Shown in pieces: positions 1 to 64,000 of a stretch of 64,000 nucleotides of DNA (positions within the stretch are counted from its first letter, which is position 1; each line of letters begins with the position of its first letter). Made by a program: the position numbers and the translations under genes. A model generated the notes under the pieces. It was not told the DNA's origin and ran no database searches. It was given only the letters and a program-made list of their open reading frames with translations. Source of the stretch: an uncultured Candidatus Binatia bacterium (GTDB lineage: Bacteria > Desulfobacterota > Binatia > UBA9968 > JAJDTQ01); contig OZ244070.1 of the NCBI GenBank assembly GCA_965215605.1, positions 1,760,001 through 1,824,000 on the forward strand. Direction: 5' to 3'.

Positions 1-220
1 GCCGGTCCAGGTGGCGGACGTCATCCTCATCGAAAGCGCCCTGGTGAGCTGGTCGTGCTCGTCCATGATCGGCCTGTCGGCCATCATGGTGGGCACCGCC
101 ACCACCCTGTTCCGCGTCCCCCCGGAAAAGATCATTCTCGGCCCCAATCTCAGGTTCGCCACCCTGTTCGCCATCGGCTCCATCCTGGTGTTGGCGGGGG
201 TGAACGCGCTGTTGACGTAG
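1..220 (+). CDS. 3' end of hydrophobic membrane protein (partial)
   Basis: Open frame running from the window edge to TAG at 218-220; hydrophobic segments. Confidence 0.55.
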   Translation, partial: PVQVADVILIESALVSWSCSSMIGLSAIMVGTATTLFRVPPEKIILGPNLRFATLFAIGSILVLAGVNALLT

Positions 221-231
221 GCGCTCACGCC

Positions 232-263
232 CCCCGGATCCCGGGTCAAGCCCGGGATGACGG
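232..263. repeat. REP-like palindrome (CGTC-tagged type)
   Basis: ccggatcccgggtcaagcccgggatgacgg hairpin; related copies near 2684, 9960 and 15076. Confidence 0.7.
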
Positions 264-414
264 AGGGGGTCGGGGACAGCGGCGGCCAAACAGAACCCTC
301 AAGACTCTGGCCGTCCTCGCCCTTTGCCGCGCTGCCGGACGGCAGCGAGAGCGTGGTGGTTCAGCCCGGGACGGGAGTTGAAAGGCCGGCGTCCGGGTCC
401 CACGGGAGCGGGCG

Positions 415-909
415 CTAGCGCTGTATCGCGGGAAGCGGCACCCAGTCCGAAAAAGTGGCGGCCTGTCCCTGCTTGGCGCCGCGCTCGTCCAGCACGTTCC
501 ACACGGTGGCCTGCTTCACGAGGAAACGCCGTCCGGTCTTCGATATGCGCACGCCCTCATAGTCGGCGATGAAGCCGTGCTCGTCAGCCTGACGAAGCAT
601 GCGGGCGCGTTCGGCGCGGTTCACCGGCTCCGCGGTCAGACGCGAGGGGGTGGCGATCAACTCCGGCCAGGTCATTTCCCACAAGACCAACGCCTGGCGG
701 TTGCTGTAGTTGAGGACAGGGTCTTCCGTGTTGGCGTGGGACACGACCACGAAAGGCGCCAGGAAGAGCCTTTCGCACTGCTCGTCCAGGGTGCCGGTCC
801 GCTCCACGAGATCACGCTTCAACCAGAACGCGTAGCTGTCCAGGAGCCAGCGTATCCAGGTGAGGTCCATGGCCGGCAGCGGCGGCGGGCGTTCGGACGG
901 CTCTTTCAT
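415..909 (-). CDS. MEKHLA domain (PAS-like) protein
   Basis: LFLAPFVVVSH..DPVLNYSN..AL.LWE..W......PSRLTAE..GVRISKTGRRF pattern; start uncertain (909/870/948). Confidence 0.85.
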   Translation of the reverse strand: MKEPSERPPPLPAMDLTWIRWLLDSYAFWLKRDLVERTGTLDEQCERLFLAPFVVVSHANTEDPVLNYSNRQALVLWEMTWPELIATPSRLTAEPVNRAERARMLRQADEHGFIADYEGVRISKTGRRFLVKQATVWNVLDERGAKQGQAATFSDWVPLPAIQR

Positions 910-1081
910 ACCCGGATACAATCTATATTTGGACCGGCGGCCGGTCAAACGGCCGCTCCGGGATCAGGTCATACGGCGGAACGCGGGACATCATGACATC
1001 ATTTGACTTGTCTCCGGAAAAGTCCGATAAAGGCACAATCGGGTTTTTCGCAGCTAATTCCCAGCGCAAGGAGAACATCCA

Positions 1082-1297
1082 TTGGCAACCGCCGTCACAG
1101 CTCCCATGGTTGGAAAGATACTGAAGATCGAGGCAGATACGGGCGCGACCGTCGAAGAGGACGATGTCATCCTCGTGATGGAAGCCATGAAGATGGAGAT
1201 TCCGGTGGTGGCGCCCGCGGGCGGGACCGTGAAAGCCGTGAAGGTCGAGGTCGGACAGTCGGTGGAGGCGGGGGAGGAGCTCGCCGAGATCGAGTAG
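1082..1297 (+). CDS. Stand-alone biotin carboxyl carrier subunit of decarboxylase
   Basis: 71 aa; EAMKM biotinylation motif; AAGGAG RBS before TTG. Confidence 0.9.
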   Translation: MATAVTAPMVGKILKIEADTGATVEEDDVILVMEAMKMEIPVVAPAGGTVKAVKVEVGQSVEAGEELAEIE

Positions 1298-1334
1298 CCC
1301 CGCTCACCGGAAGCATTCACCCGGCATCTTCGGC

Positions 1335-1451
1335 ATGGGTATTTGGGAATTCGGTTTGACGGTGGCGCTGGTCGGCAGCGTCGGCACGCTGCTGGTGTTG
1401 TGGTTGCTGAGCCTCTTGATCCTCCTGATCAGGAAGGTCTTCCCCTCCTGA
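1335..1451 (+). CDS. OadG/MmdD-like small membrane anchor subunit (38 aa)
   Basis: Hand-translated MGIWEFGLTVALVGSVGTLLVLWLLSLLILLIRKVFPS; one TM helix; lies between the biotin carrier and beta genes; absent from the ORF track. Confidence 0.75.
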   Translation: MGIWEFGLTVALVGSVGTLLVLWLLSLLILLIRKVFPS

Positions 1452-1492
1452 GTACGATCCGCTGGGCGCGACAAGCATAAGACCCTGACTCT

Positions 1493-2635
1493 ATGGAATC
1501 TGCGATTCTTTCCGGAGCCCTGGGGCTCCTAGACGGCGTCTCACACTTGGCGCTCGGCCAAGTAGTCATGATGGCCATCGCGGGGGTTCTCCTCTACCTC
1601 GGCATCATAAAGGGGTTCGAGCCGCTGTTGCTGGTGCCCATCGGCTTCGGCGCCATCCTGGTCAACATCCCGCAGGCCGAGCTCATGGCCGAGGGCGGCA
1701 CGCTGCGGTTCTTCTACGACTTCGGCATCCGCACGGAGATCTTCCCGGTACTGATCTTCATCGGCATCGGCGCCATGACCGACTTCGGGCCGCTGTTCTC
1801 CAATCCGAAGATCATCCTGCTCGGAGCCGCCGGCCAGTTCGGCATCTTCCTGACGTTGCTGCTGGCCCTGGGCCTGGGTTTCAACAAGCTCGACGCCGTG
1901 GCCGTCGCCGTCATCGGCGCCTGCGACGGCCCCACCGCCATATACGTGAGTTCGCGCTTCGCCCCCCATCTGCTAGGGGCGGTGTCGGTGGCCGCGTACT
2001 CGTACATGTCGCTGGTGCCGCTGATCCAACCGCCGATCATGCGGGTCCTGACCACCGCACGGGAAAAGCAGATCGTCATGGGGATGGTGCAGCAGGCGCC
2101 GGCGTCCAAGACCACCCGCGTCCTCTTCCCCATCATCGTCACGGTGGTGGCGTCGATCATCGCGCCCCTGGGGACGCCGTTGATCGGCATGCTGATGCTC
2201 GGCAACCTGCTGCGCGAGTGCGGCGTGGTGGAGCGGCTCAAGCTGGCTTCCGAGAACGAAATCGCCAATATCGTCACGCTGCTGCTGGGACTGGCGATCG
2301 GCGGCACCATGGCCGCGGAGCGGTTCCTGCGGGTGGAGACCCTGATGGTGCTGTCCCTGGGGCTGGTGGCCATCGGACTGGATACGGTGATGGGCGTGCT
2401 GTTCGGCAAGCTCATGTGCTTCCTTAGCCGGGGCAAGATCAACCCGCTCATCGGCGCCGCCGGCATCTCGGCCTTTCCCATGGCCGCCCGGGTGGTGCAG
2501 ACCGTGGGCCAGCGGTACAACAAGAAGAACCATCTGCTGATGCATGCCATGAGCGCCAACGCCGGCGGCCAGATCGGCTCGGTGATCGCCGCCGCCATCA
2601 TGCTCTCGGTGCTCAAGGGCATGGGGATCATCTGA
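1493..2635 (+). CDS. oadB: Na+-translocating decarboxylase beta subunit (OadB/MmdB/GcdB family)
   Basis: FEPLLLVPIGFG, IGAMTDFGPL, GACDGPTAIY, AAYSYMSLVP, GQIGS motifs. Confidence 0.95.
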   Translation: MESAILSGALGLLDGVSHLALGQVVMMAIAGVLLYLGIIKGFEPLLLVPIGFGAILVNIPQAELMAEGGTLRFFYDFGIRTEIFPVLIFIGIGAMTDFGPLFSNPKIILLGAAGQFGIFLTLLLALGLGFNKLDAVAVAVIGACDGPTAIYVSSRFAPHLLGAVSVAAYSYMSLVPLIQPPIMRVLTTAREKQIVMGMVQQAPASKTTRVLFPIIVTVVASIIAPLGTPLIGMLMLGNLLRECGVVERLKLASENEIANIVTLLLGLAIGGTMAAERFLRVETLMVLSLGLVAIGLDTVMGVLFGKLMCFLSRGKINPLIGAAGISAFPMAARVVQTVGQRYNKKNHLLMHAMSANAGGQIGSVIAAAIMLSVLKGMGII

Positions 2636-2663
2636 CCAAGGGTCTGGCCCGCACCCCACGACC

Positions 2664-2714
2664 GTCATTCCCGCGAAAGCATGTCCCGGACTTGATCCCG
2701 GGCGGGAATCCAGG
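2664..2714. repeat. Nested REP: GTCATTCCCGCGAAAGC..GGGAATCCAG interrupted by a CCCGGACTTGATCCCGG unit
   Basis: Direct reading of the intergenic sequence. Confidence 0.65.
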
Positions 2715-2736
2715 GGCGGCGGCCGGGGGGACACGA

Positions 2737-4320
2737 ATGGCCGACGAAACCACCACCCCGAAGCAAGACACGCCGGACACGCAATCGCCGGAAGGGAAGC
2801 TTGCCGAGCTCGAGGCCGGCGTCCTTGAAGGCGACGCCCGGGCCATCGACAAGCAGCACCGCGAGGGCAAGCTCACTGCCCGCGAACGCATCGACAAGCT
2901 CGTGGACCCGGGCAGCTTCACCGAGGAGTTCATGCTGGCCGAGACCCAGTGCACGGATTTCGGCATGGCGGAACGGCGGCAACCCACCGACGGGGTGGTG
3001 TGCGGCTTCGCCCGCATCGACGGGCGCCCCGTCTATCTGTTCGCGCAGGACCGCACGGTGCTGGCCGGAGCCGTGGGCAGCGCCCACGCCGAGAAGATCG
3101 CCAACGGCATCCGCACCGCCCGCTCCCTCGGCATGCCGTGCATCGGCCTCTACGACTCGGTGGGAGCACGGATACAGGAAGGGCTGAGCGTCACCGCCGC
3201 CATCGGCCAGATCTTCTTCGAGAACAGCATCGCCTCCGGCGCGGTGCCGCAGATCTCGGCGGTCATGGGGCCGTGCATCGGCGTGGCCTCCTACTCGCCG
3301 GCGCTGACCGACTTCATCCTCATGGTGCGGGGAACCAGCCAGATGTTCATCACCGGGCCGCCGGTGATCAAGGAGGTGCTGGGGGAAGAGGTGACCATGG
3401 AGGAGTTGGGCGGCGTCCGCATCCACTCCGAGGTGTCCGGGGTGGCGGACGTGGTGAGCGCGGACGACGCGGCCTGCCTGGCACAGATCCGGGATCTTCT
3501 GGGGTTCCTGCCCGCTAACTGCAACGAGCCGCCGCCTCGCAAGGAGACCGGCGACGTCCCGGAGCGGCGGCTGGACGGCATCGAGGCGCTGGTCCCCGAC
3601 GACAAGCGCAAACCCTACGACATCGTCAAGGTCATCAAGGCGGTGGTGGACGGCGGCGAGTTCCTGGAGCTCAAGCGCCGGTTCGCGCGCAACCTGGTGA
3701 TCGGGTTCGGACGGCTGGACGGCTACCCGGTGGGGTTCGTGGCCAACCAGCCCATGTTCCTGGCCGGCAGCCTGGACGTGGACGCCTCGGACAAGGCCTC
3801 CCGCTTCATCCGCTTCTGCGACGCCTTCAACATCCCCATCGTCACCCTGATGGATGTGCCGGGGTTCTTTCCAGGCCGGCAACAGGAAGAGCAGGGCATC
3901 ATCCGGCACGGCGCCAAGATGCTCTATGCCTACGCCGAGGCCACGGTGCCCAAGATCACCATCGTGCTGCGCAAGGGATACGGCGGCGCCAAGCAGGCCA
4001 TGTGCACCCGGGAGATGGGGGCCGACCAGCTCTGGCTCTGGCCCGGGGTGGAGCTGGCGGTGATGGGCGGCGGCGGCGCCGTCAACGTGCTCTACCGGCG
4101 CGAGATCGCCGCCTCCGACGACCCCGAGCGCACCCGCCGGGAGAAGATGGCCGAGTTCAACGAGCGCTTCAACGGCCCCTTCGAAGCCCTCTCCAAGCAA
4201 TTCGCCCAGGCCGCCATCCAGCCCGCCGACACCCGGGCCCGCCTCACCCACACCTTGGCGCTGCTGCGCGAGAAGAAGGAAACCCGCCCCGCCAAGAAAC
4301 ACGGCGTGATGCCGGTGTAG
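2737..4320 (+). CDS. Acyl-CoA carboxyltransferase (methylmalonyl-CoA decarboxylase alpha / PccB family)
   Basis: GKLTARERI, DSVGARIQEG, FVANQP, RFIRFCDAFNIP, KKHG motifs; in an operon with the Na+ pump subunits. Confidence 0.9.
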   Translation: MADETTTPKQDTPDTQSPEGKLAELEAGVLEGDARAIDKQHREGKLTARERIDKLVDPGSFTEEFMLAETQCTDFGMAERRQPTDGVVCGFARIDGRPVYLFAQDRTVLAGAVGSAHAEKIANGIRTARSLGMPCIGLYDSVGARIQEGLSVTAAIGQIFFENSIASGAVPQISAVMGPCIGVASYSPALTDFILMVRGTSQMFITGPPVIKEVLGEEVTMEELGGVRIHSEVSGVADVVSADDAACLAQIRDLLGFLPANCNEPPPRKETGDVPERRLDGIEALVPDDKRKPYDIVKVIKAVVDGGEFLELKRRFARNLVIGFGRLDGYPVGFVANQPMFLAGSLDVDASDKASRFIRFCDAFNIPIVTLMDVPGFFPGRQQEEQGIIRHGAKMLYAYAEATVPKITIVLRKGYGGAKQAMCTREMGADQLWLWPGVELAVMGGGGAVNVLYRREIAASDDPERTRREKMAEFNERFNGPFEALSKQFAQAAIQPADTRARLTHTLALLREKKETRPAKKHGVMPV

Positions 4321-4325
4321 GGCCG

Positions 4326-4757
4326 CTACGGGCCGGGGGCCTGCACCCCGGGCGCCCGGCGCCGGGTCATGATCGCGAGCCGGTCCAGGCCAGCGGACCG
4401 CGCGGCATCCATCACCGCCACCACCACGCCGTGGGGGACGCGGCGGTCGGCCCGGATCAGCACCCGCGGGTCCCGGCGGTCGCCGGCGATTTCCGCCAAC
4501 CCCGCCCCCAGCGCCTCCAGCGTCACCGGAACGCCGTCCAGGCGGATGACGCCTTCAGGGGTGATGAGGATGCGTACGTCGTCGTCGTTGGGGGCGACCT
4601 CGCGCGCCGAGGCGCCGGGCAGGTCCACGGTGATGCCGGGATTGGCCAGGAAGTTCATGGACAGGGCGAAGAAGATCAGCAGATTGAAGATCGTGTCCAG
4701 GAACGGCGTCATGTCGAGGAAGCCGCCCGCGGCTCTCCTGCGTGGCCGGAAGTCCAT
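4326..4757 (-). CDS. exbD: ExbD/TolR family protein
   Basis: DMTPFLDTIFNLLIFF TM motif; RAD..VPHG.VV.VMD. Confidence 0.9.
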   Translation of the reverse strand: MDFRPRRRAAGGFLDMTPFLDTIFNLLIFFALSMNFLANPGITVDLPGASAREVAPNDDDVRILITPEGVIRLDGVPVTLEALGAGLAEIAGDRRDPRVLIRADRRVPHGVVVAVMDAARSAGLDRLAIMTRRRAPGVQAPGP

Positions 4758-4758
4758 G

Positions 4759-5385
4759 TCAGTCCTCTACGCCGTCGCACAGAAGGTCCATGAAACGGGT
4801 GGACAGCCGCTCCATCTCCAGGATCAGGGCATTGGCCTTGTTCAACAGGTAGCGGTGCATGACGATCACCGGAATGGCCACGCTCAGACCCGCCATGGTG
4901 GTGATGAGCGCCTCGGATATGCCGCCCGCGAGCGTACCGGGGTTGACCGCAGTCTGCGAGGAGATCACCGCGAAGATCTCGATCATGCCCGAGATGGTTC
5001 CCAGGAGACCGAGCAGGGTGCTGACCCCGGCGATGGTGCCGAGGGTGTCCACGAACCGCTCCAGACCGGCCGCTTCCTGGCGGCCGGTCTCTTCCATGTG
5101 CTCTTTCATGATGCCGCGGGGTTGCCCCGACACGCGCAAGGCCACCAGCAGGACCCTCGCGAACGCGGCTCGGCTCGAGCGCAGCAGCTCCACCGCGGCG
5201 GGGACATCCCGGTCGGCGATCAGCGCTTCGGCCCTTCGCACCAGGTCCGCCGGCACCACCCGGCACCGTCTCAGGCTGAAGAGCCGCTCCACGAAAATGG
5301 CCAGGGCCACGATGGAGCAGAGCATTATGGGGACGATGAAGACGCCGCCCTTGCCGAGGAATTCGAGCATGCTGTCAAATACCAC
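4759..5385 (-). CDS. exbB: ExbB/TolQ/MotA proton channel protein
   Basis: LLGLLGTISGMI..F and GISEALITTMAGL motifs. Confidence 0.9.
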   Translation of the reverse strand: MVFDSMLEFLGKGGVFIVPIMLCSIVALAIFVERLFSLRRCRVVPADLVRRAEALIADRDVPAAVELLRSSRAAFARVLLVALRVSGQPRGIMKEHMEETGRQEAAGLERFVDTLGTIAGVSTLLGLLGTISGMIEIFAVISSQTAVNPGTLAGGISEALITTMAGLSVAIPVIVMHRYLLNKANALILEMERLSTRFMDLLCDGVED

Positions 5386-5507
5386 TAATCATGGACTTCA
5401 GGTAAACGCAGCCCCAGGACAACCCTTGCCGTTTCGGCGCCCGGCTTGTTTCCCGGCCTTCTACGTTCTATCCCAATAGAAGGGGCCGCGGGTTCCGGGA
5501 ATCATCC

Positions 5508-6287
5508 ATGCGCAGACAGATCGGACCGCTGGTGGTCGATGTCTTTCCACCGGAACGGAACAAGTTCCGGCCGCCCGTCGTCCTGGTCCACGGGCTGTGG
5601 GTGGGCGCTTGGTGCTGGCACGAGTGGGCCACCCGGCTGTGCAACCTGGGCTGGGAATGCTGGTCGCTCAATCTCAGGGAGCGCGACGGCGGCGCGCCGC
5701 AAACCCCCGAGGACACCGTGCGGGACTTGCGCGCGGTGCTGGGGGAGGCGGCCTTCCCGCCGGTGGTGGTGGGCCACGGGACCGGCGCGCGGCTGGCGTT
5801 GGCGGCGGCCCCTGACTGCGAGGTCACGGCCGCGGTCCTGGCCGCCCCGGACATCTCCCCCTACCTGGCCGCTTTGCCCAGGGCCATGCGCCTGCTCCGG
5901 CTCCGGTATCTGGCGCTGCTGGCGATGCGCCGGCGGATACTCATCCGGCCCGCGGACTTCCGGGAGCTGTGGCTCGGCACCGTTCCGCCGGGCCAGCAGC
6001 GGGACATCGTCGGTGCGCTGGTCCCGGAGCCGCCCCAGATGGTCCGGGCGCTGTTCGAACGCGGCATCGCGCTCCCGGAGTTGCGCTTCCCGGCGCTGGT
6101 GCTCGGCGGCGCCGAAGACCGGGCGGTGCCGAGCGAGGCCGCCCGCGACTTCGCCCGCGACATCGGCGCCGCCTACCTGGAGGCCGCCGGCCGGGGCCAC
6201 TGGCTGCTGGAAGACGGGGACCTGGTGAGCCGGACCCATAGCTGGCTCGTGCAGACTCTCGGAGAAGACATACAGGAGCCGTCATGA
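5508..6287 (+). CDS. Alpha/beta hydrolase fold protein, nucleophile Ser apparently absent
   Basis: VLVHGLW, GHGTG in place of GHSxG, ED..VP, GHW. Confidence 0.75.
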   Translation: MRRQIGPLVVDVFPPERNKFRPPVVLVHGLWVGAWCWHEWATRLCNLGWECWSLNLRERDGGAPQTPEDTVRDLRAVLGEAAFPPVVVGHGTGARLALAAAPDCEVTAAVLAAPDISPYLAALPRAMRLLRLRYLALLAMRRRILIRPADFRELWLGTVPPGQQRDIVGALVPEPPQMVRALFERGIALPELRFPALVLGGAEDRAVPSEAARDFARDIGAAYLEAAGRGHWLLEDGDLVSRTHSWLVQTLGEDIQEPS

Positions 6288-7012
6288 CCGACGTCAGCCT
6301 CTTCGTTGCCTTTACCGCCGGCGGGCTGTCGTTCCTCAGCCCTTGCGTCCTGCCGTTGATCCCGTCGTACCTGTCGTTCGTCTCCGGCATGTCGCTTCAG
6401 GAAATACGCGAGGGCGGCGCCGGCGGCGCCCGGGTGATGGGGAACGCGCTGGCGTTCGTGGGCGGCTTCTCCCTGGCGTTCGTCGCGCTGGGAGCGTCCG
6501 CGAGCTTTCTGGGGAGCCTGCTCATCGCCTACCAGGACATCGTCCGGGTGGCGGGCGGCCTTTTCATCCTGGTGGTGGGGCTCTACCTGACGGGGCTCTT
6601 CAAGGTCGCCAGGCTGGACCGCTACGCGCAGTTCAACCTGCGCAGCAAGCCCGCGGGCTATCTCGGCTCGGTACTGGTGGGCCTCACCTTCGCGGTGGCA
6701 TGGATACCCTGCGTGGGGCCGATCCTGGGCGCCATCCTGACCCTGGCCGGCACCACCAGCGAGATCCAGCGGGGCGTGGTGCTGCTCTCCGCCTACGCCG
6801 CCGGCCTGGCGCTGCCGTTCCTCCTGAGCGCGCTCGCCATGAACCAGTTCTTCAAGGTCTCCCGCGCCCTCGGCTCCTGGCTGCCCGCCATCCACGTCGC
6901 CGCCGGCCTGCTGCTGGTGGCCGTCGGCATCCTCCTGCTCACCGACACCATGACCGCCCTCAACGCCTACGCCCTCCGCTTCACCCCGGTCTGGCTGGTG
7001 GAGCGGCTGTAG
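6284..7012 (+). CDS. ccdA: Cytochrome c biogenesis protein CcdA (DsbD transmembrane domain)
   Basis: SFLSPCVLPLIP and WIPCVGPILG motifs. Confidence 0.92.
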   Translation: MTDVSLFVAFTAGGLSFLSPCVLPLIPSYLSFVSGMSLQEIREGGAGGARVMGNALAFVGGFSLAFVALGASASFLGSLLIAYQDIVRVAGGLFILVVGLYLTGLFKVARLDRYAQFNLRSKPAGYLGSVLVGLTFAVAWIPCVGPILGAILTLAGTTSEIQRGVVLLSAYAAGLALPFLLSALAMNQFFKVSRALGSWLPAIHVAAGLLLVAVGILLLTDTMTALNAYALRFTPVWLVERL

Positions 7013-7178
7013 CGGTCGCCGCCAAGGCGTAGCCGCTTCTGGCCTGTTTCTCGTGAGGAAGGACGCCTGACGTGGTAAGATAACCCTTGTATCTACCAAG
7101 CGCTTAAGAAACGACACCTGCGGCCGATAGGAATATTGTGAGTGGAAACCGCACAAATCATTTGTAGGTGGTCGATCC

Positions 7179-7571
7179 ATGGGCGAATTTGCTGAACAGA
7201 GAAAGCCGCCGCCAGACGTGTACCAAGCGTACCGTAACCGTATTGAGACGTTGCGTCGTGACGCCGAGATTGACGGGTTGACGGTGAACGAAACGTCCGA
7301 GAGAGACTTCTGGTCTTTCGTGAAATCAGAGCCTTTCGCCCACAAGGCAGACGTAGTGCTCGTGGACAACGGCAACCTTCGCGCAATTTGGGACAGCGAG
7401 GACGGTACCCACCTTGGGCTCCAATTTCTCGGCGATCGTACGCTGCAATGCGTCATTTTCCGAAGACGGCAGGGAAGCAGCAATGTCTCACGTGTGGCCG
7501 GGCGCGATACATTCGAAGGTGTTGCGCAACAGGTACAGGCTTTCGGACTCAAGCCGCTCTTACAGACATGA
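7179..7571 (+). CDS. Hypothetical protein (putative antitoxin partner)
   Basis: 130 aa; lower GC than flanks; ATGA overlap with the next gene. Confidence 0.6.
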   Translation: MGEFAEQRKPPPDVYQAYRNRIETLRRDAEIDGLTVNETSERDFWSFVKSEPFAHKADVVLVDNGNLRAIWDSEDGTHLGLQFLGDRTLQCVIFRRRQGSSNVSRVAGRDTFEGVAQQVQAFGLKPLLQT

Positions 7572-8020
7572 CCGGTCTCGACCTCCCCCACGAGGCCCAT
7601 GTCGTTCGATATGTAAAGCCCACAGACGTTCGTGACAGCGGAAAAATCGCCGGCGCGGCGTTCTGCCTCCGAGCGTGGCGGGCAGACGATACCAGATTGT
7701 CCGTCAACTGGCTTGAATGCTTTGACAACCTCACCAAGGAAGAGCAGGTCGCCGAGGTTCGGCGGCTCTCAAGGTTGACGATGCGACAACGCGGTCGCCT
7801 TGCTGAATTGAACGTAGGTGCCACCAAAGAACACCTACGCAGCCGCCTCGACTCGGTTCGCTTCGTTCACGCACCCCTGGCTGCGGAGGATACCCATGAA
7901 GCCGACCCTTCGCATAGCGAAGTCAACGACTTGCCAGCCGAAGACTCCCCTGAAGCCGAATTGATCGGCGACATGATCGCGCAAACCATAACCGCGATCT
8001 ATCCCGCGATCCAAGGCTAG
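7568..8020 (+). CDS. Hypothetical protein, possible ADP-ribosyltransferase-like fold
   Basis: 150 aa from ATG 7568; VVR..AF.LR....D..LSV....DPSH pattern. Confidence 0.55.
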   Translation: MTGLDLPHEAHVVRYVKPTDVRDSGKIAGAAFCLRAWRADDTRLSVNWLECFDNLTKEEQVAEVRRLSRLTMRQRGRLAELNVGATKEHLRSRLDSVRFVHAPLAAEDTHEADPSHSEVNDLPAEDSPEAELIGDMIAQTITAIYPAIQG

Positions 8021-8036
8021 CCTGAAGTTCAGGACA

Positions 8037-9416
<1,380 letters not shown>

Positions 9417-9503
9417 TTACCGTGGCCCCGTAACGGCATCTGCCTCCGGTGATGTCCGGCCGTTTGCACTCGGAGCGCCGATCCCACATGATGGTAACGT
9501 CGC

Positions 9504-9836
9504 ATGCCCTCGCCGAAACTACCGCAGCGCGCCCTGAATTACGGCCTGACGCTCGTCCTGGCCCTGATGCTGTCTTTTCTGGTCTTCGGCGAGTGGGGTC
9601 TCGTGCACTACCGGCGTTTGTCGGAAGAAAGACGGTCGCTCGAGGAACGGTCCCAGGCGCTGCAACGGGACAACGAGCTGTTGCGCGAGAAGATCTACCG
9701 GCTGAGGAAAGACGACCGATACCTGGAGAAAGTCGCCCGGGAACAACTCGGCATGGCCAAGGACGGCGAGATCATCTATCTGTTCCCGTCCAACGGGGTC
9801 AAGGAAACGGGTGGCGGCGCCCGGCCCCAAGATTGA
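9504..9836 (+). CDS. ftsB: Septum formation initiator FtsB/DivIC
   Basis: N-terminal TM, coiled coil, EKVARE.LGM.K.GE. Confidence 0.88.
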   Translation: MPSPKLPQRALNYGLTLVLALMLSFLVFGEWGLVHYRRLSEERRSLEERSQALQRDNELLREKIYRLRKDDRYLEKVAREQLGMAKDGEIIYLFPSNGVKETGGGARPQD

Positions 9837-9871
9837 CTTCATTTCCACGATAAAATAAGAGGTAACCCAGA

Positions 9872-9946
<75 letters not shown>

Positions 9947-9959
9947 ACCACTCCACCCC

Positions 9960-9988
9960 TGGACCCCGGATCAAGTCCGGGGTGACCG
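9960..9988. repeat. REP-like palindrome
   Basis: tggaccccggatcaagtccggggtgacc. Confidence 0.7.
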
Positions 9989-11065
9989 CTACGCGGCGCC
10001 GGTCAACCGGTCACCGGACAGGGCGTGCACCATGCGGCCCACCGAGATGGCGCCCACGGTCTTGCCCTTTACGTCCACCACCGCGGCATTGTCGTGCGGC
10101 GACGCCACCACCCGAGGCAATGCATCCTCCAGCAGCATCTCCGAAGGAATGGAGCAATCCTTGCCGGCCGGCTCCAGCGCGCGGGGCTCCTGCCCGTGGG
10201 GCTGGGTGGGCTCCATGATGGAGCCTACGCGGATCACCCGGCCGCGGTTGATGTTCTTGGTGAAGTTGGAGATGTAGTCGTCGCTGGGCTTCAGGACGAT
10301 CTCCTGGGAGTCGCCGTTCTGGACCACCTCGCCGTCGCGAAGGATGGCGATGCGGTCCCCCAGGGTGATGGCCTCTTCGAGGTCGTGGGTGACGAACAGG
10401 ATGGTGCGGTTGAGCTCCTGCTGAAGCTCCAGCAACAGCGTCTGCATGTCCGTGCGGATCAACGGGTCGAGGGCGCTGAAGGCCTCGTCCATCAGCAGAA
10501 TCTCCGCCTCCGTGGCCAGCGCCCGGGCGAGGCCCACGCGCTGCTGCATGCCGCCGGAGAGATGGTGCGGATAGGACGCCTCGTAGCCCGAGAGTCCGAC
10601 CCGCTCGATCCACCGCTCGGCCCGGGTATCGCATTCCAACCGCGCCACCCCCTGCATCTGCAGACCGTACCGCACGTTCTCCAGGATGGTCCGGTGGGGG
10701 AACAGCGCGAAGCGCTGAAACACCATGCTGACCTTGTGCCGCCGCAGGTGCTGCAGCGCGGCCTGATCCAGGCCGAGCACGTCCTGGCCGTCCACCAGCA
10801 CGGTCCCCTCGGTGGGGTCGATGAGCCGGTTGACGTGCCGCACCAGTGTGGACTTGCCGCAGCCGCTGAGCCCCATCACTACCTGGATGCTGCCCGGCTT
10901 GACCGTCAGGTTGATGTCCCGCAGCCCCAGCACGTGGCCGTGGGACTCCAGGAGTTCCTGCTTGTCCACGCCCTCCCGCACAAGGGGCATCACCGACGGG
11001 GGATCGTCGCCGAAGATCTTGTAGAGGGAATGGATTTCAATATTCGAAGCGCTTACCGTGGTCAT
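9989..11065 (-). CDS. proV: Glycine betaine/proline ABC transporter ATP-binding subunit
   Basis: True start MTTVSASNIEIHSLYKIFG at 11065; GLSGCGKS, LSGGMQQRVGLARAL, DEAFSALDPLIR. Confidence 0.92.
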   Translation of the reverse strand: MTTVSASNIEIHSLYKIFGDDPPSVMPLVREGVDKQELLESHGHVLGLRDINLTVKPGSIQVVMGLSGCGKSTLVRHVNRLIDPTEGTVLVDGQDVLGLDQAALQHLRRHKVSMVFQRFALFPHRTILENVRYGLQMQGVARLECDTRAERWIERVGLSGYEASYPHHLSGGMQQRVGLARALATEAEILLMDEAFSALDPLIRTDMQTLLLELQQELNRTILFVTHDLEEAITLGDRIAILRDGEVVQNGDSQEIVLKPSDDYISNFTKNINRGRVIRVGSIMEPTQPHGQEPRALEPAGKDCSIPSEMLLEDALPRVVASPHDNAAVVDVKGKTVGAISVGRMVHALSGDRLTGAA

Positions 11066-11952
11066 GACGTCTGCCTGCTGCTTTGTATGCGCCTGCCGTA
11101 GCTCTGGGTGATGCGGTCGAACACGATGGCAAGCGCCACCACGGCCGCTCCGTTGAAGAGGCCGAGGGCGAAGTACTGGTTGGTCACCGCCTGGAGCACG
11201 GGTTGGCCCAGGCCCTTGACGCCGATCATGGAGGCGATGACCACCATGGACAGCGCCATCATGATGGTCTGGTTGACGCCGGCCATGATGTTGGGAAGCG
11301 CCAGCGGCATCTGGATGTCGAACAGCCGGCGCCAGGTATCCGTGCCGAAGGCGTCCGCCGCCTCCAGCACCTCCTTGTCCACCAGCCGGATCCCCAGGTT
11401 GGTGAGCCGGATGACCGGCGGCACGGCATAGATCACAACCGCGATCAGCCCCGGGATCTTGCCGAGGCCGAACAGCATCACCACCGGGATCAGGTAGACG
11501 AAGATGGGCATGGTCTGCATGATGTCCAGCACCGGAGTGATCAGCGCCTGAACCCGGTCGGAGCGGGACATCCCGATGCCAACCGGAATGCCGATGGCGA
11601 TGGCGATCAGCGTGGACACGAAGATGATCGCCAGGGTCCGCATGGTGTCTTCCCACATGCCCAGATAGCCGATGAGAAAGAGCGACACGGCCACGAAGAT
11701 GGAGAGCCGCCGGCTGCGACCGGCCACGTAGCACACTCCGGCCACCGCTATGATCACGGCCCACCAGGGGGTGGAAAGAAGAAAGCGTTCGAACCACACC
11801 AGGAAGTACAGAAGCGGGTCGAAAAAGCCTTCGATGGCGTCGCCGTAACTCCTGGAAAACGACCGGTACCCGGAGTCGAAAGCCTTCTTGAGGGTGCGTA
11901 GCGAGGCTTCGTCGAGGGTCGGAAATTCCCGCAGCCAACCGGTCATGAACAT
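11062..11952 (-). CDS. proW: Glycine betaine/proline ABC transporter permease
   Basis: LDIMQTMP.FVYLIP, GVNQTIMMALSMVVIASMIG. Confidence 0.92.
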   Translation of the reverse strand: MFMTGWLREFPTLDEASLRTLKKAFDSGYRSFSRSYGDAIEGFFDPLLYFLVWFERFLLSTPWWAVIIAVAGVCYVAGRSRRLSIFVAVSLFLIGYLGMWEDTMRTLAIIFVSTLIAIAIGIPVGIGMSRSDRVQALITPVLDIMQTMPIFVYLIPVVMLFGLGKIPGLIAVVIYAVPPVIRLTNLGIRLVDKEVLEAADAFGTDTWRRLFDIQMPLALPNIMAGVNQTIMMALSMVVIASMIGVKGLGQPVLQAVTNQYFALGLFNGAAVVALAIVFDRITQSYGRRIQSSRQTS

Positions 11953-11964
11953 CTCCTTTCCGGC

Positions 11965-14655
11965 CTACGCGTGGGCCTCCGCCCAGTTGTCCCCGGTGTG
12001 CACGTCCACCACCAGGCCGCAGCGCAGCGCGGCGGCGCCTTGCATGCACTCCGTGACGAGGCTCGTGGCCCGGTCCAGCGAGGACCGGGGGACCTCGAAG
12101 ACCAGCTCGTCGTGGACGGTGAGCAGCATCCGCGCCACCGGCTCTTCCAGGAGCGCGTGGTGCACCGCGATCATCGCCCGCTTCATGATGTCGGCCGCGG
12201 TGCCCTGGATCGGGGCGTTGAGGGCCATGCGTTCCCCGACTGCCCGCAGGCGGTAGTTGGCGGACTGGAGCTCCGGCAGATAGCGCCGGCGGCCGAACAG
12301 CGTGGTGGTGAAACCGTCCACCCGGGCCTTCTCCACCTGCGAATCGAGAAACGCCTTCACCGCCGGGAACTGCGCGTAGTAGGCATCGATGAACTCACGG
12401 GCCTCGCCCACCTCGATGCCGAGCCGCTGGGAGACCCCGAACGCGGACATGCCGTAAGCGATGCCGTAGGAGAACTGCTTGACGCGCCCGCGCATCTCCG
12501 AGGTCACGTCCGGCAGGTCCACCCCGAACACCTTGGCGGCGGTGGCGGCGTGGAAGTCGTGGCCTTGGGCGAACGCGGCCAGGAAGCTCTGGTCCTCGGA
12601 CAGGTGCGCCAGCACCCGCAGCTCGATCTGGGAATAGTCGGCGGAAAGCAACACGTTGCCCGGAGGCGCCACGAAGGCGCGCCGGATCTGCCGGCCGAGG
12701 TCGGCCCGGATCGGGATGTTCTGGAGATTCGGGGCGGAGGACGACAGCCGCCCGGTGGCGGCCGCGGCCTGCTCGTAGGTGGTGTGGATCCGCCCCGTAT
12801 CCGCGTTCACGAGGCTCAGCAGGGAGTCGGTGAACCCGGTCCTCAGCTTGGCCACCTCGCGGTACTCCAGCAGCGCGTCGATGATGGGATGGCGGCCGGC
12901 CAGCTTGCCCAGCTCGGCGGCGTCGGTGGAGTAGCCGGTCTTGATCTTCTTGGTCTTGGGAAGCTCGAGCTTCTCGAACAGGATGCGCGACAACTGCGGG
13001 TGGGAGTTCACGTTGAAGGCCTCCCCGGCATGCTCCTGGACCTTGGCCTGGAGCGCGTCCATGCGCTCCCCCAGTTCCTGGTTGAGCCTGCCGAGATAGC
13101 CGTCGTCCACCAGGATGCCGGCATGCTCCATGCCGGCCAGCACCTCGGTCAGCGGGAACTCCAGCGTTTGCGCCAGCTCCCAACTGCCGGCCTCCTTGAG
13201 GCGCGCCTCCAGCACCGGCGCCAAGGCCTGCACCGCCGCCGCCTCGGCCGCCAGCCCGCGCCGGCGGGCGGCCTCCGGCCGGTCCTCGTCGCCGGGGTTC
13301 AGGAGGTCGCCTTGAGGGCTGCCGTCCGCCCCCTCCGCCGCTTCGCCGTCCAGCTCCGCGTCCAGGTGCCGGCGCACGATGTCCTTGAGCGCGTAGCCGC
13401 CGCTGGCTCCCGGGTCCAACAGGTAGGCCGCGATCTTGAGGTCGCAACGCACGCCCCGCAACCGCGACCCGCGCCGGATCATGGCGCCGCACAGCGGCTT
13501 GGCCTCGTAAACCGCCTTGACGGCGCCCTCGGCCGCCAGCACCTCGCCCGGCCGCGCGGCCAGCTCGAACGGCAGCACGCCCACTTCCCCGGGCCGCGCG
13601 CAGAAGGCCGCCATGCCGTCGTCCCAGGCCACCGCCACGCACTCGGCCGCGGGGATGTCCGCGCCCGAGTTCCAGCGCGAGATGGACGACGGCCGGATGA
13701 CCGCCTCCGCCGCCGGTGCCGCGTCCGGGGCCAGCGCCAGGAGGCGCTGGTACAGCGTCCTGAACTCGAACGAAGTGAACAGCTTCCGCACGGTCTCTGG
13801 ATCCCAGGGCTGGCGCACGAACAGCCCGTCGCCGGCCTCCAGCGGCACGTCGTCCAGGAGCCGCCCCAGGGTGCGGTTGAGCTTCACCTGATCGCCGCAC
13901 TCCTCGATGCCCTTGCGGATCTTGGGGGTGAGCTCGGCGGCGTGCTCGATGATGCCCTCGATGTCGCCGTACTCCTTGAGGAGCCTGGCCGCCGTCTTGT
14001 CGCCCACGCCGGGCACGCCGGGAAGGTTGTCGGCCTGCTCGCCCTTGAGGGCGGCGAAGTCGGTCCAACGGTCGGGGCCGACGCCGTAGCGCTCCATCAC
14101 CATGGCCGGGTCGTAGCGGATCATGTCGGTGACGCCCTTGCGGGTCATCAGCACGGTGACGTCGTCGTTCACCAGTTGGAGGCAGTCGCGGTCGCCGCTG
14201 ACGATCACCATGTGGTGACCCGCCTCCCGGCCGCGCCGGGCCAGCGTGGCCAGCAGATCGTCGGCCTCGTAGCCTTCCAGCTCCACCACCGGGATGCGCA
14301 GCGTCTCCAGCAACTCGCGGATGAGAGGAAACTGCTGCCGGAGGGTCTCGGGGGTCTCGCTACGGCCCGCCTTGTACTCCGGATACTGGTCCAGGCGGAA
14401 CTGCGGCGCGCCCTTGTCCATGCACGCGATGACCGCGTCCGGACGCTCCTCGCCTTCCAGCTTGATGAGCATCGAGGTGAACCCGAACACCGCGTTGGTC
14501 ACCTGGCCGGCGCTCGTGGTCAGAGTCTCCGGCAGGGCGAAGAAGGCACGGAACGCGAGGGAGTACCCGTCCAGCAGCACGACCCGGCTCTTCCCGCGGC
14601 CGGCGTCGGACGCGCGGGGTTCCGGCCCTCCAGATCTGTCACCATTCGCCGCCAT
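11965..14655 (-). CDS. polA: DNA polymerase I
   Basis: 5'-3' exonuclease LLDGYSLAFRAFFALP and EADD; polymerase motifs ADYSQIELR, R..K..SYG.AYG, HDELVFE. Confidence 0.97.
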   Translation of the reverse strand: MAANGDRSGGPEPRASDAGRGKSRVVLLDGYSLAFRAFFALPETLTTSAGQVTNAVFGFTSMLIKLEGEERPDAVIACMDKGAPQFRLDQYPEYKAGRSETPETLRQQFPLIRELLETLRIPVVELEGYEADDLLATLARRGREAGHHMVIVSGDRDCLQLVNDDVTVLMTRKGVTDMIRYDPAMVMERYGVGPDRWTDFAALKGEQADNLPGVPGVGDKTAARLLKEYGDIEGIIEHAAELTPKIRKGIEECGDQVKLNRTLGRLLDDVPLEAGDGLFVRQPWDPETVRKLFTSFEFRTLYQRLLALAPDAAPAAEAVIRPSSISRWNSGADIPAAECVAVAWDDGMAAFCARPGEVGVLPFELAARPGEVLAAEGAVKAVYEAKPLCGAMIRRGSRLRGVRCDLKIAAYLLDPGASGGYALKDIVRRHLDAELDGEAAEGADGSPQGDLLNPGDEDRPEAARRRGLAAEAAAVQALAPVLEARLKEAGSWELAQTLEFPLTEVLAGMEHAGILVDDGYLGRLNQELGERMDALQAKVQEHAGEAFNVNSHPQLSRILFEKLELPKTKKIKTGYSTDAAELGKLAGRHPIIDALLEYREVAKLRTGFTDSLLSLVNADTGRIHTTYEQAAAATGRLSSSAPNLQNIPIRADLGRQIRRAFVAPPGNVLLSADYSQIELRVLAHLSEDQSFLAAFAQGHDFHAATAAKVFGVDLPDVTSEMRGRVKQFSYGIAYGMSAFGVSQRLGIEVGEAREFIDAYYAQFPAVKAFLDSQVEKARVDGFTTTLFGRRRYLPELQSANYRLRAVGERMALNAPIQGTAADIMKRAMIAVHHALLEEPVARMLLTVHDELVFEVPRSSLDRATSLVTECMQGAAALRCGLVVDVHTGDNWAEAHA

Positions 14656-14754
14656 CGGACAAGTCTACTCTGGCCCCCGGAGCAGGGTCAACAGACGACC
14701 CCTCCCGTCGCAGGCCGGAAGTCCGCGCGCTCCGTCACCCCGTCACCGCCGGAG

Positions 14755-14814
14755 CCGGCGGCGGCCAACCAGGCGATCTGTGTGCTCTCGAAGATGTTCG
14801 TGCTGGCCGAAGGT
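14755..14814 (+). pseudogene. Possible tyrosine recombinase fragment
   Basis: Translates PAAANQAICVLSKMFVLAEG, which resembles the ANR..AVLSKMF.LAE.WG helix of phage-type integrases; very short. Confidence 0.35.
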
Positions 14815-14856
14815 CCTGGCTTTTTCAATCAGCCTTTCAGTTCCAGCTGTGACACT

Positions 14857-15010
14857 TCATGCCACCGTCCCGAGACCGTTCTTCGCCACCAGCGTAAGGA
14901 GCTTCAGCGAAGCGCCGCGCGGACGCTTCTGACCGCGCTCCCACTGGCTTACCAAGCCTGTTGTCACGTTGAGGTGACGCGCAAACACCGCGTGGCTCGC
15001 ATTCTCGCTC
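14857..15010 (-). pseudogene. C-terminal half of XRE/HigA-YiaG-type HTH regulator
   Basis: S.AVFARHLNVTTGLVSQWERGQKRPRGASLKLL; the normal N-terminus is missing. Confidence 0.6.
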
Positions 15011-15061
15011 AGCTCCACGGCCAAACGGAACGGATACCGGTTCGGGGTCAGAAAATGATTT

Positions 15062-16786
<1,725 letters not shown>

Positions 16787-16874
16787 ATTCATCTCCCGCC
16801 GCCTGGCGGCGCGCCGGTTGAGTTTAGGCGTTTTCCGCGTTACGGGGAAGGTTGACCGACCCGTTTGCCCCGTC

Positions 16875-17618
16875 ATGATGGTTTCCAAATACCCTTCCGC
16901 CCGGCGCGCGGTGGTGATCCGGCACGTCGCCTTCGAGGATCTGGGCTCGTTCGCGGAACCCCTCGCGCGGCACGGGTACCGGGTGCACTACGTCGAGGCC
17001 GGCGTGGACGACCTCGACGGCCCCGAGGTCCGCGGCGCCGATCTGCTCATCGTCCTCGGCGGCCCCATCGGCGCCGGCGACGAACGGCAATATCCCTTCC
17101 TGGCCGACGAGCTCCGCCTGCTGGAACGGCGCCTGGGAGACGACCGGCCGACCCTGGGCATCTGTCTGGGAAGCCAGCTCATGGCCCGGGCCCTGGGCGA
17201 GCGCGTGTTCGCCGCCGGCCGCAAGGAAATCGGCTGGGCTCCCCTGTCCCTCACCGACGCGGGGCGCGCCTCGGCCCTGCAGCGCCTGGCGCCGGAGAAG
17301 ACCGCCGTGCTCCACTGGCATGGCGACACCTTCGACCTGCCGCGGGGCGCCGTCCACCTGGCCGCCACCCCGGCGTGCGAGAACCAGGCTTTTCTCTGCG
17401 GCGCCCGCGGGCTGGCGCTCCAGTTTCATCCGGAGGCCACCCCGGCCGGGCTCGAACGCTGGTTCATCGGCCACACGCTGGAGATCGAGACCACACCCGG
17501 GATCTCGGTGGAGCAACTCCGCGAATCCACGCGCCGCTTCGGGCCCGCCCTGCTGACGCAGGGCCCGGCTTTCCTGATCGAATGGCTCGCACAGGCCTGC
17601 GGCGCCGCGCGGGACTGA
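16875..17618 (+). CDS. Class I glutamine amidotransferase (GMP synthase-like, stand-alone)
   Basis: LGGP, GICLGSQL, WHGDTF, QFHPE triad. Confidence 0.9.
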   Translation: MMVSKYPSARRAVVIRHVAFEDLGSFAEPLARHGYRVHYVEAGVDDLDGPEVRGADLLIVLGGPIGAGDERQYPFLADELRLLERRLGDDRPTLGICLGSQLMARALGERVFAAGRKEIGWAPLSLTDAGRASALQRLAPEKTAVLHWHGDTFDLPRGAVHLAATPACENQAFLCGARGLALQFHPEATPAGLERWFIGHTLEIETTPGISVEQLRESTRRFGPALLTQGPAFLIEWLAQACGAARD

Positions 17619-17629
17619 CAGCGCCGCCT

Positions 17630-18547
17630 CTACTGCCGGATCTCCTCTAGTTCCTGCCGGGTATCGATGTCCTTGGCAAAAGAACGGATGGGCGTAACCA
17701 CCATGGCGACGGGATGAGCCGTCCGCGGGGTGGTCCCCGGCACCATGACCTGGCGTGCCAGCTCGGCGGCAAGCTCGGGAACGGTGAGGCTTCCCCGGCA
17801 GTACCTGAAATAGGTCCGGAAGATGCCGTACGGCGCGGCCACGACGCGCCCCGGCCACCGCAACGAAGCCGCCTTCCGGATGTCGTCCGCCAGCCACAGG
17901 CCCAGGACCCGGAGCGTGATGCGCACCGTGCGTTCGTAGACGCTGCGGTTGCGGAAGCGATAGGCCAGCATCAGGAACCGGTTGAACCAATCGAGGCGAA
18001 CGGCCCCGGACCGCAGGACCAGGAGATGACCCGGATAGAGGTTCAGCGACGGCTCGTCGGGCGCAGGCCGCATGCGATAGCTGGGCTTCCAGCTACTGGC
18101 GCCCATCTCCGCCGGCTCGGCCGCGATGAGCTGCCACCAAAGACCGCTGTCGGCGTAGGGTTGGTACGACCCGTCAAGCAGCTCCCGGAACTCCGCTCCG
18201 GTGGGAAGGATGTCGCAGGCGGAAACCGCCACCGGCCGGTCCGCGTAGCGCCGGGTCATGAGCCCGGTGAAAGCGGTGATGGTGGAGAGGAGGTCGCCGC
18301 TGGTGTCCAAGATCTCGCAGTCCACCAGGTCGCCGTAGACCCGTCGCGGCCCCACCAGCACCGGGGTCTCGAACCGGCCGCTTTCACGGACCCGCTGGAC
18401 CAGTTCGGCCGCGATGCACCGTCCGGACGGCAACCGCACCGCGCCCTTGAAACCGCGCAGCATCTCGTCGGCGGTGAACCCGTCGGGTATCGTTTCCAGT
18501 CGATCGTTGCCACCCGCCAGAATAATTATCGGCAACAAGTCGCTCAT
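17630..18547 (-). CDS. Hypothetical protein with nucleotidyltransferase-like (GT-A/MobA) motifs
   Basis: IIILAGG..K, ACDIL, C-terminal DIDT..EL. Confidence 0.55.
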   Translation of the reverse strand: MSDLLPIIILAGGNDRLETIPDGFTADEMLRGFKGAVRLPSGRCIAAELVQRVRESGRFETPVLVGPRRVYGDLVDCEILDTSGDLLSTITAFTGLMTRRYADRPVAVSACDILPTGAEFRELLDGSYQPYADSGLWWQLIAAEPAEMGASSWKPSYRMRPAPDEPSLNLYPGHLLVLRSGAVRLDWFNRFLMLAYRFRNRSVYERTVRITLRVLGLWLADDIRKAASLRWPGRVVAAPYGIFRTYFRYCRGSLTVPELAAELARQVMVPGTTPRTAHPVAMVVTPIRSFAKDIDTRQELEEIRQ

Positions 18548-18627
18548 CCCCGTCCTGCTCCCACTGCTTCCGTTGGGTGGCAGCCCCGCTCTGACAGCAT
18601 GCCGGCCCCGGGGACCGGTGCTCCGTG

Positions 18628-18685
18628 AAGTGTATACCAGGGTGGTGTCTCACGTATGGGCGAGACACCACCCTAGTATGCACTT
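18628..18685. repeat. Intergenic hairpin, variant of the YTAG element
   Basis: ccagggtggtgtctc-N10-gagacaccaccctag, extended by aagtgtatac/gtatgcactt. Confidence 0.65.
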
Positions 18686-18827
18686 GTCTGGCGTCGCTCT
18701 CAACCTTCTTCCGCTGTTCTCGGCGGGGCGGTCGCTTTGAAAAACGTCTCCGAACTGTTACTCAAAAGGATATAGCCGCGTGACGCCGGAACCCAAGGCG
18801 ACGCGGGGTAGACCGAATGCCCGGAAC

Positions 18828-19019
18828 ATGATGACGACCTCCGTCAAGTGCCCTGTTTGCCAGACCGAAACCTCGTGGACCGGAAACCCTTACCGGCCCT
18901 TCTGTTCCCGACGCTGCCACATCGTCGACCTCGGCGCCTGGGTAGACGGCACGTACCGCATTGCCGGGGAAGATGTGGAACCGGAGTCCGTGCCGGCCGA
19001 CGAAACCGACCGTCAATGA
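18828..19019 (+). CDS. yacG: DNA gyrase inhibitor YacG
   Basis: CPVC..RPFCSRRC..VDLGAW..G.YRI. Confidence 0.92.
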   Translation: MMTTSVKCPVCQTETSWTGNPYRPFCSRRCHIVDLGAWVDGTYRIAGEDVEPESVPADETDRQ

Positions 19020-19115
19020 AACAGGAGTCCTTACGCGACAGGGCCGTGTGGTGGGCCACGCCGCTCGAGCCGAGGCCCGCGCGACGCTAGCGGCCCGTAC
19101 TTCGGGAAATCCTGC

Positions 19116-19916
19116 ATGTCGATACATCCCACAGCCGTGGTGGACCCGCGGGCGGAAATCCACGCCGAGGCCGTGATCGGTCCCTACGCCGTGATCGACG
19201 GGCCCGGCAAGATCGGGGCGGGGACCCGTGTCATGCCCCACGCGGTGTTGCTGGGCTGGACGGAGATCGGCGAAGGAAACCGGATCCATAGCGGAGCGGT
19301 GCTAGGCGACGCGCCGCAGGACGTCTCCTACCGCGGCGCACGTTCGTATCTGCGGATCGGCGACCGCAACGTCTTCCGGGAAGGCGTCCAGGTGCACCGG
19401 GGCACCACCGAGGATTCCGCCACCGTCATCGGCAACGACAACTTCCTGATGGCCAACTCCCACGTGGCGCACAACTGCCGCATCGGTGATCGCATGATCC
19501 TCACCAACAATGCGGTATTGGGGGGCTACGTCGAGGTCGGCGACCGCGTGGTCCTCTCGGCAAGCTGTGCGGTACACCAGTTCGTCCGTCTGGGGCGGTT
19601 GGCCATCATGCGGGGACTGAGCGCCACCAGCCGGGACGTGCCGCCGTTTTCCATCATCGACTGGCAGCACACGGTGCGCGGGTTGAACGTGGTCGGCCTG
19701 CGGCGGGCCGGCTTCGACGAACCCAGGATCCGGGTCCTGAAAAACGCCTTCCAGATTCTCTTCCGGAAGCGGCGGAACCTCACCGCGGCGGTGAAGGAGC
19801 TCGAGGCGGCCGCCGGGGAGTCGTCGGAAGACGTGCGGGAGTTGCTGGACTTCATCCGTTCATCGAAGCGCGGCGTTTGCGCCGGGCCCAAAAGCCATCC
19901 TCGGGGAAGAACCTAG
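19116..19916 (+). CDS. lpxA: Acyl-ACP--UDP-N-acetylglucosamine O-acyltransferase
   Basis: IHPTAVVD hexapeptide repeats, PQD, HRGT, HVAHNC, VHQF, GLNVVGLRR. Confidence 0.93.
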   Translation: MSIHPTAVVDPRAEIHAEAVIGPYAVIDGPGKIGAGTRVMPHAVLLGWTEIGEGNRIHSGAVLGDAPQDVSYRGARSYLRIGDRNVFREGVQVHRGTTEDSATVIGNDNFLMANSHVAHNCRIGDRMILTNNAVLGGYVEVGDRVVLSASCAVHQFVRLGRLAIMRGLSATSRDVPPFSIIDWQHTVRGLNVVGLRRAGFDEPRIRVLKNAFQILFRKRRNLTAAVKELEAAAGESSEDVRELLDFIRSSKRGVCAGPKSHPRGRT

Positions 19917-19957
19917 TCTCCTCCGCGCCTCTTCCCCTCCACTCGCGCCGGGCCGGG

Positions 19958-20689
19958 TCAGACCGGCCTCAGAAACCTGCCGAGACACCGCTGGATGTCG
20001 TCGTCGGAGAGCGGGAACAGGAACATCTCGTTCCTCATCCGGACGCGCTGCAGGCTGACGCGTTGGATCGCGCGCTTCATGGTCTTGAGGTCCCGCTTGC
20101 CGCGCACGGCCGCGGCCGCCTCCCGCGCCGCCTCGCGGTAGTGATTCTTTTCGTCCTGGTAGATGACCTCCATGGCCGCGGCGACCTTGCGCTCAAGGGG
20201 GCTGCCCTTGAGTTTGCGGCCCTCCCGGAACAACCGCGCGCCGCCGCCCTCCGTCACCAGCACTGCGGCTTTCTCCACCGCGGATCCCGACGCCACGTAG
20301 CTCCGCCGGAGATCGCCCAGCGCCTTTTCTTCTGGCAACTGGCTGGTGTCATCGGCGCCGATCTTGCGGCCGAGCAGGTATTCGAGGATGTCGGCCTGGA
20401 GCACATAGTGGTTGAACTCCTGCACCATCTGCTCCATCAGCCCGTGGTACTGGTGCCGATCGACGGTGCGGTCCACCTCCGGAAACATCTCGACCAGATT
20501 CGCCAGCTCCCGGTGAAGGCCGCTGAAGTAGCCGTCCACCGGATGCAACTCCTTCCATAGCTGGGCCTTGAGCCAGTAGACATGCTGCTCCCGAGCAGGC
20601 TTGCGGCGGAAGAACCGCCTGGCGATGGCCGCTTCGGTCTCCCAATAGGGAAAGGCGACGTCGATCAGGTATTGCTCTGTCTGTCTCAT
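19958..20689 (-). CDS. Ferritin-like (ExxH) domain hypothetical protein
   Basis: QEFNHY and DEKNHY motifs; helical; start MRQTEQ. Confidence 0.6.
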   Translation of the reverse strand: MRQTEQYLIDVAFPYWETEAAIARRFFRRKPAREQHVYWLKAQLWKELHPVDGYFSGLHRELANLVEMFPEVDRTVDRHQYHGLMEQMVQEFNHYVLQADILEYLLGRKIGADDTSQLPEEKALGDLRRSYVASGSAVEKAAVLVTEGGGARLFREGRKLKGSPLERKVAAAMEVIYQDEKNHYREAAREAAAAVRGKRDLKTMKRAIQRVSLQRVRMRNEMFLFPLSDDDIQRCLGRFLRPV

Positions 20690-20794
20690 TTCTCGAAAAC
20701 CTCCAACGGGACTCTTCACCGGGGGCGCGCCGCCCGCGGCCGCGGAATGGAGGGTTGTTCCCCCAACGCCCCATGTCATACTATGGGCTTCATC

Positions 20795-21529
20795 ATGTCC
20801 AAGACCGCCGGCATCATCATCATCGGCAACGAGGTCCTGTCCGGAAAGACCCAGGACATCAACTCGACTTTCCTATGCCGCGAACTGCGGCTGCTGGGCG
20901 TCGACGTGCAGCGGGTGACGGTGATCCCGGATGAGCGGGAACTGATCGGGCGCACCGCCGCCCGGTTCTCGGCCAAGTGGGACTTCGTCTTCACCACTGG
21001 CGGCGTCGGCCCGACTCACGACGACGTCACCATCGAAGGCATTGCCCACGGTTTCGGGGTACCCGCGGTGATCCATCCGCGGCTGGAAAGGCGCCTCTCC
21101 GAGCGCTACGGCGACGACCTCAACGAGGCGCGGCTGCGCATGGCCATGGTGCCGGAAGGCGCCGAGCTCCTGGCCGGCGGAGCGATGTTCGCGCCGGTGG
21201 TGCGGGTGAACAACGTCTACATCTTCGCCGGCGTGCCACGCATCCTGCAGGATCGCTTCAACGTCATCAAGGAGCGGTTCCGTGGGGCACCGTACCATCT
21301 CAGGAACATCTACATCCGGGACGGAGAGGGCGTCATTGCGGCGACGCTGAACGCGCTGCTGGAGCGCTTCCCGGATATTCTGCTGGGCTCCTATCCGGTC
21401 ATCGACAATCCGGAATACCGGGTGAAGGTAACCGTCGAGTCCAAGAGCGGCCACTATCTGAACGAAGCCGTGAACCGTCTCCTGCAAGACCTGCCGGCGG
21501 AAGCCGTCGTCCGGATCGAGGACGGCTAA
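20795..21529 (+). CDS. CinA-like molybdopterin-binding domain protein
   Basis: IIIGNEVLSG...D.NS, TTGGVGPTHDDVT, GVP. Confidence 0.88.
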   Translation: MSKTAGIIIIGNEVLSGKTQDINSTFLCRELRLLGVDVQRVTVIPDERELIGRTAARFSAKWDFVFTTGGVGPTHDDVTIEGIAHGFGVPAVIHPRLERRLSERYGDDLNEARLRMAMVPEGAELLAGGAMFAPVVRVNNVYIFAGVPRILQDRFNVIKERFRGAPYHLRNIYIRDGEGVIAATLNALLERFPDILLGSYPVIDNPEYRVKVTVESKSGHYLNEAVNRLLQDLPAEAVVRIEDG

Positions 21530-21972
21530 CCGCCCGTGGCGGGGGACTCGGTGAACCGCTGGCCGGTCTGGCTGCCGATCCAGATCTCGCCCCCTTCGTA
21601 GATCTCCTTCTTCCAGATGGGGACGCGCTTCTTGAGCTCGTCGATGGCGTAGCGGCAGGCCTTAAAGGCGTCGTCCCGATGCGGTGCCGACACGGCGATG
21701 GCCACGCTGGCCTCGCCGATGGGCACGTTGCCGGTGCGGTGGACGATGGCCATCCGGGTGATCCGCCACGCCGCCGCGGCTTCTTCCCCCAGACGGGCCA
21801 TTTCCTGCTCCGCCATGCCTGGATAGGCCTCGTAATCCAGCGAGACGATCGAGCGGCCTTCGTTGTTGTCCCGCGTGGTGCCAATGAACGCCGCTACCGC
21901 GCCGGCGCCGCGGTCGCCGGCGAAGGCCAGCAGCTCGCTCACATCGATGGGCTTGTCCGTAAGACGGTACAC
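21526..21972 (-). CDS. moaE: Molybdopterin synthase catalytic subunit
   Basis: GAVAAFIGTTR, YEAY..MA, HRTG, VPIWKKE. Confidence 0.95.
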   Translation of the reverse strand: MYRLTDKPIDVSELLAFAGDRGAGAVAAFIGTTRDNNEGRSIVSLDYEAYPGMAEQEMARLGEEAAAAWRITRMAIVHRTGNVPIGEASVAIAVSAPHRDDAFKACRYAIDELKKRVPIWKKEIYEGGEIWIGSQTGQRFTESPATGG

Positions 21973-21973
21973 G

Positions 21974-22219
21974 TCATCCTCCGCTCACCGGCGGTATGAA
22001 GGCCACCTCGTCGCCGTCCGCCAGGCGGTGTTCCAACCCGACGTATTCACTGTTGACCGCGTACAGCAGCTTCATCTCGACGCCGGCGAGTCCGGCGTGC
22101 TCACGCCGGAGCTTGTCCCAAAGTTCCCGGACTGTGGTCCCGTCCGGCACATCCCGCAGCCCGTCTCCCGTCCCCGCACGTTCCCGGAGCATGGCGAAAA
22201 GCTTGAATCTTACCTTCAT
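21974..22219 (-). CDS. moaD: Molybdopterin synthase sulfur carrier subunit
   Basis: C-terminal DGDEVAFIPPVSGG. Confidence 0.95.
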   Translation of the reverse strand: MKVRFKLFAMLRERAGTGDGLRDVPDGTTVRELWDKLRREHAGLAGVEMKLLYAVNSEYVGLEHRLADGDEVAFIPPVSGG

Positions 22220-22722
22220 AGTCCGCGCGCCTGTGCCACCATGTGGCCCAACTGCGGCAGCAACAGGGAGGTCATGGCCAGCTTCACCGCTCCGCTCGAG
22301 CCAGGCAGAGAAACCACCACGCGGGATCCGGCCGTGCCGGCCAAGGCGCGGCTCAGCATCGCCGCGGAGCCGATTTCCTGGTAGCTGAGGAAGCGGAACA
22401 GCTCGCCGAAACCGTCGATGCGCTTGTCCAGAACGCTGCTTACGACCTCATAGGTACCGTCCCGGGGGGCAATGCCGGTGCCGCCGTTTAGAATCACCAC
22501 ATCCACCCCCGCGACGGCCAGGGCCTCGGCGATGAGCTTCCGGATATCGCCGGGCTCATCCTTGACGATCTCGTAGCCCGCGACCGCGTGCCCCTGCTCT
22601 TCCAGCAACGCCTTGATGGCGCCGCCGCTGCGGTCCGTGGTCTCATCGCGGGTGTCGCTGACCGTGATCACGAAACACACGACGGCCTTGAGGCTTCTCT
22701 CGGTGTGCGATTTCTCTGCCAT
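22216..22722 (-). CDS. moaB: Molybdenum cofactor biosynthesis protein MoaB/MogA
   Basis: ITVSD..D.SG, GGTG..PRD.T, GFGELFR, LPGS. Confidence 0.92.
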   Translation of the reverse strand: MAEKSHTERSLKAVVCFVITVSDTRDETTDRSGGAIKALLEEQGHAVAGYEIVKDEPGDIRKLIAEALAVAGVDVVILNGGTGIAPRDGTYEVVSSVLDKRIDGFGELFRFLSYQEIGSAAMLSRALAGTAGSRVVVSLPGSSGAVKLAMTSLLLPQLGHMVAQARGL

Positions 22723-22782
22723 GAAGAACCTGGCCGGCGTGGGTTCTGTGGTTGGTTCGTGCCGTCCCTACGGCGCAAGCTC

Positions 22783-23889
22783 CTAGATCCTCATGGGCAT
22801 GACCACGTAGACCAGGGTGTCGTCATCTTTTCGCTTCAACAGCGTCGGGCTCTGTTCGTCCTTCAGAGCCAGGGCCACCTGGTCCTCGTTGTCCAGCACC
22901 CCCAGGATATCGAGCAGATACTGTGCGTTGTAGCCCACGGCGAGGTGCCCGCCATTGTAGTCGACGTCCAGTTCCTCCGCCGCTTCGCCCAAATCCGGAT
23001 TGTTGGCGGAGATGGCCATGTTTCCGCTATTGAACTCGACTCGCACGCCCCGGAACCGGTCGCTCGACAGCAACGACACACGCCGTAAAGCCCTGAAAAG
23101 ACTGTGTTGTGCTACACTGACCTCACTGTTGTTGTCGCTCGGGATCACCTTGTCGTAGTCGGGGAACTCACCGTCGATGAGCCGGATGGACACCTCCACG
23201 TCCCCCTTCCACACGAACACCATGTTGTCCGCGAAGCCGATGGACACCTGCTCCTCGCCGCTATCCTCCAAGAGCCTTCGAAGCTCGGCAAGGCCCTTGC
23301 GCGGTATGATCACGCCCCGGTCCACTCCCAGCGGCCCGATCTCCCGCTCCACCAGCGACAGCCGGTGTCCATCGGTGGTGACCATCCGCACTTTCCCCTG
23401 ATCCAATTCATGAAGCAGCGCGCCGTTCAGGTTGGATCGGGTCTCGTCGGTCGAAATGGAGAAGATGGTCTTGTCGATCATCTCCTTGAGCACGCCGCCG
23501 GGACACTCTTTCCTGGTTTCCTCCGAGCCCTTCGCAAAGGCCGGAAACTCCTGGGCATCCAACCCCACCATCTTGAACACGGACTTGCCGCTCCGTATCT
23601 CCACCCGGTCGTTGTCCAGGCGCTTCAACTCCACCATTTCCTCCGACAGTTCCCGGACGATCTCGTAGAGCTTTCTGGCGTCCACCGTCACGCGACCGGC
23701 GGTGACGATCTCTCCGTTGAGGCTGGCACGCATGCCGACCTCAAGATCGGTGGCGGTCAACCGGACCCGGTTTGCATGAGTCTCAACCAACACATTGGCG
23801 AGTATCGGCATGGTATTACGCCGCTCCACCGTGCTTTGAGTCCAATACAAAGCGTTCAGAAAGTCTTCACGCCTAGCTCTTATCTCCAT
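22783..23889 (-). CDS. dnaN: DNA polymerase III beta clamp
   Basis: PILANV, ATDLE, TTDGHRL, LIDGEFPDY, C-terminal VMPMR. Confidence 0.97.
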   Translation of the reverse strand: MEIRARREDFLNALYWTQSTVERRNTMPILANVLVETHANRVRLTATDLEVGMRASLNGEIVTAGRVTVDARKLYEIVRELSEEMVELKRLDNDRVEIRSGKSVFKMVGLDAQEFPAFAKGSEETRKECPGGVLKEMIDKTIFSISTDETRSNLNGALLHELDQGKVRMVTTDGHRLSLVEREIGPLGVDRGVIIPRKGLAELRRLLEDSGEEQVSIGFADNMVFVWKGDVEVSIRLIDGEFPDYDKVIPSDNNSEVSVAQHSLFRALRRVSLLSSDRFRGVRVEFNSGNMAISANNPDLGEAAEELDVDYNGGHLAVGYNAQYLLDILGVLDNEDQVALALKDEQSPTLLKRKDDDTLVYVVMPMRI

Positions 23890-23899
23890 TTGTCCTCCT

Positions 23900-24125
23900 G
23901 GATCACGCGTCCTTACTGTATCTTATTTGGATTTATAGAACCAAGAGTAGTAGTAGGGCCTGTGGATATCGGGATATATGACCGAACCCGCGGGTATTGA
24001 ACCATCTTTTCGGTGGGAAAAAAAACGCGGTAATACGCGCTTTCCACATCACCGCGGTTGGGAGGCGGCAGGGCCTCCGGTTTCTCAACAGGGTCCACCG
24101 GCCTGTCCACAGCGTTTCCACGAGA
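23900..24125 (-). other. oriC unwinding region (DnaA boxes, GC clamp, DnaA-trios, AT-rich tract)
   Basis: Minus strand ATATCCACA-GGCC-CTACTACTACT followed by an AT-rich tract toward dnaN; further box-like 9-mers near 24040, 24082 and 24103. Confidence 0.85.
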
Positions 24126-24163
24126 GGCCGGCCTCGGAGGGCCGTTGCGGTCGCTACCAGCCA

Positions 24164-25477
24164 CTAGTTCTTGATCTGGCGTACCAGTTGGTCCACCGTG
24201 GCCTTGATAATGGGGTCGTCCTCGGCCTTTCTGGCGATGGTCTTTGATGCGTGAATGACCGTGGAGTGGTCTCTTCCGCCGAACTCGGCGCCGATGGCGG
24301 GATAAGAGGTGGCGGTGAACTTGCGGCACAGATACATGGCCATCTGACGGGCCAGGGCCAGGTTCTTGGTGCGCCGTTTGGACTTGAGGTCACTGATTTT
24401 GAGGTCGAAATGGTCGCAAATGGCCTTCTGGATGTTTCGGACGGTGACCTGCTTCTCGTTGTCCTTCAGGGTGTGGCGCAACACCTCCTTGGCCAGGTCG
24501 GTGGTGATGTCCACGTTGGTCAGCGAGGCGAAGGCCCCGAGGCGGGTAAGCGAGCCCTCCAACTCCCGAACATTGGACCAGATGTTGGTTGCTAGGAAGT
24601 TGGCCACCTCCTGCGGCAGGCCGATTCCCTCGTTCTCGGCTTTCTTGATGAGTATGGCGATACGGGTCTCGATATCCGGAGGCTGGATGTCGGCGGTAAG
24701 GCCCCACTCGAAGCGGTTTCGCAGCCGATCCTCCAGATTGGGTATTTCCTTGGGGAAACGGTCCGAGGTGATGATGATCTGCTTGTGGTTCTCGTACAGC
24801 GAGTTGAAGGTGTGAAAGAACTCTTCCTGGGTCCGTTCCTTGCCGGCGATGAACTGGATGTCGTCGAGGATAAGGACGTCGATGTTGCGGAAATGGTTCT
24901 TGAACTCGTTCATCCGGTCACGGCGAAGGGAGCCGATGAGCTGGTTCATGAACGATTCGAATGTGATGTAGACAACCTTCTGACCGGGATTGCGGCGCAG
25001 CAGCCGGTGCCCGACGGCGTTGACGAGATGGGTCTTTCCGAGGCCGACGCCGCCGTAGATGAACAGCGGATTGTAGTTGTCCGCGGGCTTGTTGGCGACC
25101 GCGAGGCAGGCCGCGTGGGCGAACTGGTTGCTGGCGCCGACGACGAAGCTCTCGAAGGTGTAGCGCGGGATCAGCGTCGACGTCTCGGGTTCCGGCGCCT
25201 TTCGCGCCGGCGCCGGCCTTTCGGTCTCGACCGGGCGCTCCGTGGTGACGGAGAGCGCGATGCTCATGGGCTTGCCGTAGAGGTGTGAGAACTCCGAGGC
25301 GATGGCCTCTACGTAGTTGTCCTTGAGCCAGTCACGAAAGAGCGTGCTGGGCACTTCGACGGCGACTTCATCGTCGGTGATCCCGGCGAGCCGTAGCGGT
25401 TTGATCCAGGAATCGAAATTGTGTAAGCCGAGCCGTTCCTTGAGGCTTTCCCTTATCTCGCGCGGGAGCGGTTTCAT
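24164..25477 (-). CDS. dnaA: Chromosomal replication initiator DnaA
   Basis: YNPLFIYGGVGLGKTHL, DDIQF, QEEFFHTFN, GGRDHSTV. Confidence 0.98.
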   Translation of the reverse strand: MKPLPREIRESLKERLGLHNFDSWIKPLRLAGITDDEVAVEVPSTLFRDWLKDNYVEAIASEFSHLYGKPMSIALSVTTERPVETERPAPARKAPEPETSTLIPRYTFESFVVGASNQFAHAACLAVANKPADNYNPLFIYGGVGLGKTHLVNAVGHRLLRRNPGQKVVYITFESFMNQLIGSLRRDRMNEFKNHFRNIDVLILDDIQFIAGKERTQEEFFHTFNSLYENHKQIIITSDRFPKEIPNLEDRLRNRFEWGLTADIQPPDIETRIAILIKKAENEGIGLPQEVANFLATNIWSNVRELEGSLTRLGAFASLTNVDITTDLAKEVLRHTLKDNEKQVTVRNIQKAICDHFDLKISDLKSKRRTKNLALARQMAMYLCRKFTATSYPAIGAEFGGRDHSTVIHASKTIARKAEDDPIIKATVDQLVRQIKN

Positions 25478-25516
25478 TCTACCTCTGCCTTGTCCGAGTG
25501 CGTGCGGGCGCGTAAG

Positions 25517-25548
25517 TTATCAACAAAATTGTCAACAGATGTGGACAA
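25517..25548. promoter_or_regulatory. DnaA-box cluster upstream of dnaA
   Basis: TTATCAACA (25517), TTGTCAACA (25529), TGTGGACAA (25540). Confidence 0.7.
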
Positions 25549-25771
25549 ACGTTCTCTGGCCGAGGCCAGACTGATCCTGTCCTTTGCCGCCGCGAATCGG
25601 AATGGTGACGACAAGCTTGAGCGCATGTTGCGACTGAACCTTGATCAAAGAAAGGGGTGGTCTTAATGGTTTTTCGAGCACAATGCAAGAAGAAAAGTTC
25701 CCCGAAAAAATTCCGCAATGAAATCCGACAAATTCATGTCGGCGCCTTGACGCGATGTGAAGGATTCGCCG

Positions 25772-27070
25772 ATGGGTAGGGCTTTTCAGACGTCATCCGG
25801 GCTGTTCCATCGCTCGAAAAAGGTGGTGCCCGGAGGGGTCAACAGCCCGGTGCGGGCGTGGAACGCCGTCGGCGGCGAGCCTCTGTACATCGCCCGCGCC
25901 GACGGGTCGCGGGTCTTCGACGAGGACGGTCGCCGGTACATCGACTATGTCTGTGCGTGGGGTCCGCTGATTCTGGGCCACGCCCCAAGGGAGGTGCTGG
26001 ATGCCCTCGCCGACGCGGTGCCGCGGGGGACCGGATTCGGAGCGCCGACCAAGGGTGAACTGGAGCTGGCGGAGCTCGTCACCGCCCGGATGAAGGGCAT
26101 CGAGCAGTTGCGGCTGGTAAACTCGGGCACGGAGGCCACCATGAGCGCCATCCGGCTCTCCCGGGGGTACACGGGCCGGACGAAGGTGCTGAAGTTCGAC
26201 GGATGCTATCATGGGCACGTGGACGCCCTGCTGGCCAAGGCCGGCTCCGGGGTGGAAAGCTTTTCCCTTCCGGACAGTGCCGGGGTACCCGGGAGCTTCA
26301 CCGGCGAGACCCTGATAGGGGACTTCAACGACGTGGACTCCGCCCGCGGTCTCATCGCCGAGAACCGCGAGGAGCTGGCGGCCGTGATCGTGGAGCCGGT
26401 GTGCGGCAACATGGGCGTGATCCCGCCGGAGCCCGGGTTCCTGGAGGCGCTGCGGGAGTCGACCCGGCGTTACGGCGTCGTGCTGATCTTTGACGAGGTC
26501 ATTACGGGTTTCCGCGTGGCCCGGGGGGGCGCCCAGGAGCGCTACGACGTCACTCCGGACCTCACATGCCTGGGCAAGATCCTGGGCGGCGGCTTGCCGG
26601 TGGGGGCTTTCGGCGGCGGCCGCGATATCATGAGTTGCCTAGCGCCGGTAGGCCCCGTCTACCAGGCCGGCACCCTCTCCGGAAACCCGGTCACGGTGGC
26701 GGCCGGCCTGGCCACCCTGAAGTCGTTGGAGGAGCCGGGCGTGTACCGCGAACTGGAGGAGAAGGGGAGGAAGCTCGAGGAAGGGCTGAAGGGGGTGCTT
26801 TCCTCCGGTATCGAAGGCACGGTCAACCGCGTGGGGTCGATGTTGACGCTGTTCTTCGGTGCCGAGCGGGTGGCGGCGCCGGACCACGCACGGGGCTGCG
26901 ACCGCGACCGCTTTTCCCGGTTCTTTCACGGCATGCTCGCGCGCGGCATCTACCTCCCGCCCTCGCCCTTCGAGTCGTTTTTCGTATCGCTGGCCCACGG
27001 CGACGACGACATCGCGGCGACGCTGGCGGCGTTCTCGGACTGGGCGGCCGAGGACTCGTCGCGGCGTTGA
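25772..27070 (+). CDS. hemL: Glutamate-1-semialdehyde 2,1-aminomutase
   Basis: PGGVNSPVR, NSGTEATMSA, FDEVITGFR, GKILGGG, YQAGTLSGNP. Confidence 0.97.
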   Translation: MGRAFQTSSGLFHRSKKVVPGGVNSPVRAWNAVGGEPLYIARADGSRVFDEDGRRYIDYVCAWGPLILGHAPREVLDALADAVPRGTGFGAPTKGELELAELVTARMKGIEQLRLVNSGTEATMSAIRLSRGYTGRTKVLKFDGCYHGHVDALLAKAGSGVESFSLPDSAGVPGSFTGETLIGDFNDVDSARGLIAENREELAAVIVEPVCGNMGVIPPEPGFLEALRESTRRYGVVLIFDEVITGFRVARGGAQERYDVTPDLTCLGKILGGGLPVGAFGGGRDIMSCLAPVGPVYQAGTLSGNPVTVAAGLATLKSLEEPGVYRELEEKGRKLEEGLKGVLSSGIEGTVNRVGSMLTLFFGAERVAAPDHARGCDRDRFSRFFHGMLARGIYLPPSPFESFFVSLAHGDDDIAATLAAFSDWAAEDSSRR

Positions 27071-27105
27071 CCGGCCGCGGCCCGCGTGTTAGAAAATCCC
27101 TTCCA

Positions 27106-27357
27106 GTGAGCAACGAACCCGAGGGTGGAGACGGATCGTCCCCGAAGAGCCCCTTTCTCTTTCGTGCGGCAAAGTACACGGCGGTCGGCTTTGAGTTCCC
27201 CACAACGGTCGGAGCCGGCCTGGTCCTGGGTTACTACGCGGACCAGTACTTGGGCACCTCGCCGTGGATGGTGCTGGTGATGGGGCTTCTGGGGTTGGCG
27301 GCGGCCTTTTACCGGTTGGTGCTGCTGTTGCGTCACTTCTCGGCGGAGCGGAAATGA
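27106..27357 (+). CDS. AtpZ/AtpI family protein
   Basis: GTG start; G..LG..AD..LGTSPW two-TM pattern upstream of atpB. Confidence 0.8.
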   Translation: MSNEPEGGDGSSPKSPFLFRAAKYTAVGFEFPTTVGAGLVLGYYADQYLGTSPWMVLVMGLLGLAAAFYRLVLLLRHFSAERK

Positions 27358-27728
27358 GTTGGGAAGCTCAGGGCCTGCCGGTGTTTCGGGTGGAGCTCTG
27401 GCACGGGCTCCTGGTGCTGGCGTGCATGGCGCTGGTGCCGCTGGAGTGGGTGGAGCCGGGCGGGCTGCTGCTGGGCGGCCTGTTCATGGGCGTCAACTTC
27501 CTGCTCCTGGCGGTGGGTATCCGCTGGGTCATTACCCCGTTCGCGAGCAAGGGAAGGGTCCGGGCAGGGATCGCGTTGCTGATCCTGAAGTTCTGCTTCC
27601 TCCTCGGCGCCTCCTGGGTCCTGTTGACCCGCATCGCTCCGGACGCGGTGTCGTTCGCCTTGGGGGTTAACTGCCTGATCCTGGCGATCTTGTGGGATCG
27701 GCTCTACGATACGAAGTTGAGCAAGTAA
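27354..27728 (+). CDS. atpI: ATP synthase protein I
   Basis: Four TM helices; G...NF..L; position in atp operon. Confidence 0.75.
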   Translation: MSWEAQGLPVFRVELWHGLLVLACMALVPLEWVEPGGLLLGGLFMGVNFLLLAVGIRWVITPFASKGRVRAGIALLILKFCFLLGASWVLLTRIAPDAVSFALGVNCLILAILWDRLYDTKLSK

Positions 27729-27729
27729 G

Positions 27730-28431
27730 ATGGGACATCATCCATTTACCTGGTACGACCTGTTGCCCGCCGCGTTGCAGGGCGTGTTGCCCCTGCAGAT
27801 CTTCTTCTCGGTGGTGAGCATGGTGCTGCTGGTCTTTCTCGCGCTGGGCGTGCGGCGCCGGCTGCTGGACACCCACAACGCGGTGATCCCCAGCGACCGC
27901 ATCACGCTGGTTAACGTCTTCGAGTTGCTGATCGAGTTCGTGATGAGCCTCAGCGACAGCATCATCGGCCACAAGGGCCGGCAATACCTTTCCCTCTACG
28001 GCACCTTTTTCATCTTCATCCTGCTCTCCAATTTCATCGGCTTGGTGCCGGGGTTCTCGCCGCCTACGAGCAATCTCAACGTCACCCTGGGCCTGGGGCT
28101 GATCTCCTTCGGCGCCTATCACTACTTCGGCGTCCGGGAGCACGGCGGCGGCTACCTCAAGCAGTTCATGGGCCCGTTCCTGGTGATCGCGCCGCTGTTC
28201 TTCCTGATCGAGATGTTCTCCCACATGTTCCGGCCGCTCACGTTGGGCCTCCGGCTGGCTTTCAACATGTTCGCCGATCACTTGGTCGTGGAGATCTTCA
28301 CCGGCCTCACCTACGTGGTGATTCCGGTGCTGTTCTACCTGTTGGGGGCCTTGGTCTCGGTTATCCAGGCCTTCGTTTTCACCCTCTTGAGCATGATCTA
28401 TGCATCCCTGGCGTTGAGCCACGATCATTGA
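27730..28431 (+). CDS. atpB: ATP synthase Fo subunit a
   Basis: N..GLVPG, RPLTLGLRLAFNM, IQAFVF. Confidence 0.96.
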   Translation: MGHHPFTWYDLLPAALQGVLPLQIFFSVVSMVLLVFLALGVRRRLLDTHNAVIPSDRITLVNVFELLIEFVMSLSDSIIGHKGRQYLSLYGTFFIFILLSNFIGLVPGFSPPTSNLNVTLGLGLISFGAYHYFGVREHGGGYLKQFMGPFLVIAPLFFLIEMFSHMFRPLTLGLRLAFNMFADHLVVEIFTGLTYVVIPVLFYLLGALVSVIQAFVFTLLSMIYASLALSHDH

Positions 28432-28508
28432 GCGCTACGGCGGCATGCGGGGAGGATGATGAGGAGAGGTTGGCCGATTTGTCCGTAGCGCCGGAAAGGA
28501 GAAAAAAG

Positions 28509-28832
28509 ATGAAGCAACTGACAACCTTCGTACTGGCGGGACTCTTCCTGCTGATCCTGTCGGGTGTTGCCGCCGCGGCGGACGCCGCCGGCAGTTCGCC
28601 CAACATGGTTACGGGTATCATCGCGTTGGGCGCTGGGCTGGGCATCGCCATTGCGGCTTTCGGCTGCGCGCTCGCGCAGGGCCGGGTCGGCGGCGCCGCC
28701 ATGGAAAGCATCGGCCGCAACCCCAACTCCGCCGACAAGATCTTCACTCCGTTGATCCTGTCCCTGGCCCTCATCGAAGCGCTGGGCATCTACGCCCTGA
28801 TTATCGCTTTCATCCTCGCGGGCAAGGTTTAA
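28509..28832 (+). CDS. atpE: ATP synthase Fo subunit c with N-terminal leader
   Basis: GAGLGIAIA, GRNP loop, LIEALGIY. Confidence 0.95.
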   Translation: MKQLTTFVLAGLFLLILSGVAAAADAAGSSPNMVTGIIALGAGLGIAIAAFGCALAQGRVGGAAMESIGRNPNSADKIFTPLILSLALIEALGIYALIIAFILAGKV

Positions 28833-28872
28833 GGCAAGTCCGCGCCGCTGGCTGAGCGGCGCGAAAAACTCG

Positions 28873-28911
28873 AAAAGGCAGGGGCTGCCGGCGGCGGTCC
28901 CTGCCTTTTTT
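28873..28911 (+). terminator. Rho-independent terminator (likely bidirectional)
   Basis: aaaaggcaggg..ccctgcctttttt. Confidence 0.8.
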
Positions 28912-28926
28912 CACGCCGGGGCACCC

Positions 28927-29391
28927 TCAGGGCATGCCCACCGCGTGCAGCCGGACGCCCGTGTGCTCGAGGATATCCGCGACGGTGTCGAGCTTGTAGG
29001 GCTTCTCGTAGAAGATGTCTCCGATGCCGGTGTTCACCAGCACCTTGAGACAGTGGATGCACGGGGTGTGGGTGATGTAGATGGAGGCGTCCTTGATGCT
29101 GGCGCCGTTCTTGGCGGCCTGGGCGATGGCGTTGATCTCCGCGTGAATGGTGCGAAAGCAGTTCTGCTCGATCTCCCCGTCCGGGTTCTTGGACTCGTAC
29201 ACCAGACAGCCCGCCTCCGTGCAATGGGGCATGCCCGCGGGTGAGCCGTTGTAGCCCGTGGCGAGGATGCTCCGGTCCCTGACGATCACGGCGCCGACCT
29301 TGGCGCGGGTGCAAGTGGACCGTTCCGCCACCTGCCGCGTGATGGTCATGAAGTACTGGTCCCAGCTCAACCGCTCGTCTTCAGTGCTCAT
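28927..29391 (-). CDS. dCMP deaminase (ComEB family)
   Basis: WDQYFM, RSTC, TGYNG, HAEINAI, PCIHC. Confidence 0.92.
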
Positions 29392-29560
29392 AAGGTTTTC
29401 AGGTTCGTGCTGTCTAATACCAGCGCCTGTTTTAAAAAGGACACTATACCATGAAGCCTCTTCGTGCCGCAGCACTCGTCAAGCAGATCCCGCTGTTCGA
29501 AGCCATGGAGCCCGGTCCGGATGGACGGCGCAATATCGCGGGAATTTGCGGCACAGGCCA

Positions 29561-30364
29561 CTAGCGGGTATTCCCGTCCAGCAGCACCGGCGCGCCCACA
29601 CCGGCGCCGAGTCCGGCCTCCGCGCTGCCGTCGCACCGGGAAATCTCCAGCAGACCCCAGCTATTGACGAGGGCGAGGTAGTTGCCGGTCCCCGCCGAGG
29701 CGTAGTTGGCGGACAGCCTGCGGATCACGCGGTCGCCGACCCGGACCGAGACGCCTCCCGGTTCGAACCCCTGCAGGTCCTCGCGGCGGATGTTGGTGGT
29801 CAGGTTGCCGAAGCCGTCGACGTAGATCACCTCGCCCCTGATACGGTTGCCGCCCTGCTCTTCGGGGACCGGAATGTTCAATTCCTCGAAGGCCTCCACC
29901 GGCTCGCCGAGCTCTTCCGGCGGAACGCCCCTGGAGACGTGCGCGGCCGCGGGGGCGAAGATGTCCCGGCCGTGGAACGTGTTGCTGGGGGGCCGCAGGT
30001 GAAACTCGGGATTGGAGAGGTGGATGACGCGGGTCAACCGTTGCCGGCCGACCGCAAGGCTCAGCAGCCCGTTGTCCGGGCCCACGTAACAGGCGCGGTC
30101 GGTTTCGAGGAGAACCGGCCGCCGGTTGCCGCCGACCCCCGGATCCACCACCGCCACGTGGATCGTTCCCTCCGGAAAGAAGTCCACCGCCGCGGCCAGC
30201 GCCAGCGCGCCGCCGGTGACGTCCTGGGGCGCCACGCCGTGGGTCAGATCGATGATCGCGGCCGCCGGGTTGATGGCGGACACGACGCCCTTCATAATGC
30301 CGACGAAAGGGTCCCGGTAACCGAAGTCGGTGGTCAGGGTGACGATGCGAGCGGCAGGCGCCAT
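29561..30364 (-). CDS. SAM hydroxide adenosyltransferase / SAM-halogenase family (DUF62)
   Basis: TLTTDFG, VVDPGVG, GPDNG, TFHGRDIFAP, VDGFGN. Confidence 0.9.
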   Translation of the reverse strand: MAPAARIVTLTTDFGYRDPFVGIMKGVVSAINPAAAIIDLTHGVAPQDVTGGALALAAAVDFFPEGTIHVAVVDPGVGGNRRPVLLETDRACYVGPDNGLLSLAVGRQRLTRVIHLSNPEFHLRPPSNTFHGRDIFAPAAAHVSRGVPPEELGEPVEAFEELNIPVPEEQGGNRIRGEVIYVDGFGNLTTNIRREDLQGFEPGGVSVRVGDRVIRRLSANYASAGTGNYLALVNSWGLLEISRCDGSAEAGLGAGVGAPVLLDGNTR

Positions 30365-30417
30365 AGGAGACAGGACCCTAACGGAATACACTCAGCGGGT
30401 AAAGACGGAGGACCCTC

Positions 30418-31104
30418 ATGATCGAGCTCTACACCAGCGCCACCCCCAACGGGCAGAAAATCCACATCATGCTGGAGGAGACCGGGCTCGCGTACCGGCT
30501 TCACTGGGTCGATCTCCGGAAGGGGGAGCAGTTCGACCCGGAGTTTCTCAAGATCAGCCCCAACAACAAGATCCCGGTCATCCTCGACCGCGACGGCCCC
30601 GGCGGTGAGCCCATGCCGGTGTTCGAATCCGGCGCCATCCTGATCTACTTGGCGGAGAAGACCGGGAAGTTCCTGCCCGCGGAAAGCCGCGCCCGCACCC
30701 GGGTGCTCGAATGGCTGATGTTCCAGGTGGGCGGGGTGGGCCCGATGCTCGGTCAGGCCCACCACTTCCGTGCCTGCGCGCGGGAGAAGATCCCCTACGC
30801 CATCGAGCGCTACACCAACGAGGGGGCGCGCATCTACCGGGTGCTGGACAAGCGACTTTCCGACAACGAGTACCTGGCCGGTGACTATTCCATCGCCGAC
30901 ATGGCGGTGTTCCCCTGGATCCGGCTGCACGAACGGCAGGGCCAGGACATGGCCGACCATCCCCATCTGACCCGTTGGTTCGACGCCATCGCCGCCCGCC
31001 GCGCCGTGGCCAAGGACATGGAAAAGACTCGCGACGTGGTGGGTACCATCAACGACGAGATGTGGGACAACCTCTGGGGAAAGAGGCAGTTCGGACGCCG
31101 GTAG
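30418..31104 (+). CDS. Glutathione S-transferase, YfcG/YghU-like
   Basis: TPNG motif, SPNNKIP, FESGAIL. Confidence 0.92.
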   Translation: MIELYTSATPNGQKIHIMLEETGLAYRLHWVDLRKGEQFDPEFLKISPNNKIPVILDRDGPGGEPMPVFESGAILIYLAEKTGKFLPAESRARTRVLEWLMFQVGGVGPMLGQAHHFRACAREKIPYAIERYTNEGARIYRVLDKRLSDNEYLAGDYSIADMAVFPWIRLHERQGQDMADHPHLTRWFDAIAARRAVAKDMEKTRDVVGTINDEMWDNLWGKRQFGRR

Positions 31105-31160
31105 ACGCGGAGCGCAGATCCGGGGCCGTCAGGCCGGTCACGAGCCGGAGCGTCAGCCGG

Positions 31161-32060
31161 TCAGCCGTCCTGCTTCCGGGCGGTCTCGACGCCGTCGAAG
31201 CCGGCGCGGTCCGCCAGGCTCGCCGGCGTCAACACCCCGGTGTGGCGCTGACCGTTGATGATCCACGTGGGATAGCTGCGGATGCCGGCCGCCAGACACT
31301 TGGTGGCGGTTGGGCCGCTGCGTCCGGCGGGACTGCATTCGATGTACGGGATGCGGTGGGCCGACGCACCGAAAAGCTCCTTCTGCTGCGTGCACGCAGG
31401 ACACCAGAACGCCCCGTACATCTTGACGCCGGCCTCGTCCATGTGGACGGCCAGCCCTTTGATCCAGGGATCCTCGTTGCCCGACGCCACCACCGTGGCG
31501 CCGGAATAGAAGATCACGTGGACCGCCAGCACACCGGCAGCGGCCGCCATGGCGCTTGCGCCGAGCCAGGGCTTCCACGCCAGGCGCCGGCTTACCTGCG
31601 GGACCTGGACCAGCGTGATCACGAAGATGGCCGCGAGCAGCCCCAGCGACGTCAGGCAGTAAGGGCAGGCGGCCTCCAGCCGGAACAGGGAGATGGCGGT
31701 GAGATACACGCTGTAGGCTACGCCGAACAGCGATACCGAGGCCAGCACCTTCCAGCGCCGGCTCCGGCGCTTGGTCAAGGCCGCGCCGACAAGCACGGCG
31801 TAGACGAGAAATCCCCATAGCGATGTCGGCAGGCCCAGGAGTGTGGACCAGCGGCTGTACAACACGATGTCGCAATCGGCCCCGGCCTCGCAAAAGGCGG
31901 CCTTCTCTCCCGACCAGGTGGTTCCGGTCAGATATCCCGCCAGCGCCAGCCCGATCAGCGCCAACGCCAGCACCGGCCAGTTCGGACTCGCGGGGGCGGC
32001 CGTCGCCGGTTGCTGCTGCCGGGGTCCGCGCCCGCCCTTTTTTCGCGATGCCTTAGCCAT
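31161..32060 (-). CDS. VKOR-thioredoxin fusion (disulfide bond formation)
   Basis: FCEAGADC..VL.S, ACPYC, C-terminal YGAFWCPAC..YPTW. Confidence 0.9.
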   Translation of the reverse strand: MAKASRKKGGRGPRQQQPATAAPASPNWPVLALALIGLALAGYLTGTTWSGEKAAFCEAGADCDIVLYSRWSTLLGLPTSLWGFLVYAVLVGAALTKRRSRRWKVLASVSLFGVAYSVYLTAISLFRLEAACPYCLTSLGLLAAIFVITLVQVPQVSRRLAWKPWLGASAMAAAAGVLAVHVIFYSGATVVASGNEDPWIKGLAVHMDEAGVKMYGAFWCPACTQQKELFGASAHRIPYIECSPAGRSGPTATKCLAAGIRSYPTWIINGQRHTGVLTPASLADRAGFDGVETARKQDG

Positions 32061-32149
32061 GATCGTTTCCCTCGGAATCTCCGCCCGCCAGTTGGAACTC
32101 ACCGTGAATCTAGCAGACCGGCCGGTTCCAGGACAACATCGACGGCGCC

Positions 32150-32797
32150 CTATGCTTTCCCCGCCAAGAGCCGCCGGGCGCTCTCCCGCAGCCTCTCCAG
32201 GGCCTGCGGGTCGGCGCTGTCGTAGTAGCCGCGGATCTCCCCGTCACGGTCCACCAGGACGAAGCGGGTGCTGTGGAACACCACGGGATCGAGGGTCGCG
32301 CCGTCCACCGGGGCGGCGCTCAGGCGAAAACCTTCCTGCACGATGCGCCGGATCTCCCGGACCTCGCCGGTCAGGAACAGCCAGCGTTCGGGATCGGCCC
32401 GGTACCGTTCCGCGTACCGGGACAGAAGGGCGGGGGAGTCCGTCTCCGGATCGACGGTAATGGACACGGAACGCAGGTCGCCGTAGGCCTTCAGGTCGGT
32501 TTGAAGCGCGCCCATGGCCCGGCTCTGGAGCGGGCAGGCGTCCTTGCACTGGGTGTAGATGAAATCCGCGATCCAGACCCGGCCCCGCAGGTCCCGGGCG
32601 GAGACCGGGCGGCCGCTTCGTTCGACCAGGGCGAAGTCCGGCGCCGGGCCGTACCGCGCCAGCCGCTCCAGCACGGGCTGGCGCGGGGACGCCGGGGGCG
32701 TGCGCATCTGGTGGATGACCAGGCCCACCAGGACCAGGAAAAGGACGGTGCCGACGGTCACCTGGAGCGCGAAATGGCGTTGCGTCACGGTCGGCAC
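32150..32797 (-). CDS. SCO family copper chaperone
   Basis: FIYTQCKDACP, VDPETD, HS..FVLVD. Confidence 0.9.
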   Translation of the reverse strand: MPTVTQRHFALQVTVGTVLFLVLVGLVIHQMRTPPASPRQPVLERLARYGPAPDFALVERSGRPVSARDLRGRVWIADFIYTQCKDACPLQSRAMGALQTDLKAYGDLRSVSITVDPETDSPALLSRYAERYRADPERWLFLTGEVREIRRIVQEGFRLSAAPVDGATLDPVVFHSTRFVLVDRDGEIRGYYDSADPQALERLRESARRLLAGKA

Positions 32798-32860
32798 CTC
32801 GTGGCGCCCGGCGGCGCGGCGACGCTTGAGGATGCCTCGTGGCGAACGGACCCGCCGGGA

Positions 32861-33565
32861 TCAGGCGGGAGGAATTTTCTGTAGCAGCCTGTCATTTTCG
32901 TAAAGCTCGTAACCCTTGATCAACAGCTCGTAACCGCGGCCCGGATGGTCGCTCAGGTCCAGCAGTTCCAGATCGAGGATCACGACGGTGGTCAGGCCCG
33001 CCTTGAGCTCGAAATCGAGCCGGATTGGGCCCACGGCGTTCTTGACCGGGGCGGGCTCCTCGTTCTTCCGGAGGACCCCGCGGATCCCGGTGACCTGCAG
33101 GTCCACGGCGGCGAAGCGCCGCGGCCGGAGCGAGCCCCGGTAAACCGTTGCCGCGGCCGTGCCGTCCTTGTACCGGGTCAGGTCCATGCGGCCGAGCCGC
33201 GGCGTCAGCTCCAGCCATCCCGGATCGGCGGATCGGAGGCGTGCGTCGGGCGACAGCCGGAGCTTCCCGAAGCTCAGCTCCACGCTGCTGAAGTCGTCGA
33301 TGGCGTCTCGGTGATCCTTGACCCGGACCTCCAGGGTGCCTTCGGCCTGGGCCCGGGCCGCGCCGCCGCCCTCGGGAAACCGGTCGCTCGGGTAGAACTG
33401 GTAGGTGACGTGGAACTCGCCGTTTTCACGCGGCACCAAGTCCCGGAAGCGGGCCGTGTCTTCCGCGGCCACGGAAAAACCGGGGCAAACCGCAAACGCC
33501 ATCGCGGCTACCGCCACCAAACCCACCCGGGCGAAGAAACGCTTCTTGTTGCTCAACCGGTTCAT
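32861..33565 (-). CDS. Exported protein, DUF4382-like
   Basis: Signal peptide from MNRLSNKK; LEVRVKD....DF..V.L pattern; beta-rich. Confidence 0.55.
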   Translation of the reverse strand: MNRLSNKKRFFARVGLVAVAAMAFAVCPGFSVAAEDTARFRDLVPRENGEFHVTYQFYPSDRFPEGGGAARAQAEGTLEVRVKDHRDAIDDFSSVELSFGKLRLSPDARLRSADPGWLELTPRLGRMDLTRYKDGTAAATVYRGSLRPRRFAAVDLQVTGIRGVLRKNEEPAPVKNAVGPIRLDFELKAGLTTVVILDLELLDLSDHPGRGYELLIKGYELYENDRLLQKIPPA

Positions 33566-33637
33566 CGTCAGCCCGCCTGCGGCAGCCCTCCCATTAAAGC
33601 ACGATGATCCCGCAAGTGCAGGCACTCGCCCCTTTCG

Positions 33638-33663
33638 GTCATTCCCGCTTCCGCGGGAATGAC
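33638..33663. repeat. dRS3-like REP palindrome
   Basis: gtc-ATTCCC-gcttccgc-GGGAAT-gac (exact N8 spacing). Confidence 0.75.
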
Positions 33664-33669
33664 CGAAAA

Positions 33670-34479
33670 CTACCGGCTTCCCCGGAGCCACCGGCGGCCG
33701 CCCACCAGGAAGAAGACCAGCGCGAAGGTGAGGACGATCATGGCGCCCGAGGAGATGTCGATGAAGTAGCTGAGGTACATGCCCGATGCCGCGCACGCCG
33801 CGCCGATGATCGGGGTGATGATCAGCAGGGTCTGAAACCGCTGGGTCAGGTAGCGGCCGATGACGGGCGGGATGACCACGGCCGCGGACACCAGGGTGAC
33901 ACCGAGGATGCGCGTGGACGCCACGATGGTGACGGCGAGGAGCAGGATGAAGATGAGCTCGGTGCGGCCCGTGGAGATGCCGTAGACCGGCGCCACTTCC
34001 GGGTCGAACGTGGAGAACAGGAGCTGGCGGCGGATGACGACCATGGCGAACGCGACGGCGGCGGCCGTGGCCGCGATGACCCAGAGGTCCAGGGACGTGA
34101 TGCCGAGCAGGTTGCCGAAAAGGGCGGCCTCCAAGTCGAGGGTGAATTTCCGGTAGGTGGAGACCACCGCCACCCCCAGGGCGAAGCTCGACGTGGTCAC
34201 CACTCCGATGGCGGCGTCGGCGCCCACCAGGCGGCGGTGGCTGATGAGGTGGATCAGCACCGCGCTCACCAGCGCCCAGACGCCGGCGCCGATGAAGAAG
34301 TTGACGCCGACGATGGTGCTCAGGACCGCGCCGCCGAAGAGCGCATGGGCCAGCCCGTGGCCGATGTAGCTCATGCGCCGGAGCACCACGTAGACCCCGA
34401 CGTAGCCGCACACCGCCCCCACGATGATGGCGGCGATCATGCCGTTGCGGAAGAACTCGTAAGCGAACGGCTCCAGCAT
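33670..34479 (-). CDS. Zn/Mn ABC transporter permease (set 1)
   Basis: Start MLEPFAYEFF; GVYVVLRRMSYIGHGLAH, LFGNLLG. Confidence 0.9.
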   Translation of the reverse strand: MLEPFAYEFFRNGMIAAIIVGAVCGYVGVYVVLRRMSYIGHGLAHALFGGAVLSTIVGVNFFIGAGVWALVSAVLIHLISHRRLVGADAAIGVVTTSSFALGVAVVSTYRKFTLDLEAALFGNLLGITSLDLWVIAATAAAVAFAMVVIRRQLLFSTFDPEVAPVYGISTGRTELIFILLLAVTIVASTRILGVTLVSAAVVIPPVIGRYLTQRFQTLLIITPIIGAACAASGMYLSYFIDISSGAMIVLTFALVFFLVGGRRWLRGSR

Positions 34480-35345
34480 CAGCGCCCGTTGGGAGAGTGG
34501 GGCCGTTCTCCCACCATGATCATGTCGCCGTGCTGGAACACCACCATCTCGCCCTTGTAGGTCTCCCCCAGCACCTGCGTGGTGAACACCTCCTGGGGGT
34601 CGCCTTCGGCGATGACGCGCTGGTTCAGGCACACCACCCAGGGGAGGTGCGCGGCCACCCAGTTGAGGTCGTGGCTGGTGATGAGGATGGCAACGCCCGA
34701 GTGGTTGATCTCGTGAAGGAAGTGCACCACCTCGTCCCGGGAGCGGATGTCGAGGCCCGAGGTGGGCTCGTCGAGCAGGATCAGCTCCGGCTCCCCCAGC
34801 AAGGCCCGTGCGATGAACGCGGCCTGCTGTTGCCCGCCGGAAAGCTCCCGGATCTGGCGCTGCCCCAGCTCCAGCAGGTTGAGCCGTTGCATGATCTCGT
34901 GCGCGCGGTCCCGCTCTTCCGCGCCGGTGCGGCGATACCAGCGGCGGTCCCGCGACAGGCCCAGCAGCACCACCTCCTCCACCGTGATGGGGAAGCTCAG
35001 GTCGATCTGTTCCAGTTGCGGCACGTAGCCCATGGACGCCGGGGACGAGCCGCCGGCCGCGTTGATCTTCACCCGGCCCTCCCTGGGCCGGATGTGTCCC
35101 AGGATGGTACGCAGCAGCGTGGTCTTGCCGCCGCCGTTGGGCCCCACCACCGCCAGGAACTGGGCCGGCCAGAGCTTCAGGTCGATGTGCTCGATGCCCA
35201 GGGTCTGCCGGTAGCCGCTGGAGACGTCGTTGAGTTCCACGATGGGCTGCCCGTGCTCGCTCCATTCACGGAGTCCGGCATGCGGGTGGCCGTGCAGCCT
35301 GCCGTGTACGTGATGGACCCTGTCGGTGTGCTTTCCGGTGGTCAC
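34479..35345 (-). CDS. Zn/Mn ABC transporter ATP-binding subunit (set 1)
   Basis: GPNGGGKTT, YVPQ, LSGGQQQ, His-rich N-terminus. Confidence 0.9.
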   Translation of the reverse strand: MTTGKHTDRVHHVHGRLHGHPHAGLREWSEHGQPIVELNDVSSGYRQTLGIEHIDLKLWPAQFLAVVGPNGGGKTTLLRTILGHIRPREGRVKINAAGGSSPASMGYVPQLEQIDLSFPITVEEVVLLGLSRDRRWYRRTGAEERDRAHEIMQRLNLLELGQRQIRELSGGQQQAAFIARALLGEPELILLDEPTSGLDIRSRDEVVHFLHEINHSGVAILITSHDLNWVAAHLPWVVCLNQRVIAEGDPQEVFTTQVLGETYKGEMVVFQHGDMIMVGERPHSPNGR

Positions 35346-35364
35346 TGTGCGGGGCTACAGGACA

Positions 35365-36396
35365 CTAGATCCTGTACAGGCGCTTGGGATTCTCCGACAG
35401 GATCTTTCGCTTGGATTCGGCGGAGACGTCCTCCCGCGCGAAGAATTCCGGCAGGTCGCCGAAGAACTCCGCCCGCGCCCGCTCGTGCGGGTAGTCCGAC
35501 GGCCACACCAGCTTTTCGTCGCCCAGGAGCTGGATGAAGAAGGGCAGGGTCCGTTCCTCGATCTCGAAAGAGAAGTAGACGTTGGGGTCCATGAGGTACT
35601 CGCTGGGCTTGCGCTTGAGGTCGCTGGCGCCCTTGCGCTCGAATTGTTCGTCGAGCACGTCCATCAGGTAGGGCACCCAGCCGCAACCGGCCTCCAGGTA
35701 CGCCACCCGGAGGTTCGGGTAGCGGTCGAACACGCCCTGGGAGATCATGCTGGTGGCATGGCTCATGAGCGGGATCACGTGCTTGAGGGCGCGGACCTCC
35801 CGGTAGGTGCGTAGCGGGTCGGCGAAGTTGTGGGCGCCGACGAAGCCGCCGTGGACCGCGATCATGGTGTCGAGCTCGGCGGCGGCGGCGTAGATGGGGT
35901 CGAACTCCGGGTTGCCGTAGGCCATCAGCGGCGAGGAGATGGACGGCAGGATCGCCCCCACGAAGCCGAGCTCGCCGACGCAGCGCCGGAGCTCGCTCAC
36001 GCAGGCGCCGACGTCGTGCACCGGCAGCAGCGCCACCCCCAGCAGCCGGTCGCTCTGGCGCAGGAACTTGTCGTGGAGCCAGTCGTTGTACGCCCGCGCC
36101 AGGTCCACGGACCACTCCACCCGCCGCACCATGCCCACGGCCGCGGCGTTGCTCGGGTAAAGCACGGTGGCGCTGATGCCGGCCTCGTCCAGGAAGCTCA
36201 GCCACATGGCCGCGTCCGGGACGTCCTGCTTGTGCGGGTCGACGACGCCGAACGCCCAGGAATCCTGGGGAAACAGCGAGTAGTCGCGGTTGCCCGGGAT
36301 GCGCCGGAACCGCTCCGGGAGGTACTGGGCCATCTCCTTGTCCGGCTCCACCACGTGCCCGTCGCCGTCGATAATGGGGTAATCCACTTTGATCAT
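35365..36396 (-). CDS. Amidohydrolase family 2 protein
   Basis: IDGDGHVVE, RAYNDW, EAGCGW, SDYPH. Confidence 0.88.
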   Translation of the reverse strand: MIKVDYPIIDGDGHVVEPDKEMAQYLPERFRRIPGNRDYSLFPQDSWAFGVVDPHKQDVPDAAMWLSFLDEAGISATVLYPSNAAAVGMVRRVEWSVDLARAYNDWLHDKFLRQSDRLLGVALLPVHDVGACVSELRRCVGELGFVGAILPSISSPLMAYGNPEFDPIYAAAAELDTMIAVHGGFVGAHNFADPLRTYREVRALKHVIPLMSHATSMISQGVFDRYPNLRVAYLEAGCGWVPYLMDVLDEQFERKGASDLKRKPSEYLMDPNVYFSFEIEERTLPFFIQLLGDEKLVWPSDYPHERARAEFFGDLPEFFAREDVSAESKRKILSENPKRLYRI

Positions 36397-36461
36397 CGGA
36401 TACCGTCCTTTCGGCGCATTGTACCATTTTTGTGCCGGTCCGTTAGCCCGGTTCGACGCTC

Positions 36462-37499
36462 CTACCGGTAGTGCGCGTGGTGGCCGGCCACCGGCGCCGG
36501 GTCCACGGCCTTCAGGGCATCGGCGGAGCCGCCCAGGGCGGTGACGATGGTGCGGATGTTGGCGAGCATCATGCCGGTGTAGGAATGGACCGGGTCGCCG
36601 GCCTCCCCGGGGAGGTCATCGTCCCGCAGGTTGTCGACGAACGCGGTTTTCGCTTCCCGGGCGATCTGCCGGAGCACCGGGCTGGGGAACACCGCCGACC
36701 CGAACACCGCGGGCAACTGCTCCCGCTTCAACTGGTCGATGAGCCGGGCGACCTCCCGGGGACTGGGTTCCGCGAAGCTGGAGGGCTGTACCGCGCCGAT
36801 GACGCGGAAACCGTAGCGCTTGGCGAAGTAGGGCCACGAGTCGTGGTAGGTGAGGAGCCGGCGATTCCGCGGCGGTATGGTGGCCACGGCCGCGCCGGTG
36901 GCCTTGTCCAGCGCCTCGAGCTGCTTCAGGTAGCGTTCCGTGTTGGCCGCGTACACGGCCCTGCCCCCGGGGTCCAGGTCTGTCAGGGCGTCCCGCACCA
37001 GGCGCGCGTAGTTCATGACGTGGATCGGGTCGGGCCACAGGTGCGGGTTGGGATGCCCGTGGTCCTCGGGGAAGCTGAAGTCGAAAAGGTAGTCCTGTTC
37101 GGCGACGGTGTGGTCGGCCAGCAGCAGCACCGGCGTATCCGCCCGCTTGTTGGCGCGGGCCAGCTTGAGCGTGGGGATCTCCAGGTTGAGGCCGTTGAGG
37201 ATGATGAGATCCGCCCGCGCCATGGTCCGGGCCACGGAGGGGGCCGGCCGGAAAGTGTGGGAGTTCACGCCTTCCGGGACGATGCCGGCAACCCGCGCGC
37301 GATCCCCTGCCACGTTCTCCACGATGCTGGTGATGGGCGCCACCGTGGTGACCACCCGCACGGCCGCGGCGGAAAGCTGGGCCGGTACCGCCAGCATCAA
37401 CCCGAGCAGCAGCGCCAGCGCCGCACACGTCCGCGCGCCGCGGAGGCCCTGGCGCTCCGTGATTCCCGCCCGCCGGGTCATTCCCGCCCCCTCCGTCAT
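36462..37499 (-). CDS. Zn/Mn ABC transporter substrate-binding protein (set 1)
   Basis: SHTF.P, NGLNLE, NPHLW, YHDSW.YFA..YG; start uncertain because of REP invasion. Confidence 0.9.
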   Translation of the reverse strand: MTEGAGMTRRAGITERQGLRGARTCAALALLLGLMLAVPAQLSAAAVRVVTTVAPITSIVENVAGDRARVAGIVPEGVNSHTFRPAPSVARTMARADLIILNGLNLEIPTLKLARANKRADTPVLLLADHTVAEQDYLFDFSFPEDHGHPNPHLWPDPIHVMNYARLVRDALTDLDPGGRAVYAANTERYLKQLEALDKATGAAVATIPPRNRRLLTYHDSWPYFAKRYGFRVIGAVQPSSFAEPSPREVARLIDQLKREQLPAVFGSAVFPSPVLRQIAREAKTAFVDNLRDDDLPGEAGDPVHSYTGMMLANIRTIVTALGGSADALKAVDPAPVAGHHAHYR

Positions 37500-37517
37500 T
37501 CCCGCGAAATCATATCC

Positions 37518-40500
37518 CTACCCCTCCGCCATCCGTGCCGGCTCGTTGGCGCTGACGAGTTGGGTCATGACCAGGTTGGCGTAGAGGCCGTTGGACTGGA
37601 GCAGGTCGTCGTGGGTGCCCTGCTCGGCGATGGTTCCCGAGTCCAGCACCACGATGCGGTCGGCGTCGCGGATGGTGGACAGGCGGTGGGCGATGACCAG
37701 CGTGGTGCGGCCCTGCACCAGCCGGTCCACCGCCTGGTGGATCAGCTCCTCGTTGATGGCGTCGAGATGTGAGGTGGCTTCGTCGAGGATCAGCACGGGG
37801 GCGTCCTTGAGCAGCGCCCGGGCGATGGCGATGCGCTGCCGCTGGCCCCCGGAGAGCTGCACCCCGCGCTCGCCCACCACGGTGTCGTAGCCGGCCGGCA
37901 GGCGGCTGATGAAGCGGTGGATGTGGGCCAGCCCGGCGGCTTCCTCCACCTCCTCCTGGGTCGCGTCGGGCCGGCCCAGGCGGATGTTGTCCCGCATAGT
38001 GGTGTTGAACAGGTAGGTGTCCTGGGACACCAGCGAGACCTGCTCGCGCAGGTGGTCCAGGGTGAAATCCCGGAGGTCCCGGTCCCCCAGCCGCACGGCG
38101 CCGCCGGCCGGGTCCCAGAAACGCAGCAGCATGTGCGCGCAGGTGGTCTTGCCGGCACCCGAGGGGCCCACCAGCGCCACGGTCTGGCCCGGCTCCACGT
38201 CGAGGCACACGTCCCGGAGCGCGAGGCCGTTGCCGGCGTCGTAGCCGAAGTTCACGTGGTCGAAGCGGATGGCCGGCGGGTCGTTGCCGTTGGCCGCGAG
38301 GGCGGGTACGCCGGCGCCGTCCCGCACCGGCACGGGCTCGTCCTTCACCTGGAATACGCGGCGGCCCGACTCCAGCGTCTCCATCAGCTCCTTGACCGTG
38401 CGGGCGACGTCGGTCACCGGCCCGAAGGCCAGCAGCGCCAGCACGATGGCCAGCGGCAGCAGCGCCCGTTCCATCTCGAGCTGGCCCACCAGCCACACGC
38501 CGGTGGTCAGCACCGCCAGGGCGCCGAGGCCGGTCATCGCCTCGTTGAAGCTGGCCTGAAGCGCCTGGTCCTTGTGGAACGCGAGCTGGGTCCTGGCCAG
38601 CCGCAGGCTGTTGGCCAGGACGTCGGCGACCTGGTGCTTCTCGTGGCCGAAGGAGACCACCTCGCGCATCCCCTGGATGCTGTCCACCAAGTGGGCGTTC
38701 ATGTGCCCCAGCTCCCGGCGCACCGCGCCTCCCAGCCGGTCCGACCGCTTCTGTGCCAGGAACGGCGACGCCGCCAGCAGCATCAGAAAGGGAGCCAGCG
38801 CCAGCATCAGGGGCCAGGCCACCGCCCCCAGCACCACCAGAATGCCGGCCGGAATCACCACCGCGATGAAGGCCGGGGTAATGGTGTGGGCGAAGAAGAG
38901 CTCCACCGTCTCCACGTCGGCGCCGGCGATGCTCACCAGGTCGCCGGAACGGCGCCGGGTCAGATAGGCCGGCGCCAGCGGGTCCAGGGTGTTGTAGAAG
39001 TCGATGCGCATCTCCGCCAGGAGCTGGTAGGCGAGGTCGTGGGGCAGCCAGCAATCGGCCCAGGCAAGCATGGACGCGAGCCCCACCATGGACCCCAGCA
39101 GGATCAACTGGAACGCGATGTCCTCGCCCCGGATGAGCTGCCCCACCAGCAGCGCGCTGGCCGCGCCGACCCCCACCACCGACGCCTGGAAGAGCACCCC
39201 GGCGGAGAACGACACCGCGAGCTTCCGGCGGAACGGGCGCACCAGCCCCGCCAGCCGCCGCAGCACCGTGAAGGCCGACAGCGGCGCCGCCGCGTCCGCT
39301 GTTGGCGCGACGGACGCCTCGACGGCTTCCTCGGGCTCGGCCGCCGCAGCCGTGGCCGGGGCCTCGCGCTCCGCCAGCGCCTCGGCGTCGCCGGCCTGGG
39401 CTTGGGCGGCCATGAGCCGGGCGTAGGTGCCGCCGCCCTCCAGCAGCTCCCGGTGGCCGCCGGTTTCCACCACCCGGCCCCGTTCCAGCACCAGGATGCG
39501 GTCCGCGTGGATGACGCTCGACAACCGGTGGGCGATGATCAGGGTGGTGCGTCCCTCCATGAGCTTGCGCAGCGCCTCGTTGATCACCGCCTCGCTCTGG
39601 GCGTCCACGCTCGACAGCGCCTCGTCCAGCACCAGGATTGGCGCGTCCTTGAGGATCGCCCGGGCGATGGCGATGCGCTGGCGCTCGCCGCCGGAGAGCC
39701 GCACGCCGCGCTCACCCACGACGGTGTCGTAGCCGTCGGAGAGCCCGGCGATGAACTCGTGGATGTTGGCCGCCCGGGCCGCCGCCTCGATCTCCTCCGG
39801 GGTGGCCTCGGGCCTGGCCATGCGCAGGTTGTCGGCGATGGTGCCGTAGAAGAGGTACATGTCCTGGGCCACCACCGCGATGTGGCGGCGCAGGACGGCC
39901 AGGGGGATGGCGCGGATATCCTGGCCGCCCAGGAGGACACGCCCCTCCTGGGGGTCGGCGAAGCGCAGCATCAGCGATACCAGGGTGGACTTGCCGGCGC
40001 CGCTGGGGCCCACGACGCCGAGCTTTTCGCCCGCCCGAAGCTCCAGGGACACGTCCCGGAGCGCGGGGCGGCTGCCCTCCTGATAGGCGAAGTGCACGTC
40101 CTCGAAGCGGACGGCGGGCTCGAAGGAGGTTCCGGCCGCGGCCTCGGCCGCCGCCGGCTCGCGCACCGTCACCGGGGTCTCCAACAGATCGAAGATGCCC
40201 TCGGCCGCGGCCATGGCGTTGATGCCCTGGTGGTACAGGACCATCAGCTCCCGGATGGGGCGGAAGATCTCCGCGCCCATGATCAGGATCACGATCAGCG
40301 AGCGCACCTCCAGCTCGCCGGCGCTGACCTTGAAGGCGCCCCAGCCCAGGGCGCAGGCGGTGCCCCCCAGGATGCCGAAGGTGGCGACGCCCACCGAGAC
40401 CATGTTGACCGCCAGGACGCCCATGGTCGCGCGGTAGAGGTCGCGCGCCCGGGTCGCGAGGTGCTCCCCCTGGGCGCGGCTGCGGCCGAAGATCTTGAGG

Positions 40501-41120
40501 GTGGCGATGCCCTGGATGCTGTCCAGGAAGTCGGCGCCGAAGGCGCCGTAGGAGGCGCGCCGCCGCCGGCTGCTCTCCTCGGTGAACACCAGGAACAGCG
40601 GGGTCTCCAGCAGCGTCAGCAGGGCGAAGGCCACGAAGATAAGCCCGATGACGAGGTCGAAGGACGCCATCAGAAAGAAGATCAGCACCGGCGCCAGCCC
40701 CGCCACCACCATCTGCGGCAGGAACTGGCCGTAGAAGACCTGGAGCTGCTCCACCCCCTCGCCCAGCGACACCAGCACGTCGCCCGTCCGTTCCCGGTTG
40801 AAATGTCCGGGGCCCAGGTCCAGGGCGTGCCGGTAGAGCTTGTCGTGCAGCCCTTCCTTCACCCGGGCGGCGGTCTCATGGCTCACCATGTCCCGCAGAT
40901 ACTGGAACACCGCGCGCAGGGCGATGAAACCCGCGACGGCCGCCAGGTAGGGAATCAGCGACGAAAACGCGGCGCCGGTGAGGACCCCGGCGATGATGAG
41001 TCCGGAAAACGCCAGCCGCGAGATGCCGGCGGCCACGGCGCATAGTCCGAGCAGGGCGGCTGCGGCGATGCGACCGCGCACGCCGCGGGTATGGGTCAGC
41101 AGTCTTCGATCCAGGTACAT
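37518..41120 (-). CDS. Fused four-domain ABC transporter (TMD-NBD-TMD-NBD; CydDC/IrtAB-like fold)
   Basis: Two TMDs and two NBDs with GPSGAGKS/T, LSGGE/QRQR, DEA; start MYLDRR. Confidence 0.88.
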   Translation of the reverse strand: MYLDRRLLTHTRGVRGRIAAAALLGLCAVAAGISRLAFSGLIIAGVLTGAAFSSLIPYLAAVAGFIALRAVFQYLRDMVSHETAARVKEGLHDKLYRHALDLGPGHFNRERTGDVLVSLGEGVEQLQVFYGQFLPQMVVAGLAPVLIFFLMASFDLVIGLIFVAFALLTLLETPLFLVFTEESSRRRRASYGAFGADFLDSIQGIATLKIFGRSRAQGEHLATRARDLYRATMGVLAVNMVSVGVATFGILGGTACALGWGAFKVSAGELEVRSLIVILIMGAEIFRPIRELMVLYHQGINAMAAAEGIFDLLETPVTVREPAAAEAAAGTSFEPAVRFEDVHFAYQEGSRPALRDVSLELRAGEKLGVVGPSGAGKSTLVSLMLRFADPQEGRVLLGGQDIRAIPLAVLRRHIAVVAQDMYLFYGTIADNLRMARPEATPEEIEAAARAANIHEFIAGLSDGYDTVVGERGVRLSGGERQRIAIARAILKDAPILVLDEALSSVDAQSEAVINEALRKLMEGRTTLIIAHRLSSVIHADRILVLERGRVVETGGHRELLEGGGTYARLMAAQAQAGDAEALAEREAPATAAAAEPEEAVEASVAPTADAAAPLSAFTVLRRLAGLVRPFRRKLAVSFSAGVLFQASVVGVGAASALLVGQLIRGEDIAFQLILLGSMVGLASMLAWADCWLPHDLAYQLLAEMRIDFYNTLDPLAPAYLTRRRSGDLVSIAGADVETVELFFAHTITPAFIAVVIPAGILVVLGAVAWPLMLALAPFLMLLAASPFLAQKRSDRLGGAVRRELGHMNAHLVDSIQGMREVVSFGHEKHQVADVLANSLRLARTQLAFHKDQALQASFNEAMTGLGALAVLTTGVWLVGQLEMERALLPLAIVLALLAFGPVTDVARTVKELMETLESGRRVFQVKDEPVPVRDGAGVPALAANGNDPPAIRFDHVNFGYDAGNGLALRDVCLDVEPGQTVALVGPSGAGKTTCAHMLLRFWDPAGGAVRLGDRDLRDFTLDHLREQVSLVSQDTYLFNTTMRDNIRLGRPDATQEEVEEAAGLAHIHRFISRLPAGYDTVVGERGVQLSGGQRQRIAIARALLKDAPVLILDEATSHLDAINEELIHQAVDRLVQGRTTLVIAHRLSTIRDADRIVVLDSGTIAEQGTHDDLLQSNGLYANLVMTQLVSANEPARMAEG

Positions 41121-41235
41121 GGTGTCACCGATCCCGGTTTCAGAAATTAGAAGGTCGTGGCCGCGAATACAAGGCCGGTCGTCCGGAACAGTGTCCATGG
41201 CCGGCCGAAAGCTCGTTTGTAGGCAAAAGAAAAAA

Positions 41236-41254
41236 TTTGGTCACGCTAACTTTA
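41236..41254. promoter_or_regulatory. Putative DtxR/IdeR-family operator
   Basis: tttggtcacgctaacttta matches 15/19 of TWAGGTTAGSCTAACCTWA; lies in a divergent promoter; DtxR-family gene 1.4 kb away. Confidence 0.55.
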
Positions 41255-41320
41255 GGTATTGCACACCAGTTAGGTTTGAAGTATGGATGCCGGAAGTATC
41301 TCTTGAAGGGAGACCATGCA

Positions 41321-42355
41321 ATGTCGAGAAAAGCGTCAGGGAGCAGGCTCCGGGTGGCCATGATGGCGCTCCTGGGCCTGTCCATGGGGATGGCCGGCAA
41401 CGCCGTCGCCAACAGTGAAGTCAATATCTATTCGTACCGGCAGCCGTTCCTCATCAAGCCGATGCTGAACGCCTTTACCCGCCAGACGGGGATCAAGACC
41501 AACGTGGTGTTCGCGCCCAAGGGGATGATCACGCGCCTGAAGAAGGAGGGCAGGAACAGCCCGGCCGACATGATCCTGACGGTGGACATCGGGCGGATCA
41601 ACGACGCCGTGGAAGCGGACGTTCTGCAGCCGGTGAAGACGAAGAAGCTGACCGCGAACGTTCCGTCGTGGGACCGGGACCCGTCGGGTCTGTGGTACGC
41701 GCTCACGAGACGGGCGCGCATCGTCTACGCATCCCGGGAGCGGGTGAAGCCGGGCGATCTTTCCACCTACGAGGCGCTGACCGATCCCAAGTGGAAGGGC
41801 CGCATCTGCATCCGGTCATCGCAGAACGCCTACAACGTGGCGTTGCTTGCCTCCCTCGTGGCGCATCACGGCGAGGCGAAGGCGGAGGAGTGGGCCAAGG
41901 GGCTGAAGGCCAATCTGGCGCGCAAGCCTCAAGGCAACGACCGGGCCCAGATCAAGGCCATCTTTTCGGGCGAGTGCGACATCTCCCTGGGGAACTCCTA
42001 CTACATGGGCAAGATGCTCACCAACGAGAAGCAGATCGCCTGGGCGGAATCCGTGTTCCTTTTCTTCCCCAACCAGGATGGCCGCGGCGCGCACATGAAC
42101 ATCAGCGGCGCCGGCGTCACCAAGTACGCGCCGCGGAAGGACAACGCCGTCAAGCTGCTGGAGTTCCTGAGCGACGATCTGGCGCAGAAGATGTACGCCG
42201 AGCAGAACTTCGAGTACCCCGTGAAGCCGGGCGTGCCCTGGTCCGGTCTGGTGGAGTCGTGGGGCAGGTTCAAGGCTGACAAGATCGACATGATCAAGGT
42301 CGCCAAGAACCGTCCGACGGCCATCAGGATCTTCGACCGCGCAGGCATTCCCTAG
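41321..42355 (+). CDS. Fe(3+) ABC transporter substrate-binding protein (FutA/FbpA)
   Basis: VNIYSYRQ, EG.NSPAD, R.S.N.YN, GNSYY, N.EYP. Confidence 0.92.
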   Translation: MSRKASGSRLRVAMMALLGLSMGMAGNAVANSEVNIYSYRQPFLIKPMLNAFTRQTGIKTNVVFAPKGMITRLKKEGRNSPADMILTVDIGRINDAVEADVLQPVKTKKLTANVPSWDRDPSGLWYALTRRARIVYASRERVKPGDLSTYEALTDPKWKGRICIRSSQNAYNVALLASLVAHHGEAKAEEWAKGLKANLARKPQGNDRAQIKAIFSGECDISLGNSYYMGKMLTNEKQIAWAESVFLFFPNQDGRGAHMNISGAGVTKYAPRKDNAVKLLEFLSDDLAQKMYAEQNFEYPVKPGVPWSGLVESWGRFKADKIDMIKVAKNRPTAIRIFDRAGIP

Positions 42356-42390
42356 GGTCCTGTACGGCCAATTGCTGGACGGGACCCCAG
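42352..42390. repeat. Mini YTAG element / hairpin at the futA stop
   Basis: ctagggtcctgt-N15-acgggaccccag. Confidence 0.55.
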
Positions 42391-42494
42391 GCCCACGGTC
42401 GTCTTTCAAAAGGCGCCGCCTTTGACTATGATCCCACGAGCCGAAGCCCCTCCCCGGTTCGAAAGGGGAACCCATTGACGGAGGAACGGACCCC

Positions 42495-42635
42495 ATGAAA
42501 GGCGATCCCAGGGTCCTCAAGGCGCTCAACGACATGCTGCGGAAAGAGCTGACCGGGATCAATCAACAAGCACCGCCGGTGGCGGCGGAGCGGGCGGAGC
42601 GTAGGGGGCGGCGGTCGCCGTCGCCGACAGGGTGA
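42495..42635 (+). pseudogene. bfr: Bacterioferritin 5' fragment
   Basis: MKGDPRVLKALNDMLRKELTGINQ after a GGAGG RBS, then unrelated sequence and a stop at codon 47. Confidence 0.8.
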
Positions 42636-42642
42636 AACCGAC

Positions 42643-43317
42643 GTGGCAGGGAAGCGCACCGAAGTCTCTTCCGCTACGGAAGACTACCTCAAGGCCATCT
42701 ACAGTCTGGCGGAGGAGAACGACCAGGTCATCGCGGCGCGGGTGGCGGAGGACATCGGCGTGACGCCGTCGACCATGTTCAGCGCCCTGAGGCGGCTCGA
42801 GAAGGAGGAGTTCGTGCGGGTGGAACGCCGCAAGAACATCTACCTGACATCGAAGGGCCGTGACGTGGCCGAGGCCATCCTGCGCCGGCACTATCTCACC
42901 GAACGTTTGCTGACGGACCTCCTGGGCCTGGACTGGGTCACCGCTCATCAGGAAGCCCACCACCTGGAGCACGCCATATCGCCGGTGGTGGAGGAGCGCT
43001 TGGCCGCGATCCTCCACAATCCGTCCACCTGCCCCCACGGCAATCCGATTCCGGTAAAGGGGGAACCGTCTCCGCGCCGCGAGTGGATTCCCCTGAATAC
43101 GGCGGAGGCGGGCACCGAGGTCATCTTCCGCTGCATCACCGAGACCGGCGAGCGCGATGCGGTGCTGCTTTCGTTCCTCTACGACCACCAGGTCCGTCCC
43201 GGCACCAGCATCGACATTCTCGACGTTTCGCCGTCCCTCGGCACCATCAGCCTCAAGGTGGGAGCGCACGAGGTCGTCCTCGGCCTGGAGGCCGCCAAGA
43301 AGATCCACGTGCAGTGA
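42643..43317 (+). CDS. DtxR/MntR family metal-dependent repressor with FeoA/SH3 domain
   Basis: EDYLKAIY, RRHYLTE.LL, EAHHLEH, CPHGNPIP. Confidence 0.92.
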   Translation: MAGKRTEVSSATEDYLKAIYSLAEENDQVIAARVAEDIGVTPSTMFSALRRLEKEEFVRVERRKNIYLTSKGRDVAEAILRRHYLTERLLTDLLGLDWVTAHQEAHHLEHAISPVVEERLAAILHNPSTCPHGNPIPVKGEPSPRREWIPLNTAEAGTEVIFRCITETGERDAVLLSFLYDHQVRPGTSIDILDVSPSLGTISLKVGAHEVVLGLEAAKKIHVQ

Positions 43318-43368
43318 CCGGAGCTGGCTCCGCGCGATCTGCCCCCCTCTCTCCGAAGTTCGGACCGG

Positions 43369-43668
43369 TCAAGCAGGCTGGCGCAGACTCTTCGCGGGAC
43401 GGATGCGTGCGGTCAACCGTTTCTTCTCCTTGGCAAGAGCGCGAAAGTCGCACTCTATCTGAAGGCCGTGCCAGAATTCATCGGATTGACCGAAGAAGGC
43501 ACCGAAACGGATGGACATCGCCGGCGTGATCGAGCGCTGGCCGTGAACGATCTCGTTGATCGCCCGCGGCGAGACGCCGATGGCGCGGGCCATGGCGTTC
43601 TGCGAAATGCTCATCGGCTTGAGATAGTCTTCGAGAAGAATTTCCCCGGGAGTAATGGGATCTTGCAT
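43369..43668 (-). CDS. higA: HigA family antitoxin (orphan)
   Basis: [25 protein letters not shown]. Confidence 0.88.
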
Positions 43669-43674
43669 GATTCT

Positions 43675-43692
43675 GTAACGTATAACGTTATA
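43675..43692. promoter_or_regulatory. Palindromic operator upstream of higA
   Basis: gtaacg-tataacgttata. Confidence 0.5.
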
Positions 43693-43721
43693 GGGGTTGA
43701 ATCAATGGGAGGCGCCGCCGC

Positions 43722-44585
43722 CTACACCAGGGAGGCCGCGGCTACGCCTGCGGCGACCACCGCCATCCAGAACAGCCGCCTGGGCCCGATCCTGTCCCCC
43801 AGCCAGATCCGCGCGGCGACCGCGGTGACGGCGGCGAAGCACGAAAAACCGATGGCCGCGCCGACCCGCCCGCCGCCGGCGGAGCCGGTCAGGAACAGGC
43901 CCAGGGCCACCGTTTCCAGTACCGCCTGCAAGAACACGAGGGGCCACGTGGCGCCGTGCGGCCAGGCCAGCGGGCCGTGCCGCCGCTGGAGAGCCATGAA
44001 GCCCAGTGCGCCGGCCAGAGCGAAGGCGCGGTTCAGGTAGACCGCCGGAACCGTGCCGAGCACCGCGCCGGCCTCCTGTGCGAGGAACATGCGCAGCGCC
44101 ACCGACACGGCGGCGCCGAGCCCCAGAAGCGCGGTCACGCGCAACCAGGCGCGGTCGTAGCGCTCCTTCCCGGGCCGCTCGGGCCGGGCCAGCATCGCCA
44201 CTCCGCCGAAGACCGTCAACGCCGCGACCCCGTGCAGCCAGTGATAAGGATGGCCGGCCAGCACGTTCAGCGCCACGAGCATCACCGTGAAGCTCGACGT
44301 GGCCGGCGACGCCACCGTCACCGGCCCCCGCACCAGCGCACGGAAGAGCAGGGCCAGCACCGCGACGTTCAGCAGACCCGACAAGGCCGAGGCGCCCCAG
44401 CCCCACGCGTTCCATGCCGGCCAGCCGCCGCTCGCCGCGAACCAGATGGTCATGACGGCGAACGGAGGGCTCATGATGAGCGCGATGAGCACGGACAGGG
44501 AGATACGGCTCGCCGTGACCCGCGCCACGCAATCGGAAACCCCGATCAGGCCGGCGCCGCACAGCCCCCAGACCAGTCCGCTCAT
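43722..44585 (-). CDS. DMT/EamA family transporter
   Basis: About 10 TM helices in a two-repeat arrangement. Confidence 0.8.
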   Translation of the reverse strand: MSGLVWGLCGAGLIGVSDCVARVTASRISLSVLIALIMSPPFAVMTIWFAASGGWPAWNAWGWGASALSGLLNVAVLALLFRALVRGPVTVASPATSSFTVMLVALNVLAGHPYHWLHGVAALTVFGGVAMLARPERPGKERYDRAWLRVTALLGLGAAVSVALRMFLAQEAGAVLGTVPAVYLNRAFALAGALGFMALQRRHGPLAWPHGATWPLVFLQAVLETVALGLFLTGSAGGGRVGAAIGFSCFAAVTAVAARIWLGDRIGPRRLFWMAVVAAGVAAASLV

Positions 44586-44810
44586 GAAATTCTCCGGCTC
44601 CCGGCTTCCATGCCTTCCCTGCTCCTTTCCACGTTCCCTTCAGACCTTTCAGAGTCTCCGGCCGGTGGCAACCGCGGACTCGAAATGTTTCCGAGACTGT
44701 GGTACGGCTCAGAAAGGAAGTGCGCGTCCCACAAGGGAATTCCCGGACGGGGAATGGGCGCGGCGAAGGCCCCTTGACGCGGGCCATAACGGGCGAGAAG
44801 GGAGAACTGA

Positions 44811-46244
44811 ATGCAGCCGGTAACCGACATGCGGAGCTTCATCGAGCGACTGGACGAGATGGGGGAGGTCAAGCGCATCGAGGGCGCGGATCTGGACACC
44901 GACGTGGGGGCGCTCACCGAGCACATGGGCGACATCGAGTCCCAGGCGCTCCTGTTCGACGGCTTCGCGGGGTTTCCCAAGGGCTTCCGCATCATCTCCA
45001 ACCTGTTCCGCACCTGCCCGCGCTCGGCGGTGGCCATGGGGCTGCCCACGGACGTCAAGGGGGTGGACTTCCTCCACGCCTGGCGCAAGCGCTCGCTGGA
45101 GTTCCAGCCGCTGCCCTACGAGCAGGTGGAAGGCGGGCCGGTGTTCGACAACCAGATGGAAGAGGACGAGGTGGACCTGACCCGGTTCCCGACCCCGCTG
45201 TGGCACGACCTCGACGGCGGCCGCTACATCGGCACCGGGTGCGGCGTCATCACCAAGGACCCGGAGTCCGGCGGCATCAACATCGGCACCTACCGGGTGA
45301 TGATCCAGGAGAAGAACAAGGTCTCGGTCAAGATGAACAAGGGCAAGCACGGGCGGCTGGCCATGGAGCGGGCCCACGCCCGGGGCGAGGCCCTGCCCGT
45401 GGCCATCTCGCTGGGACAGGAGCCCGCCGTGATGCTGGCGTCGCAGATGCCGCTGCCGCCGGCGGTGAACGAGTACGAGTTCGCCGGCTGGATGCAGGGC
45501 AGCCCCATCCCGGTGGTCCGGGGCGCCGTCACCGGCCTGCCCATCCCCGCCAACGGCGAGGTGGTGCTGGAAGGCGAGATCCCGCCGCTGCCGCCGGAGC
45601 AGTTGCCCAAGGAAGGCCCCTTCGGCGAATGGCCGGGCTACTACACCGAGGCCACCGAGGGGGACGTGCCGCTCATGACCGTCAAGCGGGTCTATTACCG
45701 CGACGACCCCATCATCCTGGGCGCCCCGCCGGTGCGGCCGCCCAACAGCTACCTGCCCATCCCCCTGGGCGCCATCACGCTCTGGGAGCAGTTGGAGAAG
45801 GCCGGCATCCCGGACGTGACGGGGGTCTGGGGCTTCGTCTACGGCGGCCAGCCCGGGCCGTTCACCGTGATCTCCATCAAGCAGCGCTACACCGGCCACG
45901 CCAAGCAGGCCCTGCTGGTGGCGGCCGGCGCCCGGGCCGGCGCCTACGGCGGCAAGATGGTGGCGGTGGTGGACGACGACGTGGACATCACCAACCCTGG
46001 CGAGGTCATCTGGGCCATCTCCACCCGCTGCGACCCGCGCGAGGGCATCGACATCGTGAAGAACGTGTGGGCCTCGGTGTGCGAGCCGGTCATCTCTCCC
46101 ACGGACCGGGACACCAAGGGCTACGTCACCGACCGCGTGCTCATCGACGCCTGCCGCCCGTACCAGTGGATCGACCGCTTCCCGCCGGTGAACGCGTTCG
46201 AGCCGCAGTACAAGGAGCAGATCGCCAAGAAGTGGGGGGTATGA
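44811..46244 (+). CDS. UbiD family (prFMN) decarboxylase
   Basis: DGGRYIGT, N.GTYR, EVVLEG, EGPFGEWPGYY, VVDDDVD. Confidence 0.92.
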   Translation: MQPVTDMRSFIERLDEMGEVKRIEGADLDTDVGALTEHMGDIESQALLFDGFAGFPKGFRIISNLFRTCPRSAVAMGLPTDVKGVDFLHAWRKRSLEFQPLPYEQVEGGPVFDNQMEEDEVDLTRFPTPLWHDLDGGRYIGTGCGVITKDPESGGINIGTYRVMIQEKNKVSVKMNKGKHGRLAMERAHARGEALPVAISLGQEPAVMLASQMPLPPAVNEYEFAGWMQGSPIPVVRGAVTGLPIPANGEVVLEGEIPPLPPEQLPKEGPFGEWPGYYTEATEGDVPLMTVKRVYYRDDPIILGAPPVRPPNSYLPIPLGAITLWEQLEKAGIPDVTGVWGFVYGGQPGPFTVISIKQRYTGHAKQALLVAAGARAGAYGGKMVAVVDDDVDITNPGEVIWAISTRCDPREGIDIVKNVWASVCEPVISPTDRDTKGYVTDRVLIDACRPYQWIDRFPPVNAFEPQYKEQIAKKWGV

Positions 46245-46257
46245 AGGAGCGGCCCGC

Positions 46258-46881
46258 ATGAAGGCGGTTCTCTGGAGAACGCTCGGAATCGCGGTCCTGG
46301 CGCTGGCGTTCGTCATGGCGCCGGGGACGGAGGCGCCGGCCCACAAGTCCATCCTCAAGGTCGAGTTCGCGGAACGGCGCGAGTTGAACGTCCTCATCGA
46401 CAACTTCGCCCTCACCGACCAGAACGGCGAGCGCGTGGAGTTCCGGAAGCTCCGGGGCAAGCCGGTGGTGATCAACTTCATGTACACGTCGTGTCCGGAC
46501 GTGTGTCCGCTGCTGACGGCGAGCCTGAAGATCCTTCGGGACCACATGAAGCCCGCGGAGGTCAGGGACATCCGCTTCCTGTCCATCACCGCGGATCCGG
46601 AGGTGGACACGCCGGCGGTGCTCAAGGCCTACAGCAAGCGGCACGAGGCCGACGCCCCCAACTGGTCGTGGCTCACCGGCGAGGCCCGGGAACTGGCGCC
46701 GGTGTGGCAGGGTTTCGGCGTGGGCGTGAAGCGGCTGGCCCGGGGCCTCATCGACCACACCACGCTTACGGTGGTGGCGGATGCCAACGGGTTCATGCGT
46801 TTTGCCTACTTCGGCTCCGCTCCGGACCCGGACGTGCTGCTGAAGGACCTGCGGGCGCTCGCGAAGAAGGGGGCCACCTGA
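46258..46881 (+). CDS. SCO family copper chaperone
   Basis: FMYTSCPDVCP, DPEVDTP, IDHT. Confidence 0.9.
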   Translation: MKAVLWRTLGIAVLALAFVMAPGTEAPAHKSILKVEFAERRELNVLIDNFALTDQNGERVEFRKLRGKPVVINFMYTSCPDVCPLLTASLKILRDHMKPAEVRDIRFLSITADPEVDTPAVLKAYSKRHEADAPNWSWLTGEARELAPVWQGFGVGVKRLARGLIDHTTLTVVADANGFMRFAYFGSAPDPDVLLKDLRALAKKGAT

Positions 46882-46994
46882 ACCTCCTTTCGCTTTCCCA
46901 CTATCTCCAATTCGCATCGTCCACACCCGCCGTCATTGACCCGCCTCGAACGGCGTGCGATCGTGGAGGCGATCCTGTCGTCGGAGCCTGAGCC

Positions 46995-49088
46995 GTGGAA
47001 TCGCTGTTGAGCAGCATCGCCTGGGAGACTCTGGTGGTCTTTTACGAGGCCTCGGTGTACCTCCTCATCGGCTTTTTCGTGGCCGGGCTCCTGCACGTGT
47101 ATCTGCCGGCGGACCTCATCGCGCGGCACCTGGGCCGGAACGATGCCCGCTCTGTGGGTCTTGCGGCGCTCTTCGGCGCGCCGATCCCGCTGTGCTCCTG
47201 CGGGGTCTTGCCAGCCGCGGCGTCCTTGAAGAGGCAGGGCGCCGGGCGGGCGCCGCTGGTCTCGTTTCTGATCTCCACTCCCGAGACCGGGGTGGACTCC
47301 GTGGCGCTCACCTACGGGCTCATGGGTCCGGTCATGGCCGTGGTCCGTCCCGTCGTGGCGGTGGTGACGGCTGTGATAGCCGGCATAGCCTCCATCGGCG
47401 TCAAGGAGGACGCAAGCCTGCCGCCGCCGGCCGACGTCACCTGCGACGATGACTGCGCGGCACCGGCGGAGGACTCGTGCGACGAAACCTGCGCGCCCGG
47501 CGGCGCGGCACCGGCAGGCCCGCGCCGTTTCCTCCATTCACTGGACTACGGCTTCACCGCGGTTCTGGACGACATCGCGCTGTCGCTCCTCGTCGGCATG
47601 CTGCTGACCGGCATCCTGGCGGGGCTTCTGCCCGACAATTTCTTTGACGAGGTGCTCGGCTGGGGTTCGGGGCTCATGCCCATGCTGGCCATGATCGTGG
47701 TGGGCCTGCCGCTCTACCTCTGCGCCAGCGCCTCCACCCCCATCGCCGCGGCGTTCATGGCCAAGGGCCTGTCGCCCGGCGCGGCGCTCGTGTTCCTGCT
47801 GGTGGGGCCGGCCACCAATCTTGCCACCATGACCGTGGTGGGGCAGCTCCTGGGCCGCCGTCATCTCGCCGTCTACCTCGGCGCCATCGTGCTGGTGAGC
47901 CTGGCCGCCGGACTGCTGGTGGACGCGACCCTGGCGGACGCGATCCACGTGCTCCCCTTCGGCGAGTTGGGGCAGGACGCCGACTGGATCTTCGCGCTCA
48001 AGGCGCTTTCAGCCGTGGCGCTGGTCCTGCTGCTGCTCCGGAGCTTCATGCGCAAGGGCCCTCGCGCGCTCTGGCGGGAGACCGCCCAACAGCTCCTGGA
48101 CACGGCCCGGGCGTTGAGGGCCTTCCGCCCCGCCAACCTGCTCCGGGGGCCGGTGCTCGCGGCCGTGCTGGCCGTTGCGCTGCTCGGCGCCATCCCCACG
48201 TTTACCCTGGTGGTGGGACCCGGCCAGAAGGGTGTCGTCCAGCGCTTCGGCCGGGTGGTGGCCGCGGATCTCCAGCCCGGACTGTACTTCCACCTGCCGC
48301 CGCCGTTGGGCAACGGCACCGCGGTGGACGTGGCGCTGATCCGTCAGGTTACGGTGGGCTTCCGGGGGAACGTCAACGGGGCCAGACCGGTGCTGGATGA
48401 CCAGGCGTTCTACCTGACCGCGGACGGCAACGTCATCGATATCCGGGCCGCGGTCCAGTACCGCGTCCGCGACCCGGCGGTGTACGCCCTGGGCGTCGAG
48501 GAGACCCCCGCGGTGGTGCTAGGGCTGGCCCGGCGGGAGCTCGTGAGCCTGCTGAGCCGCAAGCCCATCGACCGGATCTACACCGTGGACCGGAGGACCA
48601 CGGAAACGGAGCTGCGGGATCGCCTGGCGGCGCGCCTCGCGGCTTTGGGCGTGGGCAGCGAGATCCTGGACGTCCGGCTCCTGGATGTCCACGCGCCGGG
48701 GAGGGTCCACGACGCCTTCCGCGACGTGGCCAGCGCGCTGGAGGATCGCCAGCGCGACATCCACGTGGCCACGGGCGGGGCGACCCAGTCCACGGTGGCG
48801 GCCTCGGGCGAGGCGGAACGCATCACGCAAAGGGCCGCGGGCCGGGCCGTGCGCGAGGTCAGGGTGGCCGCGGGCCGGGCCGTCGCGTTCCGGCAGACCG
48901 CGGCGGCCCATGCCGCGAGCCCCGCGGTCACCGAAACCCGGCTCTACCTGGAGGCGCTCGAGCATTCCCTCGAGATGCCCCGAAAATTTGTCTACATGCC
49001 CGGCGCGGGCGGCGGTGACATCGATCTCTGGGTCGGCGCTCCGCCCATGGACTTCATGACTCCCGCGCCGTCGAGCCGACATCGATAG
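46995..49088 (+). CDS. DUF318 (SO_0444/ArsP-like) permease fused to an SPFH/HflK-like domain
   Basis: PIPLCSCGVLP, STPETGVDS, PLYLCASASTP, GPATN; C-terminal GVVQRFGR..PGLYFHLP, LTADGNVID, V.DAF.DV.SA, TRLYLE. Confidence 0.85.
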   Translation: MESLLSSIAWETLVVFYEASVYLLIGFFVAGLLHVYLPADLIARHLGRNDARSVGLAALFGAPIPLCSCGVLPAAASLKRQGAGRAPLVSFLISTPETGVDSVALTYGLMGPVMAVVRPVVAVVTAVIAGIASIGVKEDASLPPPADVTCDDDCAAPAEDSCDETCAPGGAAPAGPRRFLHSLDYGFTAVLDDIALSLLVGMLLTGILAGLLPDNFFDEVLGWGSGLMPMLAMIVVGLPLYLCASASTPIAAAFMAKGLSPGAALVFLLVGPATNLATMTVVGQLLGRRHLAVYLGAIVLVSLAAGLLVDATLADAIHVLPFGELGQDADWIFALKALSAVALVLLLLRSFMRKGPRALWRETAQQLLDTARALRAFRPANLLRGPVLAAVLAVALLGAIPTFTLVVGPGQKGVVQRFGRVVAADLQPGLYFHLPPPLGNGTAVDVALIRQVTVGFRGNVNGARPVLDDQAFYLTADGNVIDIRAAVQYRVRDPAVYALGVEETPAVVLGLARRELVSLLSRKPIDRIYTVDRRTTETELRDRLAARLAALGVGSEILDVRLLDVHAPGRVHDAFRDVASALEDRQRDIHVATGGATQSTVAASGEAERITQRAAGRAVREVRVAAGRAVAFRQTAAAHAASPAVTETRLYLEALEHSLEMPRKFVYMPGAGGGDIDLWVGAPPMDFMTPAPSSRHR

Positions 49089-49098
49089 AGGGATTGCC

Positions 49099-50085
49099 AT
49101 GGCGAAACGTATCGGCGGGTTGCTCATCCTGGCGCTGGTCCTGGGCGCCGGCGCCACCTCGTTCGTGGTGGTAGACGAGAAGAGCCACGCGGTCATCACC
49201 CAGTTCGGGAAGCCGGTGTCGGTGCTGAGCCAGGCCGGTTTCTATCTCAAGCTGCCGGTGCCGTTCCAGCGCGCCAACGTGCTCGACAAGCGCATCCTGA
49301 TCACCAACACTCGCGAGACCGAGCTGCTGACGGCGGACAAGAAGAACGTGCTGGTCTCCACGTACATTTCCTGGAAGATCGCCGACCCGGTGCGGTACCT
49401 GGCCGCGCTGCGCAGGCGGGACTTCGCGGAGAGCCGCCTGGCCGCGCTGGTGCAGTCGGAGCTGGGCAGCGCGCTGGGCGACCGGCCCTTCGGGACGATC
49501 CTGGGGACCGCCGGCAACGGCGCCAGCCTGGCCGAGCTGGAGGGCTCGGTGGAGCGCGCCGTCTCCAGGGTGGCGCGGGAAGACCTCGGGATCGAGGTGG
49601 TCAGCCTGGGGGTGACCCGCCTCATCTTCCCGCCGCAGAACCTGGACAGCGTCTTCGCTCGCATGCGCGCCGAGCGCGCGCGCATCGCCCGGGGCCATCG
49701 CTCGGAGGGCCGGGCCGAAGCCCAGAAGATCGCCGCCCGCGCCGAACGGGAACGGGCGCGGATCATCGCCGACGCGGAGGCCAAGGCGGCCATGCTGCGG
49801 GGCCGGGGCGAAGCGGAAGCGGCGCGCATCTACGCGGAAGCCTACGAAGGGCACGCCGGGTTCTATCGCTTCCTGCGGACGCTGGAAGCCTACAAGAAGG
49901 TGCTGAACGAGAAGACCACGTTGGTCCTGCCCGCGGACTCCCCGTTTCTCGAGATCCTGACATCGAGGGTTCCCGGCGCCGTCCCGCCGGCGGATGGCGG
50001 GAAGAATGTGCCGGCGGTCTCCGGCCAGGACGTGGGTGCGGGGCCGGCGGCGCCCGCCCGGGACCGGGAGAAATCGGGTTCATGA
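49099..50085 (+). CDS. hflC: HflC-like SPFH protein
   Basis: VITQFGKP, LTADKKNV, RMRAERARIA...RSEG, FYRFLRTLEAY. Confidence 0.88.
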   Translation: MAKRIGGLLILALVLGAGATSFVVVDEKSHAVITQFGKPVSVLSQAGFYLKLPVPFQRANVLDKRILITNTRETELLTADKKNVLVSTYISWKIADPVRYLAALRRRDFAESRLAALVQSELGSALGDRPFGTILGTAGNGASLAELEGSVERAVSRVAREDLGIEVVSLGVTRLIFPPQNLDSVFARMRAERARIARGHRSEGRAEAQKIAARAERERARIIADAEAKAAMLRGRGEAEAARIYAEAYEGHAGFYRFLRTLEAYKKVLNEKTTLVLPADSPFLEILTSRVPGAVPPADGGKNVPAVSGQDVGAGPAAPARDREKSGS

Positions 50086-50990
50086 CCGGCCGCCTGCGAT
50101 ACCGGCTGCTGCTCTCCGCCGCCGTCCTTCTGGCGGGCTGGCTGACCCTGGGGATCTACAATGTCGAGTCGGACGAGAGCGCGGTGGCGTACGTTCTCGG
50201 CAGGGCCGTGGGGCGGGACGTCCTCCCGGGCATCCACTGGAACCCGCCGTGGCCGCTGGGCCGTGTGGTGGTGGCCCGGACGGCCACGAACTTCCTCATG
50301 CCGGTGGAACACACGGAGCCGCAAGGCCCCGCCGGGAGCGAGCCGGAGTCCCTCTGGCTCCTGGGCGACACCAACGTCATCGCCGGGAAGCTGGGAATCC
50401 AGTACAGCATCCGCAGCCTGACGCGCTTCGAGGTCTCGCACGAGGATCCGCGGGAACTGCTGCGTCGGGCAGGCGGCCAGGTCGTGACGCGGTTTCTCGC
50501 GGGCGAGAACGTGGACGCCGCGCTGACCGCCCGGCGCAACGACCTGCTGGACGCGGTGCAGCGGCAGGTTCAGGCAATCCTCGATGATCACGGCTCGGGC
50601 ATCGAGATCCTGTCGGTGAACGTGGAGACGCTGGCGCCGCCGCGGCAGGGGGGCGTGCGGCAGGCGTTCCAGGAGGTCCAGAGCGCCTTGGCGGACAAGG
50701 AGCGGGTGGTGGACGAGGCGCGCGCCGACCGCTCCCAGGTCTTCGCGGAAGCGGAGGGGGAGGCGGAACATCGTGTGACCCAGGCCGAGGCTGCGCGTCA
50801 CCGGCGGGTGGAGATCGCCAAGGGCGAAGGGGAACGCTTCCGCCGCCTGGCCTTCGAGCACCGCAAGACGCCCAGGCTCACCGAGGAACGGCTTTACCTC
50901 GAGACCATCGAGGAGGTCCTGCCGCGCATGGATACCTACGTCGTCCAGTCCGGACCGGACGGCAAGGTGAACCTGCGCGTGGTCCGGTGA
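50082..50990 (+). CDS. hflK: HflK-like SPFH protein
   Basis: PGIHW..PWP, V.QAFQEV, EA.GEA, ERLYLET.EEVL. Confidence 0.85.
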   Translation: MTGRLRYRLLLSAAVLLAGWLTLGIYNVESDESAVAYVLGRAVGRDVLPGIHWNPPWPLGRVVVARTATNFLMPVEHTEPQGPAGSEPESLWLLGDTNVIAGKLGIQYSIRSLTRFEVSHEDPRELLRRAGGQVVTRFLAGENVDAALTARRNDLLDAVQRQVQAILDDHGSGIEILSVNVETLAPPRQGGVRQAFQEVQSALADKERVVDEARADRSQVFAEAEGEAEHRVTQAEAARHRRVEIAKGEGERFRRLAFEHRKTPRLTEERLYLETIEEVLPRMDTYVVQSGPDGKVNLRVVR

Positions 50991-51013
50991 GGTGCGGAAT
51001 CCGATGCCCCTGC

Positions 51014-51058
51014 TTGACAAGCCATTCTAGTGAGAATAGGAACTCATTATCTATTCTC
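51014..51058 (+). promoter_or_regulatory. Promoter with Fur/Zur-family-like palindrome
   Basis: TTGACA at 51014; gagaatag-gaactcattat-ctattctc inverted repeat upstream of znuA. Confidence 0.55.
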
Positions 51059-51078
51059 CTTTGAGGGGGTATTCACAC

Positions 51079-52236
51079 ATGAACAGACTGGTAGGTCTTT
51101 TACTTGCGATCGTTGTGAGCCTTTGGATCGGCGCACACCCGGCGCTCGGCAGCGATGCTCCAGTGGGTGTGGTCGCCAGCGTCCTGCCCATCGCCTTTGT
51201 CGCTCAGGAGGTGGGAGGCGATCGCGTCAAGGTGGATGTGCTGGTGCCGCCGGGCGCGAGCCCGCACACGTTCGAACCGGTACCGAGCGACATGGTCAAG
51301 CTGCAACGCGCCCGCCTGTTTCTTCGGGTCGGCGCGGGTCTGGACGCATGGTCCGACAAGCTTCGGGGCGCGGCTCCCGCCGGACTCGAGACGCTGACCC
51401 TGATCGCCGTCCCGGGAATGAAGCCGCTCGAGGGCGGTCATGATCACGATCACGGCCACGGGAAGAAGCCCGCGATGGAGCACGACGACCATGGCCATGA
51501 GGAGAAGCGTGCAGAGAAGCACGATGACCACGGCCACGAAGAGAAGCATGCAAAGAAGCAGGATGACCACGGCCACGAAGAGAAGCATGCAAAGAAGCAG
51601 GATGACCATGGCCACGAAGAGAAGCATGCAAAGAAGCAGGATGACCACGGCCATGACGAAAAGCACGCGAAGAAGGAAGACGACCACGGCCACGCCGAGG
51701 AGCCCGGAGAGGGAATGAATCCCCACTTTTGGCTGGACCCGATACGGATCAGGGATGCGGTGGTTCCCGTGATCGTCGAACATCTCGTTGAAGCGGACCC
51801 GGCGGGCAAGGACTACTATGAGAAGCGCGGCAAGGACTTTCACCAGCGATTGACGGCGCTGGATATTCAGATCCGGCGGGAGCTTGCCAAGGCGAAGGGC
51901 CGGAAGTTCGTTGCGTTTCACAGCGCCTGGCCCTATTTCTCCGAGCGGTACAACGTCGAGGAAGTCGCGGTGGTCCAGGAGTTCGCGGGCGAGGAACCCA
52001 CCCCCAAGGAGGTGGCCGCGCTGGTGCAAGGTGCGCGTGCGGCAGAGATACGGAGCATCCTGGTGGAGCCGCAGCTCAGCCCGCGCGTGGCACAGACCAT
52101 CGCGAACGAGTTCGGCGGCGGGACGGTGATGGTGGACCCGGTAGGAGACCCCGGCGATCCGGCGCGTTCCACCTACGAAAAACTGATGCTGTTCAACGCC
52201 CGCGCCTTCGCGCAGGCGTTGGGGGGACATAATTGA
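51079..52236 (+). CDS. znuA: Zinc ABC transporter substrate-binding protein with His-rich repeat loop (set 2)
   Basis: SPHTFEP, NPHFWLDP, FHSAW.YF. Confidence 0.9.
   Translation: MNRLVGLLLAIVVSLWIGAHPALGSDAPVGVVASVLPIAFVAQEVGGDRVKVDVLVPPGASPHTFEPVPSDMVKLQRARLFLRVGAGLDAWSDKLRGAAPAGLETLTLIAVPGMKPLEGGHDHDHGHGKKPAMEHDDHGHEEKRAEKHDDHGHEEKHAKKQDDHGHEEKHAKKQDDHGHEEKHAKKQDDHGHDEKHAKKEDDHGHAEEPGEGMNPHFWLDPIRIRDAVVPVIVEHLVEADPAGKDYYEKRGKDFHQRLTALDIQIRRELAKAKGRKFVAFHSAWPYFSERYNVEEVAVVQEFAGEEPTPKEVAALVQGARAAEIRSILVEPQLSPRVAQTIANEFGGGTVMVDPVGDPGDPARSTYEKLMLFNARAFAQALGGHN
51484..51693 (+). repeat. 39-bp coding tandem repeat (DDHGHEEKHAKKQ), 5 units plus a partial
   Basis: Units start at 51484, 51523, 51562, 51601, 51640 and 51679. 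Confidence 0.95.
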
Positions 52237-53021
52237 CGGAACGCAACGACGGAGTCGTGGTAGGGCTGAACGGCGTGTCGGTGGAGTTGGGGGGGCACAG
52301 CGTCCTGCACGACATCAACTTCGACGTGCACGAGGGCGGGTTCGTGGGCATCGTGGGCCCCAACGGGGCGGGCAAGACCACGCTGCTGCGCACGATCCTC
52401 GGCCTCGTGCCGGTCGTGAGCGGCAGGGTGGAGGTGTTTGGCCTCCCGCCGGGCCGGAACGGCTCTCACGCCATCGGCTACGTACCGCAGCGCCAGAGCG
52501 TTGCCGACAACTTCCCGGCCACCGTCGGCGACGTGGTGATGATGGGGCGGCTGCGGCACCTCGGGCTCATGAGGTTCCCCGGGCGGAAGGACTGGCAGCG
52601 GGTGGATGACAGCCTGTCCCTCGTGGGCATGCTGGACCGCAAGGACCGTGCGGTGGGGCGGTTGTCCGGCGGCGAGCAGCGCCGCGCCATGCTGGCCCAG
52701 GCGCTGTGCGCCAGCACGCGCCTGCTGGTGCTCGACGAGCCCACGGTGGGCCTCGACCTTCCCGCCGAGCATGAGTTCTACGCACTGCTGCGGAAGCTCA
52801 TACGCGATCTGACGCTGACCATCGTGGCGGTGTCGCACGATCTCGTGGCCTTGGCCGGCGAGACCGACGAGCTGATCTGTATCAACCACCGCATGCACAT
52901 CCACGGCAACGCCGAGGATGTGATCCACAGCCACGCCATCCGCGAGGCCTACTGTTGCGAGTTCGACTTCCTGGCCGGCGAGATTGCCCATCACGAGGGC
53001 CACGACCACGTCGAGTCGTGA
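52233..53021 (+). CDS. znuC: Zinc ABC transporter ATP-binding subunit (set 2)
   Basis: GPNGAGKTT, YVPQ, LSGGE, His/Cys-rich C-terminus. Confidence 0.9.
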   Translation: MTERNDGVVVGLNGVSVELGGHSVLHDINFDVHEGGFVGIVGPNGAGKTTLLRTILGLVPVVSGRVEVFGLPPGRNGSHAIGYVPQRQSVADNFPATVGDVVMMGRLRHLGLMRFPGRKDWQRVDDSLSLVGMLDRKDRAVGRLSGGEQRRAMLAQALCASTRLLVLDEPTVGLDLPAEHEFYALLRKLIRDLTLTIVAVSHDLVALAGETDELICINHRMHIHGNAEDVIHSHAIREAYCCEFDFLAGEIAHHEGHDHVES

Positions 53022-53066
53022 CCGGCGCTTCCTTCGCGGGTTGAACGTCGTCCGATAGCCCCCCTC

Positions 53067-53867
53067 ATGTTCGATTTTGCCTTCATGCAGCGCGCCCTGG
53101 CGGCGGCGGTCCTGGTGGGCCTCCTGTGCGGGATACTGGGCTTTTTCGTGGTCTTGCGGCGCCTGGCGTTCATCGGCGTGGGCATTTCCCATTCGGCCAT
53201 CGGGGGCGTTGCCATCGGCATCCTGGCGGGCTGGAACCCGCTCCTCACGGGCGCCTTCTTTGCCGTCGCCGTGGCCCTGGGCATCGCGCTGGTCAGTCAG
53301 AGCGACCGCATCAGCGAGGACACCGTCATCGGCGTGTTCTTCTCGGGGTCCATGGCGCTGGGGATCGTGCTCTTCAGCATGAAGAGCGGCTACCAGCAGG
53401 ATCTCTTCAGCTACCTCTTCGGCAACGTGCTGGCCATCTCCACCGGGGAGCTCGTTGCCCTTGCCTGCGCGAGCGCGGCGATCATGGCGGGCATCGTGCT
53501 GACCTTCAAGGAGCATCTGCTGATCGCCTTCGACGAGGAAGTGGCCTCGGCCTACGGCCACAAGGTCGTCGCGCTCAACGTGCTGTTGCTGGTGTTGCTG
53601 GCCTTGACCGTGGTCATCGGCGTGCGGCTGGTGGGCCTGCTGCTGATCCAGGCCCTGCTGGTGGTGCCGGCGGCCGTCGCGGCGCTGTGCGTGATGAATT
53701 TTCGCTGGCAGGTGCTGCTGTCGGCGCTGGTCGGGTCCGTCTCCGGCGTCGCGGGTCTGGTGCTGGCGTATCAACTGGACATCGCCGCCGGCGGAGCCAT
53801 CGTGCTGGTGGCCGTCGCTCTCTTCTTCATGACACTGTTGGCCCGCACGTTGAGCAGGGGTGACTAG
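53067..53867 (+). CDS. znuB: Zinc ABC transporter permease (set 2)
   Basis: FMQRAL, GFFVVLRRLAF.G..ISH, YLFGNVL. Confidence 0.9.
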   Translation: MFDFAFMQRALAAAVLVGLLCGILGFFVVLRRLAFIGVGISHSAIGGVAIGILAGWNPLLTGAFFAVAVALGIALVSQSDRISEDTVIGVFFSGSMALGIVLFSMKSGYQQDLFSYLFGNVLAISTGELVALACASAAIMAGIVLTFKEHLLIAFDEEVASAYGHKVVALNVLLLVLLALTVVIGVRLVGLLLIQALLVVPAAVAALCVMNFRWQVLLSALVGSVSGVAGLVLAYQLDIAAGGAIVLVAVALFFMTLLARTLSRGD

Positions 53868-54029
53868 TGTCCTGTCTCACAAATGGCGTTATGAATCTGC
53901 GGGTCCTTTTTTGCCGTCGGCTGCGTTGCTCTTCCTCGCGTGGTGCCCGCCACTGCTCGTCATCGCGCCTTGCCGACAACAAAAATGCCCTCGCATCTTC
54001 ATAACGCTGTTTGTGAGACAGGACACTAG
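53864..54029. mobile_element. 166-bp MITE-like palindromic element with CTAG termini
   Basis: Perfect 20-bp TIR ctagtgtcctgtctcacaaa/tttgtgagacaggacactag; imperfect pairing continues inward. Confidence 0.8.
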
Positions 54030-54829
54030 CGAGTCGACGGGCGCCCGCGCCGGCGGCCCATCCGCGTCACCACGAACAGCGCCAGCGCCGCCGTCACGAT
54101 GGAGGGGCCCGAGGGCGTATCCAGCGTTGCCGAGGCCAACAGTCCCCCGACGATGGCCAAAATACCCGCCGCGGCTGACGCGAGGGCCATCTTCTCGGGG
54201 CTCGACGCGAAGCGCCGGACCGTGGCCGGCGGTATCACCAGTAGCGCGACGATCAGCAGTATCCCCACGATCTTCACCGCCACCGATATGAGCGCCGCCA
54301 CCAGGATGCCGAACAGCAGCCGCGCGCGCTCCGGCCGCAGTCCCGCCACCGTGGCGAGATCGAGGCTGACGGTGGCCGCCAGCAGCGGACGCCAGATCCA
54401 CCACAACACCGCCAGGACGGCGGCGCCGCCCGCCCAGATGACCACGAGGTCCGTGCGCGTCACGGCCAGGATGTCGCCGAAGAGCAGCGCGTGCAGGTCG
54501 AACCGCATGCTGGGGAAGAACGCCAGGACCACGAGCCCCAGCGAGAGGCCGCCATGGGCGAGCAAGCCGAGGATGGTGTCGGTGGGCAGGGTGTCGCTCC
54601 GTTCCAGGAAGAACATGATAAACACGACGGCGGAAGCGGTGGCGAAGATGCCGATGGCCAGGTCGATGTCGGCCACGATGGCCACCGCGACGCCCAGCAG
54701 GGCCGAGTGGGCGATGGTCTCGCCGAAGTAGGCCAGCCGCCGCCACACCACGAAACAGCCCGTCGGCCCGGTCACCAGCGCCAGCCCGACACCGGCCAGC
54801 AGCGCGCGCGTGAAGAAGTCGTCCAGCAT
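54026..54829 (-). CDS. znuB: Zinc ABC transporter permease (set 3)
   Basis: MLDDFFTRAL, GCFVVWRRLAYFGET.AH, LFGDIL. Confidence 0.92.
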   Translation of the reverse strand: MLDDFFTRALLAGVGLALVTGPTGCFVVWRRLAYFGETIAHSALLGVAVAIVADIDLAIGIFATASAVVFIMFFLERSDTLPTDTILGLLAHGGLSLGLVVLAFFPSMRFDLHALLFGDILAVTRTDLVVIWAGGAAVLAVLWWIWRPLLAATVSLDLATVAGLRPERARLLFGILVAALISVAVKIVGILLIVALLVIPPATVRRFASSPEKMALASAAAGILAIVGGLLASATLDTPSGPSIVTAALALFVVTRMGRRRGRPSTR

Positions 54830-54831
54830 GC

Positions 54832-55533
54832 TCAGTCCGACGGGCCGGGCCCGGGACTCGTTCCCTGGGCCGGGAAGCCCTGGATGCCGAAAGGCGGGGT
54901 ATCGTGTTCGTGGGGTACCAGGACCACCAGGTCGTCTCCTGTGTCCATGGCCTTCTGGAGGTCATGAGAAATGATCAGAACGCCGCAGCCCAGGTCCCGC
55001 CGAATCCCTTCGATCAGGTCATGCACGACATCCGTTCCGGTGGCGTCGACGCCCTGCTCCGGTTCGTCGAGGACCAGCAGGTCGGGCCGGTGAATCAGCG
55101 CCCGAGCCAGCATCAGCCGCTGGAATTCGCCCCCCGACAGGGTCGTGACCGGCGGGTCGCCCAGCCGTTCGAGGCCCACCGCCGCCAAGGCGGAGTCGAT
55201 TCTGTCCGCGGGGAAGCGGCCGGTCAGTGCCATCAGGCGGCGCACGGTCATGGGCAGGGTCGCGGTCACCTGGAGTCTTTGCGGGACGTAGCCCACTTCC
55301 AGCGAGGGCGCCCGCGTCACCTGCCCCTCGGCGACGTCGATCAACCCCAGAACCGCCTTGACGCAGGTGGACTTGCCGGCGCCGTTGGCGCCGATGAGGT
55401 AGACCATCTCGCCGCGCGTCACCTTGAGGTCCACGTGACGGATGATCCAGCGCTCGCCCCGCCGCACGCCGATGTTGCGGGCGTCGACGAGCAGGCCGGA
55501 AGCGGCCGACTGTGTGTCCGGTCTATCCATCAT
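54832..55533 (-). CDS. znuC: Zinc ABC transporter ATP-binding subunit (set 3)
   Basis: GANGAGKST, YVPQ, LSGGEFQR, ISHDL; C-terminus looks short. Confidence 0.85.
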   Translation of the reverse strand: MMDRPDTQSAASGLLVDARNIGVRRGERWIIRHVDLKVTRGEMVYLIGANGAGKSTCVKAVLGLIDVAEGQVTRAPSLEVGYVPQRLQVTATLPMTVRRLMALTGRFPADRIDSALAAVGLERLGDPPVTTLSGGEFQRLMLARALIHRPDLLVLDEPEQGVDATGTDVVHDLIEGIRRDLGCGVLIISHDLQKAMDTGDDLVVLVPHEHDTPPFGIQGFPAQGTSPGPGPSD

Positions 55534-55628
55534 CGGTGTGTGACAGCGCGGGGCGACGGATCGCGCTTGATCATTTGGAGCACTCGGGGTAGTTTTCGCA
55601 AAAATTCCAAGCGGACTCAAGGAGCGAC

Positions 55629-56567
55629 ATGATGAAACGAATTCTTGCGACGTTCCTGTTTGCCGTCATGATCGCCGCGACCACGACGGTCGGCGCCGCG
55701 GGTCGGGTCGTGGCGACGTTCAAGCCGGTGCATTCGCTGGTGAGCGCGGTCATGGCCGGGGTGGGCGAGCCGTACCTGATCATGAAGGACGCTGCCACGC
55801 CGCATAGCTATCGCATGCGGCCGTCCGACGCCGGGGTGATCGGGAAGGCTCGGGTCATTTTCATGATCGGCGACCTGGTCGAAAGCTCCCTGGCCGGGCC
55901 TATCCACAAGCTCGGCGGCAAGGCCCGGGTGGTGAAGCTGGCCGAGGTGCCGGGGCTGGTGCGCCAGCCGCTCCGCAAGGGGGGTGCGTTCGAGGACGAA
56001 GGGCACGATCATGGACCTGGGCACGCCCACGGCCATGAGGACGAGGCTTTTGACCTGCACGTGTGGCTCGACCCGGTGAATGCCGGCTTGATGGCGCTCG
56101 CCATAGCCGGCACCCTGTCCGAGATCGATTCGGCCAATGCCGCGAGGTACGAAGCCAACGCCAACGCCCTGGTGGCCCGGCTGGACGAGTTGACCGCGCA
56201 AATCGCCGCGGAGCTGGCGCCGGCGCGCGACAAACCCTTCATCGTGTTTCACGATGCGTATCGCTACTTCGAGGACCGCTTCGGGCTGAAAGCCGTGGGC
56301 TCGGCGGTGGTCAGCACCGGCCGGTCGCCCGGCGTCCGCCGTGTCAGGGAACTGCGCAAAAAGGTGCGTGAGCTCGGGGTGGTATGCGTGTTCGCCGAAC
56401 CTCGGTACGACCCGCGTTTCGTCAGGCTCATCACCGAAGGCACGAAGGCGCGGGGCGGCACGATGGATCCCGCGGGCATCGCCGTCAAAGCGGGCCCCGA
56501 GATGTACTTCAGCCTTCTCCGCAACATGGCCGCGTCCTTCAAGGCGTGCCTGGCGCCAGCGGGTTAG
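55629..56567 (+). CDS. znuA: Zinc ABC transporter substrate-binding protein (set 3)
   Basis: KPVHSLV..VM.GV, PH.Y.MRPS, D.HVWLDP, FHDAY.YFE. Confidence 0.92.
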   Translation: MMKRILATFLFAVMIAATTTVGAAGRVVATFKPVHSLVSAVMAGVGEPYLIMKDAATPHSYRMRPSDAGVIGKARVIFMIGDLVESSLAGPIHKLGGKARVVKLAEVPGLVRQPLRKGGAFEDEGHDHGPGHAHGHEDEAFDLHVWLDPVNAGLMALAIAGTLSEIDSANAARYEANANALVARLDELTAQIAAELAPARDKPFIVFHDAYRYFEDRFGLKAVGSAVVSTGRSPGVRRVRELRKKVRELGVVCVFAEPRYDPRFVRLITEGTKARGGTMDPAGIAVKAGPEMYFSLLRNMAASFKACLAPAG

Positions 56568-56593
56568 CAAGCCCCAATCGTCAGCACAGGACA

Positions 56594-58048
56594 CTAGGAC
56601 GCGCTCCGCGAGAGATCCAGGGCGAACCCTTCATTGCGCACGCGGATGTGTGCGTAGTCGCGGCGTTGGGTGAAGCCTTCCAGCAGCCTGGTCACCGGTG
56701 CGGTGTCGAAAGGGTAGTCCCGGGGCGGGCCGGCGGCGCGCATGGTGTCGATCTCCTCCCGGGTCAGGAAATAACGCAGCAGCAACTCCTCGTCGGACAC
56801 CCCGCCGAACTTCGCGCGCAGCTCCTGGATGGTGGGTTCCGGCGGCTCCCACGCCGCCAGCTCCCGGGCCCGCGGGCACGCCAGGATACGGTCCTTGACG
56901 TCGGGGTCCATGGAGTCGCTGCCTTCCCGGCCCCAGCGCCCCAGGGCATAGAGGATCACCTGGTCGGTGACCTCCTTGTAGCGTTCCCCCACGATGATGT
57001 TGATGGCCGCCTGACTGCCCACGAACTGGGACAGGGGCGTCACCATGATGGGATAGCCCAGCTCCTCGCGCACCCGAACCACCTCCTCCAGAGCCCGCTC
57101 CACGTGGTCGCCCAGGCCCACCCGCGCGAGCTGGTGGCGCAGGTTCGAGATCATGCCCCCGGGCACTTGGTGCAGGTACTGGTTGTAGTCGTACTCTACC
57201 GGCGCCCCGATGGGCAGCCCCTCCCGGCGGGCCACCTCGGTGAAGTACTCGGACACCGGCCGCAGCACCTCCTCGTCCACCGCGGTCTCGTAGCCCAGCC
57301 TCCGGGCGTTGGCCGCGACGTTGAACAGCGACGGGTTGGAAGAGCCGTTGGCCAGCGGCGGCAGCGCCGTGTTGATGATGCGGATCCCCTGCCTGATGGC
57401 CTCCAGGGCGCACAGCGGCCCCAGGCCCGTGGTGCAGTGGGTGTGGAACTCCAGCGGGATGCCGCCGACGTTCTCCTTGATGAGCGGCACCAACGCGCGG
57501 GTGCGGTCCGGCGTCAGCAGCCCTCCGGGGTCCTTGAAGCAGATCCGCATCACCGGCAGCGTGGCGGCCTGGCGAGCCCGCTCCGCGAAATAGGCATCGG
57601 TATGCTTGGGCGACACCGAGTAGATGATGTTCAGGATGGGCTCGAGCCCGGCCGCGGTGGCGATGCGCAAGGTCTTGCGCCACCCCGCGAGGTCGTTCCA
57701 CTCGTCGGAGATGCGGCCCTGGCGGACGCCGTTGGCCGCCATGCGTTCGAGGAAGATCCGCTGGATCGACTCCGGCGTCAGCTCGAAGCCGTTGCGGCCG
57801 CCGATGATGACCCGCAGCGGCGTTTCCCGGATCGTCCCGGCTACCAGCCGTATCCGTTCCCAGGGGTCCTCGTGCAACTCCCGCACGCACTTCTTGATGT
57901 GCGAGCTCGACATCAGCTCCATGCCCCTGAAGCCCGCCCGGTCCATGCGCTCGCCCACCGCCAGCATCATGCCCGTGCGCATGGACTCGGCCCACAGGCT
58001 CTGGTGACCGTCCCGTAGCGTCGTATCGACGAATTCTATGGGTTCCAA
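56594..58048 (-). CDS. Pyruvate carboxylase B / OadA-like carboxyltransferase lacking a biotinyl domain
   Basis: DTTLRDGHQSL, EDPWER, KDPGG, HTH, HQVPGGM, VTPLSQ; TTG start after AAGGAG. Confidence 0.85.
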   Translation of the reverse strand: MEPIEFVDTTLRDGHQSLWAESMRTGMMLAVGERMDRAGFRGMELMSSSHIKKCVRELHEDPWERIRLVAGTIRETPLRVIIGGRNGFELTPESIQRIFLERMAANGVRQGRISDEWNDLAGWRKTLRIATAAGLEPILNIIYSVSPKHTDAYFAERARQAATLPVMRICFKDPGGLLTPDRTRALVPLIKENVGGIPLEFHTHCTTGLGPLCALEAIRQGIRIINTALPPLANGSSNPSLFNVAANARRLGYETAVDEEVLRPVSEYFTEVARREGLPIGAPVEYDYNQYLHQVPGGMISNLRHQLARVGLGDHVERALEEVVRVREELGYPIMVTPLSQFVGSQAAINIIVGERYKEVTDQVILYALGRWGREGSDSMDPDVKDRILACPRARELAAWEPPEPTIQELRAKFGGVSDEELLLRYFLTREEIDTMRAAGPPRDYPFDTAPVTRLLEGFTQRRDYAHIRVRNEGFALDLSRSAS

Positions 58049-58165
58049 GGGAACTCCTTTCTCATTTCGACCGTGACTCCCGCCCTCTCGGTCGCGTCCG
58101 CCCCCTCCCGTCACGCCGACTCTCAAACCCATTTTCGTATCAACTCCCCGGAGATGACAAGCGCT

Positions 58166-59623
58166 TCAACTCTCCCCCGCCGCATTTCGGCCGGCGATGC
58201 GGCCGAAGGCCAGCACCTCGGTGAGGTTGCCGGCGCCCGGGTAGTTCTGGGACCACATGGAGCCCAGCTCTCCGGCTCCGTACAGCCCCTCTATGGGGCG
58301 GCCCCAGGCGTTCAGCACCTGGGCGCGGGCGTTTCGCCGGGGGCCGCCCTGGGTGTTGAACAGGCTGGGCCACAGGGCGGCACCGTAGAACGGCGGGCGC
58401 TCCAGCGCCCGCAGGGTGCCGGGGGCGCGGCCCAGAGCTTCGTCCCGGCCCTGGGCGCAGGCCCGGTTGTATCCGTCCACGGTCCGTTCCAGCGCGGCCG
58501 GGTCGAGACCGAGGGCGGCGGCCAGCGCGGCCACGGTGGCGCCCGTCTTGATCCAGCCTTTTTCAACCTCCGCGGTGTTGTCGTCGCTCCAGCGGTAGTG
58601 TTCGGCGACGGTGCCCCGGCCGGTGTTGGCCACCGGCCCGGCCTTCCGCGTTGCTTCGTCGAACACCACGAAAGAGGGCACCCGCGGACGCTCCATGGTC
58701 TCCAGGTCCACCTCCGTCACCAGCGAGCCCACCGCGTGGGCGTCCATGGCGGTCTCGTCCACGAAGCGGCGCGCGTTCCGGTCCACGTAGATGAACCCGG
58801 GACCGGGCATGGCGTGGATGACGGCGCCGTCGAACCCGTCCACGCGGTAGCCGAAGCCCGCGGCCACGGCGTTCATGTGCCAGAGGGCGGCGCCCGCGTC
58901 CAATGCAAGGCGGATGCCGTCGCCGGTGTGACCGGACGCGCCCAGGGACCAGAACCGCTGCCCCAGGAACTGGAGCTGCATGTCGGGGTCCCACTCGTAG
59001 CCGCCGCAGGCAAGGATCACCGCTTTGCGCGCCTGGATCGCGATCTCCTCGCCGCCCCGGCGTGCCGTGAGTCCTGTGACCGCGCCGTCGCCGTTCCGCA
59101 GCAGCCGGACGGCCGGGCACTCGAACAGCACCGGAATGCAGCGCTCGTCGACGTTGCGCGCCAGCAGGTCCCACAGGTCCCGGCCGTTGGCCGTGGTCTC
59201 GCCCTTGACCCGGAGCCGCGGCCCGACGCCGTCCGCGCCGGGCTGCTCCGGCGAGGCGGCGCCGGTGGGATAGACGGGATAGCTCGCGGGCGTGGCCTGA
59301 AGAGGGTCCACCACAACCTCGCCCCCGAGGGAGCGCAGCCACGCCTTGTTTTCGTGGCTCTCGCGCACCAGCGTTTCGATGACGTCCGGGCCGGTGGCGC
59401 CGCCGCACAGGAAGGCGATGTGCTCCACCGCCCGTTCCACCGCGCCGAAGGTACGGACCGAGCCGGCGGAGAGCCGGGTGTTGCCGCCGCCCGCGGCGGC
59501 CTTCTCCACGATCAGCACCTTGGCGCCGAGGTCGGCGGCGGTGATGGCGGCCACCGCGCCGGCGCCGCCGTAGCCCACCACGGCCACGTCGGTTTCGCGC
59601 GAAGACGCCGAGGCCTTGCTCAT
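58166..59623 (-). CDS. FAD-dependent oxidoreductase (fumarate reductase/KstD flavoprotein family)
   Basis: VVGYGGAG, GGNT, ACGGYE, TGDG, TQGG, GLYGAGE. Confidence 0.85.
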   Translation of the reverse strand: MSKASASSRETDVAVVGYGGAGAVAAITAADLGAKVLIVEKAAAGGGNTRLSAGSVRTFGAVERAVEHIAFLCGGATGPDVIETLVRESHENKAWLRSLGGEVVVDPLQATPASYPVYPTGAASPEQPGADGVGPRLRVKGETTANGRDLWDLLARNVDERCIPVLFECPAVRLLRNGDGAVTGLTARRGGEEIAIQARKAVILACGGYEWDPDMQLQFLGQRFWSLGASGHTGDGIRLALDAGAALWHMNAVAAGFGYRVDGFDGAVIHAMPGPGFIYVDRNARRFVDETAMDAHAVGSLVTEVDLETMERPRVPSFVVFDEATRKAGPVANTGRGTVAEHYRWSDDNTAEVEKGWIKTGATVAALAAALGLDPAALERTVDGYNRACAQGRDEALGRAPGTLRALERPPFYGAALWPSLFNTQGGPRRNARAQVLNAWGRPIEGLYGAGELGSMWSQNYPGAGNLTEVLAFGRIAGRNAAGES

Positions 59624-59636
59624 TCCGGCGCTACCA

Positions 59637-60686
59637 TCATTCGGGCTTTACCAGACGTCCTTCCCGCACCAGCCGCTCGATGATCTTGCGCGCCTCGGCG
59701 CGGGTCTCGACGGTGTCCTGCAGCTTGCGGTCGCTCCAGCCGTCGTTGGGCCAGCGGTTGGCCTTGGCGTAGACGGGGGCGTACATGTCGCTGCGCAGCT
59801 CGATGAGAAAGTTCCACACGTGGCCCGAGTCGGTCATGCGGGTGCGCTCCCAGCGCAGGTTGTCGATGTCCACCATGCCGGTGACCACCGCCTCGCCGGG
59901 AGCGTTGGCCGCCGACTGCACGTGGCCCATGTAGTCGATGACCTGGGTCATGCCGCGGTAGCCGCCGGTGGGGCGGTTGGAGCCGACGAAGGCGCCGCAG
60001 TTGACCGAGAGGAAGTAGCACAGGTTCTCGTAGGCGCGGGCGCGCCGGAGCACGTCCCAGGCCTCGCCCTCGGGCGCGTAGGGCTCGGCGGTGGGGTGGA
60101 TCAGCACCTCGGCGCCGCGCAACGCCAGGCAGCGGGCCATCTCCGGGAACACCACGTCGGTGCAGGTGAGGCAGCCCAGCCGGCCGATTTCGGTGTCCGC
60201 CACCGGGAACATGGCGTCCTCGCCGTAGCGTTCCGTGTACTCGGTGTAGACATCGCCGGGTCCGGTATAGGTGGTGTTTAGGTTGTTCGGCCCGTTGTTC
60301 TTCCGGTACTTGAGGATGATCTTGCCGTCCGGGTCGATGATGAAGCTCGTGTTGAAGAGCCGGCCGGGCCAGTCGTCGTCGCGCTCGTAGAGGTTGCCGA
60401 CGATGTGGCAGCCGCGCTCCTTGGCCTTGCGGCCGATCTGGTCGGTGACGTCGCCGGGGATGGTCTCGGCCAGGGCCAGCCACTCGTCCACCGACCGCGG
60501 CCGGTACTGGCCGATGATGCCGTACTCGGAGAAAACCGCCAGCTTCACGTCGCCGAGGCGCAGCGCGGTCCAGTCCAGCAGCTCGAAGATGCGCCCGAGG
60601 TTCTCGTCGATGATCTCGTTGCGTTCTTTCGGTTCGACGATCACCCGGGTCTGTTGCTGAATCAAGGCCACTCGATACGGTTTCAT
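59637..60686 (-). CDS. Nitrilase-superfamily carbon-nitrogen hydrolase
   Basis: E-K-C triad: FSEY, YRK, TCTD; RARAYEN. Confidence 0.88.
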   Translation of the reverse strand: MKPYRVALIQQQTRVIVEPKERNEIIDENLGRIFELLDWTALRLGDVKLAVFSEYGIIGQYRPRSVDEWLALAETIPGDVTDQIGRKAKERGCHIVGNLYERDDDWPGRLFNTSFIIDPDGKIILKYRKNNGPNNLNTTYTGPGDVYTEYTERYGEDAMFPVADTEIGRLGCLTCTDVVFPEMARCLALRGAEVLIHPTAEPYAPEGEAWDVLRRARAYENLCYFLSVNCGAFVGSNRPTGGYRGMTQVIDYMGHVQSAANAPGEAVVTGMVDIDNLRWERTRMTDSGHVWNFLIELRSDMYAPVYAKANRWPNDGWSDRKLQDTVETRAEARKIIERLVREGRLVKPE

Positions 60687-60695
60687 GAGACCTCC

Positions 60696-61598
60696 CTATT
60701 TCTTCCGGTCGTTCGTCGTTTCCAGGAACCACTCCGCCATTTCCTCGCGCTTGGGATACCATACGCCGTCGAAGGTTTTCACGTAGTCCACGAACTCGCG
60801 CAGGGCGCGGATGGCGTAGGCTTGGCCCATGACGTGGGGGTGCATGCCAACGTTCATGATGCGGCCGCTGGTGGCCCCTTCCAGGTAGAGCTGGTCGAAC
60901 TGCTCCCGGAACAGCTCCAGCGCTTGGGAGGTGGTGCGCCCGCCGCGGGAGAAGACGGCTAAGTCGTTGACGTCGTTGGAGTAGGGGATGCACACCAGCG
61001 GGCCGTGGCGGGTGTTCAGCAGATAGGGCTGGTCGTCGTTCAGGTAGTCCGCCTGGAACAGCAGGCCCAGCTCCTTCAGGATGTGGGGCGTCTCGTGGGT
61101 GCTCCGGAGCGAGGAAGACAGCCAGCCCCGGGCCGGCCGGCCCACCGCCTCGGCGTAGGCGTCCAGGGTGCGGCGGATGACCTCGCGCTCCTGGTCCGGC
61201 TGGTTCGCGTAGTAGGTGAGCACATCGTTCTGGGCGTAGTTGTGGGCCAGGATCTCCCAGCCGCGCTCGTTGGCGGCGTCGATGATGCGTCGTCGCTCGA
61301 TGCCGGTGAGGGCGTTCATGGTGCAGGTGGCCGGCACCCCGGCCTTGTCGAACACGTCGATGATGCGCCACACGCCCACCCGCTGGCCGTACTCCCGCCA
61401 GGTCCAGTTGGCGTAGTCGGGCACGTTGCCGGGCAGCGGGTGCGGGATGGTGGCCGGACCGCCGGGATAGAGCGGCTCGGCGCTGTCGCGGGTCATCTCC
61501 CAGTACTCGATGTTGATGGTGAATATCAGCGCCACCCGCGCGCCGTGGGGCCAGCGGAGCGGCGGGCGGTCGGGAAGGGCGACATAGTCGTAAAGCAT
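60696..61598 (-). CDS. Polysaccharide deacetylase family, PuuE/allantoinase-like
   Basis: WP.GARVA, EYGQRVGVWR, DDQPY, HPHVMGQ. Confidence 0.85.
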   Translation of the reverse strand: MLYDYVALPDRPPLRWPHGARVALIFTINIEYWEMTRDSAEPLYPGGPATIPHPLPGNVPDYANWTWREYGQRVGVWRIIDVFDKAGVPATCTMNALTGIERRRIIDAANERGWEILAHNYAQNDVLTYYANQPDQEREVIRRTLDAYAEAVGRPARGWLSSSLRSTHETPHILKELGLLFQADYLNDDQPYLLNTRHGPLVCIPYSNDVNDLAVFSRGGRTTSQALELFREQFDQLYLEGATSGRIMNVGMHPHVMGQAYAIRALREFVDYVKTFDGVWYPKREEMAEWFLETTNDRKK

Positions 61599-61669
61599 GG
61601 GACAGGACACTAACACCCGTTGCCCCCGGCCGGCAACGCGGGCATAATGAATCGGGAGGTGTCGATCAC

Positions 61670-62194
61670 ATGAAGCATTTCAAATGGCGGGTGTTCGCGC
61701 TCGCGGTGGTCATGGTCCTTGCGCTTCTGTGGGCGTTCGGCAACGCGCCGGCGTCGCTCGTGGGCAAGCAGGCGCCGGAGTTCACCAGCGATACCTGGAT
61801 CAACTCGGAGCCCCTCAGGTTGAAGGATCTCAAGGGGAAGGTGGTCCTCATCGAGTTCTGGACCTACGGCTGATACAACTGTTTGAATACACTCCCATCG
61901 TTGGTGGGATGGCACGAAAAATACGGATCCGATGGGCTGGTGGTGGTGGGCATTCACTCGCCGGAGTTTTCCCACGAACACTCGCTGGACAACGTCAGGA
62001 ACGCCTGCAAGGAGCTGGGAATCAAGTTCCCGGTAGCGCAGGACAACGACTTCGCCACCTGGAAACGCTACGGCACGCGCTACTGGCCGACGCTGCATAT
62101 CATCGACAAGAAGGGCGTGATCCAGTACACGCGCTTTGGCGAGGGTGGCTACGACGAGATGGAGGGGATCATCCAGCGGCTGCTGAGGGAGTAG
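61670..62194 (+). CDS. TlpA/DipZ-like thioredoxin-fold redoxin, predicted selenoprotein (UxxC)
   Basis: EFWTYG-TGA-YNC in frame; GIHSPEF, YWP, GEGGY; hairpin 3' of the TGA. Confidence 0.82.
61893..61909 (+). promoter_or_regulatory. Putative bacterial SECIS hairpin
   Basis: tcccat-cgttg-gtggga; loop about 25 nt after the TGA with a G in the loop. Confidence 0.55.
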
Positions 62195-62225
62195 CCGCTC
62201 GCGGCGATGCCGCCGATGCGGGTCC

Positions 62226-62870
<645 letters not shown>

Positions 62871-63039
62871 CCGCGTCTCCTTTCGCAACGAACCGCGCGT
62901 GCAACGATACTCGCTCCCTTAACCATGCCACGTCCAGGGAGGGTTTCAAGTCGGGAGCCGTACTTGGGCGATCGTAAGCTGTGTACCAGACGCCAGTAAA
63001 CTTGCATTTAGTAGCACTATCTGCAATCATACTGTGCAC

Positions 63040-64000
63040 ATGGTACAGCGAAACCACTGGATCCAGGCTATTGAGGAGCTTTGGACAGCGAAGTCCGTGG
63101 TTTGGCTCGCCGGCGTCCGCAGGGCAGGCAAGACCTTCCTCTGTCAATCACTATCGGATGTCGAGTATGTCGATTGCGAGCTCCCGAGCACGCGCCGGGC
63201 GTTGGAGGATCCGGAGGGCTTTCTCGGCGACGTCGGGCCCCGCAGGGTGGTCCTTGACGAGATCCATCGTCTGTCCAATCCGTCGGAGTTACTAAAGATC
63301 GCCGCGGACTACCATCCGGAAACCAGGATCATCGCCACCGGTTCTTCATCGTTGGGAGCGTCCCGAAAATTCCGTGACACCCTGACCGACCGAAAGCGCG
63401 ACCTGTGGTTGACTCCCATGCTGATGCAGGACGAGCAGGAGTTCGGTGCCCGGGGACTCGACCACCGTTTCCGGTTCGGCGGTCTCCCGCCGTTCTACCT
63501 GGCCGAGGGGGTGCCGGAGGATGGTTTCCAGGATTGGATCGATTCCTACTGGGCCAAGGACGTCCAGGAACTGTTCCAGGTCGGACGCCGCTGGTCTTTC
63601 ATGCGGTTCGTCGAGCTGATGTTCGCTCAGAGCGGAGGAATGTTCGAAGCCACGCGGTTCGCGGCCGCCTGCGAGGTCAGCCGCACGACCATCGCCACCT
63701 ATCTCCAGATCCTGGAGGACACCCTCGTCATCCAGGTCATCCGACCCTACAGCACGCGGCGCGCCACCGAGATCGTCGCCGCGCCGAAGGTCTACGGCTT
63801 CGACACCGGGTTCGTCTGCCTGTTCAAAGGGTGGGAGGGGTTGCGCAACGAGGACCGCGGCGCCCTTTGGGAACACTACGTGCTGAACGAATACCTTGGC
63901 CGCCGGCAGAAAAGAGACCTGCACTACTGGCGCGACAAGCGCGGCCACGAGGTGGACTTCGTTACGGTTCGCCGCGGCAAGCCGGTCGCCGTCGAGTGCA
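63040..64000 (+). CDS. AAA_14 / DUF4143 ATPase (partial, runs off the window)
   Basis: Hand-translated [36 protein letters not shown]; absent from the ORF track because it has no stop. Confidence 0.85.

Follow-up and report, generated by a model that had tools for sequence, protein, structure and literature searches.

The HflK/HflC-FtsH assembly of Escherichia coli (7vhp, 7vhq, 7wi3, 9cz2, 9paw) includes a K-type subunit encoded beside a C-type one, with a TM helix, an SPFH domain, a coiled coil, and a C-terminal segment. The same features are found in a three-gene cassette of an uncultured Candidatus Binatia bacterium, located in the 64,000-nucleotide stretch of contig OZ244070.1 that is referred to here as the window. 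However, the cassette encodes three subunit types instead of two, in the order F-C-K, and in the first one, F, a polytopic metal permease replaces the cytoplasmic tail of HflK. Judging from their entry titles, stomatin-aquaporin-1 (9zd2) and the SPFH-NfeD complex QmcA-YbbJ (8z5g) are also SPFH rings or domes with membrane partners. As far as these titles tell, their clients are non-covalent or an NfeD partner, whereas the client of the cassette belongs to the same polypeptide.

The permease of F belongs to the SO_0444 family, whose members, such as Shew_3410 of Shewanella, share with it the NF033936 score, the Cys motifs, and a loop rich in metal ligands. Those members that have been characterized or phenotyped stand alone and are linked with ZntR or metal stress, whereas F is fused to an SPFH protein and lies in a gene string with zinc importers in many lineages. 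In an excerpt of 10.1101/072470, a Shewanella DUF318/arsP-like gene beside ZntR is important under Zn stress, and an excerpt of PMC10092412 reports a Nitratiruptor SO_0444-family gene whose expression is induced by Cd and Cu.

A layout comparable to that of the cassette is found in PA2439-PA2435 of Pseudomonas aeruginosa, probably PaFlo5-7 of strain PA14 according to our mapping, where three SPFH genes (K-like, C-like, K-like) are associated with the P-type ATPase HmtA. HmtA is an importer encoded by a separate gene, whereas the transporter of the cassette is fused. The three SPFH genes are 9-14 fold upregulated on zinc depletion (PMC4542158, Table 2), their proteins increase under the same condition (PMC11761036), and Zur shifts the PA2439 promoter according to an excerpt of 10.1101/2021.05.28.446167. 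Orthology of the cassette with this type of trio was rejected using a look-alike locus, L219, which stands for the P. aeruginosa locus by layout only and whose first SPFH protein starts with a large polytopic domain matching no Pfam family. The L219 trio represents an SPFH lineage of its own: the C-like subunit branches outside the C proteins of both the module and canonical HflC (support 95), and the two K-like subunits pair with each other outside all K proteins (support 98). Literature searches retrieved no paper on the permease-SPFH fusion cassette; the sequence-only reading, which knew of no characterized example, thus holds for the fusion, the analogous, Zur-controlled P. aeruginosa operon having been studied.

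Architecture of the fusion protein and its partners

The open reading frames and their Pfam matches (Table 1) bear out the layout first read from the letters, namely a 697-aa DUF318 permease fused to an HflK-like SPFH protein, followed by hflC after a gap of 10 bp and by hflK with an overlap of 4 bp, with SCO upstream and znuACB downstream. In F, the ArsP_1 match spans residues 17-309 (E 2.1e-41) and the Band_7 match residues 406-593 (5.4e-19); Cm and K2 match Band_7 as well. Both halves of F are conserved in an alignment of 24 sequences.

Table 1. Features of the cassette and its surroundings, with positions in the window
Feature	Position	Strand	Description and basis
ubiD-family decarboxylase + SCO1/SenC	44811..46881	+	Pfam; upstream syntenic backbone
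SCO1/SenC	46258..46881	+	Pfam; upstream of F
Fusion gene F	46995..49088	+	697 aa; ORF; SO_0444-family permease + HflK-like SPFH subunit
Permease domain of F	46995..48041	+	Residues 1-349; two repeats + ninth helix
CSC motif of F	47193..47201	+	C67-S68-C69; break of second helix
Acidic Cys-rich inter-repeat loop of F	47397..47516	+	Residues 135-174; predicted disordered
LYLCASAS motif of F	47712..47735	+	Residues 240-247; break of matching helix in repeat 2
Basic linker of F	48042..48149	+	Residues 350-385; 8 K/R; composition
HflK-like part of F	48150..49085	+	TM ~386-408, SPFH, long coiled coil, C-terminal segment
HflC-like partner Cm	49099..50085	+	328 aa; ORF; TIGR01932
Free HflK-like partner K2	50082..50990	+	302 aa; ORF; TIGR01933 below cut-off
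znuA promoter-like + operator-like region	51014..51058	+	Sequence; kept across genus
znuA, znuC, znuB	51061..53867	+	ORFs; Pfam; zinc-uptake ABC neighbours

Residues 14-349 of F correspond to the NCBIfam model NF033936, "SO_0444 family Cu/Zn efflux transporter", with 354.9 bits over profile positions 3-349 of 351, for a curated NCBI cut-off of 300 bits. The motifs previously noted (CSC, LCAS, and the loop CDDDC..DSCDETC) are all present in the translation, as CSC, LYLCASAS, and TCDDDC..DSCDETC. CSC, the named signature of the family in an excerpt of 10.1101/2022.07.06.499078, is invariant in the 24 fused sequences as well as in 77 fused and free ones, and the latter set also keeps C243, A244, T248, and P249 invariant. 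The inter-repeat loop holds 10 D/E and 4 Cys, and its pLDDT falls below 50 at 141-173 in the structure model. It is acidic across the 24 relatives, with Cys in the clade of the window and His (HDHDH) in most others. The basic linker, probably cytoplasmic, includes the invariant residues R353 and Q366 (24-sequence alignment) and is part of a modeled helix spanning 330-376.

The AF2 model of the permease domain (pLDDT 87.4, pTM 0.86) displays in each repeat one broken helix carrying the Cys motif and a helical hairpin, followed by a ninth helix. Its top fold match is ArsB (10tp_A, Z 12.3, rmsd 5.1, 271 aligned residues), a score to be read with the caution that, for helical bundles, Z below ~13 can reflect a common arrangement. 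Other matches are Pho90, VcINDY, YdaH, CNT, and TRAP, which are elevator folds of the ion-transporter superfamily; the 13 top rows (Z 6.7-12.3) all belong to this superfamily, and the next row has Z 5.0.

The second half of F has the architecture of HflK, from the N-terminal TM to the C-terminal segment, as seen by alignment, model, and Foldseek. Residues 388-672 align with residues 82-347 of E. coli HflK 7vhp_E (phmmer, E 1.3e-18), and the best Foldseek matches are HflK structures (7vhq_E, 9cz2, 9paw). With TIGR01933 (hflK, curated cut-off 159.4), residues 406-665 score 143.3 bits and K2 scores 149.3 bits, both slightly below the cut-off, whereas K2 orthologues of distant phyla pass with 183-220 bits. 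Cm exceeds the cut-off of TIGR01932 (hflC, 134.4) with 182.8 bits. In trees, F forms one clade (SH-aLRT 96 and 82 in two trees), and K2 clusters with canonical HflK and not with F. Cm lies within the C clan with a support of 100, its split from canonical HflC being supported at 94 in one tree and 0 in the other.

Conservation and co-inheritance of the cassette

Database searches at E<=0.001 retrieved 1960 relatives of F, and the best 120, inspected for domains, all combine PF01145 and PF03773 at 47-100% identity. The fusion is thus widespread and not unique to one assembly. Within the genus, it is full length in 9 of 18 other genomes (82-94% identity). Among 80 permease loci from a collection of genome contigs, 19 are fused; a Cm-like gene and then a K2-like gene follow the fusion, in the same order, at all 16 fused loci with enough DNA, whereas none of the 61 unfused permeases has partner SPFH genes beside it. 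Matching sub-clades recur across the F, Cm, and K2 trees, and stand-alone SPFH proteins of the F type are rare (27 short matches, the best mostly on contigs of 1-2 kb). Together, these comparisons support the view of the permease and the three SPFH parts as one conserved, co-inherited unit. On the permease tree, the fused state requires at least four changes, which implies fissions or repeated fusions in its history.

An artefactual origin of the fusion through loss of a stop codon, or gene decay, is practically ruled out by the full-length fusions among these best relatives and in the genus, by invariant residues in both halves and the linker of F, and by the partners that follow it wherever there is room. 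No support for this origin was found among the data; permease-only forms do occur in three species.

The caged-transporter idea of the sequence-only reading stands as far as this conserved unit, additional to canonical hflKC, is concerned; as for ring assembly, topology, substrate, transport direction, and the role of the ring, they are what we infer. We consider it rather probable that the cassette encodes a heteromeric HflK/C-like ring with a tethered Zn/Cu exporter serving zinc homeostasis. F would be a K-type subunit in which a thiol-lined SO_0444 permease takes the place of the cytoplasmic N-terminal tail, joined to its own TM helix by the basic linker of ~35 residues. If the E. coli HflK/C complex is taken as a guide, K and C subunits may alternate in a ring whose K positions are divided between F and K2, with SPFH and coiled-coil parts facing the periplasm and a membrane patch that could hold one to several permease domains. 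Elevator-type export of Zn(II) and/or Cu(I) would be the most likely activity of the permease, and the ring may act as an accessory that confines, stabilizes, or regulates it, unneeded for transport itself.

Genomic neighbourhood and metal supply

In the genus, the same site occurs in three states: full cassette (7 loci examined), permease only (3), and neither (4). The permease-only forms stop at differing points after TM9. In these three species, the three SPFH parts were lost jointly while an intact permease was kept, which indicates that the permease can do without the ring. Four genus genomes have ubiD-sco-znuACB without the cassette, and this string is, by comparison of the loci, the backbone in which the cassette was inserted or deleted. 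The SCO1/SenC gene does adjoin the cassette upstream, as first described, but looks incidental, and ubiD and SCO are probably not part of the system. This weighs against a copper route specific to the genus, in which the Cys-rich permease would export Cu(I) into the periplasm for SCO1/SenC and cytochrome oxidase assembly. Such a route could draw on the CPDVC motif of the SCO1/SenC encoded directly upstream, on SCO-cassette spacers as short as ~25-30 bp in two relatives, on the Cys-type loop where most other clades have His, and on the Cu/Zn name of the family. It appears improbable, since sco belongs to the backbone that persists without the cassette and at the 19 fused loci from other lineages the cassette has no SCO neighbour.

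Downstream of the cassette, a TTGACA promoter-like element (51014-51019) and an operator-like palindrome, TGAGAATA-N3-(T)TCTCAATA (51031-51049), whose right half is degenerate here, precede znuA. The latter has its likely start at ATG 51079, a His-rich insert, and a Pfam ZnuA score of 240.9 bits. The palindrome is found before znuA at 10 of 10 genus loci, once per locus, and in the genus znuACB is predicted to be driven by its own promoter. What had been called a Zur-like box is thus retained as a conserved operator-like palindrome, its attribution to Zur as regulator not being carried over. This sole conserved operator in the genus sits 3' of the cassette, which makes co-regulation of the cassette with zinc uptake a tentative idea here.

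In other lineages, ZnuABC or ZIP importers abut the cassette or are translationally coupled with it at 9 of 17 loci, znuACB abutting hflK2 in five and ZIP the cassette in four, whereas the remaining eight have no adjoining zinc importer. Two unfused relatives (L057, L091) also adjoin znu genes. This gene order, with the CobW_C and S14 genes noted below, speaks for the zinc side of the preferred reading. Cotranscription of an "efflux"-family permease with importers is paradoxical. An alternative reading is a role in zinc starvation, in which a Zur-type regulator would control the cassette together with ZnuABC or ZIP. The permease would then import zinc, provide it to periplasmic enzymes, or serve as a safety valve that protects from zinc shock once the importers are fully induced. 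Stop and start codons that overlap or nearly touch between the cassette and znuA or ZIP (8-9 of 17 loci), a CobW_C (COG0523-like) gene with an S14 paralog downstream of the cassette at two loci (L018, L023), and the response of the P. aeruginosa trio to zinc depletion, with the Zur shift excerpted above, are in line with this role. It is nonetheless unlikely: the trio of the Pseudomonas type belongs to another SPFH lineage, neither the genus nor, when the genus matrix was applied to them, other lineages showed a Zur-type box before the fusion gene, and experimental data on the permease family, in the excerpts cited, point to resistance or efflux.

Relation to FtsH and a parallel CDF-type cassette

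At C1:2.586 Mb, the source genome encodes a canonical pair scoring 296.7 bits (hflK) and 245.4 bits (hflC), with a second, 89% identical copy on contig C2, so that the separate canonical hflKC, whose existence had been left to be confirmed, is present. As stated earlier, there is no ftsH in the window, and the only FtsH of the genome above the cut-off lies at C1:2394665, ~0.59 Mb away. Canonical hflKC was also found in four of five other cassette-bearing genomes (five of six with the source genome), the remaining one, G004, showing no other hflK.

In a homologous cassette, seen in G250, the place of the fused permease is taken by an unrelated exporter of the CDF family, which strengthens the idea of a tethered transporter. 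CDF-SPFH fusions were found in 34 protein clusters devoid of the C-terminal ZT_dimer of CDF proteins, and 74 of 80 metagenome loci carry the fusion; an HflC-like and then an HflK-like gene follow it at 55 of 55 loci with room. The CDF type thus shares with the ArsP type the three-gene layout and the metal exporter placed N-terminal to the first SPFH subunit, and differs by its transporter fold and the missing ZT_dimer. Its C and K partners mix with those of the ArsP type in trees, whereas the SPFH parts of the CDF fusions do not group with F in a single clade. The flanks differ as well, with zinc importers beside ArsP-type cassettes and PpiD-like and HtrA-like genes beside CDF-type ones. Among the 36 ORFs immediately flanking 20 CDF cassettes, PpiD/SurA-like PPIases occur at 7 loci and HtrA-like proteases at 2, and none matches ZnuA or ZIP; these flanks favor envelope protein quality control over zinc.

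Such neighbours bear on a further possibility, in which an HflKC paralogue still docks FtsH, with the fused permease as its tethered substrate or protected client, regulated proteolysis then setting the abundance of the exporter post-translationally. Docking of FtsH is possible because Cm and K2 are, in trees, the nearest relatives of canonical HflC and HflK, which makes tentative the role other than proteolysis proposed in the sequence-only reading. The K2 orthologues of distant phyla above the HflK cut-off, the single FtsH of the genome, the case of G004, and the quality-control genes beside CDF cassettes, one of which adjoins an AAA ATPase, are consistent with this turnover. However, the cassette of the source genome has no linked ftsH and canonical hflKC coexists with it in most genomes examined, which suggests a separate job, and FtsH-coupled turnover is regarded as possible rather than expected.

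Much more speculative, and very improbable, is a "metal vault", a periplasmic SPFH dome filled from below by tethered ArsP- or CDF-type exporters, in which Zn or Cu would be buffered or stored near high-affinity importers able to retrieve it. If true, HflK/C-type cages would have been repeatedly adapted as solute containers instead of protease regulators. Under the preferred reading of a ring with a tethered exporter, the cassette, widely conserved yet unstudied, offers a natural handle on how scaffolds affect the membrane proteins they hold. The CDF-SPFH cassette, for which no description was found in the literature, is represented, by database name, in Thiothrix nivea and Marinimicrobium.

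The fusion gene, its partners and their conservation

The permease-SPFH fusion is real and old. In the window, the fusion gene (F) joins a permease (ArsP_1/DUF318, PF03773) to an HflK-like SPFH part (Band_7, PF01145) and precedes genes for an HflC-like partner (Cm) and a free HflK-like partner (K2), the three together forming the cassette. The sequence-only reading had described the same three-ORF layout, and its coordinates, the 697-aa length of F, the 10-bp gap and the 4-bp overlap all match; it was also right about the flanks, since ORFs and Pfam show SCO1/SenC upstream, together with a UbiD-family gene, and the znuA, znuC and znuB genes downstream. In Pfam, ArsP_1 covers residues 17-309 of F and Band_7 residues 406-593, with Band_7 also found in Cm and K2. 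NCBIfam assigns residues 14-349 of F to the SO_0444 family Cu/Zn efflux transporter (354.9 bits vs a cut-off of 300) and puts Cm above the HflC cut-off (182.8 vs 134.4), the C-terminal part of F (143.3 bits) and K2 (149.3 bits) both lying slightly below the HflK cut-off of 159.4. In databases, the names "Cu/Zn efflux transporter" and "HflK family protein" each conceal half of F.

Genes of the cassette in the window
Feature	Position	Strand	Basis or remark
Fusion gene F, 697 aa	46995-49088	+	ORF, Pfam and NCBIfam
HflC-like gene (Cm), 328 aa	49099-50085	+	10-bp gap after F
HflK-like gene (K2), 302 aa	50082-50990	+	4-bp ATGA overlap with the HflC-like gene

Database searches return 1960 proteins matching F at E<=0.001, the best 120 of which all carry both Pfam domains, with lengths of 637-780 aa and identities of 47-100%. 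In an alignment of 24 fused relatives, the permease motifs PLCSCG and LYxCASASTP and the linker residues R353 and Q366 are invariant, and further invariant positions run throughout the SPFH and coiled-coil part. Relatives of the fused SPFH part that stand alone are uncommon (27 short matches, most of the best ones coming from 1-2 kb contigs), and the ESM Atlas, queried with this part, gave nothing beyond generic Band_7 clusters. An assembly artefact or lost stop codon is ruled out by the fusion in those best 120 relatives, by the invariant residues and by the other genomes of the genus. The cassette genes are likewise not the only hflKC of the genome, as a canonical pair, whose presence the sequence-only reading had wished to see confirmed, stands at C1:2.586 Mb (hflK 296.7 bits, hflC 245.4 bits). 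Thus, neither of the two outcomes that would have undone that reading holds, because the fusion is widespread and canonical hflKC lies elsewhere. A separate canonical pair is also present in four of five other cassette-bearing genomes. The only FtsH above cut-off in the window's genome is encoded about 0.59 Mb from the cassette. An additional hflK-hflC pair occurs on a small contig of this genome (C2:27483-28960), its HflK being 89% identical to the chromosomal one (C1:2586682-2588156); it may come from a related strain rather than being a paralogue, since estimated contamination is 5.74%.

A locus scan with one genome per species returned 80 permease loci, in 19 of which the SPFH part follows the permease in frame. 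All 16 fused loci with enough downstream DNA have an HflC-like gene after the fusion and an HflK-like one behind it; two others end within the HflC-like gene, and one (L093) has this gene upstream. No SPFH gene was found beside the unfused permease in any of the 61 remaining loci of the scan, so that the conservation of the operon, proposed earlier as a check, is borne out (16/16 vs 0/61). The fused loci bear host names from Myxococcota/Deltaproteobacteria, Eiseniibacteriota, Acidobacteriota, Gemmatimonadota, Planctomycetota, Rokubacteria and one "Spirochaetales" bin. All trees are quick searches supported by SH-aLRT only. In that of 68 SPFH sequences, F, Cm and K2 form matching sub-clades, as expected for jointly inherited genes, and the permease tree requires at least four changes between the fused and unfused states, which implies fissions or repeated fusions in its history. 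In another genome, a second, diverged permease-SPFH cassette (L221, G719:C1:2519000-2529000, minus strand 1222-5545) stands about 10 kb from the first. It has a permease 34% identical and an SPFH part, with a fusion ORF of 874 aa, as well as an HflC-like protein (35%) and a further K-like gene. Similar second matches occur in G721, G722 and G713, and none in the window's genome.

Predicted structure and the tethered-exporter reading

In the AF2 model of full-length F (pLDDT 75.3), the permease is helical, residues 141-173 form a disordered loop and residues 330-376 a long helix; a TM helix (385-403) comes next, before an SPFH domain and a further helix some 70 residues long. Residues 82-347 of E. 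coli HflK align with the C-terminal part (E 1.3e-18), whose best fold matches are HflK chains. HflK has its N-terminus inside the cell and its SPFH domain in the periplasm. Because of this topology and the eight K/R in the linker at 350-385, the linker of F is probably cytoplasmic and the SPFH part periplasmic.

Built from 77 sequences, the model of the permease domain (pLDDT 87.4, pTM 0.86) matches ArsB best (271 residues aligned), at Z 12.3, a score that is not decisive for helical bundles. The other matches are Pho90, VcINDY, YdaH, INDY, CNT and TRAP transporters; thirteen rows with Z from 6.7 to 12.3 all belong to one superfamily (ArsB/INDY-type), the next row having Z 5.0. The model suggests an elevator-type transporter with both Cys motifs at breaks of equivalent helices. 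In 24 relatives the loop between the permease repeats is acidic; it contains Cys in the clade of the window, and most other relatives have His there (HDHDH).

The accessible text of 10.1101/2022.07.06.499078 deals with the SO_0444 family and its CSC motif. Likewise in the text available, a DUF318/arsP-like gene that adjoins ZntR in Shewanella plays an important part under zinc stress (10.1101/072470) and a Nitratiruptor gene of the SO_0444 family is induced by Cd and Cu (PMC10092412). The best-supported reading is that of a heteromeric HflK/C-like ring, in some K positions of which F would sit, tethering a Zn/Cu exporter. The transporter would be confined, stabilised or regulated by the ring, an accessory it could do without; the assembly of the ring, its topology, the substrate, the direction of transport and the effect of the ring are all putative.

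A cassette with an unrelated exporter

When the HflC-like protein was used as a query against 301 genomes of the order of genome G006, one match stood out, in G250, with 201.8 bits vs about 140-160 bits for canonical HflC matches. There, a 541-aa fusion of Cation_efflux (CDF) and Band_7 is followed by HflC-like and HflK-like genes. This architecture comprises 34 protein clusters, all without the ZT_dimer domain that the free CDF matches in the same list possess. A CDF-SPFH fusion was not found at E<=1e-25 in 400 genomes of the class of G006, a sample that does not amount to absence from the class. A CDF domain with an adjacent SPFH part is present in 74 of 80 metagenome loci, in one open frame in 71 (HSP test). 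Where there is room, an HflC-like gene comes next and an HflK-like gene after it (55/55), and where there is room for one gene only, it is HflC-like (8/8). No description of a permease-SPFH or CDF-SPFH fusion was found in the openly accessible literature, within which the earlier statement that no characterised example is known holds for the fusion.

Two larger SPFH trees (122 and 124 sequences) both resolve F as a single clade (SH-aLRT 96 and 82). C partners from the two kinds of cassette are intermixed, apart from canonical HflC in one tree only (support 94), and the free K partners of both kinds cluster apart from canonical HflK (support 97 and 81). CDF-fused SPFH parts are dispersed at the base of the K group, with five CDF-fused rows falling inside the free-K group in the tree with support 97. 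As the C and K partners of both types group together, the partner subunits are common to both cassettes and the transporter differs. The free partners are also the nearest kin of canonical HflK and HflC, and FtsH-coupled turnover of the tethered permease therefore stays a live rival to the tethered-exporter reading.

The neighbours of 20 CDF-type cassettes hint at envelope protein quality control, with PpiD/SurA-like PPIases at seven loci and HtrA-like proteases at two; neither ZnuA nor ZIP was found among the 36 flanking ORFs scanned. The PPIase genes are large, of PPIC type, and stand directly beside the cassettes (L156, L158, L169, L193, L197, L212 and L165), as HtrA-like proteases do at two of these CDF-type loci; an AAA ATPase is beside L138, a G250-like locus. 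By tblastn, SCO lies 3-5 kb from six CDF-type loci, all within one clade.

Zinc genes, natural variants and the Pseudomonas trio

By its gene order, the cassette is tied to zinc homeostasis in many lineages. Among the 91 flanking ORFs annotated at 17 fused loci outside the genus, znuACB directly follows the HflK-like gene in five loci (one with a CobW_C protein downstream, one with an S14 paralog) and a ZIP transporter adjoins the cassette in four. At the cassette-importer junctions, the stop codon overlaps the next start or comes very close to it, as judged by eye with putative starts, and two unfused permeases branching beside the fused ones also adjoin znu genes. These neighbours bear on the second rival, a role of the cassette in zinc starvation. 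In eight of the 17 loci no zinc importer adjoins, ORFs of high-GC loci having been called with a GC3 filter that may miss small genes; several have Fe/Mn superoxide dismutase, TPR proteins, M1 peptidases or TonB receptors instead.

The Zur-like box announced by the sequence-only reading is upheld as an operator-like palindrome, with Zur as its putative regulator: in the genus, znuA has its own TTGACA and a conserved palindrome, TGAGAATA-N3-TTCTCAATA, once per locus in 10/10 loci. It does not extend to the cassette: a matrix derived from this znuA operator of the genus detects no such palindrome before ubiD, sco or the permease in the 10 genus loci. Applied to 16 loci of other lineages, the same matrix gave no site close to the cassette, a blank that says little because the matrix is genus-specific.

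Metal-homeostasis genes abound in the window region: a stretch of 20 kb contains three ZnuA-type ABC systems (36462-37499 on the minus strand, 51061-53867 on the plus strand, and 54026-56567), a DtxR/IdeR-like repressor with a FeoA domain is encoded at 42643-43317, and two Fur-family genes (C1:1744177 and C1:1707121) precede the window start by 16 kb and 53 kb. The ZnuA at 51061-52236 has a long insert with near-identical His/Asp/Lys-rich units (..DDHGHEEKHAKKQ..) repeated about four times.

Of 18 other genomes of the genus, nine have the full fusion, three the permease only, five HflK-level matches only and one, 76% complete, nothing. The order ubiD-sco-fusion-hflC-hflK-znuACB is common to the window and six full genus loci, the three permease-only genomes have ubiD-sco-permease-znuACB, and four genomes have ubiD-sco-znuACB without any cassette. 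Thus, the three SPFH parts appear and disappear together. The permease can outlast these parts, its ORFs of 360, 374 and 371 aa ending at three different points just past the ninth helix. SCO and UbiD are the backbone of the locus rather than partners, which speaks against a copper route to SCO, a weak third rival. The sco-permease spacer (L222, L223, L225) varies from about 25 to 225 bp and in some genomes has a GC-rich inverted-repeat element (..gcgtccttcgacttcgct..) resembling a small repetitive extragenic element. Genomes G706-G718 of the genus each encode 5-12 UbiD-family paralogues (E<=1e-100 to the window's UbiD).

How SPFH rings (HflK/C, stomatin, prohibitin, flotillin) act on enclosed membrane proteins is a long-standing question, in part because clients are hard to define. 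In the tethered-exporter reading, evolution has tied client and scaffold together, and this for two metal exporters that are unrelated; one genus offers natural controls (full cassette, permease alone, neither), so that the question becomes directly testable. The cassette may also explain zinc-regulated SPFH trios in organisms such as P. aeruginosa. There, zinc depletion raises PA2437, PA2438 and PA2439 (HflC/HflK-family) as well as hmtA by 5.6-14.4 fold (PMC4542158, Table 2); according to the accessible texts, the PA2438 and PA2439 proteins increase on depletion (PMC11761036) and the PA2439 promoter is shifted by Zur (10.1101/2021.05.28.446167). A 2026 study of PA14, whose available text reports no zinc test, describes three SPFH proteins in one operon (PMC13086221), presumably PA2437-2439. 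Orthology of the cassette with the Pseudomonas-type trio is unsupported, as the SPFH proteins of a look-alike locus (L219, in a 6.2-Mb genome) branch outside the groups holding the subunits of the cassette. This locus encodes a 680-aa protein (8338-10380, minus strand) with a polytopic N-terminal domain and Band_7, ahead of a further pair of SPFH genes and a P-type ATPase. The first 350 residues of the protein belong to no Pfam family and include some six or seven hydrophobic segments. The L219 locus is an analogue, not an orthologue, of the cassette.
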